From the NCBI GenBank assembly GCA_963696025.1, contig CAVOII010000009.1:170561-202560 (forward strand): a stretch of 32,000 nucleotides of DNA, written 5' to 3'. Source of the stretch: an uncultured Acidobacteriota bacterium. GTDB taxonomy: Bacteria; Acidobacteriota; Terriglobia; Terriglobales; Acidobacteriaceae. The position numbers and the translations under genes are program-made. Below are positions 1-32,000 of this stretch, in pieces. How positions within the stretch are numbered: the first letter of the stretch is position 1; the number at the start of each line of letters is the position of its first letter. The notes under the pieces were generated by a model. It worked only from the letters and a program-made list of their open reading frames with translations, did not search any database and had not been told where the DNA came from.

Positions 1-568
1 TCCGTGTTCGGGATAGCTGTGAAATTGATATACCCCTGCGAACCGTAGAGCTTGGTCACAGCTTCCAAGCCTTTTGCAACCTCTTCACGGCTGAAGATTT
101 CACCTGGGTGGATCTGCATACCCTCCAGCAATTGCTGCTCCGAAAATACAGTCATGTTCTTGTAGTGGATGTCGCGAAGCCAGTACTGACGGCCCGCGTC
201 TAAGATCTGCACCACGATGCTATATTGCGGCGTGGTATCGTGTGGAACTGGGATAGCTTTTGCAGCCACTTGGACCTTGAAGTAACCGTTGTTCTGATAG
301 GCAGCGCGGCCCCTCTCAGCTGCTTCGTCCGCTACTCCCGAGATATCCTCATCCGTCGAGGCAGCTGCAATCCTTTCCCTGCCAGTTCTTTCGTGATCTG
401 CTGCTGTTCTTGTACCGAAAGTAGCGACGCATTCTTGAATATCACGCTGCGGATCGCGAGGTTGATCGTGCGCGGAGACTCTCTCTCAGCCGGGCAGGTT
501 TCCGCACACAAAGAACCGAAGAGGGCTAGAAAGCAAGCAGCGATAAAGGCGTTTCTGCACGCCATCAC
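1..568 (-). CDS. BamA/Omp85-family outer-membrane protein, N-terminal part (signal peptide + POTRA repeats). Frame is broken near 335-365 and the gene runs off the window start.
   Basis: Minus ORF 332-568 begins with a signal peptide (MMACRNAFIAACFLALFGSLCA) and POTRA-like text (INLAIRSVIFKNASLLSVQEQQQITKELAGK). A second minus frame from ~370 to 1 reads STDEDISGVADEAAERGRAAYQNNGYFKVQV...GEIFSREEVAKGLEAVTKLYGSQGYINF, typical POTRA text. The two frames are offset by one nucleotide. Confidence 0.6.
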
Positions 569-629
569 CTCTCAAATCCTTGCGTAATTATATGCCGATT
601 TTGAGTGGCTTCTTGCCGGATACTCTTGC

Positions 630-1721
630 TCACAGACTATGCTGCAAAAGTCCTGTCCCGACACCTGCACAAATCCCCAGCAACACAACAGTTCCAAACA
701 GAGTGACAGCCGTGCGCCAGGAGATGGTGCGGCCCAGAATGAGCATGGGGTAGATGCTGAACGCGCCCAGCGTACATAAGAGAATCACGACATAGGGCAT
801 GGGAACCCCTCGCGCCATGAGAATGAAAGCCGCGGCTACGTCGAACGCCATCGGCACAGGCAAGAATGTACCCACCAGAGCGACCAGAATAATCCCCAGG
901 ATACTGACTTTTAACGGGATATCGTGAGCAGGAACCAGTTCAGCGACGACGGCGCCTAAGATAGCCGCGAGGATCATGAGCGGAATGGTAGCGGCGGCCA
1001 GTCTTGCCAGATGCGCGAAGTAATTTTTCAATGTACTTCCCACGGGCTGCAGCCATCGCCCTGCGTTGGGGACAGGAGCATCGCGTTCCGAGGAAGGTAT
1101 AGTGTGCCGAACGACCACGGGGACCAGTGCGAGCAGAACGAGCGGAACCATTAGCCGAACCAGTGCGATCTTCAACGGAAACAGGGTGAAGGCCATCGCC
1201 AGGACAACTACGTTCAGCATGGGAGAACTGATCATTGTGGCAAGAACCGTATTCGAGCTGGCGCCAGCGACAAACAACCCGCGACCGATTGGCGCAACAC
1301 AGTTGGCACAGACACCAAGTGGCACACCGGCCACGGCTCCCAGCAGAGTGTTGCCTGCGGCGCTCTTAAAACGGATTTGCGGCAGGGTCGAAAGCAGCGT
1401 GAGCAAGGCCGCGCCGAAGCAGATACCAAACGTCATGCCGATGCGGTTGGTCCACATCCAATTCACCGAAGTGCGCTCGATGCGGGTCACCGCCGGCATC
1501 GCGGGAGTTACCGGCAGTAGCGCATCGAAACTAAGCACACCAGTCACGTGGATTGCCTGACCGGCATGCAGCTTCTTGAGCAACGCAGGATACCGAGATT
1601 CAGTCCAGAAGTAGAGACCGATCGCGAGGCTGAGCAGCAGTGCGACCGACGTCTGTACGAGTAGGATTTTTCGCGCAGAGGCTCGCGCAGCAAACGGCAG
1701 ACTAGCGGCGGCAGAAGTCAT
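630..1721 (-). CDS. Polytopic membrane permease, COG0701/ArsP_1 (DUF318)-like
   Basis: 363-aa ORF that is almost entirely hydrophobic helices. It has a central GVCANCVAPIGRG cysteine motif like the CxxC segment of COG0701 predicted permeases. Confidence 0.6.
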   Translation of the reverse strand: MTSAAASLPFAARASARKILLVQTSVALLLSLAIGLYFWTESRYPALLKKLHAGQAIHVTGVLSFDALLPVTPAMPAVTRIERTSVNWMWTNRIGMTFGICFGAALLTLLSTLPQIRFKSAAGNTLLGAVAGVPLGVCANCVAPIGRGLFVAGASSNTVLATMISSPMLNVVVLAMAFTLFPLKIALVRLMVPLVLLALVPVVVRHTIPSSERDAPVPNAGRWLQPVGSTLKNYFAHLARLAAATIPLMILAAILGAVVAELVPAHDIPLKVSILGIILVALVGTFLPVPMAFDVAAAFILMARGVPMPYVVILLCTLGAFSIYPMLILGRTISWRTAVTLFGTVVLLGICAGVGTGLLQHSL

Positions 1722-2153
1722 GAGACCTCAAATCCTTATCGGCAATGCAACTTGGCCGCGAATTATCCGTGACCGGCCTGCAACCAGCAATAGTGGATTT
1801 CAATTAGACGTTGGCTACCTCCGGGCGAAAGCAAATGACCATCGACAGCCAACCAACGACTACGTAGGGGTTACGCCGCCATCCTTATCGGGTTATAATG
1901 AATCAGCGATGTGTACCGATGCGCCACCAGGAAGCCAATTCGAAAGCGCCCGTGTGCCAGCTCCATCTTCTGGTGCGCCGTCATTCGGCGGTATTGCCCT
2001 CCCAGGCGCGTCCCAATCTCTTCGGTAGCGACTAGCTTTCGATCCTCCCAGACCTGATACGTGCATTTGGGCCTAAATCCGCGCATCCCGCGGCAGAGCC
2101 CCAAGCTGATAACAGACGACCAAAGACTGACGACTGAAATTCAGGAGGATCCC

Positions 2154-3509
2154 ATGCCGACCAACGCTCTAGCCGGTCCCAAGCTCAAGACTGCCCTGCC
2201 TGGCCCCAATGCCAAGCGCATCCTCGATGGCGACAACAAATACATTTCGCCGTCCTACACCCGTTCCTATCCGCTAGTGGCTAAGCAGGGCCGCGGCCTG
2301 GTCATCACCGACGTGGACGGCAACGAGTTCCTCGATTTCTCTGCCGGCATTGCCGTGGTTTCAACCGGTCACTGCCATCCTGACGTGGTCGCAGCGATCC
2401 AGAAGCAGGCGGGTGAGCTCATTCACATGTCGGGCACCGATTTCTATTACCAGAACATGGTGACGCTCGCGGAGCGGCTTTCGAAAATCGCTCCCATGCC
2501 CGGGCCGCACAAGATTTATTACGGCAACTCTGGCGCCGAGGCGATTGAGGCCGCACTCAAGCTGGCTCGCTATCACACCAAGCGGCAAAATGTGATCGCT
2601 TTCTTAGGCGCGTTCCACGGACGCACTATGGGCGCGCTATCGCTGACTGCCTCCAAGCCGCAACAAAAGCGACGTTTCGCTCCGTTGGTTCCCGGCGTCA
2701 TCCACGTACGTTATCCCGATGTTTATCGCGGTTGCGAAGGCGGCCCGCAGGATGCCGAGAAGTTTGCCCTGGGTTGCGCCCGCTTCATCGAGGACAAGCT
2801 CTTCAAGACCACCCTGCCGGCGGAAGAAGTGGCAGCTATTTTTGTCGAACCTATCCAGGGAGAAGGCGGTTACGTCATCGCGCCGACAGTTTTCATGCAG
2901 GAATTGCGCCGCATCTGCGATAAGCATGGAATTCTGCTGGTAGCCGACGAAGTCCAAAGCGGCGCCGGCCGCACCGGCAAGTGGTGGGCGGTCGAACACA
3001 CCGGCGTGCAGCCTGACATTGTCTGCATGGCCAAGGGAATCGCCTCGGGTATGCCGCTCGGCATCCTGATGAGCAAAGCCGAAATTATGGATTGGGTTCC
3101 GGGCTCGCATGCGTCGACGTTCGGCGGCAATCCCGTCTGCATTGCAGCCGCGCTGGCCACGCTTGATGTCATCGAGCGCGAGAACCTCTTGCGTAACTCA
3201 ACGGACGTCGGCAACCATATGCTGAAGCGCATGGCCGACTGGCCAAGTAAGCACAAGCTGGTGGGCGATGTCCGCGGCCGCGGCCTGATGATTGGTGTCG
3301 AGATCGTGAAGGACAAGAAGACGAAAGAATACGCCGCCGCCGAACGTGATCGCATCATTGAGCTGGTCTTCGAGCGAGGGATTCTCTTTCTCGGTTGCGG
3401 ACCCAGCACGATTCGCATCGCTCCGCCGCTCATAGTCACCAAAGACGAAGCTGACGTCGCCATCGATGCTCTCGAGGAGTGCGTCACCATCGTTGGTAAG
3501 AGCGCGTAA
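2154..3509 (+). CDS. Class-III PLP-dependent aminotransferase (4-aminobutyrate/acetylornithine aminotransferase family)
   Basis: ATG 2154 follows AGGAGG at 2144-2149; the track ORF starts earlier, at 2061. Motifs: DFSAGIAVVSTGHCHP, LVADEVQSGAGRTGKWW, DIVCMAKGIASG (PLP lysine), STFGGNP. Confidence 0.85.
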   Translation: MPTNALAGPKLKTALPGPNAKRILDGDNKYISPSYTRSYPLVAKQGRGLVITDVDGNEFLDFSAGIAVVSTGHCHPDVVAAIQKQAGELIHMSGTDFYYQNMVTLAERLSKIAPMPGPHKIYYGNSGAEAIEAALKLARYHTKRQNVIAFLGAFHGRTMGALSLTASKPQQKRRFAPLVPGVIHVRYPDVYRGCEGGPQDAEKFALGCARFIEDKLFKTTLPAEEVAAIFVEPIQGEGGYVIAPTVFMQELRRICDKHGILLVADEVQSGAGRTGKWWAVEHTGVQPDIVCMAKGIASGMPLGILMSKAEIMDWVPGSHASTFGGNPVCIAAALATLDVIERENLLRNSTDVGNHMLKRMADWPSKHKLVGDVRGRGLMIGVEIVKDKKTKEYAAAERDRIIELVFERGILFLGCGPSTIRIAPPLIVTKDEADVAIDALEECVTIVGKSA

Positions 3510-3523
3510 GCGCTCGCGCAGGG

Positions 3524-3609
3524 CCCGGTTTCTGACGTGCTGATTCGGACGAATCTGGGGAAGGGCACGACTTCCAATCGTGCCCTGAGGTTCCCGAAAA
3601 CGGACCGGG
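3524..3609. repeat. REP-like hairpin / possible terminator downstream of the aminotransferase gene
   Basis: Perfect 9-bp stem AGGGCACGA/TCGTGCCCT (3562-3570 with 3578-3586), nested inside CCCGGT (3524-3529) pairing with ACCGGG (3604-3609). There is no U-run directly after the inner stem. Confidence 0.4.
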
Positions 3610-3674
3610 TTTAGCCGCTTCGATTCGGCGTCTCATCCGCAGTGCATTTTTGCGTCAGTTGAACAAGGATCGCC

Positions 3675-4130
3675 ATGAAGGGAACAGTTGAGTCCATTAA
3701 CATCGCCGCCGCCGCTAAAGAACCCATGCAGTCCGTTGATCAGGTGCAGGCGACTCCGGGCCTCGGGTTGGAAGGAGATCGCTATGCTTTGGGGCTGGGA
3801 ACATTCTTCAAGCGGCAACCGGACGTTGAGCTGACTCTAATTGAGGCAGAGGCAATCGAAGCGTTGAAGCGCGATTACCAAGTGGAAATCGCCCCCGGTG
3901 AGGCGCGGCGCAATGTTGTCACTCGCGGCGTGGCGCTCAATCATCTGGTTGGTCGTGAGTTTCGTATCGGCGATGTGAAGGTCCTAGGTATCCGTCTATG
4001 CGAGCCGTGCGGCCACTTGCAGGCGCTCACCGGACGTCCGGTAATCAAAGGGCTGATCCACCGTGGCGGCCTGCGTGCTCAGATTTTGACCCCAGGAACA
4101 ATTCGGGTCGGCGCCCCGGTGAGCGACTAG
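3675..4130 (+). CDS. MOSC domain-containing protein
   Basis: 151-aa ORF with GLEGDRY, LIEAEAIEAL and the conserved-cysteine segment RLCEPCGHL typical of MOSC/YiiM-like proteins. Confidence 0.75.
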   Translation: MKGTVESINIAAAAKEPMQSVDQVQATPGLGLEGDRYALGLGTFFKRQPDVELTLIEAEAIEALKRDYQVEIAPGEARRNVVTRGVALNHLVGREFRIGDVKVLGIRLCEPCGHLQALTGRPVIKGLIHRGGLRAQILTPGTIRVGAPVSD

Positions 4131-4248
4131 TCGCCATGCAGCGCCTGTACTTTCTGTGACTTCGGGACTAGAACTTTCGTCCCGGGTTTCTCCTTGACAC
4201 TCTATCTAGCCGGAGCGAAACTCCGCTCAGAGCATCTTGCAAATTTGC

Positions 4249-5328
4249 ATGGATCATTACTCCATCCTGGACTCCAGTCCGTCCCGGGCAGGGCTGGAAA
4301 CTGTCTTGACTGAGAGCGAGGCCAAGGAATCTGCTTCGCTGCGCGCAGTCTCGCCGGAGCCTCTGCGCTTTCCCGGCGACGACGGTGGCAGGTCGCTCAA
4401 CCATATGGCTCAGCGCGACCTCGATGCCGCATTGCAATTGCTGGCTGAGCGGGCGCAGTACATCACCGGGGCCTCAGGCGCCGCCATCGCATTGCGCCGG
4501 GGCGAGCACATGATTTGTCGCGCCAGTTCGGGAGAATCTGCCCCGAAGCTGGGATCGCACCTGCAAGTCGATTCGGGCCTCTCAGGCGAGAGCGTGCGCA
4601 CCCGGCAGATGCTCTGCTGTGACGATGCCCAAAACGATCCCCGTGTGAATTGGGAGAGTTGCCGGGCGCTGAGGATTGTGTCGGTGGTGGTGATGCCTCT
4701 GGTTCGCGAGCAACAAGTCAACGGAATATTCGAACTCTTATCGGAGAGGGCCCATGCATTCGAGGAACGAGACTTCGCCGCCCTGGAACGCCTGGCCGAG
4801 ATGATCCAGACCGCACTAGATCACGCCGAAGCGACGAAGCTGGTAGAAAATGAATTGATTTCGGCGCCCAGCGCAGCGGCGCCAGGGTCGGGTCAGGCTG
4901 CATACAAAAGTAAACCCGAATCCGATCCGGAGCCGGAGCCTGCAGTTGAAAAGGAAGCGGTGGTCAAGCCCGCGGCAGAGGGCGTCGCTATGCCGCAATC
5001 AGCTTCGGCGGCTACCGAGCCGGACCATGCCGCCTCAGAAGAAGAGCCTGCCGTCGATTCCGTTGCCGTCTTGGTCAGCGAGCGGGGCAACATCGGAACC
5101 TGTCAGGCGTGCGGATTCCCGATCTCCGAAGGCCGGAAGCTTTGCCTCGATTGCGAAGCCGATCAGATTCCTGAGCTGGTTCCGGCCGCGGCCGCAGTGG
5201 TCAATGACATTCCGGAATTTCTCACTGTTCCGGAAAGCAAGAGCTGGTTGCAGTCTCACTTGTACGTGGTTGTCACCATACTCATGGTGGCCGCTACAGT
5301 AATTTTGATCCTCTGGCGCAGCCTGTAA
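4249..5328 (+). CDS. GAF domain protein with C-terminal zinc-ribbon and membrane anchor
   Basis: GAF-like core (ALQLLAERAQYITGASGAAIAL...VVVMPLVREQQVNGIFELL), an acidic/Pro-Ala low-complexity linker, CQACGFPISEGRKLCLDC, then the TM helix LYVVVTILMVAATVILILW. Start is uncertain: TTG 4237, ATG 4249 or ATG 4405. Confidence 0.65.
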   Translation: MDHYSILDSSPSRAGLETVLTESEAKESASLRAVSPEPLRFPGDDGGRSLNHMAQRDLDAALQLLAERAQYITGASGAAIALRRGEHMICRASSGESAPKLGSHLQVDSGLSGESVRTRQMLCCDDAQNDPRVNWESCRALRIVSVVVMPLVREQQVNGIFELLSERAHAFEERDFAALERLAEMIQTALDHAEATKLVENELISAPSAAAPGSGQAAYKSKPESDPEPEPAVEKEAVVKPAAEGVAMPQSASAATEPDHAASEEEPAVDSVAVLVSERGNIGTCQACGFPISEGRKLCLDCEADQIPELVPAAAAVVNDIPEFLTVPESKSWLQSHLYVVVTILMVAATVILILWRSL

Positions 5329-5359
5329 TCGCGCGCCGCGTGCTCCTCACCCTGAGTTA

Positions 5360-5761
5360 CTAAGAATGCAAACAGATTTTATTCGGCAAGAGAAAAGTGC
5401 TTTTCGCAAGGTCTGAAGCCAGCGTGCCGTCGGAGTAGTATTTCTTCAAAACGTTGTCTTTCCAGTTCAATAGATCAGCATTCGCTGCGGCGAACTGCGC
5501 CCACGTTTGACCGCACCCGGCGCGGGCTATTCGTTCCCGAATCAAAAACATAAAAGCCCAGGTGATGGTCTCGTGATAGAGGCTGGGCTTTCCCTTGGCG
5601 GCGGCGAATCTCGCTAGCGAACTCGAAAAGCGCTGAAGAGCTTCCAGGGCCGGATACCGGCTCAGATACAGAAAGGCCATCTTGACGTGGTCGGGGTGGT
5701 GAAACGACTCAGTTGGCAGGCTGCAATCCTCGAACTTCGCGATGAACTCATCATCGGTCAC
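5360..5761 (-). CDS. Hypothetical all-helical protein (133 aa), family not recognised
   Basis: Clean ORF with ATG start and coding-like composition, co-oriented 62 nt downstream of the small RHH-like gene. Contains FHHPDH and YHETITWAF segments that I cannot assign. Confidence 0.5.
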   Translation of the reverse strand: MTDDEFIAKFEDCSLPTESFHHPDHVKMAFLYLSRYPALEALQRFSSSLARFAAAKGKPSLYHETITWAFMFLIRERIARAGCGQTWAQFAAANADLLNWKDNVLKKYYSDGTLASDLAKSTFLLPNKICLHS

Positions 5762-5823
5762 CGATCACCTCCAAAACTTCAGCCCGGCTGCCTCCAACCA
5801 AGGCAATGCTTTCACACGCTGAT

Positions 5824-6099
5824 TTATTCCGAATGGGTTGTGCCTGATTCGGTAAGGCGGTGGCTCGCCCGGGAGTCCAAATCGAGACCGTAGAACCTCT
5901 TCAACTCCTTGATACGCCGCAAACTGGCTTGGTTGAAGGGGCACTTTCCATCAAACGCATGGAGAACAATGCCTTCGAGCAGGTCACCGAGAGTCATATC
6001 GTGGTAGTCGGCAAAAGCCCTGAGCACCTTCAACAGCCGCTTCTCCACTCGAACCCCCGTCTGCACCCGTTCAACTACGTGTTTGCTGTCTAGAACCAT
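5824..6099 (-). CDS. Small ribbon-helix-helix-like putative DNA-binding protein
   Basis: The segment GVRVEKRLLKVLRAFADYHDMTLGDLLEGIVLHAF has a strand-helix-helix pattern. ATG at 6099 is preferred; the track ORF extends to GTG 6135 through an 8-bp tandem repeat. Confidence 0.45.
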   Translation of the reverse strand: MVLDSKHVVERVQTGVRVEKRLLKVLRAFADYHDMTLGDLLEGIVLHAFDGKCPFNQASLRRIKELKRFYGLDLDSRASHRLTESGTTHSE

Positions 6100-6104
6100 C
6101 GTAA

Positions 6105-6136
6105 GTACCAATGTACCAATGTAATAATGTACCACA
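6105..6136. promoter_or_regulatory. Four tandem 8-bp units (GTACCAAT GTACCAAT GTAATAAT GTACCACA), candidate operator
   Basis: Direct reading of the sequence. The units lie immediately upstream of the ATG of the RHH-like gene on the minus strand. Confidence 0.35.
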
Positions 6137-6325
6137 ACGCCAGGCGCAGATCAGAATTACCTATTTTCCCCTGTCCGTTGGTGGGCGCCTGGCCGGCAAA
6201 GAAATGGGTTACTTGATTGAGTAGTGCCCTGATCCGCATCCATGGTGGGTTTCTTTGCGGACGGCGCTCTTTGCGCTTAGGAGGTTTGATTTTGCCGTCG
6301 GACGGTATCCTCGGCGGGGCCCGCG

Positions 6326-6354
6326 TTGACTTGGCTGCTTGCGCAGCCTACCAT
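6326..6354 (+). promoter_or_regulatory. Sigma-70-like promoter candidate for the kinase-TPR gene
   Basis: TTGACT (6326-6331), a 17-nt spacer, then TACCAT (6349-6354), about 30 nt upstream of ATG 6384. Confidence 0.35.
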
Positions 6355-6383
6355 CGGAAAATCTCCTGGGAGCTGTCCGGTTG

Positions 6384-9236
6384 ATGATCAGCGAGACCAT
6401 TTCTCACTACCGCGTCCTGCACCAGCTCGGCGGCGGCGGCATGGGCGTGGTGTATGAGGCTGAAGACCTCAACCTTGGCCGTCACGTCGCCCTGAAGTTT
6501 CTGCCGGAGGAATTGGAAAAGGACCCAGCGTCTCTTGAACGCTTCCAGCGCGAGGCGCGGGCCGCCTCCGCTCTGAACCATCCCAACATCTGCACCATTT
6601 ACGAAATTGGACAGGTCGGAGGCCGCTATTTTATTGCGATGGAGCTGCTGGAGGGCCAGACGCTCAGACAGCGTATCGGAAAACAGCCCCTGGAGATCGA
6701 CGTCCTTTTAGAGCTGGCCATCCAGATTTCAGACGCTCTTGACGCAGCTCACGCCAAGGGCATCGTTCATCGCGACATCAAACCTGCGAACATCTTTGTT
6801 ACGACTCGGAATCAAGCGAAGGTGTTGGACTTTGGCCTCGCCAAGCAGACTCTCAAGCCGGAAATTTTGCTGGGTGGCCCGACCCTCGGTTCGGCTGCAA
6901 CGGCGGACACCGTGGGCGGCGACCTGCTGACCAGCCCCGGTTCCACAGTAGGCACGGTCGCTTACATGTCTCCGGAGCAGGCGCGGGGCAAGGAACTGGA
7001 TACCCGCACCGATTTATTTTCTTTCGGCGCCGTACTCTATGAGGTGGCGACTGGCTCGCTGCCCTTCCGTGGTGACACAGCGCCCGTCATCTTCGACGCC
7101 ATTCTCAACCGGCCAGCGGTCGCCCCTGTCCGGCTGAACCCGGACGTTCCGTTCCAACTCGAAGACATCATCAACAAACTTCTGGAGAAGGATCGCGACC
7201 TCCGCTACCAGGGTGCGGCTGAGGTGCGCGCCGACCTGAAACGCCTGAAACGTGATACCGAGTCCGGCGTGACCTCCGCGGCTACAACTTCGTCGGGTGT
7301 TCTGCGGGGGAGAACGGTGCCTCCGGCCGGCCGTCGCAATCTCTGGAACTACGTCGTGATGGCCGTGGTAGTCGTCTCGGTCGTCGGTCTGGCGATGACG
7401 TTTTTCGCTCGCCGTGGCCGCGCCGTGATGACTGAGAAAGACGCGATCCTGCTCACAGACTTCGTCAACACCACCGCCGATCCGGTGTTTGATGGCGCGC
7501 TCAAGAAAGCGCTGGCGGTCGATCTCGAGCAGTCACCCTATCTCAACGTCTTCCCCGAACAGAAGGTGAGGCAGACCTTGCAATTTATGGGTCGCCCACC
7601 CGATGAGCGCATCACCAGCGAGGTAGGACGCGAGGTGTGCCAACGCAATGGCATCAAGGCGATGTTGAATGGCTCGATCGCCAACATGGGAAGCCAATAC
7701 GTGATCAGCCTGGACGCGGTGAACGCGGCCACCGGAGACTCCCTGGCCAGGGAAGAGGTCCAGGCAGGCAAAAAAGAAGATGTGCTGAACTCGCTGCACG
7801 AGGCTGGCTCCGACTTGCGTAGAAAGCTGGGAGAGTCTTTAGGCTCGGTACAGAAATACGACAAGCCTTTGTCCGAGGCCACTACCTCCTCGCTGGAGGC
7901 GCTCAAGGCCCTCAGCCTGGGAGACGCTAGGCACCAGGTCGGCGATGAACTGGCGGCCCTGCCACTTTATCAGCGGGCCGTGGAACTGGATCCGAACTTC
8001 GCCATGGCCTACGCGCGCTTGGGAGCGGTATACAACAACCTGGGTCAAACCGAACTTTCGGAACAGAATCGGCAAAAAGCCTTCGAGTTACGCGACCGCG
8101 CGAGCGAGCACGAAAAGCTTTACATCATGTCACACTACTTCGCCGATTCCGGACAGCTGGACAAGGGAATCACGGCCCTCGAGCTCTACAAGCAGACTTA
8201 TCCGCGAGATTCGATTCCGTACACGAACCTTGCCGCCATTTATAACCAATTAGGCCAGTTTGAGAACGCGCTGGATAACGCCCGGCAGTCAGTCGAACTC
8301 GATCCTGGCGGTCTGAGCGGATATTCCAACGTGGCCAACGCTTACGTCGGGCTCAGCCGATTGGAAGAGGCCAAAGCTACCTTAAACCAGGCTTTGCAGC
8401 GCAAACTTGCCGGATATACCACCCACCTCCAGCTGGGCGGAATCTTATGGCTGCAGAATGACATCCCGGCCATGGATCACGAACTCGACCTGGCAGCAAA
8501 GAGCGGGCCTGCCGGCGAAGCCATCCTCTTTGGATTCGAGGCTGGCATGGCCGCCTTCAATGGACAACTGCGGCAGGCGCTCGATTTCGGACAGAAGAAC
8601 CGAGAAGCTGCCCAGCGGCTCGGCCTGAAAGAGGTGATCGCTAACGAGTACACTCAGGAGGCCGGGGGCGAGGCAATGTTTCTCTACCCCTCCCGGGCAC
8701 GCGACAGTGCGGCACAGGCTTTAAAGATCTCGCAGTCACCCAACGTAGTGCTGAATTCAGCCTTCGCCCTGGCCCTCACTGGCGACGATCAAAAAGCGGC
8801 AAAGTTGGCGGACGACGTTGCCAAAAACCGTCCTTACGACACCCTGGTGCAGTTTGTGAATGTGCCCCTGGTGAAAGCCCAGATTGAAATGAATCATGGA
8901 AATCCTGCGAAGGCGATTGATCTGCTGGACAACGCCATGGTCTATGCCCGCGTGAACTCGAGCGTGTTGTATGTTCGCGCGAATGCATACCTGAAAGCCG
9001 GAAGGGCCGCTGACGCTGTCCAGGCATATCAGCGCGTCCTGGATGTGAAGAGCTTTATTGGCGCCGATCCCGTTGTACCTTTATCCCATCTCGGCATGGC
9101 CCGCGCCTACGCGTTGCAAGGCGATAAGGCGAACAGCCGCGTCGCCTACCAGAACTTTTTCGGCATCTGGAAGAACGCCGACCCAGACATTCCTGTCCTG
9201 CATCAAGCCAAAGCAGAGTACGCGAAGGTACAGTAA
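6384..9236 (+). CDS. Ser/Thr protein kinase with one TM helix and an extracytoplasmic sensor-like domain followed by TPR repeats
   Basis: Kinase motifs [42 protein letters not shown] helix [23 protein letters not shown]. Repeated TPR-like text follows ([26 protein letters not shown], etc.). Confidence 0.9.
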
Positions 9237-9295
9237 AAGCTCTTTGGGGTGGCCCACTTCAAGCCGCAGCCATAGCGGTATGCTTTCTCATTGGT

Positions 9296-9335
9296 GTTCC
9301 TCTCTCTGTTCCTCTCTCTTGTTCTCTTATTTTGT
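9296..9335 (+). repeat. Polypyrimidine tandem repeat (GTTCCTCTCTCT x2 plus a degenerate third unit)
   Basis: Exact 12-mers at 9296-9307 and 9308-9319, then TGTTCTCTTATTTTGTTG. Located 60 nt after the kinase-TPR stop. Confidence 0.8.
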
Positions 9336-9490
9336 TGATGAGACCGTACCCGAGCCCGGCAATATGGTATGCGTGAGGTAGGCCAAAGTAAAACAATGGG
9401 CAATTGTCTTGTTATGTGTGTCGCGCCTTGTCACCTCAGCATTGCGGGTCGTACACTCCGTTTCGCTTCTCGCGGACGCGCTCCGAACGT

Positions 9491-10237
9491 ATGCCGGATG
9501 CACGCAATGTCGGCGCTAATGGGAATTTCCCCGCGACACGCTGGTCGCTCATTCTGGCGGCACGGAGCGGCCAGGTCGAGGAGCGTCAGCGCGCGCTCAA
9601 TACGCTGATTGCCGCATACTGGAAGCCGGTGTACAAGTACATCCGCCTTCGTTGGCGGAAGGACAACGAAGAGGCTCAGGACCTGACGCAGGAGTTTTTC
9701 GCGCGCCTGCTGGAAAACGATTTCCTCGAAAGCTACGATCCGAGCCGGGCGCGACTACGCACATTTCTACGGGTATGCGTCGATCGGCTGGTCGCGAACC
9801 AGGAGAAAGCTGCCCATCGGTTGAAGCGCGGCGGCGAGCTCCAGATTCTTTCCCTTGATTTCGAATCGGCCGAGGGTGAATTGCAGCAAATCGAAATACC
9901 GTCGCCCGAAACGATGGACGACTTCTTCGCGAGAGAGTGGGTGCGCAGTGTTTTTAGCCTTGCACTGGAACGTTTGCGGCAGGACTGTGAGGAGCGGGGC
10001 AAACAGACGCGGTTTCGCTTGCTGGAACTCTACGACATCGAGGAGGGCGGCAAGAAGTTGACCTATGAACAGGTGGGTCGTCAGTTTGGATTGAAGGCGT
10101 CTGACGTCACTAACTATCTGGCCTACGCTCGCCGCGAATTTCGCCGCATCGTGCTGGAGCAACTCCGGGAGATGACCGCCAACGACGATGAATTCCGCCG
10201 CGAGGCGCGCACCCTGTTGGGTATTGATGTTCCGTGA
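9491..10237 (+). CDS. ECF-type RNA polymerase sigma factor, of the type paired with Ser/Thr kinases (ECF43-like)
   Basis: Sigma-2-like RWSLILAA...AQDLTQEFFARLLE...LRTFLRVCVDRLV. Sigma-4 HTH-like LTYEQVGRQFGLKASDVTNYLAYARREFRRIV. Stop TGA 10235-10237 overlaps GTG 10234 of the downstream kinase. Confidence 0.8.
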   Translation: MPDARNVGANGNFPATRWSLILAARSGQVEERQRALNTLIAAYWKPVYKYIRLRWRKDNEEAQDLTQEFFARLLENDFLESYDPSRARLRTFLRVCVDRLVANQEKAAHRLKRGGELQILSLDFESAEGELQQIEIPSPETMDDFFAREWVRSVFSLALERLRQDCEERGKQTRFRLLELYDIEEGGKKLTYEQVGRQFGLKASDVTNYLAYARREFRRIVLEQLREMTANDDEFRREARTLLGIDVP

Positions 10238-11229
10238 AAACCGGCGTCCCCATGAAGTGGCTCTCAGATTCCGCGCTTGACCGCCTGCGTGCCGCCGCCG
10301 ACGCGCCCGATCTCAGCGGCACTCGTTACCTGTTGCAGGATAAGCTTGGCCAGGGCGGTATGGGCGGTGTGTATCGCGTCGAAGACACTATACTCACGCG
10401 GCAAGTGGCGCTCAAGGTGATCGGATTCGCCGATTCCGGCGGTGAACTCGCAGCCCGACTGCTGCGCGAGGCCAAGGTGATCGCACAGCTGGAGCATCCC
10501 GGAATTGTCCCGGTGCACGACGTGGGGACTCTGCCCGACGGCCGCGTGTTCTACACCATGAAGTTGGTGCAGGGCCACCGACTGGATCAGCGCGCCGCGG
10601 AACTGGGAGGAGTGCCGGACCGACTGCGAATTTTCCGGAGAATCTGTGAAGCGGTGTCATTTGCTCATGCTCGCGGCGTGTTGCATCGCGACCTGAAGCC
10701 GCAGAATGTAATGATCGGACCTTTTGGTGAAGTGCTGGTGATGGACTGGGGGCTCTCGAAACTGCTGGGCTCAAAGAATCCGATCGGCGAAGAAAGGCCG
10801 CACCCAGACGCGCCTCGAGTAAAGCATGCGACCGGCACCTCCCATGGCGTGATTCTGGGTACGCCCGGCTATATGGCTCCAGAGCAAGCTCGCGGGGAGG
10901 TCGCCAGGGTCGATCAACGTGCAGACATTTATTCGTTGGCGGCAATATTGAAATTCCTCTTAGCCCATCCTTTCCCTAACCGGGTACCAAAAGCGCTATC
11001 CGCGATCTGCCGTCAGGCGTCAGCAGAAGAACCACAACAGCGGTATGGCTCGGTAGAGGAGCTGGCAACTGATGTGGCACATTACTTGGATGGACTGCCG
11101 GTCAGCGCGTATCCCGAGGGTCCTTTCGCGCCCTTGTGGCGATGGGCGGCCAAGAATAGCGCCTGGCTATTGCTGGTCCTCGCCTATATTGTGATGCGCG
11201 CTTTGTTAATCATGTGGCGAATTCGGTAG
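10234..11229 (+). CDS. Ser/Thr protein kinase with C-terminal membrane anchor
   Basis: GQGGMGGVYRV, VALKV, HRDLKPQNVM, MDWGLS, GTPGYMAPEQ, and the C-terminal helix AWLLLVLAYIVMRALLIMW. Start is GTG 10234 (GTGA overlap) or ATG 10252. Confidence 0.85.
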   Translation: MKTGVPMKWLSDSALDRLRAAADAPDLSGTRYLLQDKLGQGGMGGVYRVEDTILTRQVALKVIGFADSGGELAARLLREAKVIAQLEHPGIVPVHDVGTLPDGRVFYTMKLVQGHRLDQRAAELGGVPDRLRIFRRICEAVSFAHARGVLHRDLKPQNVMIGPFGEVLVMDWGLSKLLGSKNPIGEERPHPDAPRVKHATGTSHGVILGTPGYMAPEQARGEVARVDQRADIYSLAAILKFLLAHPFPNRVPKALSAICRQASAEEPQQRYGSVEELATDVAHYLDGLPVSAYPEGPFAPLWRWAAKNSAWLLLVLAYIVMRALLIMWRIR

Positions 11230-11314
11230 TGTTCCTGTAGCGCGAGAAGCCTAAAGAATTTCTCGGCGGCGTTGAATAGAACCTTTGGCGGACACAATTC
11301 CGCCAGGAGGTCAC

Positions 11315-11674
11315 ATGAACAAGATAGTGCTGGGATTGCTGCTGGGCGGACTTCTGGGCATTTTCGACGGCCTCACGGCATGGTTCACGCCCGAGGTGCG
11401 GTCACAACTGCTGGGCATCGTTATTGGATCCACTTTCAAAGGCCTGATCACCGGTGTGCTCATCGGCTATTTCGCTAAGAAAGTGAATTCCCTGCCACTA
11501 GGCATCATCTTCGGGCTCGCCGTCGGCTTGATTCTTGCTTTCGCCGTGGCCGCCATGCCGAATCCCGCTGGCAAACACTATTATTTCGAAATCATGTTGC
11601 CGGGCGGCATTCTGGGGATAATTGTGGGTTACGCCACCCAGCGTTTCGGTCAAGCTCAGGTGGCCAGCAGATGA
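11315..11674 (+). CDS. Small integral membrane protein (about 4 TM helices, glycine-rich)
   Basis: ATG 11315 is preceded by AGGAGG (11305-11310). The 119-aa sequence is almost entirely G/L/I-rich hydrophobic helices. Confidence 0.6.
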   Translation: MNKIVLGLLLGGLLGIFDGLTAWFTPEVRSQLLGIVIGSTFKGLITGVLIGYFAKKVNSLPLGIIFGLAVGLILAFAVAAMPNPAGKHYYFEIMLPGGILGIIVGYATQRFGQAQVASR

Positions 11675-11789
11675 TTGCGGCGTCAGCCGAGGCCTGCAGG
11701 TCCTCGCTGCACTGAGGATGACAACCAGTTTGGTGCGTTGGCCGGGAACGCGGTAGAGTAAGCGGTCGCGAGCTTGCGAATCAATCAGC

Positions 11790-12476
11790 ATGGCCAGCGA
11801 AAGTGAAAAAGAAGCAGCGGCGCGCGCCAGCCTGCGCTTTGTACACGACGGAGATATCGTTGGCCTGGGAACAGGCTCGACCGCGGTGCATGTTGTCAAC
11901 CTTCTCGGCGAGCGGGTGCGAGCTGGACTGAAGATTCGGGGAATTCCTACTTCAGTTCCCACCAAGGAGTTGGCGGCTGGCTTAGGAATCCCACTGACCA
12001 CCCTCGACGAGTTTCAGCAGATTGACGTCACCATTGATGGAGCCGATGAAGTTGACCCCAAGCTTCGGCTGATCAAAGGGGGTGGCGGCGCGCTGCTGCG
12101 GGAAAAAATCATCGGATCCGCATCGCGTAAATACGTGATCATCGTGGACTCCAGCAAACAAGTTCCCATGCTGGGGGAATTTCCGCTGCCCGTGGAGGTC
12201 ATTCCTTTCGCACAGGCTCTGCTGGCAAAAAAAATTACCGCGTTGGGCGCGTCGGTCCGGTTACGGGTGAATTCTTCGGGGAAGCCTTTCATCACCGACG
12301 AAGGTCACCACATTTTGGACTGCCACTTCGGCCAAATCTCCGATCCCGACGGCCTGGCTCGCGAACTGGAGCGGATGCCCGGCATCGTGGAGCACGGCTT
12401 GTTTATTGGGATGGCGGACGTGGTTCTGGTTGGCAAGGGCGACAAGGTCTTAGAAATTGCGAGAGCGAACGAGTAA
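11790..12476 (+). CDS. rpiA: Ribose-5-phosphate isomerase A
   Basis: Classic RpiA motifs: GLGTGSTA, IPTS, DGADEVD, LIKGGGGALLREKI, VEHGLF. Confidence 0.92.
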   Translation: MASESEKEAAARASLRFVHDGDIVGLGTGSTAVHVVNLLGERVRAGLKIRGIPTSVPTKELAAGLGIPLTTLDEFQQIDVTIDGADEVDPKLRLIKGGGGALLREKIIGSASRKYVIIVDSSKQVPMLGEFPLPVEVIPFAQALLAKKITALGASVRLRVNSSGKPFITDEGHHILDCHFGQISDPDGLARELERMPGIVEHGLFIGMADVVLVGKGDKVLEIARANE

Positions 12477-12501
12477 CCGAATACCTCTCCTCGCTACTTT
12501 C

Positions 12502-13620
12502 TCATTCTGCACCCCAAGTTTCTCTCAATACCCGATAGAAGTTCTTGCCTAAAACTTTTTCGATCACCTCAAATGAGTATCCCAGCTTGCTCAAACCGGT
12601 AGCGATGATTTCCAGGCGATCGGTTCGATCCAAATCTGGCGAGTATGGCGGGCGGTCCTCTTCGGGAGCGGCTACCCCTGACTTTTTCCGGCTGGCGATG
12701 TGCTCCGCGAATGCTTTTCGTTGCTCAGGTGTGTTCGGATAGGTGTCCAGAATGCCGTCACTCCCAATTCCCACGTGGTCGGTCCCACAAATTTTCAGGG
12801 CGTGGTCCAGATGCTGGAGGGCGTGTTCGCGTGTCGGAGAAATTGGGCTGGCCACCAGGTACGGCATAAAGTAGATCCCGGCTACCCCGCCGTGATCCGC
12901 CAGCAACCGCAGTTCGCGGTCTTCCTTGTTGCGGGGATGCGGATGAACTGCATAGCACCCAACGTGAGTAAAGAGCACAGGTTTGCTGGAGGCCTCGATG
13001 GCCTCAGCGCTGGTGCGCTGGCCGCAGTGGCTCAGGTCAACGGCGATGCCCCGGTCATTCATTTTGCTGATAGCTGCGTGTCCCAGCTTGCTCAGTCCAG
13101 CATTGCCGGGCTCCAAGCAGCCATCGCCATAGAGTCCGCGATTGTTGTAAGTCAGCTGAATGATACGAACCCCGAGCCGCCGGAACACCTCGAGGCGATC
13201 CAAATTCGATCCCAGGCACTGGGTTTCCTGGAATCCCAGCATGATGCCGATTTTTTGCTCGCGTTTGGCCTGGTCGAGGTCGGAATGGCGGCGAACCACT
13301 GACCAGTGCGCAGGATCGCTCTCAGCAATCCCGTTGACGAACGCAATATACGAGACGGTGTCTTCGAATTCCGGCAGCGAGACTGTCCAGTTGATCGCAC
13401 TCACTCCCGCTTCAAGCGCCTGTTTTGTGATCTCCGGCTTAATGGGCAGATCGAAGGAGTCCGCTCTGATGGCAGCGCACGCATCGATGACCAACGTCCT
13501 GTGATAAAGATCAGCGATCGCCGGAATAATGCCGGCCTCCTGCGCAAGAATGCGCGCCGGATCCAGTTTTAATAGACAGGCAATTTGCGCGGAGTTTGCC
13601 AGGAAAGCCCGGCGATCCAT
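12502..13620 (-). CDS. Membrane/renal-type dipeptidase (peptidase M19) with Tat-like signal
   Basis: N-terminal MDRRAFLANSAQ. M19-like text: IIQLTYNNRGLYGDGC, VDLSHCGQRT, FTHVG, DHVGIGSDG. Confidence 0.8.
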   Translation of the reverse strand: MDRRAFLANSAQIACLLKLDPARILAQEAGIIPAIADLYHRTLVIDACAAIRADSFDLPIKPEITKQALEAGVSAINWTVSLPEFEDTVSYIAFVNGIAESDPAHWSVVRRHSDLDQAKREQKIGIMLGFQETQCLGSNLDRLEVFRRLGVRIIQLTYNNRGLYGDGCLEPGNAGLSKLGHAAISKMNDRGIAVDLSHCGQRTSAEAIEASSKPVLFTHVGCYAVHPHPRNKEDRELRLLADHGGVAGIYFMPYLVASPISPTREHALQHLDHALKICGTDHVGIGSDGILDTYPNTPEQRKAFAEHIASRKKSGVAAPEEDRPPYSPDLDRTDRLEIIATGLSKLGYSFEVIEKVLGKNFYRVLRETWGAE

Positions 13621-13651
13621 GAACTACTCTCCCTTTTTTCGTGTCTCCTCT

Positions 13652-14050
13652 TCAACCCATCGCGTTCGCGTGTTCAGGCTGGACCTTGTATATCACGCGC
13701 GTTTCTCCGGCTTGGCGGTACGGATATTTATCCACTCCGAGGTATTTCTTGGCCAGCTTGTCGATGTGGGCATCGGCCCCTTGCTCGGTGATTTCCACCA
13801 CCCGGCCGCGGATTTCGAGGTAACGATAGGGATTGTCCGGATCGATAATGGTCAGCGCGACACGCGGATTGCGGCGCACATTGCGGTCCTTCTGCCGGCC
13901 CTTGGCGGAGTTGAAAACCACGTAGTCACCTTCCATGTCGCACCATACCGGCGTCACTTGAGGGCTGCCGTCCGGCATCAGCGTACCGAGACTTGCGAAA
14001 GCGCGCTTGCTGAACAGATCACGATACTTTTCCGGAATGGACTGAGACAT
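13652..14050 (-). CDS. Pyridoxamine 5'-phosphate oxidase (PPOX)-family, putative F420/FMN-binding protein
   Basis: LGTLMPDGSPQVTPVWCDMEGDYVVFNSAKGRQKDRNVRRNPRVALTIIDPDNPYRYLEIRGRV matches the PPOX class split-barrel pattern. Confidence 0.75.
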   Translation of the reverse strand: MSQSIPEKYRDLFSKRAFASLGTLMPDGSPQVTPVWCDMEGDYVVFNSAKGRQKDRNVRRNPRVALTIIDPDNPYRYLEIRGRVVEITEQGADAHIDKLAKKYLGVDKYPYRQAGETRVIYKVQPEHANAMG

Positions 14051-14280
14051 GACACCTCCTGAAATAACGATCGAGAAGCTGCTGCCAAGGGATTATAGAC
14101 GGGCTGCCGGACTCGCGTCACATCTCCCACCGGACGGGCCGGAAGAACGCTTCTGTTCCGCGAAGCCAGCGTTTACAATGTCAGACCTTACTCGAATTGC
14201 ATAGAGTTCAATATCAGTTTTGAATTCGAGTACGGCGCAACTTGCATTTCTGTTAGATCGTACTAAACAGTTGATTTTTC

Positions 14281-15225
14281 TTGGAGCCGAGAACCTTGAC
14301 CTTACGATTTCCCAATCAGCATCGAATCCTGCCATCGCTGATAGTTCTTTTTATCCTGCTTGGGAGCGGCAAGCCGGCCGCAGTCGCCCAATCAACCGCC
14401 GCGAATGCCCTGCCCACCATTGTTTTCATGACCGACTTTGGCGTGTTGGACGATTCTGTCGCCATCTGCAGGGGCGTCATGTATTCCGTCGCTCCTGAGG
14501 CGCGCATCGTGGATCTCACTCACCAAGTCACGCCCTTTTCGATTCTTGACGGGGCGCGGTTCCTCTATGGGGCAAGCCCGTACTATCCGGCGGGAACAGT
14601 TTTTGTGGTGGTCATCGATCCCGGCGTGGGCAGCACCCGCAAAGCGGTGGTGGTGAAATCGAAACATGGGCAATATTTTGTCCTTCCTGATAATGGCCTG
14701 ATGACCCTGGTCCAGGATCGCGATGGAATTGAAGCCGCCAGAGAAATCACAAATCGTGATTGGATGATCGGAGCCGCCCTGTCCTCAACCTTCCACGGAC
14801 GCGACATTTTTTCGCCAGCAGGCGCTCATCTTGCCCGCGGCGACAATTGGATTCAGGTTGGTCCGGAGCTCGATGTGAACAAACTGGTTCGGCTCGACCT
14901 CGCTCCATCGAAACTCGATCCACGCGGCTTGAGTGGTGAGGTCATCGCAACCGACGGCCCCTACGGCAATCTGGTCACTAACATCAGCGGCGAAGACTTT
15001 CTCAAGCTGGGCTATGATCGCGGACAGAATGTACGAGTCTCTATCGGAAACACGGAGACGGATCTGCCCTTCGTGCGTACCTTTAGCGACGTGCCGCTGA
15101 AGAAGCCGCTTCTATATATTGACTCACGTGGACACGTCGGCCTGGCGGTAAACCAGGGCAGCTTTACATCGACTTATGGGATCAAGCCGCCGGTGCCGAT
15201 TTTTATCCCGCGCGCAAAAAACTGA
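14281..15225 (+). CDS. SAM hydrolase / SAM hydroxide adenosyltransferase family (DUF62; fluorinase/chlorinase superfamily) with N-terminal signal-peptide-like extension
   Basis: IVFMTDFGVLDDSV, VVVIDPGVGSTRKAVV, VLPDNGL, TFHGRDIFSPAGAHLA. N-terminus is ILPSLIVLFILLGSGKPAAVAQS. Only TTG codons (14281, 14296) are available as starts upstream of the hydrophobic segment. Confidence 0.8.
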   Translation: MEPRTLTLRFPNQHRILPSLIVLFILLGSGKPAAVAQSTAANALPTIVFMTDFGVLDDSVAICRGVMYSVAPEARIVDLTHQVTPFSILDGARFLYGASPYYPAGTVFVVVIDPGVGSTRKAVVVKSKHGQYFVLPDNGLMTLVQDRDGIEAAREITNRDWMIGAALSSTFHGRDIFSPAGAHLARGDNWIQVGPELDVNKLVRLDLAPSKLDPRGLSGEVIATDGPYGNLVTNISGEDFLKLGYDRGQNVRVSIGNTETDLPFVRTFSDVPLKKPLLYIDSRGHVGLAVNQGSFTSTYGIKPPVPIFIPRAKN

Positions 15226-15280
15226 AAACCGAATCACGAGGCAAAAGTCAAGCATCGGTAGTTCGTGGTGGTGCGGTTTG

Positions 15281-15390
15281 GTTGTCATCCTGAGCAAGCG
15301 TTCCTTGCGCAGTGAAAGCCTGCCCTGAGCGTAGTCGAACGGGATCTGGGCGAACCGCGCGAGGCGTCGCGCTAGTGGCGACGCAACAAT
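15281..15390. repeat. REP-like intergenic element (GTCATCCTGAGC... / CCTGAGCGTAGTCGAACGGG type) with embedded hairpins
   Basis: GTCATCCTGAGC at 15284-15295 and CTGAGCGTAGTCGAACGGG at 15325-15343. Hairpin GCGTCGC/GCGACGC at 15364-15384. Related copies at 18871-18889, 26527-26544 and 31081-31144. Confidence 0.65.
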
Positions 15391-15475
15391 CGCGAGTTCG
15401 GCTGGCTTCCTTCTCAACCTGCAGCACTACTTGAGTCTCTAATAGAGTTCAATGTATATCCTGGGAGAAAAGCAT

Positions 15476-18400
15476 ATGAGCAGCTCGTTATTCGCAGCCA
15501 ATTCCAAGGCAGACGTTAAATGCTCAAAACTCAAAAGACGGATCGTTCTGGCTGTGGTGCTGCTTATCCCGTATCTTCTTCTGGCGCAGAGCTATCGCGG
15601 CTCCATCCGCGGCAAGGTTTCCGATCCCAGCGGAGCCGTGGTCGCTGGCGCCAAGGTGACGGCCAAGAGCGACGCGACTGGACTGGTCCGCGGAACCATC
15701 ACCGGCGCGGATGGCGCCTACGTATTAGCAGAACTGCCCGCCGGTGAGTACGTGGTGCTAGTCGAATCCACGGGACTTTCGACCGCGGCCCAAAACGTCG
15801 TTGTGAATGTTGGCCTCGACACCACCGCCGACTTCGATTTGACCAAGTTCGAAAGAAAAGTCGAGCAAGTGTTGGTCACGGGCGAGGCGCCCGTCATTGA
15901 GACCTCGCGCGATGTACTGGGCGAGGTGGTGGACGAGAAGCTGGTTACCGAACTTCCGCTCAACGGCCGTGACTTTGGCAAGCTGGTGGCATTGGTACCA
16001 GGTGCGACTGTCGAGCCTTCTGGAGTCGCCGCCGTGCAGAGTGGATTTGGACAGTTCAGCATCAACGGTAACCGCGACCGGTCTAACAATTACACCCTTG
16101 ACGGAACCGACAACAACGATCCTTTTTTCAACAATTCCGCGCTAAACCAGACGGGCATCGGTGGAGCGCCCGCGTCACTGCTGCCGATTGATGCCATTCA
16201 GGAATTCAATCTGCAGTCACAGTTCGCGGCTGAATATGGGCGGAACAGCGGGTCGGTGATCAACATTCTGACCAAGTCCGGGACGAATCAGCTCCATGGC
16301 TCCGCTTTCGAATTCCTGCGCAACAGCGCGCTCGATGCCCGAAACTATTTCAATCGCGACCCTGCCCTCAAGACCGGATTCAAGAACAATCAGTTTGGCG
16401 GCTCGTTAGGTGGACCCATCATCAAAAACAGGACCTTCTTCTTTGGCGCATACGAAGGGCAGCGCGAGCGCGTAGGTTCCGACTTCACTTTCCTGGTGCC
16501 GACTCAAACGCAGATTACGAACGCGCAGACTTTGGCCCTAGCCAATGGAATCACGCCTAGTAGCGCGTTGACCAATCTTTTGGGTTTCTTCCCCGCGCCC
16601 ACCGGCTCCAACGGGAGTGTGGGAACGGTGCCCGGCACGGTGGCGGACAAGAACGATGGCAACAATCTTATCGCCAAGATCGATCACCAGCTCAGCTCCA
16701 ACCAATCGCTCACCGGGCGCTATGCTTTCTCCCAGAGCACCCAGATTTTCCCCTTGGGTGGTCTGGGAACTGGAGCTGCCTCCCGCCTGGCCCGGTTTGC
16801 TCAGACGTCGCCGGCCCGGGTGCAGGTGGTCTCCGCCAGCCTGCTTTCCACCGTGAGCACTACTAAGATCAATGAGGTACGCTTCGGCTACAGCCGCTAC
16901 CGTACATCGTTCGAGCCGAAGGACATCAACTTCAACCCAAATTCCATCGGCATTGATTTTGGTACCGGTCTGCTAAGCGTGCCGGAGGTCGACTTCGGCG
17001 GCACCTTTGAGAACCTGGGTGCCAGCGCTTTTCTTCCGCATGGCCGCACCAGCGGAAGCTTTCAGGTTCTCGACAATTTCACTTGGTTGAAGGGTCGGCA
17101 CACGATCAGGTTCGGTGGAGAGGTTCGCCGAATCATCATCGAGAGCTTTAACGACAGTCTGTCGAGAGGGCAGGTTGAATTCGGCTCCTCAACCTTTGGC
17201 GCCGGAGGAAGCGGAATTTGCCCCGCGACTTTCACGGCGGCGCAATGCAGCGATCCCGCCATCACCACGCTGGCGAATTTCTACTTGGGATCACCTTTTT
17301 CCGTGTCCGCCAATGCAGGCAATACTCAGCGCACAACCTACAACAATGGCTTGAGTTTTTTTGCGCAGGACGATTTTCGAGCCAACTCCAAATTAACCAT
17401 AAATTACGGCTTGAGATGGGAATACTTTGGCCCGTTGAGCGAGGCGCACAACCTGCTTTCAAACCTGGGACGCGATGGCAACCTTGCGCTGGTCGGTACA
17501 GACGGCGTCAATGGTGCTTATCGGCGTGACTTGGACAATTTTGGCCCCAGACTGGGATTTGCCTGGAACGCTTTGGCCAAAACCGTGCTGCGCGGCGGTT
17601 ACGGGATCTACTACGACAATGTTCCCCAGGATTTGCTGATTGCGAACTTCACAACTTCGGCGGGACTGATCACAAACCCTATTGGGCCAGCCGCAGTTTT
17701 ACCCTTCAACTTCAATGCAGGGGCCTTCAACGGCAGCACTCCTGGGCCGGTGTTTACGCCGACTGCCAGTCCATGCCCGGGATCATTTTGCAGCGTTTTT
17801 GTGACGCCGCGAAATTTTCCTACTCCCTATTCGCAGAACTGGAACCTGAATATTGAACGGGCTCTGTCACAAGATTTCGCCCTACAACTTGGCTACGTAG
17901 GGGGTAAAGGAACCCATCTGGTGCGCCTGCTGGACATTAACCAGCCGGACTATCTAGGCAATCGCCCCAACCCAAATTATGGCGCCATGGATTCGCTTTC
18001 GCCGCTCACTTCCTCGTCCTACCACGCATTGCAGGCGACGCTGCGTTCGCGCAACTGGCACGGTTTAACTGGGTTCGCGGGCTATACGTTCTCCAAGTCT
18101 CTGGACGACGCCTCGGACGGAATTGACTATAATTTTTCCACGGTCGCCTTCCCACAGAATGGTTTCGATCTGGCAGCGGACCGCGGGCCTTCGAATTTCG
18201 ATGCGCGCCACCGCTTTACGGCCGCTTTCACTTACCAGCTTCCGCCCCTCCCCGGGCCGAGAAAACTCGGGGAAGGCTGGCTGTTCAACACTATTGTGAC
18301 AGCGCAGAGCGGCCGCCCTGTGCCCATCGTAAGCGCCAACGATACAAGCGGCGCGTCGTTCGACCAATTTCCCAGCCCGTCGAATTTTCACCAACGGCCG

Positions 18401-18841
18401 GATCTGATACCGAGGGTGAACCCGATCAATTCCAATTGGGAGTCGGCGCCGGACGTGATTGGTTATCTTAACGGCAACGCCTTTGCGCAACCACTCGACG
18501 CGACCGCGGCCAACCCTCAGGGCAGCTTCGGGGACCTGGGACGCAACGCGATTTACGGACCACATTTCTGGAGCGCGGATTTTGCCATATCGAAGGACAC
18601 TCGGCTCTTCGAGCGGCTGAACCTGCAGCTTCGGGCGGAGTTCTTCAACATCTTCAACCATCCCAATTTCGCGCTACCCAGCTTCTTCGTGAGCCCGGCA
18701 TTCAACGCGGATGGGACGCCCACGGGAGCATCGGCCAGCCAAGGATTGATCACTCAAACGCCCGATCAAGCCCAGACCAATCCCGGCCTAGGCGGCGGCG
18801 GACCGCGGGTGATGCAGTTGGCGGCAAAGTTCACTTTCTGA
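15476..18841 (+). CDS. TonB-dependent receptor-like outer-membrane protein with N-terminal carboxypeptidase-regulatory-like domain
   Basis: Signal peptide, then IRGKVSDPSGAVVAGAKVTAKSDATGLVRGTITGADGAYVLAELPAGEYVV (CarboxypepD_reg). Plug-like PLNGRDF, FSINGNRDRSNNYTLDG. Long beta-rich body ending in the barrel signature ...QLAAKFTF. Confidence 0.85.
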   Translation: MSSSLFAANSKADVKCSKLKRRIVLAVVLLIPYLLLAQSYRGSIRGKVSDPSGAVVAGAKVTAKSDATGLVRGTITGADGAYVLAELPAGEYVVLVESTGLSTAAQNVVVNVGLDTTADFDLTKFERKVEQVLVTGEAPVIETSRDVLGEVVDEKLVTELPLNGRDFGKLVALVPGATVEPSGVAAVQSGFGQFSINGNRDRSNNYTLDGTDNNDPFFNNSALNQTGIGGAPASLLPIDAIQEFNLQSQFAAEYGRNSGSVINILTKSGTNQLHGSAFEFLRNSALDARNYFNRDPALKTGFKNNQFGGSLGGPIIKNRTFFFGAYEGQRERVGSDFTFLVPTQTQITNAQTLALANGITPSSALTNLLGFFPAPTGSNGSVGTVPGTVADKNDGNNLIAKIDHQLSSNQSLTGRYAFSQSTQIFPLGGLGTGAASRLARFAQTSPARVQVVSASLLSTVSTTKINEVRFGYSRYRTSFEPKDINFNPNSIGIDFGTGLLSVPEVDFGGTFENLGASAFLPHGRTSGSFQVLDNFTWLKGRHTIRFGGEVRRIIIESFNDSLSRGQVEFGSSTFGAGGSGICPATFTAAQCSDPAITTLANFYLGSPFSVSANAGNTQRTTYNNGLSFFAQDDFRANSKLTINYGLRWEYFGPLSEAHNLLSNLGRDGNLALVGTDGVNGAYRRDLDNFGPRLGFAWNALAKTVLRGGYGIYYDNVPQDLLIANFTTSAGLITNPIGPAAVLPFNFNAGAFNGSTPGPVFTPTASPCPGSFCSVFVTPRNFPTPYSQNWNLNIERALSQDFALQLGYVGGKGTHLVRLLDINQPDYLGNRPNPNYGAMDSLSPLTSSSYHALQATLRSRNWHGLTGFAGYTFSKSLDDASDGIDYNFSTVAFPQNGFDLAADRGPSNFDARHRFTAAFTYQLPPLPGPRKLGEGWLFNTIVTAQSGRPVPIVSANDTSGASFDQFPSPSNFHQRPDLIPRVNPINSNWESAPDVIGYLNGNAFAQPLDATAANPQGSFGDLGRNAIYGPHFWSADFAISKDTRLFERLNLQLRAEFFNIFNHPNFALPSFFVSPAFNADGTPTGASASQGLITQTPDQAQTNPGLGGGGPRVMQLAAKFTF

Positions 18842-18844
18842 TCG

Positions 18845-18915
18845 GGATGGCATCTGTGGCGCGGACCTGACCTGAGCGAAGTCGAAGGGCCCTCGCCCGC
18901 GCATCCACGTCGCTC
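18845..18915. repeat. REP-like element copy in a convergent intergenic region
   Basis: CCTGAGCGAAGTCGAAGGGCCCTCGC (18871-18896), flanked by the GC stem GCGCGG/CCGCGC. Confidence 0.5.
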
Positions 18916-18916
18916 G

Positions 18917-19756
18917 CTATCCTTCCACATCCGGCGCAATTTCCGGCAGTACGGCGCGCAGCAGAGCCACGAAATCTCCCTGCACTCGCTTGGTGGTTTC
19001 AAGAACCTCTTCGTGATTGAGTACCTGGTCAAGGATTCCTGCCGCCATATTGGTTACACAGGAAATTGCCAGCACCTTCATTCCCATGTGACGGGCTGCG
19101 ATGACTTCGGAGATCGTAGACATCCCTACCAGATCCGCGCCGATCGTACGCAGATAGCGAATCTCGGCCGGAGTCTCATAGCTTGGGCCGGCCAGCGCGG
19201 CATACACGCCCTGATAGACCGTCTTGCCTAGCCTGCTGGCGGCTTGCTGGGCGACTTCGCGATAGGGTTTCCAGTACGCCTGCGTCATGTCAGGAAAGCG
19301 AGGACCAAAGCGTTCGTCGTTCGGTCCGATCAGTGGATTCTGCGCCTGCAGGTTGATATGGTCCGTGATAATAACCAGCGCGCCCTGTTTGTACTCAAGA
19401 CTGACCCCGCCCGCCGCGTTAGTAAGAATCACTGCCCGAATGCCCATTCGGCCGAACACCCGCATCGGGAAAGCGACTTCCTGGGCCGAGTAACCTTCGT
19501 AAAGATGAACACGTCCTTGCATCGCGGCGACGGGAATGTCGCCGGAATTGCCGATCACCATCTGCCCGGCGTGTCCCACCGTTGTCGATCGCGGAAAAAA
19601 TGGAATGTTGGTGTACGGAATGCGCGTTGCATCCGAGAGCTCGTCAGCGAAGCCACCCAGCCCCGAGCCCAGAACAAGTCCGATCTTAGGGCACAGTCGG
19701 GACTGCGAGAGCAGGAACTTCGCAGCCGATTCGGCGTTTGTGAAATCATCAGACAT
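18917..19756 (-). CDS. punA: Purine nucleoside phosphorylase (trimeric PNP/PunA type)
   Basis: GLVLGSGLGGFADEL, TVGHAGQMVIG, MQGRVHLYEGYS, ILTNAAGG, GMSTISEV, VTNMAAG. Confidence 0.88.
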   Translation of the reverse strand: MSDDFTNAESAAKFLLSQSRLCPKIGLVLGSGLGGFADELSDATRIPYTNIPFFPRSTTVGHAGQMVIGNSGDIPVAAMQGRVHLYEGYSAQEVAFPMRVFGRMGIRAVILTNAAGGVSLEYKQGALVIITDHINLQAQNPLIGPNDERFGPRFPDMTQAYWKPYREVAQQAASRLGKTVYQGVYAALAGPSYETPAEIRYLRTIGADLVGMSTISEVIAARHMGMKVLAISCVTNMAAGILDQVLNHEEVLETTKRVQGDFVALLRAVLPEIAPDVEG

Positions 19757-20095
19757 GAGACAGCGGTTAACTCCCCGTCTTTAAGTTCCTACCTCGGAAT
19801 CCGGCATTCTACCCGATGCTGGAGCGATGTAGGCACGTACACGTACAGGCCCGAACGGGCACAGCCGGGCTGGGACGCCCGCGCCTACATCAACAATAGA
19901 TTTCAGGACAAACTCCGAAGCCACATCCAGCGCGGTTTTCGCTGAGATTTTCACAATTCCGTAACAATCCTCTCTCCAGGCATCCCAAGGACGCCTGCGC
20001 ATGGATGCTCACAAAAACTCGCCGCCGAGGAGTCGTTGCCCACCTAGCATCCGCGACCTGCACAATATCTGCTGCACATGGCTGTGGAAGGCCTG

Positions 20096-20136
20096 CACTC
20101 CATTGCAAGCAAAGAAGATGCAATGTCGTGTTTTTT
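20096..20136 (+). terminator. Orphan Rho-independent terminator candidate
   Basis: CACTCCATTGCA (20096-20107) pairs with TGCAATGTCGTG (20119-20130): 7 bp, a 2x2 internal loop, then 3 bp, with an 11-nt loop. It is followed immediately by T6 (20131-20136). No annotated plus-strand gene lies upstream. Confidence 0.5.
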
Positions 20137-20171
20137 ATTGACTCTAGAAATGAGAAGAGTAAAAACATACT

Positions 20172-20502
20172 CGTTCTTTGACAGCTTCTGAAGTTTACCC
20201 GGTTGGTGCGGCGTCCGGGGCTCAAGCGAAGTCACCCTCTGCATTGCAAAATGACCTGAGGGAAGGCAAGCGAGGGTCTATAGCAAAGCGCTGGTCGAGG
20301 CGAACAAGAAGATATGTTGAAGGCAAGATAGGATCCCGAGGCGTCAGACTGGTTTATCCGGTTGGCGGCAAGCCCGGAGCCCGAGTGATGATCGCGCGTA
20401 GCGGCCCGCAAGGGAAGCAACGAGAGCAGGTCAGCGAGGGTCTAAAAGCGAGCTACTGGCCGAGACGAATGAGTCTAACATCACCTCGGGATTCTTATTT
20501 TT
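20172..20502 (+). ncRNA. Candidate structured ncRNA with two diverged tandem ~100-nt modules (family unassigned)
   Basis: Module A spans 20193-20294 and module B 20352-20459. They share GTTTAYCCGGTTGG and AGCGAGGGTCTA. The first stem shows a compensatory change (CCCGG/CCGGG vs TCCGG/CCGGA). Module B has a GCAA tetraloop hairpin and an 11-bp long-range helix (20380-20390 with 20479-20490), followed by a T-rich tail. An AT-rich promoter-like segment lies upstream (TTGACT 20138-20143). Confidence 0.4.
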
Positions 20503-20593
20503 GGCGACTCGTGGTTAGTGGCCAGTCGATTGCGGCTCGACCGCCCTTCCCCCATACTGGTTACTAAGAACCAGCGCTGACCACTAGCCTTTT

Positions 20594-21274
20594 TTATGGT
20601 CCTTGCAATATCTGCAGTTTGTCACCCGTCACCAATCGCGCGCGATAAATGGTGTTGATCGCCTCCACCTCCGCCACCGCATCTATGTTCAGGTCGTAGG
20701 CTCCACGCGGCAAGTTCTCTGCAAAAGTGATCTCGAAATCGATGGTATTTTTGCTCAACGTGAAGTGCTGATAGCCAATCGCGGTGGCTCGTCCAATCTC
20801 ATTCACCGCCAGCGCGATTACCGTAAGGTCGAAGTCCTGCCCGGTCTGATTTGATAGCTTGATGGCGCACTCCACTCTTTGCCCCGTGATCCTGGGATAT
20901 CGGCTCCACTGCAGCAACAGCGGCGCCACGATGTCCAACTCCAACGCCTGGGTTCGCTGATGGGGCGGCTTGGCACTATCGGTGGCCGCCACTCCAAAGT
21001 GAAACTGGCCGCCTTCGGTTGGGATACCGCTCAGAATTCCGTCGTCGCTCAAGGTTATGCCGTGAGGCAGCGCACCGTTGCTCACTTCCCACTTGAATGG
21101 CGTGATCCCTCCCCTGGCCTCCAACTGGTAGCGGTACGGCTGCCGCAGAAAACCCTTCGGCAGAGAAGCGGTCTGGATCACAATTTTCTCGCCTTCGGAC
21201 GCGCCGGATTGGCCCAGCGAAGTGCCTGCCAGTGCTAGCGCCACGACAACAGCTGCTGTCATCTTCATGAACAT
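20594..21274 (-). CDS. Secreted protein with a putative Ig-like (He_PIG / cadherin-like) domain
   Basis: Signal peptide MFMKMTAAVVVALALAGTSLG. LPKGFLRQPYRYQLEARGGITPFKWEVSNGALPHGITLSDDGILSGIPTEGGQFHF matches the 'putative Ig domain' pattern. It lies 9 nt downstream of the kinase gene. Confidence 0.65.
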   Translation of the reverse strand: MFMKMTAAVVVALALAGTSLGQSGASEGEKIVIQTASLPKGFLRQPYRYQLEARGGITPFKWEVSNGALPHGITLSDDGILSGIPTEGGQFHFGVAATDSAKPPHQRTQALELDIVAPLLLQWSRYPRITGQRVECAIKLSNQTGQDFDLTVIALAVNEIGRATAIGYQHFTLSKNTIDFEITFAENLPRGAYDLNIDAVAEVEAINTIYRARLVTGDKLQILQGP

Positions 21275-21283
21275 ATACCTTCG

Positions 21284-23947
21284 CTAGGGCTTCAGATTGC
21301 TCAACTGTACGATGTCCGCCTCGCCTTTTCCCACTGCGGCGTAGATGGAGTGTCCATCGGACGACCAGGAAACTCTCCGACCAATAAATGTCGCTTGAGT
21401 CCCAAAATCCGTGATGCGCCGCATCTCGCCACCAGCGGTGGGCTGCGCCCATATATTCGTGGTCGGTCCATCGGTCAACAGGACGGCTAGCCACTTGCCA
21501 TCCGGGGAGAGGATCGGCTGCATAAGCACCGACTTCGACAACCGCGATCCTGAAATTCGCGCCACCTTCTGTGCTGGGCCATTCTCCGGATTGGCTACCA
21601 GTATCTCCATATCCGACAGACCGTTCAGCGCCGGCAAACTCAGGACGAAGAAAAGTCTTCCTTCGGCATCAACCGCCGGCTTCTGTCCTTCTTCGCGAAC
21701 TACCATCGGCGTGCCGCCCTCAGGCGAGATCTTCTCTATACGAAATGCATTCTGGGTGGGAGGCGAAAAATACAGCCATCGACTGTCTGGTGACCAGCAG
21801 GCCCAACCACCGCCGTCCGAAACTTTGTGAGCATTGCTTCCGTCTGGGTTCATCAACCAGAGATCGACGTTCCAGCCTTTGAGGCCGCGCTTCACATAGG
21901 CTATGTACTTCCCGTCCGGGGACCAGACGGGCACCCCGATCGTGACCTGCGGATCGTGTTCGAAGGTGACCTGGCGAGTCTGCTGAGTTTCGAGATTCAG
22001 CACCCACAGATTGCCATGGCCCCCGCTATCGCTCAGATAAACGAGTTCGTGATCCCCGGGGCCAGCGGATGGAGTCTGCACCGCCCCGGTCTGGTGCGTG
22101 ATCTGGGTGCCATGGCGAACATTCTCTGCGGGGCTGCCATCAACCGGGTAACGCCAAACATCAAACTGGATTTGCCTGCGGGTGGCGACCAGGTTACCGC
22201 GCTGATCGAGATCGGGCGAAATGTAAGAGGTCTCCCCGAACGTGAGCTGCCGTAGATTCTTTCCTCCAGATTGGACGGACCAGAGATTCATGGTCCGCAG
22301 ATAGAGGACGGTGTCGCCTCGGGAAGAGCTGTAGACCACCCCTGACCCGTCGGGCAACCAGGCAAAGCCCGCCAGAGGAGTCTGGTCCTGCGTGATTGCT
22401 TGCGGAGCGCCTCCTTCTACCGGCACATAGAAAATGTCATAGTCAAAGGTTCGGCCTCTCTCGAATCCCAACTTTCGGTCGTCCGGAGACCAGCGCAGGT
22501 CGGAATAGATGTACTCAGTCGGGAGCACCGTCAGCCGACGGGAGTTCGAGCCGTCCGCGTCTGCTATATCTAGCTCAAGTTCCCCTTGGTTGGAGTGAAA
22601 ATAGGCAATGTGTTTGCCGTCATGGCTCAGGTCAGCGCCCGTCAGGCTGGTCAGCAGCGGCCGTCCCGTTCCTCCCAACGCGGGAATTTGCCAGATCTTC
22701 CCTTGCCCGTCCGGTTCGCTGGAAGGAGAGAAATAAATCAGCGACGACGAATCCGACGACCAGCGTGGGTATTGGTGGTCGGCATCGTCATGCGTCACCT
22801 GCAGCGGACTGCCTCCAGCCAGCAAACGCACCCAAACCTGCCTTCGTCCTCCCACGTCGGCGGTAAACGCTATCGACTTGCCGTCAGGCGACAATGCCGG
22901 AAATTCTTCCATGCCTACAAAGTCAGTCAACCGCTTTAACTCGATCGGCAGAGAATTATCCGACCGTGACCTGACTGCCCGTGCCGCCAGGAATCCAAGT
23001 CCGGCCGCCGCCAATAACGCAACCAAGACTGGCACCAGCCACCCTCGTCCCTTTTTTGCCGGAAGCGCCAGCGCTGCGCCGCTCCCACTTTCCTCACGGC
23101 TGAGCAACTCCAGATTGAAGGCCAGGTCGCGTGCTGACTGAAATCGCTCCGCCGGGTCCTTCTCTAGACAGCGATGCACGATGTGTCCTAGCGCCGGAGG
23201 AAGATTGCGGCGCGTCCCCGAAAGCTCTGCCGGTTCCTCCTTGAGGATTGCGCTCATGGTATCCGCCGCCGTGGCTCCCTGAAATGCCCGGTTTCCGGAG
23301 AGCATCTCGTAGAGGATCACGCCTAAACCGAAGATATCGGAACGATGGTCGACTACTTGTCCCCGCACCTGCTCTGGCGACATGTAACCCGCCGTCCCCA
23401 ACACCACGCCCAGTTCCGTGACGCTCACCGTCGCCCCTGAATTGCTCAGGCCCGCGGCGTCGGGCCCTACCAGCTTGGCCAGCCCGAAATCCAGAATTTT
23501 GACTACGCCATCGCGGGTCAGAAAGATGTTTTCGGGCTTCAGATCGCGATGCACAATGCCACGTTCGTGGGCCGCCGCCAGCCCCCGTGCTATCTGCAGA
23601 GCGTATTCCACCGCCTTACGCCGCGGAATCTCGCCTTGTTCTAGGCGCTCTCGCAGAGTTTGCCCCTGAAGAAGTTCGGTGACGAGGTAGGCCGCGTTCT
23701 TGTCGGTAGTGCCGAAGCGATACACCGCTAGAATGTTGGGATGATTGAGCGCCGCCGCTGCCCGCGCTTCCTGCTCAAACCGCCGCAGCCGATCGCGGTC
23801 TGAAGCCAATTCTTCCGGCAGCACTTTGACGGCAACTTCGCGGCCCAGGCTTTGGTCGCGTGCGCGATACACCTCTCCCATGCCGCCCGCCCCTAGCGGT
23901 GCAATGATCTCGCAGTCGCCAAGCCTCGTCCCTGCCCTAATAGGCAT
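21284..23947 (-). CDS. Ser/Thr protein kinase with TM helix and TolB-like (PD40/WD40-like) beta-propeller repeats
   Basis: [43 protein letters not shown] helix [20 protein letters not shown]. Repeated SPDGKSIAF / [10 protein letters not shown] / [10 protein letters not shown] motifs. Confidence 0.9.
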
Positions 23948-24157
23948 AGGTCAGGGCATTATAGTGCGCTAAAGCACACCAACTGTACTCTGCGTTGCAC
24001 TTTGCCCTCGCCATCGAAATAACTTCCCTTTCGGGTTAATCAGTCCTGTCTACTGCAAAAGATGATTGGCGGATTGGTCGCGCAGCGTCTAGGATTCCCG
24101 CTGCGATCAGGCCGGTTGCGTGCGTGATTTTTCAAGCAACCCGCCCCTCCCCTAAAA

Positions 24158-24195
24158 ACCCGCTGATCCTCCCGCACGGGATCGGCGGGTTTTTT
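24158..24195 (+). terminator. Strong Rho-independent terminator in a divergent intergenic region
   Basis: ACCCGCTGATCC (24158-24169) pairs with GGATCGGCGGGT (24179-24190): 12 bp including one G-U that is only valid on the plus strand, with a 9-nt loop. The T-run extends through 24195, and an A5 run lies upstream. Confidence 0.7.
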
Positions 24196-24287
24196 GTGGA
24201 CGGTAGCATTGCGCTTCCCCCGCCCCTCGACGTCCCCTTGGCCCGCACGATAAGCTAGATGGTTTTCTGGAGGGGTTATCAGATCGT

Positions 24288-24845
24288 ATGCGTGAGGCGG
24301 TCGCAAAACTCTGGCCGGAGATTCAGTGGATCGAAGACAAGATCCTGCGCCAGCAGGTAACTGAGACTTGGATCAAAGCCCTGGAGCGCAGTCCCCTGAA
24401 GCCCGCCGACCTGAACCATATTCCCTTCACGCTGCTGGTGCCTAACTGTCCCATTACTTTCATGGAGCACAAGCGCTGCGTGGTCCATATCGCACGACAA
24501 AGCGCCGAAGCCATGCAGGAGTTTATGGGACGCGCCCTTCCCATCGATATGGACACTGTCGTCGCAGGCGCGATTCTCGCCGATGTGGGCAAATTGCTTG
24601 AGTATGAGCTTGGCCCCGACGGCAAGAGCCGTCAAAGCGAACGTGGGGAGGCGCTGCGCCATCCTTTTACCGGAGTGGCGCTGGCGCTGGAGTGCGGCGT
24701 GCCCGATGCCGTGTGCCACATCATCGCAGCGCATGCCGCAGAGGGCGATCTCGTGAAGCGCACCACGGAAGCCTACATTGTCCACCACGCCGACTTCATG
24801 GCGTTTCTGCCGTTCAAAAATCCCAAGAACGTGAAAGTGAAATGA
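24288..24845 (+). CDS. HD-domain superfamily protein (atypical metal-binding motif)
   Basis: RBS GGAGG at 24270-24274. HD-domain-like layout: EHKRCVVHIARQSAEAM ... AGAILADVGK ... RHPFTG ... IIAAHAAEG ... HHADF. The position usually reading HD reads AD. Confidence 0.6.
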   Translation: MREAVAKLWPEIQWIEDKILRQQVTETWIKALERSPLKPADLNHIPFTLLVPNCPITFMEHKRCVVHIARQSAEAMQEFMGRALPIDMDTVVAGAILADVGKLLEYELGPDGKSRQSERGEALRHPFTGVALALECGVPDAVCHIIAAHAAEGDLVKRTTEAYIVHHADFMAFLPFKNPKNVKVK

Positions 24846-24854
24846 ACGGAACTC

Positions 24855-24945
24855 AGCCTCAGAGAGGCGGCATAGTTTAGCCCCGGACGTAAGTCCGGGT
24901 TAGGCATGGGAAAAAGGACAGAGTCCCGTAGGGACGGCAGAAGAG
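24855..24945. repeat. REP-like intergenic element with GNRA-capped hairpin
   Basis: CCCGGAC-GTAA-GTCCGGG (24882-24899) and GTCCC-GTA-GGGAC (24923-24935). Confidence 0.55.
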
Positions 24946-24963
24946 TCACATCAGGAGACCAGC

Positions 24964-26412
24964 GTGTCCGCTAAAGAAGGCATCGCTACCAAAGAGACCG
25001 TCACCGCCAGGATGGCGCGCTGGGCGGCCGCGCTCGAATACCGACACCTGTCGCAGGACGCTGTCTATCAAGCCAAACGCTTCCTGCTCGATTCCCTAGG
25101 CTGCGCCTTGGGTGGCTACCAGCAGCACGACGTGAAGATTGCTCTCGAAGTACTCGACGAAATCGCTGGCAAAGGCCCAGCCACTCTGATCGGCACTGGC
25201 AAGCGCATCGATGCAGTATCGGCTTCCCTGGCAAACGCCTTGATGATCCGCTGCATGGATTACAACGACATTTATTGGAAGCAGGACCCGTCGCATCCGT
25301 CGGATATCTTTCCCGCGGCTCTGGCTAGCTGCGAACGTGCGAAGAGCGGCGGGAAAGAACTGATCGTCGGCCTCGTGCTCGGGCACGAATTCGAAATGCG
25401 TTTCTGCGAAGCTGCGTTCCCTGGAATTCGCGAGCGCGGCTGGCATCACGCTACTCTCACCGCGTTCGTTTCACCGATTGTCGCAGGACGCATGCTGCAT
25501 CTTGATTGGGAGCAGATTCAGCACGCCATCGGCATCTCCGCCAGCCGCCACGCCACGCTAGGAGCGGTCACAGCTGGCAAGCTCACAATGATGAAAAATA
25601 CCGTCGACCCCATGGCCACGCAGAGCGGCGTGCTGGCTGCTCTGTTCGCGGAAAAGGGCTACACCGGTCCGGAGCATGTCGTCGACGGCAAAGAAGGGCT
25701 CACGCATTGCTTCGGCCCAGAATGGAAGCTGAATTTCCTGACCGACGGCCTGGGCGAATCGTGGCGCATCACGCAATGCGGCATGAAGGCCTTCCCCACC
25801 GAGGCGCTGACCCATACGCCGATCTCTGCCGTGCTGGATATCGTGAAGTCGAGCGACCTGAAGCCCGATCACGTGGCCAGGGTCCAGATTCGCTCGCTGG
25901 CGCGTGCCGCCGACATCCTTTCCGATCCCAGCAAGTATGATCCGCGCACCAAAGAAACTGCAGATCATTCGCTGCCATACGTGATTGCCGCCGCAATCGC
26001 GGATCGTCAGGTCACGCCGGTGCAATTTGAAATGAAGAAGATCACGGATCCGACGATTCGCGCGCAGTTGAAGAAAGTGGAAGTAGTGGCAGACCCCGAG
26101 ATCGAGAAAGTTTTCCCCGCACTGCAGCGGGTGATTGTGAACCTCACGACCACGGATGGTCGGACATTCACCAAGCAATTGGATTATCCCAAAGGCGATC
26201 CAAGGAATCCATTGAGCGACGCCGAGGTCGAAGAGAAGTTCGCGGCGCTGGCAGAAGGCATATTGTCCACGGGTGCGCAGAAGAAGCTGAAAGATGCGAT
26301 CTGGAACTTGGATAAGCTGGCCTCCGTAACTAAGCTGATGGCACTGATGAAGGCTGATGTCAAAACGAAGAACACAGCGCATAAGGCCACAAAGAGCAAC
26401 AAACCGGCCTAA
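24964..26412 (+). CDS. MmgE/PrpD family protein (2-methylcitrate dehydratase-like)
   Basis: GTG start after AGGAGA (24953-24958). Family text: FLLDSLGCALGG, LMIRCMDYNDIYW, DPSHPSD, ETADHSLPYVIAAAI. Confidence 0.85.
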   Translation: MSAKEGIATKETVTARMARWAAALEYRHLSQDAVYQAKRFLLDSLGCALGGYQQHDVKIALEVLDEIAGKGPATLIGTGKRIDAVSASLANALMIRCMDYNDIYWKQDPSHPSDIFPAALASCERAKSGGKELIVGLVLGHEFEMRFCEAAFPGIRERGWHHATLTAFVSPIVAGRMLHLDWEQIQHAIGISASRHATLGAVTAGKLTMMKNTVDPMATQSGVLAALFAEKGYTGPEHVVDGKEGLTHCFGPEWKLNFLTDGLGESWRITQCGMKAFPTEALTHTPISAVLDIVKSSDLKPDHVARVQIRSLARAADILSDPSKYDPRTKETADHSLPYVIAAAIADRQVTPVQFEMKKITDPTIRAQLKKVEVVADPEIEKVFPALQRVIVNLTTTDGRTFTKQLDYPKGDPRNPLSDAEVEEKFAALAEGILSTGAQKKLKDAIWNLDKLASVTKLMALMKADVKTKNTAHKATKSNKPA

Positions 26413-26424
26413 TTGATGTCGTTA

Positions 26425-26550
26425 AAGCGCCGTCGAAGGGCACGGCTTAAGTCCCTCTTAAGTATGTCAAGTACCGTGGAAGGGCACGGCTTAAGCCGTG
26501 CCAAGAGTTCTCAATTAGGATCGTTAGCCGAGCGAAGCGAGGACGCAGAT
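26425..26550. repeat. REP-like elements: 17-nt direct repeat, 20-nt perfect palindrome, and a GAGCGAAGCGAGGA-type copy
   Basis: GAAGGGCACGGCTTAAG at 26435-26451 and 26479-26495. Palindrome GGCACGGCTTAAGCCGTGCC at 26483-26502. GCCGAGCGAAGCGAGGAC at 26527-26544. A related hairpin AGGGCACGA/TCGTGCCCT lies at 3562-3586. Confidence 0.7.
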
Positions 26551-26641
26551 CGAGTTCGACGGCGAATGCGGCCGTATTATAAAGAACCGCGCAAAGTAGC
26601 GACCCATAAATGTTGCCGACCCTAGCTCGGCCGGATTAATC

Positions 26642-28585
26642 ATGCCCCAAACCATCGTTGAAAAAATCGCACAGACTCATCTCGCTGAAGGACCGAAACG
26701 CCCACTGCGCACGGGGGACTTCGTCTCGATCCGCCCGCGTCATGTGATGACTCACGACAACACCTCGGCCGTGATGAGCAAGTTCAAAGGTATCGGCGCC
26801 AAAAAGATTCATGATCCAAAGCAGCTGGTCTTCGCACTCGATCACGACATCCAGAACAAGGACGAAGCCAATCAGGAGAAATATCGCGCTATTGAGGCGT
26901 TTGCCAAGGAACACGGAATCGACTTCTATCCTGCGGGCTCAGGCATCGGCCATCAGATCATGGTCGAGCGCGGCTACGTCGTTCCGGGATCCTTCGTGGT
27001 CGCGTCCGATTCGCATTCCAATATGTACGGTGCCTTGGGTGCAATCGGCACCCCAATTGTCCGCACAGATGCTGCCGCCGCCTGGGCCACCGGCGAATTC
27101 TGGTGGCAGATTCCGCGCTCGATTGAAGTGGTGCTGGAAGGCGAGTTGCCGGCAGGCGCAACTGGAAAAGATGTCATCATCACGCTGTGCGGACTCTACA
27201 ACCACGACGAAGTGCTGAATGCCGCAGTCGAATTCAGCGGTCTCGGCGTCACCAGCCTTTCCATGGACGCACGTCTCACGATTTCCAACATGACCACCGA
27301 GTGGGGACCGCTCGTAGGCTGGTTTCCGGTGGATAAGATCACAATCGATTACCTGAAAGGCGTTCATCAGCGTCTCAAGGCTACAGGAGTCGAGCGCTTT
27401 TCAGAAAACGATATCGAGAACTGGACCAGGAATCCACCCCGACCGGATGCCAGTGCCGAATACGCGGCCCGAATCGTGCTCGACCTCAGCCAAGTCACGC
27501 CGTATGTATCCGGACCCGATACAGTGCAGGTGATGGCGTCACTGGCCGAAATGCAAAGGAAAAAAGTCGCGATACAAAAAGCCTATCTGCTTTCCTGTGT
27601 CAACTCGCGACTGGAAGACCTCGAAGCTGCCGCAAGCGTTGTGAAGGGTAAGAAAGTCGCCGCGGGCGTTAAATTGTATCTCGGTGCCGCCAGCAAATGG
27701 GTACAGGAGGAAGCCGAGAAGCGCGGTACTTGGAAGACGCTACTCGATGCCGGCGCGCGTCCGCTGCCCGCAGGTTGCGGGCCCTGCATCGGCCTGGGCG
27801 TCGGACTGCTCGAGCCCGGCGAAGTCGGAATCTCTGCCACCAATCGCAATTTCAAAGGACGCATGGGATCGCGCGACGCCCAATGTTATCTCGCCAGCCC
27901 GGAAGTCGTCGCCGCGTCTGCCATCGCCGGCTACATTCGCGGGCCACACGAGATGGCAGATCGCACGCCCGCTCGCAACTACGCCGAATTCGCCAGCGGA
28001 GCAGTCGCGGAAACAGTTGATATCCTGCTCGGTTTTCCCCAACGGATGCGCGGGCGGCTGGTGCTGCTGCCGCAGGACAACGTCAACACCGATGCCATCT
28101 ACGGAAAGGACTACACCTACCGCGATGATGTGACGCCGGAAATGATGGCAAAAGTCATCATGGAGAATTACGATCCGCAGTTTTCCGCACGCGTCCAATC
28201 GGGCGATGTCCTTGTCAGCGGCTTCAACTTCGGCACCGGATCGAGCCGGGAGCAGGCGGTTACCGCCCTGAAGGCCAAGGGCATACCGCTGGTGATCGCG
28301 GCCAGCTTTTCCCAGACCTATCTGCGCAACGCGTTTAACAATGGATTTCTTTGCCTGGAAGTCCCCGATCTAGTGAAGCGGTTGCGCGAGCAATTCGCGA
28401 AGGGAATTGCCGCAAAAGAAAGAACTATTATTCCCGGAGATGAAATTGACATCGATTTCACCTCAGGTGTGGTCCACTGGCGTGGCGAGAAGTTTGCGTT
28501 TCCACCGTTGGGCAGTGTGCCGCAATCACTGGTGATCGCCGAAGGCGTAGAGAATCTGGTGGCCAAGCGGCTGGGGCTGAGTTGA
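26642..28585 (+). CDS. Aconitase-superfamily hydro-lyase with fused large and small (swivel) domains (homoaconitase/isopropylmalate-isomerase-like)
   Basis: SDSHSNMYGALG, ISNMTTEWG, SCVNSRLEDL, AGCGPCIGLG, ATNRNFKGRMGS (Fe-S ligands and active site). C-terminal LeuD-like VNTDAIYGK and GFNFGTGSSREQA. Confidence 0.85.
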   Translation: MPQTIVEKIAQTHLAEGPKRPLRTGDFVSIRPRHVMTHDNTSAVMSKFKGIGAKKIHDPKQLVFALDHDIQNKDEANQEKYRAIEAFAKEHGIDFYPAGSGIGHQIMVERGYVVPGSFVVASDSHSNMYGALGAIGTPIVRTDAAAAWATGEFWWQIPRSIEVVLEGELPAGATGKDVIITLCGLYNHDEVLNAAVEFSGLGVTSLSMDARLTISNMTTEWGPLVGWFPVDKITIDYLKGVHQRLKATGVERFSENDIENWTRNPPRPDASAEYAARIVLDLSQVTPYVSGPDTVQVMASLAEMQRKKVAIQKAYLLSCVNSRLEDLEAAASVVKGKKVAAGVKLYLGAASKWVQEEAEKRGTWKTLLDAGARPLPAGCGPCIGLGVGLLEPGEVGISATNRNFKGRMGSRDAQCYLASPEVVAASAIAGYIRGPHEMADRTPARNYAEFASGAVAETVDILLGFPQRMRGRLVLLPQDNVNTDAIYGKDYTYRDDVTPEMMAKVIMENYDPQFSARVQSGDVLVSGFNFGTGSSREQAVTALKAKGIPLVIAASFSQTYLRNAFNNGFLCLEVPDLVKRLREQFAKGIAAKERTIIPGDEIDIDFTSGVVHWRGEKFAFPPLGSVPQSLVIAEGVENLVAKRLGLS

Positions 28586-28642
28586 GGCCTCTGCGTTCTC
28601 GGCGTCCTCTGCGGTTCAAGATTTTGATTTATAGGAGAGTGA

Positions 28643-29824
28643 ATGGCGAAACATACCGTAGTGTCGATGCCTGGCGATGGAATCGGCCATCAAGTTCTAC
28701 CCGAAGCCGTTCGAGTGTTGAACGCAGTCGGATTTGACGCGGAATACCTTCACGCCGACATTGGCTGGGAATGCTGGAGCAACGAAGGCAACGCCCTTCC
28801 GCAACGCACCATCGACTTGCTCGCCAAGCATAAGTTGGGACTCTTCGGCGCCATCACCTCAAAGCCAAACAAAGAAGCGCAGGCCGAACTCAAACCGGAG
28901 TTGCGGGGCAAGGTTTACTACAGCCCGATCGTCACCATGCGGCAGAAGTTCAATCTGGATATCTGCATGCGCCCTTGCGTCGGCTTTATCGGCAATCCGT
29001 TGAATTACATTCGCAAGCGCGTGGATGGCGGCTTCGACGAGCCCCGCATTGACACCACGGTTTTTCGTCAGAATACCGAGGGCATGTATGCCGGAGTAGA
29101 GTGGACGAATCCTCCGGAGAACGTGCGCGCGGCTCTGAATACGCACCCGCGGTTCAAAGCTTTCGCCAACGTAGCTCCCGCAGATCTAGCCGTGAGCGTG
29201 CGAATCATTACACGGCCAGCCGCACGCCGCATCGTCACCGCCGCGTTCGAATATGCCAACAAGCGCGGCTTCAAAGGCGTAACTATCTGTGAAAAACCTA
29301 ATGTGGTGCGCGAGACTTCCGGGATGATGGAAGAGACGGCCAAGGAAGTGGCGAAGAATTATCCCGGAATTGCCTTGTGGTCTACCAACATTGACGCGCA
29401 GTTGATGTGGCTGAACAAGAATCCGGAAGACTACAACGTGATCGTTGCGTCGAACTTGTTCGGCGACATTTTGTCAGACGCATTTGCGGGATTGGTCGGC
29501 GGCTTGGGCTTCGCCGCCTCTGGCAATATCGGAGACGAAGTCGCGGTGTTCGAGCCGACACACGGCTCGGCCCCGAAATATGCAGAATTGAATCCGCCGA
29601 TTGTGAATCCGATTGCGATGATTCTGACAGCCGCCATGATGCTCGATCACATCGGAGAGGGCCCGAAGGCTGATCGGATCCGCAAAGCCATCGCCGATGT
29701 GGTCAAAGAGGGAAAAGTGCGCACCTACGACATGATGCGTATTTCGGGTGGCGCGAAGTCGATCAGCCAGGGGGCAGCCTCGACGATTCAGATGACGGAC
29801 ACGATATTGGCGAAGCTGAAGTAG
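28643..29824 (+). CDS. Isocitrate/isopropylmalate dehydrogenase-family beta-decarboxylating dehydrogenase
   Basis: RBS AGGAGA upstream. MPGDGIGHQV, FRQNTEGMYAG, SNLFGDILSD, FEPTHGSAPKYA. Confidence 0.85.
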   Translation: MAKHTVVSMPGDGIGHQVLPEAVRVLNAVGFDAEYLHADIGWECWSNEGNALPQRTIDLLAKHKLGLFGAITSKPNKEAQAELKPELRGKVYYSPIVTMRQKFNLDICMRPCVGFIGNPLNYIRKRVDGGFDEPRIDTTVFRQNTEGMYAGVEWTNPPENVRAALNTHPRFKAFANVAPADLAVSVRIITRPAARRIVTAAFEYANKRGFKGVTICEKPNVVRETSGMMEETAKEVAKNYPGIALWSTNIDAQLMWLNKNPEDYNVIVASNLFGDILSDAFAGLVGGLGFAASGNIGDEVAVFEPTHGSAPKYAELNPPIVNPIAMILTAAMMLDHIGEGPKADRIRKAIADVVKEGKVRTYDMMRISGGAKSISQGAASTIQMTDTILAKLK

Positions 29825-29871
29825 TGGCTGATAAGAATGCTTGTCTTGCTGAAGATGAGAAGGTTCGTGCA

Positions 29872-31101
29872 ATGGCTCCTTCCCACGAAATTACGATAGC
29901 GCATTCTGCCGAAGCGGGACACTGGGGCAAGGACGTGCGCTCGGATGTGCACGTCACCATCGAACCACGTGATCGTGGCGGCCTGGAGATCACGATGGAA
30001 TCCCGGGTCAAGCCCTATTACGGCGATTCGATCCTCGCGCAGACTCGACAGGTTTTGGAGTCGCTGGGCGTCAAGCACGCGCGGGTTGCAGTGCACGACG
30101 AGGGTGCGTTGCCTTTCGTAATTTCGGCGCGAATCGAGACGGCGGTCAAGCGTGCCGGTCTCGGGAGCGGCCAAAAGGCGCTACCGGATGCCGTCCCTGT
30201 GCCTGCACCCTCACCGCGCGACCGGCTGCGACGCTCACGTTTGTATCTGCCAGGTTCGGAGCCGAAATATTTCATCAATGCCGGTCTTCACGGCCCAGAT
30301 GCAATCATTCTCGATCTTGAGGATTCGGTTCATCTCGGTGAAAAAGACGCGGCCCGCATCCTGGCGCGGAACGCGTTGCGTGCGGTTGATTTTGGCGCTT
30401 GCGAGCGCATGGTCCGCATCAACCAGTTGCCCATGGCACTGGAAGACCTTGCCGAAATCATTCCCGAGGCGCCTGACTTGGTGCTGATCCCAAAGACTGA
30501 ACACTCGCTGCAGGTGACGGAAGTGGAACGAATGATCAACGAACTCAGGGCTCGCCACAGCGTCAATCGCACTATCTGGCTGATGCCGATTCTGGAATCG
30601 GCGCTGGGAATTGAAAATGCTTTTGCTATCGCGACTGCCAGTCCCAACGTGGCCGCGCTGACCATTGGGCTTGAAGACTACACCGATGACCTGGGCGTGG
30701 CCAAGACGCTGGAAGGAAAAGAGTCTCTCTACGCGCGTACGCGCCTGGTCAATGCCGCTACGGCCGCGGGTATCCAGGCGATCGATTCAGTCTTCGGCGA
30801 TGTGAGCGACTTGGATGGCCTCCGGCGCTGGGCAGAAAACTCGCGGGCGTTGGGATTCGAAGGCATGGGCTGCATTCATCCGTCGCAAATTCCTGTAGTT
30901 CATGCGGCATTCACACCGTCGCAGGCGGAGATCGATCGGGCATTGAAAATTGTCGCTGCATTCGAGGAAGCCCAGCAACGTGGCCTGGGTGTGGTTAGTT
31001 TGGGCTCGAAGATGATTGATCCGCCGGTTGTGGAGCGCGCCCAAAAGCTGGTGACACGGGCGCGACAAATGGGTCTCTCTGTCATGCTGAGCGGAGAGTG
31101 A
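29872..31101 (+). CDS. Fusion of citrate-lyase acyl carrier protein (gamma, CitD-like) and citrate (citryl-ACP) lyase beta subunit (CitE-like)
   Basis: N-terminal ~100 aa: AEAGHWGKDVRSDVHVTIEP ... VAVHDEGALPFVISARIETAVKRA (CitD-like, with Ser at the prosthetic-group position). The rest: RRSRLYLPGSEPKY, AIILDLEDSV, LIPKTE, ILESALGIENA, LTIGLEDYTDDLG, GFEGMGCIHPSQI, GVVSLGSKMIDPPV (CitE). An alternative GTG start at 29824 overlaps the upstream stop. Confidence 0.8.
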   Translation: MAPSHEITIAHSAEAGHWGKDVRSDVHVTIEPRDRGGLEITMESRVKPYYGDSILAQTRQVLESLGVKHARVAVHDEGALPFVISARIETAVKRAGLGSGQKALPDAVPVPAPSPRDRLRRSRLYLPGSEPKYFINAGLHGPDAIILDLEDSVHLGEKDAARILARNALRAVDFGACERMVRINQLPMALEDLAEIIPEAPDLVLIPKTEHSLQVTEVERMINELRARHSVNRTIWLMPILESALGIENAFAIATASPNVAALTIGLEDYTDDLGVAKTLEGKESLYARTRLVNAATAAGIQAIDSVFGDVSDLDGLRRWAENSRALGFEGMGCIHPSQIPVVHAAFTPSQAEIDRALKIVAAFEEAQQRGLGVVSLGSKMIDPPVVERAQKLVTRARQMGLSVMLSGE

Positions 31102-31205
31102 GTCTCGCACTGCGAAACTCACTCGCAGTCGAAGCATCCCTACTTGGCAACGTACGAAGGCAGACGTAGGGATCCTTCGCCTGTCTGTCGTTTCTCGCGA
31201 AACGA
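31081..31205. repeat. REP-like element overlapping the 3' end of the citD-citE fusion gene and filling the gap to citF
   Basis: GTCATGCTGAGCG (31081-31093), GCAGTCGAAGCATCC (31125-31139). Hairpin ATCCCTAC/GTAGGGAT (31136-31143 with 31166-31173) and CGTTTC-TCGC-GAAACG (31188-31203). Confidence 0.6.
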
Positions 31206-31224
31206 TCAACGAAAAGACAACAAT

Positions 31225-32000
31225 ATGAGCGATCGCATTGAGATGGTACAGAACGCCGCCAAGCGCATGGTTCCCGCCATGGTTAACGGCAGACCTCAGA
31301 TTCCTTACCTGGGCGTTGCCAAGTACCAGGCTCGCGGACGCAAAGCTGCGCCGCCTGTGCGTTCGAGCAAAGATTATCCAGAGAATGGCGACCAGCGCGT
31401 CGCCGACCTCGACACTGCTCTGCGCAAGTGTGGCCTGCGCGACGGCATGGTGATCTCCAGTCATCATCATTTGCGCGATGGTGACCGCGTGGCCTTGCTC
31501 GCGCTCGAAGCCGCGGCAAAAATCGGCGTGAAGGACCTGATGTGGTTCCCCAGCGCCTCCTTCCCCTCCCAGAAGGCAGCGATTGATCTGATGCAGTCGG
31601 GAGTAATTCATCACATCGAAGGCTCGATGAATGGTCCGCTCGGCGATTACTGCACTCAGGGCAAAATGCGTGGCATGGGAGTTCTTCGGTCGCACGGCGG
31701 GCGCTGGCAGGCCATCCAGGACGGCGAAGTTCACATTGATATCGCGGTAATAGCCGCTCCCACGGCCGACGCGTTTGGCAATGCCGATGGGTCGCATGGC
31801 AAGTCTGCGTGCGGATCGCTCGGCTTTGCGCTGGCAGACTCCATCTATGCCGACTACGTCATCGTGGTCACCGACAACCTGGTTCCATTCCCTTGCATTC
31901 CCTGGCAGATCCAGGGCAACAACGTGGACTACGTTGTGGAAGTCGAATCGATTGGTGATCCGGCAAAGATCGTCTCTGGGACCACGCAGATTACGCGTTC
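31225..32000 (+). CDS. citF: Citrate lyase alpha subunit (citrate CoA/ACP-transferase, CitF-like), 5' part; runs off the window end
   Basis: This ORF has no stop inside the window, so it is absent from the supplied track. My translation reads MSDRIEMVQNAAKRMVPAMVNGRPQIPYLG...DGMVISSHHHLRDGDRVAL...IHHIEGSMNGPLG...LRSHGGRWQAIQDGEVHIDIAVIAAPTADAFGNADG...SACGSLGFA, colinear with CitF. Confidence 0.8.
   Translation, partial: MSDRIEMVQNAAKRMVPAMVNGRPQIPYLGVAKYQARGRKAAPPVRSSKDYPENGDQRVADLDTALRKCGLRDGMVISSHHHLRDGDRVALLALEAAAKIGVKDLMWFPSASFPSQKAAIDLMQSGVIHHIEGSMNGPLGDYCTQGKMRGMGVLRSHGGRWQAIQDGEVHIDIAVIAAPTADAFGNADGSHGKSACGSLGFALADSIYADYVIVVTDNLVPFPCIPWQIQGNNVDYVVEVESIGDPAKIVSGTTQITR

Follow-up and report, generated by a model that had tools for sequence, protein, structure and literature searches.

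Positions 20171-20503 of the plus strand of the analyzed window, a 32,000-nucleotide stretch of DNA from an uncultured Acidobacteriota bacterium, are an independent gene for a structured non-coding RNA of ~330 nt, which has been inherited vertically across the order Terriglobales (Acidobacteriota). The locus has the features of a generic stand-alone non-coding RNA gene, namely a predicted promoter, a putative terminator, conservation confined to the unit, and a covarying secondary structure. The RNA is a new class, outside of Rfam 15 and of the literature that we searched. An earlier sequence-only reading of this DNA had proposed a novel stand-alone plus-strand RNA of ~330 nt composed of two diverged modules, and this central proposal is supported by the Rfam, homolog, covariation, and coding tests reported below. 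Terriglobales belong to the dominant bacteria of acidic soils and peat, and few soil bacteria are as abundant or as hard to work with; to our knowledge, their RNA biology is almost entirely unexplored.

Genomic locus and gene boundaries

The RNA gene lies in an 837-nt gap (19757-20593) that separates punA from a He_PIG/Ig-like gene (Table 1), as the sequence-only reading had described. The two sequence blocks said to be repeated there are found nowhere else in the 32-kb window: GTTTAYCCGGTTGG is present at 20193 and 20352 only, and AGCGAGGGTCTA at 20269 and 20433 only, the chance expectations in the window being 0.34 matches (≤2 mismatches) and 0.14, respectively. A repeat finder and pairwise alignment recovered two diverged tandem modules of ~160 nt each with 74 per cent column identity, again as proposed. 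ARAGORN detected no tRNA or tmRNA.

Upstream of the RNA, the TTGACT and TAAAAA motifs that had been pointed out are both in place, with a 16-nt spacer between them (Table 1), and the gene is driven by what we predict to be its own sigma-70-type promoter. In an alignment of 108 homologs, TTGAC (20138-42) is invariant (108/108), and T20160, A20161, and A20164 are near-invariant. Conservation across genomes begins at ~20130-20133, i.e. at the T-tract, and restarts at T20171, with TCGTTCTTTGACA near-invariant; the probable 5' end is located ~6-8 nt past the -10 box. After position 20503, conservation collapses and the columns of the 108 sequences look random. Where a match lies in the interior of its contig, homology begins within query positions 1-10 in 210 cases and stops within positions 367-381 in 218. 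Conservation limits as sharp as these mark a self-contained unit of transcription.

The T-tail of the sequence-only reading comes after the last helix, and transcription appears to end at this U-tract, which follows the helix that closes the second arm. With its 12 bp and high G+C content, this helix of module B and the U-tail together look like an intrinsic terminator. A scan for consensus promoters and terminators called neither element, the promoter because its -10 box is weak and the terminator because its 'loop' is the whole of module B.

Table 1. Features of the RNA gene and its neighbors (positions in the window).
Feature	Position	Strand	Details
punA, purine-nucleoside phosphorylase	18917-19756	-	PF01048
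He_PIG/Ig-like gene, 226 aa	20594-21274	-	
Predicted promoter	20132-20165	+	T-tract 20132-35; -35 box TTGACT 20138-43; 16-nt spacer; -10 box TAAAAA 20160-65
RNA, ~330 nt	20171-20503	+	5' end probably at 20171-20173; 3' end probably within the U-tract
Module A, long irregular hairpin	20173-20324	+	RNAalifold consensus and pair counts
Module A, outer helices	20173-82/20316-24; 20185-89/20307-11	+	
Module A, helix	20193-209/20288-305	+	Bulged A20298; four consecutive G.U pairs 20202-05/20292-95
Module A, inner helices	20213-14/20283-84; 20219-23/20274-78; 20226-27/20270-71	+	
Module A, probable pairing	20231-33/20265-67	+	By analogy with module B
Module A, tip helices	20235-40/20257-62; 20242-45/20250-53	+	GCAA tetraloop 20246-49
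Linker AAGAU, 5 nt	20325-20329	+	Unpaired in the consensus; conserved as ARGAU
Module B, long irregular hairpin	20330-20495	+	Consensus fold and pair counts
Module B, closing helix and putative terminator stem	20330-41/20484-95	+	
Module B, helix	20343-49/20473-79	+	
Module B, helix	20352-73/20448-70	+	Bulged A20463; consecutive U.G, U.G, G.U pairs 20362-64/20457-59, flanking G-C pairs
Module B, inner helices	20379-82/20438-41; 20385-86/20434-35; 20390-93/20429-32	+	
Module B, tip helices	20397-402/20417-22; 20405-07/20412-14	+	GCAA tetraloop 20408-11
U-rich tail UAUUUUUG	20496-20503	+	Consensus U-W-W-U-U-U-U-U (column counts)

Homologs and their distribution

Protein homologs of punA place the window in Terriglobales. 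Contigs with close relatives of punA yielded the first homologs of the intergenic element, one that is 88.6 per cent identical and has the same synteny (locus L005) and one that is 82.5 per cent identical over window positions 20055-20501 and has different flanking genes (L007). From the positions common to both modules in three sequences, we built the search pattern CCGGTTGG N50-80 GGGTCT N8-20 CTGGNCGAGNCG, which matched at least 120 times in species-representative genomes and at least 120 times in a metagenome collection; the same scan of viral contigs gave 0 matches. Among the 120 genome matches listed, 118 are labeled as Terriglobales, Terriglobia, Acidobacteriaceae, Acidobacteriales, Acidobacteriota/Acidobacteria, or Sulfotelmatobacter or Acidoferrum MAGs. 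One match labeled as Binatia bears a full-length copy, and one labeled as Aurantimonas is due to chance, as it has no further homology. As far as the pattern reached, the RNA family appears to be restricted to Terriglobales.

Full-length relatives, which the sequence-only reading had named as a check, are plentiful. An nhmmer search with window positions 20130-20510 recovered the full element, from promoter to U-tract, in ~107 of the 120 listed genome loci and in 78 of the 120 listed metagenome loci (soil-metagenome contigs), with E-values of 1e-52 to 1e-92 for the full-length loci. Because these loci hold the whole element, the two-module architecture is, on this count, the rule and not a quirk of the window genome. 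Identity to the window is 71-95 per cent (median of 79 per cent), and such identity over ~330 nt, with dozens of invariant positions, indicates constraint like that of RNase P RNA or tmRNA, not that of ordinary small RNAs.

Among the matches listed, most genome assemblies contain a single pattern-matching locus, and a few contain two (L104/L106, L025/L095, and L050/L075). One locus (L044) is accompanied by an additional truncated copy that consists of arm B alone. About 27 of the 120 listed metagenome matches and several genome matches are located at contig ends; contig breaks inside the element are expected, because long stretches of it are identical between co-occurring species.

Gene neighborhoods differ among clades. 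The order He_PIG-RNA-punA is kept in relatives whose PunA is 83 per cent identical, and a search for a conserved protein neighbor among the homologous loci revealed clade-specific synteny only: the RNA adjoins punA at 14 of the 107 listed loci, a carboxyltransferase gene at 33, a JAB/CysM (cysteine-synthase) cluster at ~20, and other genes elsewhere. In the window, the next gene after the RNA is convergent. This orientation and the variable neighbors agree with the earlier view that the element is not an obvious 5' leader; neither an expression platform nor a same-strand gene follows it.

The element does not evolve as a protein-coding sequence. Relative to the window, 492 of 496 insertion and deletion events are not multiples of 3. 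Variability at the three frame positions (0.134, 0.124, and 0.111) has no third-position excess or codon periodicity, and the longest stop-free stretch switches frame and strand among homologs. The suggestion that the region might be a decayed protein gene, raised earlier as a possible refutation, thus finds no footing in the indels or in the codon pattern.

Covariation and strand

We evaluated 103 proposed base pairs over the 108-sequence alignment, using as controls the same pairs with partners slid by 1-3 columns and 500 shuffles. Standard pairs occupy 97.9 per cent of the cells, compared to 37-47 per cent with slid partners. Changes on both sides are found at 40 pairs (13-23 with slid partners), and double changes in 574 cells (51-148 with slid partners); none of the 500 shuffles reached any of the observed measures. 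In module B, for example, the pair 20335/20490 is CG in 62 sequences and UA in 45, 20347/20475 is GC in 48 and AU in 39, and 20349/20473 is CG in 52 and UA in 45. At the tip of module A, 20244/20251 is UA in 73 and CG in 25, and 20237/20260 is CG in 78, UA in 16, and GC in 4. The helix 20185-89/20307-11 was detected by mutual information (GC 40, CG 34, UA 16). Covariation in related genomes, on which the sequence-only reading had staked its proposal, is therefore strong, with 40 double-changed pairs.

The same alignment fixes the strand. In the 108 sequences, 21 pairs are mostly G-U or U-G, and since these would be A-C mismatches on the opposite strand, the RNA must be read from the plus strand. 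Consistent with this, the z-score of the fold relative to dinucleotide shuffles is -2.7 for the plus strand and about -0.1 (-0.08) for the minus strand. Both observations uphold the plus-strand orientation that had been preferred from the letters.

Several of the helices drawn in the sequence-only reading did not survive the comparison, and their three helices taken jointly covary no better than shuffles. Specifically, the first hairpin, claimed to preserve pairing between the modules through a compensatory change (CCCGG/CCGGG versus TCCGG/CCGGA), is unsupported in the 108 homologs. In module A, the C or U of position 20198 changes in step with the G or A of position 20300 (CG 52, UG 38, UA 15), while its supposed partner G20219 is invariant. 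In module B, the two sequences with C20357 carry G20465 with A20378 unchanged. The rare substitutions G20201A and G20360A, each seen in three sequences, go along with compensating changes at 20296 and 20461, respectively, while C20216 and C20375 remain constant. Likewise, the 11-bp helix 20380-90/20479-90, proposed to close module B, is paired in 64 per cent of cells and has no covariation; the real closing helix is 20330-41/20484-95. The true partners of the rejected helices are long-range. We also considered a domain-swapped pairing between the arms and rejected it, as C20198 would meet A20465 in 52 sequences, whereas the partner within the arm compensates.

Consensus structure

RNAalifold applied to the 108-sequence alignment yielded two long hairpins, arms A and B, which are rod-like, ~150 nt and ~165 nt in size, respectively, and joined by a 5-nt linker (Table 1). 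Internal loops reach ~7x7 nt at most, and some pairing within the largest is probable. A GNRA tetraloop caps both arms in 108/108 sequences. The tip loop of arm A is GCAA, GCGA, GAAA, or GUAA, and that of arm B is GCAA in 105 sequences. In several lineages, the tip of arm A is lengthened by 40-55 nt, with the GNRA cap retained. The second hairpin of module B had been drawn correctly as GC-[GG/AA]-CCC-GCAA-GGG; for its counterpart in module A, the stem CCCUC/GAGGG stands, but the open loop of 18 nt does not, as it encloses a 4-bp stem with a GCAA cap.

Both arms share an invariant core, in which GUUU.YCCGGUUGG is base-paired to CUGGYCGAGRCGAA and to which a free CCGG in an internal loop and AGGGUCU also belong. 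Its helix has a bulged A, together with consecutive wobble pairs: arm A has four of these and arm B three, 20361/20460 being a G-C pair in the latter; the pairing assigned to this invariant core, including the G.U run, is based on flanking compensations in a few sequences. The CCGG sequences (20215-18 and 20374-77) are invariant and unpaired, situated in an internal loop, where the opposite strand reads UAUA (arm A) or AAA(A) (arm B). Conservation peaks at the nucleotides of internal loops, bulges, and runs of non-Watson-Crick pairs, which are the same in both arms.

The core sequences of arms A and B are 56 per cent identical within genomes and also 56 per cent identical between genomes, whereas orthologous arms are 81 per cent (A-A) and 83 per cent (B-B) identical. 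The equality of the within-genome and between-genome values indicates that the duplication predates the radiation of the sampled Terriglobales and that the arms have not been homogenized.

Relationship to known RNA families

A cmscan search against the 4227 models of Rfam 15 at the gathering threshold, among them those for 6S, Ms1-type, SRP, RNase P, tmRNA, Acido-1, Acido-Lenti-1, and all riboswitches, returned no match in positions 20100-20600, in line with the earlier impression that the RNA belongs to no known family. At E ≤ 10, the region and two divergent homologs yielded only chance-level matches to microRNAs and lncRNAs. Literature searches by keyword and by literal sequence string retrieved no corresponding paper. 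The sole match to Rfam in the window at the gathering threshold is a copy of Acido-Lenti-1 at 24855-24900 on the minus strand, an unrelated 46-nt motif.

6S RNA (SsrS, RF00013) is an abundant, stand-alone, rod-like RNA that is transcribed from its own promoter and binds the RNA polymerase holoenzyme; it is ~180 nt long, folds into one rod interrupted by a large central bubble, and has a poorly conserved sequence. The Terriglobales RNA also stands alone, is mostly a double-stranded rod (or rods), and has its own predicted promoter and no fixed functional neighbor. However, it is outside of the 6S family, since it has no CM match even at E ≤ 10, no central bubble (no loop exceeds ~7x7 nt), and two rods of ~150 nt; its sequence, moreover, is extremely conserved. 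Helix 8 of 4.5S/SRP RNA is a long GNRA-capped hairpin whose purine-rich internal loops form a protein-binding surface, and the tip of module B is built in what we take to be the same style, but the RNA has neither the SRP consensus sequence nor a match to an SRP model.

Ms1 of Actinobacteria, which is ~300 nt long, binds the RNA polymerase core, and folds into a central bubble with short terminal hairpins, was missed for years by sequence and CM searches (PMC9130861); it sets a precedent for an analog of 6S in function that is confined to one clade. The RNA described here is similarly ~300 nt in length, lineage-restricted, highly structured, and stand-alone. Unlike Ms1, which is confined to Actinobacteria, it has tandem duplicated arms, and we found no sequence or CM similarity between the two. 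Tandem domains are known from glycine riboswitches and from NAD+-I riboswitches (the nadA motif, from Acidobacteria; PMC6859854, PMC7297122). These share with our RNA two homologous tandem domains with invariant cores and covarying helices, but they are 5' leaders with an expression platform, a regulated gene, and domains of ~50-100 nt, whereas our RNA has a putative terminator of its own, no downstream gene, rods of ~150 nt, and no CM match. Finally, orphan structured RNAs include Acido-1, Acido-Lenti-1, and Bacteroidales-1, as well as the large OLE, ROOL, GOLLD, and raiA RNAs (PMC2864571). Our RNA resembles these in being clade-restricted, in having been found through conservation and covariation, and in having a well-supported structure, but it is not homologous to any of them, as none has an Rfam match in the region.

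Possible functions and alternative explanations

The function toward which we lean, tentatively and by analogy, is that of a protein-binding regulatory or sequestering RNP RNA with two equivalent docking arms. As equivalent duplicates, the arms would offer docking sites to a single kind of partner protein, bound as two copies or as a dimer. The recognition surface would consist of the invariant internal loops, the bulged A, and the G.U run, with the covarying helices serving as spacers, and the mode of action might follow the logic of 6S, Ms1, or CsrB, RNA polymerase being one candidate partner. We favor a protein-binding role because the RNA is almost entirely helical, lacks a long single-stranded seed and a fixed neighboring gene, and has its strongest constraints in loops, the bulged A, and the wobble run, duplicated in the two arms. 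Against such a model, neither arm has a large central bubble of the 6S type, and the apex of module A is variable, with the tip of that arm not at a fixed distance. Furthermore, the extreme primary conservation would be equally expected of a ligand-binding or catalytic core, or of RNA-RNA tertiary or quaternary contacts.

Tandem ligand-binding domains had been the alternative in the sequence-only reading. A pair of tandem ligand-sensing aptamers (a small molecule or ion per arm) or a ribozyme, acting without a downstream gene, would account for the two tandem homologous domains, which recall the glycine and NAD+-I riboswitches, and for the near-invariant core nucleotides and covarying helices; G.U wobble runs are also known metal-binding sites. 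We nevertheless regard this explanation as unlikely. The arms are unbranched rods rather than junction or pseudoknot pockets, and no riboswitch family matches even weakly. There is also no controlled gene, as the RNA has its own putative terminator and the next gene is convergent or variable; lacking both a downstream gene and an expression platform, it falls outside the usual definition of a riboswitch.

The stand-alone gene, which has a predicted promoter, a putative U-tailed terminator, and no fixed neighbor, could also encode a trans-acting small RNA that regulates mRNAs by pairing with them at short complementary seeds, possibly assisted by a chaperone, and small conserved unpaired stretches (the ARGAU linker and the internal-loop purines) are available for such pairing. 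This, too, is improbable, because the 330 nt are almost wholly paired (103 pairs) and, being nearly all helix, offer no obvious or extended accessible seed. Seed-based small RNAs evolve fast outside of the seed and do not typically concentrate their invariance in helices and internal loops, as this RNA does in the duplicated cores of its arms.

We give still more guarded treatment to an RNA-only architecture that self-assembles into dimers or multimers through its GNRA and palindromic CCGG loops, as for ROOL, GOLLD, OLE, and raiA, and consider it quite improbable. The retention of GNRA at both tips in 108/108 sequences despite varying loop identity, and the invariant, unpaired, self-complementary CCGG in both arms, speak for it. 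On the other hand, we found no covariation between loop type and candidate receptor, the length of arm A varies by 40-55 nt, and the base-to-base linkage of the arms probably makes intramolecular loop-receptor docking geometrically unlikely.

Returning to the protein-binding reading, a more specific version, to be regarded as possible but doubtful, combines it with self-assembly as its alternative: the RNA might be a new abundant housekeeping or regulatory RNA of Terriglobales that is either a clade-specific counterpart of 6S or Ms1 in function, capturing RNA polymerase or another global regulator on its two duplicated arms, or a molecule that self-assembles via GNRA and CCGG. If either were true, the RNA would be a new member of a very short list. 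The coordinates, the structure model, and the 108-sequence alignment provide a base for the hunt for partners and for a new Rfam family.

Readings in which the element is not an independent RNA gene but instead serves punA as a 5' leader or antisense element, is what remains of a protein gene, or is a mobile repeat (MITE) have almost no probability left. In the window, the element does sit upstream of punA on the opposite strand and overlaps a 129-codon open reading frame (20178-20567), and some genomes have two copies and many contigs end within it. Yet punA is the neighbor at only a small share of the listed loci, the minus strand is incompatible with the G-U pairs and the fold energy, indels disrupt every reading frame, and the 129-aa product has no Pfam match. 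A mobile repeat is contradicted by the usual single pattern-matching locus per assembly, by the lack of a second copy in the 32-kb window, and by the absence of terminal repeats and viral matches; homology begins and ends at the predicted promoter and terminator rather than at inverted repeats. Within the reach of these tools, the explanations of this group are refuted.

Indirect signs of expression

A minority of contigs in the metagenome collection carry the RNA without its promoter and with unrelated flanks. In these promoter-less fragments, homology sets in at query positions 54-90, and within positions 11-53 it does so just once (L219, at position 40). One RNA fragment is embedded in eukaryotic LSU rRNA (L130), another is joined to tmRNA (L140), and a third to bacterial LSU rRNA (L244). 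For two chimeric contigs, the flanking sequences had no BLAST match in E. coli genomes and are therefore not enterobacterial-like rRNA. Judged from the composition of the contigs, the simplest explanation is that the chimeras come from metatranscriptome assemblies. The RNA is probably abundant and could serve to track the activity of Terriglobales in metatranscriptomes of soil; the chimeric contigs suggest that it is abundant enough for co-assembly with rRNA and tmRNA.

Conserved cores of the two arms

The cores of both arms of the RNA contain invariant runs of consecutive wobble pairs, which comprise four pairs in arm A (GGUUGG/CUGGUC, within 20199-20220) and three in arm B (GGUUGG/CUGGCC, within 20358-20378), where the first position is G-C. 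In either arm, an unpaired and invariant palindromic CCGG lies 12 nt downstream. The same two segments can also be read as G2-U2-G2-N1-3-G2-N5-7-G2. Judging from these motifs, the segments might conceivably form a G-quadruplex with two tiers or kiss through their CCGG elements; because the positions are invariant, covariation is uninformative for both segments.

Variant and additional copies

The apex of arm A (equivalent to ~20242-20269) carries an insertion of 40-55 nt in L132, L134, L162, L230, L235, L228, and L236. The inserted apex forms a longer hairpin, in which the GNRA cap (GCAA or GCGA) is retained.

Some contigs or genomes carry more than one copy (see table). On contig L044, ~700 nt separate the full gene from the extra copy downstream, whose closing helix is missing its 5' strand. 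Both copies on contig L148 have single-base deletions, which look like long-read errors. Among the matches listed, two metagenome-assembled genomes have two full-length loci apiece (L104/L106 and L025/L095). The element UCGUUCUUUGACA is invariant in the 5' region of the RNA apart from contig L219, which terminates within the RNA; its copy may represent a divergent subfamily or a rearranged one.

Two matches carry labels from outside the clade. Contig L121 is labelled 'Binatia'; its copy of the RNA (232 bits) is full-length, suggesting a Terriglobales contig that was mis-binned. The match at 7509-7623 of L068 (Aurantimonas) fits the search pattern, but nothing is homologous beyond the pattern, and it is therefore a chance match.

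Table. Features of the window and copies of the RNA on other contigs
Feature	Sequence	Position	Strand	Remark
Stretch from punA start codon to RNA promoter	window	19757-20130		~370 nt
Inverted repeat	window	19826-37/19880-91		12-nt arms; inside the stretch
Direct repeat GGACGCCYGCGC	window	19873 and 19989		inside the stretch
Acido-Lenti-1 RNA motif (RF01687)	window	24855-24900	-	Rfam match, 42.2 bits vs gathering score 37, E = 1.7e-6
Truncated extra copy	L044	7655-7859		arm B only
Two full copies	L148	672-1022 and 4771-5137		opposite orientation, one contig
Divergent copy	L219	2-149	-	5' region AAACGTCCCATAAGACTTTCGTGAGGGG... in place of UCGUUCUUUGACA

Contig breaks and chimeric contigs

Assembly breaks fall within the RNA far above chance frequency. 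Contigs L002, L003, L039, L060, L061, L084, L096, L100, L109, L110, L125, and L250 end inside it, as do ~27 of the metagenome-collection matches listed (L128-L247). These breaks are likely due to long identical stretches shared among co-occurring Terriglobales, comparable to those of rRNA genes.

On other contigs, a promoter-less fragment of the RNA is joined to unrelated sequence: eukaryotic LSU rRNA in L130, tmRNA in L140, bacterial LSU rRNA in L244, and further sequences in L150, L155, L159, L179, L194, and L209, the last with two partial copies of the RNA in inverted orientation. All of these look like chimeric metatranscriptome assemblies.

Flanking sequence and other RNA families

The stretch that separates the RNA promoter from the start codon of punA had no match in Rfam; it is kept in the close relative L005 and not in L007. 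It is probably the promoter and leader of punA. When the whole 32-kb window was scanned at the gathering score, the Acido-Lenti-1 copy was the only Rfam match.

Follow-up and report, generated by a model that had tools for sequence, protein, structure and literature searches.

The stretch of DNA analyzed here (32,000 nucleotides from an uncultured Acidobacteriota bacterium; hereafter the window) carries six co-directional genes whose products are predicted to act on C7 tricarboxylates of the homocitrate series. Our preferred reading, to which we give a probability of roughly 0.4, is that they constitute a catabolic module running toward cleavage. All six genes named in the first-pass annotation were recovered in a comparison of the window's open reading frames with Pfam and NCBIfam; its observation is confirmed, and its interpretation is partly supported.

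The genes lie on the forward strand and encode an HD-superfamily protein (24288..24845; 185 aa), a divergent MmgE/PrpD-family protein (24964..26412; 482 aa; Pfam MmgE_PrpD_N and MmgE_PrpD_C), a predicted Lys4-type homoaconitase with fused large and small subunits (26642..28585; 647 aa), a beta-decarboxylating dehydrogenase of the Iso_dh family (28643..29824; 393 aa), a CitD-like/CitE fusion (29872..31101; Pfam ACP, HpcH_HpaI, and C-C_Bond_Lyase), and a CitF-type acyl-transferase subunit, which starts at ATG 31225 and runs past the window end (31225..32000; N-terminal 258 aa; Pfam CitF, 189 bits). About 30 nt 5' of the HD start codon is a promoter-like motif on the same strand, TCGACG-N18-TAAGCT (24227..24256); a GGAGG-like ribosome-binding site comes after it. 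When the upstream regions of 63 loci were aligned, the columns of the motif proved conserved to 90% or more, and the window holds one match against 0.03 expected by chance. The six genes would form one transcription unit. The abutting or overlapping dehydrogenase stop and citDE start described earlier hold only for GTG 29824, from which the frame is also open and which overlaps the stop codon TAG (29822-29824) by one base. Since the CitDE orthologues (403 to 405 aa) begin where ATG 29872 lies, with a Shine-Dalgarno-like GAGAAGG 9 nt 5' of it, the true gap is probably 47 nt.

A scan of genome contigs returned 390 relatives of the CitDE fusion, and the neighborhoods of the best 80 of these, all from metagenome-assembled genomes of Terriglobia (Acidobacteriota), were compared. 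In 56 of these loci, all six genes share one strand and the same order, and nine further loci have the complete set rearranged within 21 kb; the rest are mostly cut by contig ends. The median identity of the six products to the window proteins is 78 to 91%, as against only 44% for the neighboring kinase. The arrangement, whose conservation had been singled out as a check, is not a chance juxtaposition. Some sub-blocks do stand apart: two loci (L004 and L035) have only CitDE-CitF, two (L030 and L081) have dehydrogenase-CitDE-CitF, five have the HD-PrpD pair inverted a few kilobases off, and unrelated genes are now and then inserted between members. As the first-pass annotation had it, the conserved block contains neither PrpC nor PrpB, and the synthase slot is filled by the citrate-lyase-type enzyme, there being no homocitrate/isopropylmalate-synthase-type gene in the block. 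No regulator or transporter adjoins the operon at the loci compared, and no aminotransferase or LysW/X/Y/Z genes lie near it.

The candidate substrates listed earlier included both citrate and homocitrate, and we prefer the homocitrate series because of the Lys4 orthology and recognition loop of the isomerase and the motif of the dehydrogenase. The fused isomerase scores 777.7 bits against the "homoaconitase" model TIGR00139 (cutoff, 529.9), falls below the cutoff of all aconitase and LeuC equivalog models in NCBIfam, keeps the Fe-S cysteines, and is 53% identical to Saccharomyces cerevisiae Lys4p over 608 aa. Its substrate-recognition loop, TDAIYGKDYTYRDDV (residues 483-497; nt 28088-28132), is nearly invariant in 69 orthologues and of the same type as that of Lys4p (YPGKYTYQDDV), unlike the loops of methanogen HACN (YLRT) and IPMI (YLVY); in the aconitase family, this loop determines substrate preference (PMC7308503). 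Fungal and Thermus homoaconitases interconvert homoaconitate and homoisocitrate only, so another enzyme must handle homocitrate, a two-enzyme arrangement that the paper in question itself likens to PrpD plus aconitase (PMC3556520).

We propose that the MmgE/PrpD-family protein is this missing homocitrate/cis-homoaconitate (de)hydratase. The label of PrpD proper given to it earlier has to be dropped: the NCBIfam PrpD models score 65 to 91 bits against cutoffs of 458 to 950 (91 against 950 for PrpD itself), and the closest solved relatives are IDS-epimerase (8e-39) and Bacillus subtilis IRG1 (2e-35), with true PrpD at only ~1e-13. These nearest relatives are an epimerase and a decarboxylase, respectively, and not a proven dehydratase, which counts against a hydratase role.

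The dehydrogenase reaches none of the curated NCBIfam cutoffs, with the isocitrate dehydrogenase (IDH) equivalog models far below; like the isomerase, it lies outside the ordinary leuCD/leuB and acn/icd assignments. Its best NCBIfam matches are the homoisocitrate dehydrogenases (HICDHs) AksF2 and AksF (272 and 269 bits, neither reaching its cutoff), and its best PDB match is Thermus HICDH (203 bits). The catalytic residues are all retained, as are K344, Y345, V351, Y391, and R395 in comparison with Escherichia coli IDH. In 66 of 66 orthologues, Ile stands in place of Asn115 of that enzyme, the residue in contact with the gamma-carboxylate of isocitrate, and the stretch YYSPIVTMR aligns with YSSPIVALR of Schizosaccharomyces pombe HICDH, sharing its SPIV motif. 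The cofactor site reads GSAPKYAE, with an NADP-type K-Y, as against GSAPDIAG in Thermus HICDH; IDH Ser113 is kept, and the cofactor pocket and local sequence are also IDH-like. Hence, the protein is best described, on these motifs, as HICDH-like with an NADP-type cofactor signature, which would fit NADPH-driven reductive carboxylation.

The lyase resembles the citrate lyase CitDEF of Klebsiella pneumoniae and E. coli (citCDEFXGT) in having a CitF-family transferase, a CitE-family lyase domain, and a CitD-like domain, and it probably works in the same manner, by acyl exchange and then retro-Claisen cleavage of a 2-substituted malate thioester. Unlike in citrate lyase, however, the CitD-like domain (Pfam ACP, ~29905-30156) is fused to the lyase domain (~30223-31068), and both subunits score under their equivalog cutoffs (269 bits against 443 for the fusion with TIGR01588, citE; 472.5 against 501.45 for the full-length 520-aa CitF orthologue of locus L001 with TIGR01584). 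The lyase domain also matches the RipC citramalyl-CoA lyase model, at 164 bits. Further, the position of the prosthetic-group serine of CitD (Ser14) is occupied by Arg (codon 29938-29940); among 63 representatives of the fused family, 57 (~90%) have Arg or Lys there, and no conserved serine was found in this domain. The genes for CitC, CitX, CitG, and CitT all adjoin the lyase genes in the E. coli comparison locus, but no homologue of any of them was found within ~10 kb in 94 loci or records (1.76 Mb in total); citC, citX, and citG, already missed upstream in the first-pass annotation, are thus also absent downstream in relatives. The partners here are the homoaconitase, the HICDH-like dehydrogenase, the PrpD-family protein, and the HD protein, not oxaloacetate decarboxylase. 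Given the Arg or Lys at Ser14 and the absence of citC/X/G nearby, the lyase is probably not ACP-dependent, contrary to the earlier claim, and a serine-less domain explains the missing accessory genes better than a location beyond the window. The thioester carrier is then most likely free CoA, not bound phosphoribosyl-dephospho-CoA, as in the CoA-dependent CitE-type lyases (Hydrogenobacter citryl-CoA lyase, citramalyl-CoA lyase RipC/Ccl, and malyl-CoA lyase). These share the CitE fold and act on free CoA thioesters with no ACP involved, but they have no CitD-like domain or CitF partner and depend on a synthetase or a transferase (family III or other) for their thioester.

The fused CitD-CitE and CitF pair is widespread and not confined to this locus. 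A CitF with a CitE-CitD fusion was noted in 2012 in Ignavibacterium album (IALB_1146/IALB_1147) as an "ATP-independent citrate lyase" with a suggested use in the reverse TCA cycle; that report, a genome annotation only, mentions neither accessory genes nor the loss of the serine and does not connect the pair with homoaconitase, HICDH-like, PrpD-like, or HD proteins (PMC3362086). Of the six-gene module of elongation set plus lyase, which the first-pass annotation took to be an undescribed variant, a limited literature search found no description. Related fused lyases adjoin PEP carboxykinase or acetate kinase, and one sits between pyruvate kinase and PEP carboxykinase. The lyase subunits are 43 to 49% identical between the two isomerase-linked lineages, as against 46 to 52% to the PEP carboxykinase-adjoining lineage, which, by its neighbors, probably cleaves citrate; comparing these lineages revealed no homocitrate-specificity signature in the lyase sequence.

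The second isomerase-linked lineage is from Bipolaricaulota, where operons of the order CitDE-CitF-HD-HacA-like-HacB-like have overlapping start and stop codons and follow an ornithine carbamoyltransferase gene; the HacB-like small subunit has a Lys4-type loop, GKYTYQ. This is an independent second case, in a different phylum, of lyase, HD protein, and homoaconitase-type isomerase together. The Bipolaricaulota HD protein, directly 3' of CitF, is 44% identical to that of the window and has an intact HDVGK, where all 69 Terriglobia orthologues have ADVGK, so that the canonical H-D dyad reads A98-D99. The window protein matches TIGR00277 (HDIG; 31.1 against a cutoff of 27.6) and has no match in Pfam; its AF2 model (pLDDT, 88.7) has the HD fold, with the HD domain of YhaM as the best PDB match (TM, 0.65). 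We propose that it is an accessory of the fused-lyase type.

Taking these together, the dehydrogenase would convert 2-oxoadipate, CO2, and NADPH to homoisocitrate, the Lys4-type enzyme would interconvert homoisocitrate and cis-homoaconitate, the MmgE/PrpD-family protein would supply the half-reaction to homocitrate that is beyond Lys4-type enzymes, and the CitF-like transferase and CitE-like domain would split homocitrate via a homocitryl thioester, with acetyl-CoA/homocitryl-CoA used catalytically. The overall reaction would be the reversible 2-oxoadipate + CO2 + NADPH ⇌ 2-oxoglutarate + acetate. Such a module parallels the upper alpha-aminoadipate pathway of fungi and Thermus (homocitrate synthase, aconitase/Aco2 plus Lys4, and the HICDH Lys12) in its Lys4 orthologue, SPIV dehydrogenase, and separate homocitrate/homoaconitate enzyme; it differs in that a lyase-type enzyme replaces the synthase, the extra hydratase is of the MmgE/PrpD family and not an aconitase, the dehydrogenase has NADP-type and not NAD-type residues, and downstream lysine genes are missing nearby. 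As in the 2-methylcitrate cycle (PrpC, PrpD, AcnB/AcnD-PrpF, and PrpB), a dehydratase of the MmgE/PrpD family and a hydratase of the aconitase family would divide the work, but that cycle has PrpC, PrpB, and a PrpD far from the protein here and does not use a beta-decarboxylating dehydrogenase.

We lean toward the homocitrate series as the substrates and, given that series, slightly favor the cleavage direction in Terriglobia, from 2-oxoadipate to 2-oxoglutarate and acetate (cleavage, as the first-pass annotation had suggested, is thus a plausible direction), as a reversed upper alpha-aminoadipate pathway. The equilibrium of citrate lyase favors cleavage at physiological concentrations, and PEP carboxykinase or acetate kinase near related lyases could use the products. 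Conversely, the same enzymes might work synthetically as a thioester-conserving substitute for homocitrate synthase, a reading that we consider rather unlikely: the CitE-like domain would condense acetyl-CoA and 2-oxoglutarate to homocitryl-CoA, and the CitF-like subunit would hand the CoA to acetate without hydrolysis, yielding 2-oxoadipate or alpha-aminoadipate for lysine or another product. The lack of a synthase gene in the block speaks for it, and the strong conservation and sigma-70-like, constitutive-looking promoter without regulator or transporter are more in keeping with a housekeeping or biosynthetic operon than with an inducible catabolic one. The Bipolaricaulota operon, following ornithine carbamoyltransferase, resembles one for amino acid biosynthesis; its lyase takes the place next to hacA-hacB that homocitrate synthase occupies in the lysine cluster of Thermus, which favors the synthetic direction there. 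By a rough estimate, the module is near equilibrium, low-CO2 aerobic cells would lean to oxidative decarboxylation, and low CO2 would make the sum acetate + 2-oxoglutarate + NAD(P)+ -> 2-oxoadipate + CO2 + NAD(P)H feasible. Nevertheless, the citrate-lyase equilibrium gives the first step of synthesis a K of ~1 to 3 per M, so homocitrate would remain micromolar or lower, and the NADP-type pocket and missing aminotransferase and LysW/X/Y/Z genes also tell against synthesis. Lys4 and the HICDHs are biosynthetic in fungi and Thermus (PMC3556520), but "Ca. Solibacter" (Acidobacteria; Solibacterales in the paper) has asd-lysC under a lysine riboswitch, which points to lysine synthesis there by the diaminopimelate route (PMC5584792).

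Quite improbable is the citrate series, the option named first in the first-pass annotation, in which 2-oxoglutarate would be reductively carboxylated to isocitrate, the PrpD-like and aconitase-like proteins would turn this into citrate, and the lyase would split citrate into oxaloacetate and acetate. Its appeal lies in the citE/citF-like subunits (the CitF homologue from Bipolaricaulota scores 565, above the citF cutoff of 501), the related lyase flanked by pyruvate kinase and PEP carboxykinase, neighbors consistent with oxaloacetate as a product, the Ser113 and NADP-binding residues and best local alignment of the dehydrogenase to IDHs, and the E. coli-type PrpD model, which NCBIfam describes as bifunctional (2-methylcitrate dehydratase and aconitate hydratase). 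The invariant Ile for Asn115, the aconitase and IDH models all far under cutoff, and the orthology and loop shared with Lys4, an enzyme active only on homoaconitate/homoisocitrate (PMC3556520), argue against it.

Slightly more doubtful still is another substituted-malate series or an unrecognized soil tricarboxylate, such as citramalate/3-methylmalate cleaved to pyruvate and acetate, longer homologues of the coenzyme B type, or a plant or fungal tricarboxylate, with the PrpD-like protein perhaps a decarboxylase or epimerase and not a hydratase. Citramalate lyase shares the architecture of citrate lyase, and the RipC match, the IDS-epimerase and cis-aconitate decarboxylase kinship, the hydrophobic Ile-Val in place of the Asn-Val of IDH, and the top matches to broad-range methanogen AksF enzymes agree with this; yet the recognition loop is of the polar Lys4 type, with Arg or Gln, as against the hydrophobic YLVY of citramalate/isopropylmalate isomerase, and SPIV is shared with the homoisocitrate-specific fungal-type enzyme. 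Finally, that the genes share inherited synteny without a common pathway is very improbable, despite the separable sub-blocks and inserted genes, in view of the full order in most loci, the short spacers, the single conserved promoter-like motif, and the recurrence in another phylum.

Under the preferred reading of a homocitrate-series module run toward cleavage, the operon would serve the breakdown of lysine, aminoadipate, or tryptophan-derived 2-oxoadipate. It suggests that soil Terriglobia have an as yet undescribed route connecting 2-oxoadipate with 2-oxoglutarate and acetate.

All six genes listed by the first-pass annotation were recovered, co-directional on the forward strand: an HD-superfamily protein (24288-24845), an MmgE/PrpD-family protein (24964-26412), an aconitase-family protein with fused large and small domains (26642-28585), an Iso_dh-family dehydrogenase (28643-29824), a fusion of a CitD-like domain to CitE (CitDE, ending at 31101), and CitF, which starts with an ATG at 31225 and is cut off by the end of the window. 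Annotation of this operon is generic, its genes being labeled, e.g., "citrate lyase ACP" or "aldolase/citrate lyase family protein." The dehydrogenase stop had been thought to abut or overlap the start of citDE; such an overlap exists for a GTG at 29824 only and is lost with the likely start, an ATG at 29872. Because the CitDE orthologues (403-405 aa) start at the position of this ATG and a GAGAAGG ribosome-binding site lies 9 nt upstream of it, the gap between the two genes is probably 47 nt. The rest of the window is occupied by genes unrelated to the block. The segments 6339-9236, 9404-10237, 10234-11229, and 21284-23947 include three genes for Ser/Thr protein kinases, of which one carries TPR repeats, another is short, and the third has PD40/TolB-like repeats. 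One kinase directly follows a sigma-70 region-2 protein, and this dense signaling neighborhood has no evident tie to the operon. The kinase with PD40 repeats (21284-23947) lies upstream of the block on the opposite strand.

Conservation of the neighborhood, which the first-pass annotation had proposed as a check, is extensive. A scan with one genome per species recovered 390 relatives of CitDE, and the best 80 of the 390, all from Terriglobia/Acidobacteriota MAGs, were examined as loci. Of these 80 loci, 56 keep the six genes in identical order on a single strand, and 9 further ones have all six rearranged within 21 kb; most of the others are interrupted by contig ends, and members are clearly lacking only in L004 and L035 (CitDE-CitF alone) and L030 (dehydrogenase-CitDE-CitF). 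The median identity to the proteins of the window block is 78-91%, versus 44% for the adjacent kinase, and the six-gene operon is among the best-conserved blocks of the region examined. Clustering of the ORFs over the 80 loci showed no transporter, regulator, or cit accessory gene accompanying the block. The only other conserved gene adjoining the operon encodes a He_PIG (putative Ig-domain) protein (20594-21274, reverse strand); it occurs in 54 loci and as a rule diverges from the HD gene, and in the window the kinase gene sits between the two.

A promoter-like TCGACG-N18-TAAGCT element is common to the upstream regions of 63 loci and precedes the HD start by about 30 nt; the window has it once, at 24227-24256, where 0.03 matches would be expected. 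No intrinsic terminators were found in the spacers between the block genes, and with these features the block behaves as a single operon starting at the HD gene. In four loci (L047, L067, L070, and L076) ORFs are inserted between the dehydrogenase and CitDE genes, and L075 has insertions in two places. These inserts of one or two unrelated ORFs, which encode TSP3-repeat, UPF0150-domain, and beta-lactamase-fold proteins or hypothetical proteins, suggest mobile insertions. In L025, L028, L043, L050, and L078, the HD-PrpD pair lies a few kilobases upstream in inverted orientation.

A search for regulatory RNAs that might give a clue to the effector yielded no lysine riboswitch and no other riboswitch or leader, the sole match being an Acido-Lenti-1 element (Rfam RF01687; 42.2 bits versus a gathering score of 37) on the opposite strand of the spacer that separates the HD gene from the PrpD-like gene (24855-24900). 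L010 has a second copy in the corresponding place (5057-5102, reverse strand, 50.1 bits), and the element is absent from six other loci scanned and thus sporadic. In the intergenic region between the divergent genes, a hairpin resembling a terminator (CCGCTGATCC...GGATCGGCGG and then TTTTTT; 24136-24212, forward strand) lies upstream of the promoter-like motif and overlaps a weak match to the alphaproteobacterial ar14 sRNA (26.6 bits versus a gathering score of 58.8); it also occurs in L001, the locus of a close relative, and could mark a small upstream transcript. The spacer between the PrpD-like and isomerase genes contains a 27-nt direct repeat (26425-26451 and 26469-26495; 89% identical), the second copy of which is part of the perfect palindrome GGCACGGCTTAAGCCGTGCC with no T-run after it. 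This may be a REP-like or RNA-stabilizing element.

The isomerase scores 777.7 bits against the TIGR00139 homoaconitase equivalog (EC 4.2.1.36; cutoff 529.9). Over 608 aa it shares 53% identity with a protein named yeast Lys4p by NCBI (P0426), and the Fe-S cysteine motifs SCxNSR and CGPC align between the two. The recognition loop, which determines substrate preference in this family (PMC7308503), is of the same type in both (the window protein has YGKDYTYRDDV where yeast Lys4p has YPGKYTYQDDV) and nearly invariant among 69 Terriglobia orthologues. It differs from the PGPYLRTT loop of the Methanocaldococcus (M. jannaschii) homoaconitase, and its polar character sets it apart from the hydrophobic PARYLVY of the M. 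jannaschii isopropylmalate/citramalate isomerase. Identification as an aconitase or LeuC was rejected, as all such equivalog models fall far below cutoff.

The closest relatives of the dehydrogenase are homoisocitrate dehydrogenases (HICDHs; EC 1.1.1.87 and 1.1.1.286), all with scores below the curated cutoffs (AksF2, 272 bits versus a cutoff of 540; AksF, 269; Thermus HICDH, 203). Residues were mapped by alignment to an Escherichia coli isocitrate dehydrogenase (IDH) sequence, the numbering of which reproduces the well-known residues. The catalytic residues are all kept, as is Ser113, and Asn115 is replaced by Ile in 66/66 orthologues and in the 65%-identical dehydrogenase of the more distant locus L081. 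In IDH the Ser113-x-Asn115 pair binds the gamma-carboxylate. An IDH identity was rejected on this replacement and on the IDH models, which score below cutoff (e.g., 245 versus 510). The substrate-helix motif YYSPIVTMR matches YSSPIVALR of the Schizosaccharomyces (S. pombe) HICDH (PDB 3ty3), with SPIV identical in the two, unlike FFGAIRYLR of the Thermus HICDH and IRSLNVALR of IDH. The NADP-specifying K344, Y345, V351, Y391, and R395 are kept, the cofactor motif being GSAPKYAE with an NADP-type K-Y, versus GSAPDIAG in the Thermus HICDH. The characterized HICDHs are NAD+ dependent. The R85V variant of the Thermus enzyme, in the work of Miyazaki et al. from 2003, reportedly loses activity on isocitrate and retains that on homoisocitrate; this change presumably gives Ile-Val at the positions that match the Ile-Val of the window dehydrogenase. 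With the specificity motifs of fungal Lys4 and Lys12 present in the two bacterial proteins, these are candidates for prokaryotic kin of the fungal lysine enzymes. Had they been ordinary leuCD, leuB, or icd products, the module proposed from the first pass would have lost its footing; both score below the leuC, leuD, leuB, aconitase, and IDH cutoffs. A leucine-type LeuCD/LeuB role was thus rejected (leuC, 200 versus 560; leuB, 161 versus 353; leud, 91 versus 246), the loop again being polar.

Fungal and Thermus homoaconitases interconvert only homoaconitate and homoisocitrate, and a second enzyme is required for homocitrate (PMC3556520). Because Lys4-type enzymes leave this gap, and because there is a precedent for PrpD acting together with an aconitase, we infer that the PrpD-like protein would serve as the homocitrate/homoaconitate hydratase. 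It matches both MmgE/PrpD Pfam domains, and among solved structures it is closest to IDS-epimerase and the IRG1/cis-aconitate decarboxylases; a decarboxylase or epimerase role is the alternative. The 2-methylcitrate cycle can be dismissed: the PrpD equivalog scores are far below cutoff (91 versus 950, 89.5 versus 575, and 64.7 versus 458), and prpC and prpB are absent from the locus, with no citrate-synthase- or isocitrate-lyase-family gene among the conserved neighbors.

The last two genes encode a lyase with the CitF-family alpha and CitE-family beta subunits of citrate lyase (EC 4.1.3.6). The Pfam CitF model gives 189 bits on the partial window protein and 423 bits on its full-length orthologue in L001, and the HpcH_HpaI (CitE-family) domain gives 172 bits. 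The equivalog scores are below cutoff, both for citE (269 in the window and 263 in L001 versus 443) and, with the full-length L001 protein, for citF (472.5 versus 501.45). E. coli CitD (NC_000913.3, where citC-D-E-F-X-G-T are adjacent) aligns to the CitD-like domain with identical spacing, and so without gaps, between the conserved Gly10 and Asp16, and the position of Ser14 is occupied by Arg39 in the window protein (codon 29938-29940). Ser14 of the E. coli and Klebsiella CitD is the residue that carries 2'-(5''-phosphoribosyl)-3'-dephospho-CoA. Of 63 aligned representatives of the fused CitD-CitE family (50%-identity clusters), 32 have Arg at this position, 25 have Lys, and 3 have Ser; the residue after it varies (S, G, N, A, Q, or C), Asp16 does not vary, and no conserved serine was found across the CitD-like domain. 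The homologous prosthetic-group serine of MdcC is Ser25 (PMC5534430). One serine-bearing fusion (P0182, motif ESSD) is on a 2.8-kb contig without gene context.

The window enzyme thus differs from citrate lyase in lacking Ser14, in its scores, and in having no citC, citX, or citG in the locus. The absence of these three genes upstream in the window had been noted at the first pass, and it extends to the relatives: tblastn with E. coli CitC, CitX, CitG, and CitT gave no matches at E<=1e-3 in the window and 93 loci (1.76 Mb), where the control, E. coli CitE, matched 94/94 records. The idea that accessory genes and a transporter might lie beyond the window end found no support in the 93 loci or in L001, which with proteins 88-96% identical served as a proxy for the DNA downstream and where the genes after CitF are unrelated and on the other strand. 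The simplest reading of these alignments is that the fused family functions without phosphoribosyl-dephospho-CoA and uses a free thioester carrier, which would explain the missing accessory genes.

The HD protein that opens the operon is 78-96% conserved in Terriglobia. An AF2 model from a homologue alignment has the HD fold (pLDDT 88.7; single-sequence prediction, 41), and its closest structures in Foldseek are generic HD proteins (the YhaM HD domain, with a TM score of 0.65, PgpH, and SAMHD1), so that no specific function could be drawn from its PDB neighbors. H61, D99, H125, H149, and D169 are conserved, and the HD dyad (residues 98-99; 24579-24584) is Ala-Asp in 69/69 Terriglobia orthologues and His-Asp in those of Bipolaricaulota; in the Terriglobia protein metal binding may be altered, or the role may be noncatalytic. 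A function as a phosphohydrolase acting on CoA or nucleotides, or as a partner that regulates the lyase, is guesswork. A PADLOC scan of the HD and PrpD-like proteins gave no match.

Fused CitDE/CitF pairs with 36-57% identity are found in many uncultured lineages. In L081 the related dehydrogenase lies directly upstream of the lyase pair; in L082 the pair sits between pyruvate kinase and ATP-type PEP carboxykinase, in L087 acetate kinase is directly downstream, and in L086 the pair stands alone. A CitF with a CitE-CitD fusion was reported in Ignavibacterium album in 2012, its role not known (PMC3362086). Most informative are several Candidatus Bipolaricaulota lineages, which have an operon with overlapping start and stop codons and the order ornithine carbamoyltransferase-CitDE-CitF-HD-HacA-like-HacB-like. 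Because this operon combines the lyase with an HD protein 44% identical to that of the window over its full length and a small isomerase subunit with a Lys4-type loop (FPGKYTYQPL), the lyase, HD protein, and homoaconitase-type isomerase are linked in two phyla. The 345-aa product of the gene that follows this operon belongs to no family and is no dehydrogenase. A gene for a 108-aa DUF6506 protein is inserted between the HD and isomerase large-subunit genes in one lineage of Bipolaricaulota (L083, 13289-13615). Two long proteins of anaerobic protists, P0173 from Mastigella eilhardi (943 aa) and P0231 from Kipferlia bialata (927 aa), match the entire CitD-CitE fusion with their C-terminal ~390 residues; one is named "citrate lyase, alpha subunit," and both look like CitF-CitD-CitE triple fusions.

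Taking these findings together, we propose, with a probability of about 0.6, that the substrates belong to the homocitrate series. The operon would then catalyze 2-oxoadipate + CO2 + NAD(P)H <-> homoisocitrate <-> cis-homoaconitate <-> homocitrate <-> 2-oxoglutarate + acetate, a redox- and CO2-coupled version of the upper alpha-aminoadipate pathway turned reversible, with the lyase replacing the synthase as the first-pass annotation had suggested for a 2-oxoacid elongation module in general. The equilibrium constant of citrate lyase is ~0.3-0.9 M in favor of cleavage; the lyase step is therefore reversible, with cleavage favored at millimolar concentrations, and by a rough estimate the whole module would be near equilibrium. 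If the homocitrate series is correct, we lean slightly toward cleavage in Terriglobia, that is, catabolism of 2-oxoadipate. The lyase-type enzyme itself, the NADP-type dehydrogenase, and the lack of lysine-pathway genes nearby argue for this direction, as do indications that the acidobacterium Ca. Solibacter makes lysine by the diaminopimelate route, and the PEP carboxykinase and acetate kinase that adjoin related lyases. The rival is the synthetic direction on the same series, favored by the housekeeping-like conservation and promoter, by the lack of a regulator or transporter, and by the biosynthesis-like Bipolaricaulota operon. The alpha-aminoadipate lysine pathway as a whole differs from the window locus, as neither homocitrate synthase nor aminoadipate-to-lysine genes are present in the conserved block or the window. 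Ordinary TCA cycle enzymes are ruled out by the model cutoffs and motifs.

Every part of the operon comes from a known family; the combination, the exchange of lyase for synthase, and the serine-less CitD-like domain with an HD partner appear to be new. Literal and incomplete literature searches gave no match for "homocitrate lyase" or for citrate lyase with PrpD and homoaconitase, and nothing on the six operon genes in Terriglobia or Bipolaricaulota. There is a substantial chance that the finding marks a new pathway; the joint reading of a reversible 2-oxoadipate route, a serine-less lyase class, and bacterial kin of Lys4 and Lys12 is tentative.

Lysine-derived 2-oxoadipate is known to be disposed of by 2-oxoadipate dehydrogenase and by HglS, and the route proposed here, if true, would be a third way. 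The serine-less citrate-lyase-like class would be widespread, in Acidobacteriota, Bipolaricaulota, and many uncultured lineages, with no need for CitC, CitX, or CitG, with a dedicated HD-domain partner in some members, and further fused in anaerobic protists. One branch of citrate lyases would thereby be redefined as independent of the prosthetic group, and metagenomic "citrate lyase" matches would have to be reread, e.g., where they underlie claims of a reverse TCA cycle. Terriglobia are among the most abundant bacteria of acidic soils and peat, and their core metabolism is in large part deduced from automatic annotation; in these organisms the operon would provide a new route for the carbon of lysine and C6/C7 dicarboxylates or, as the alternative to cleavage, an ATP- and thioester-sparing production of 2-oxoadipate.
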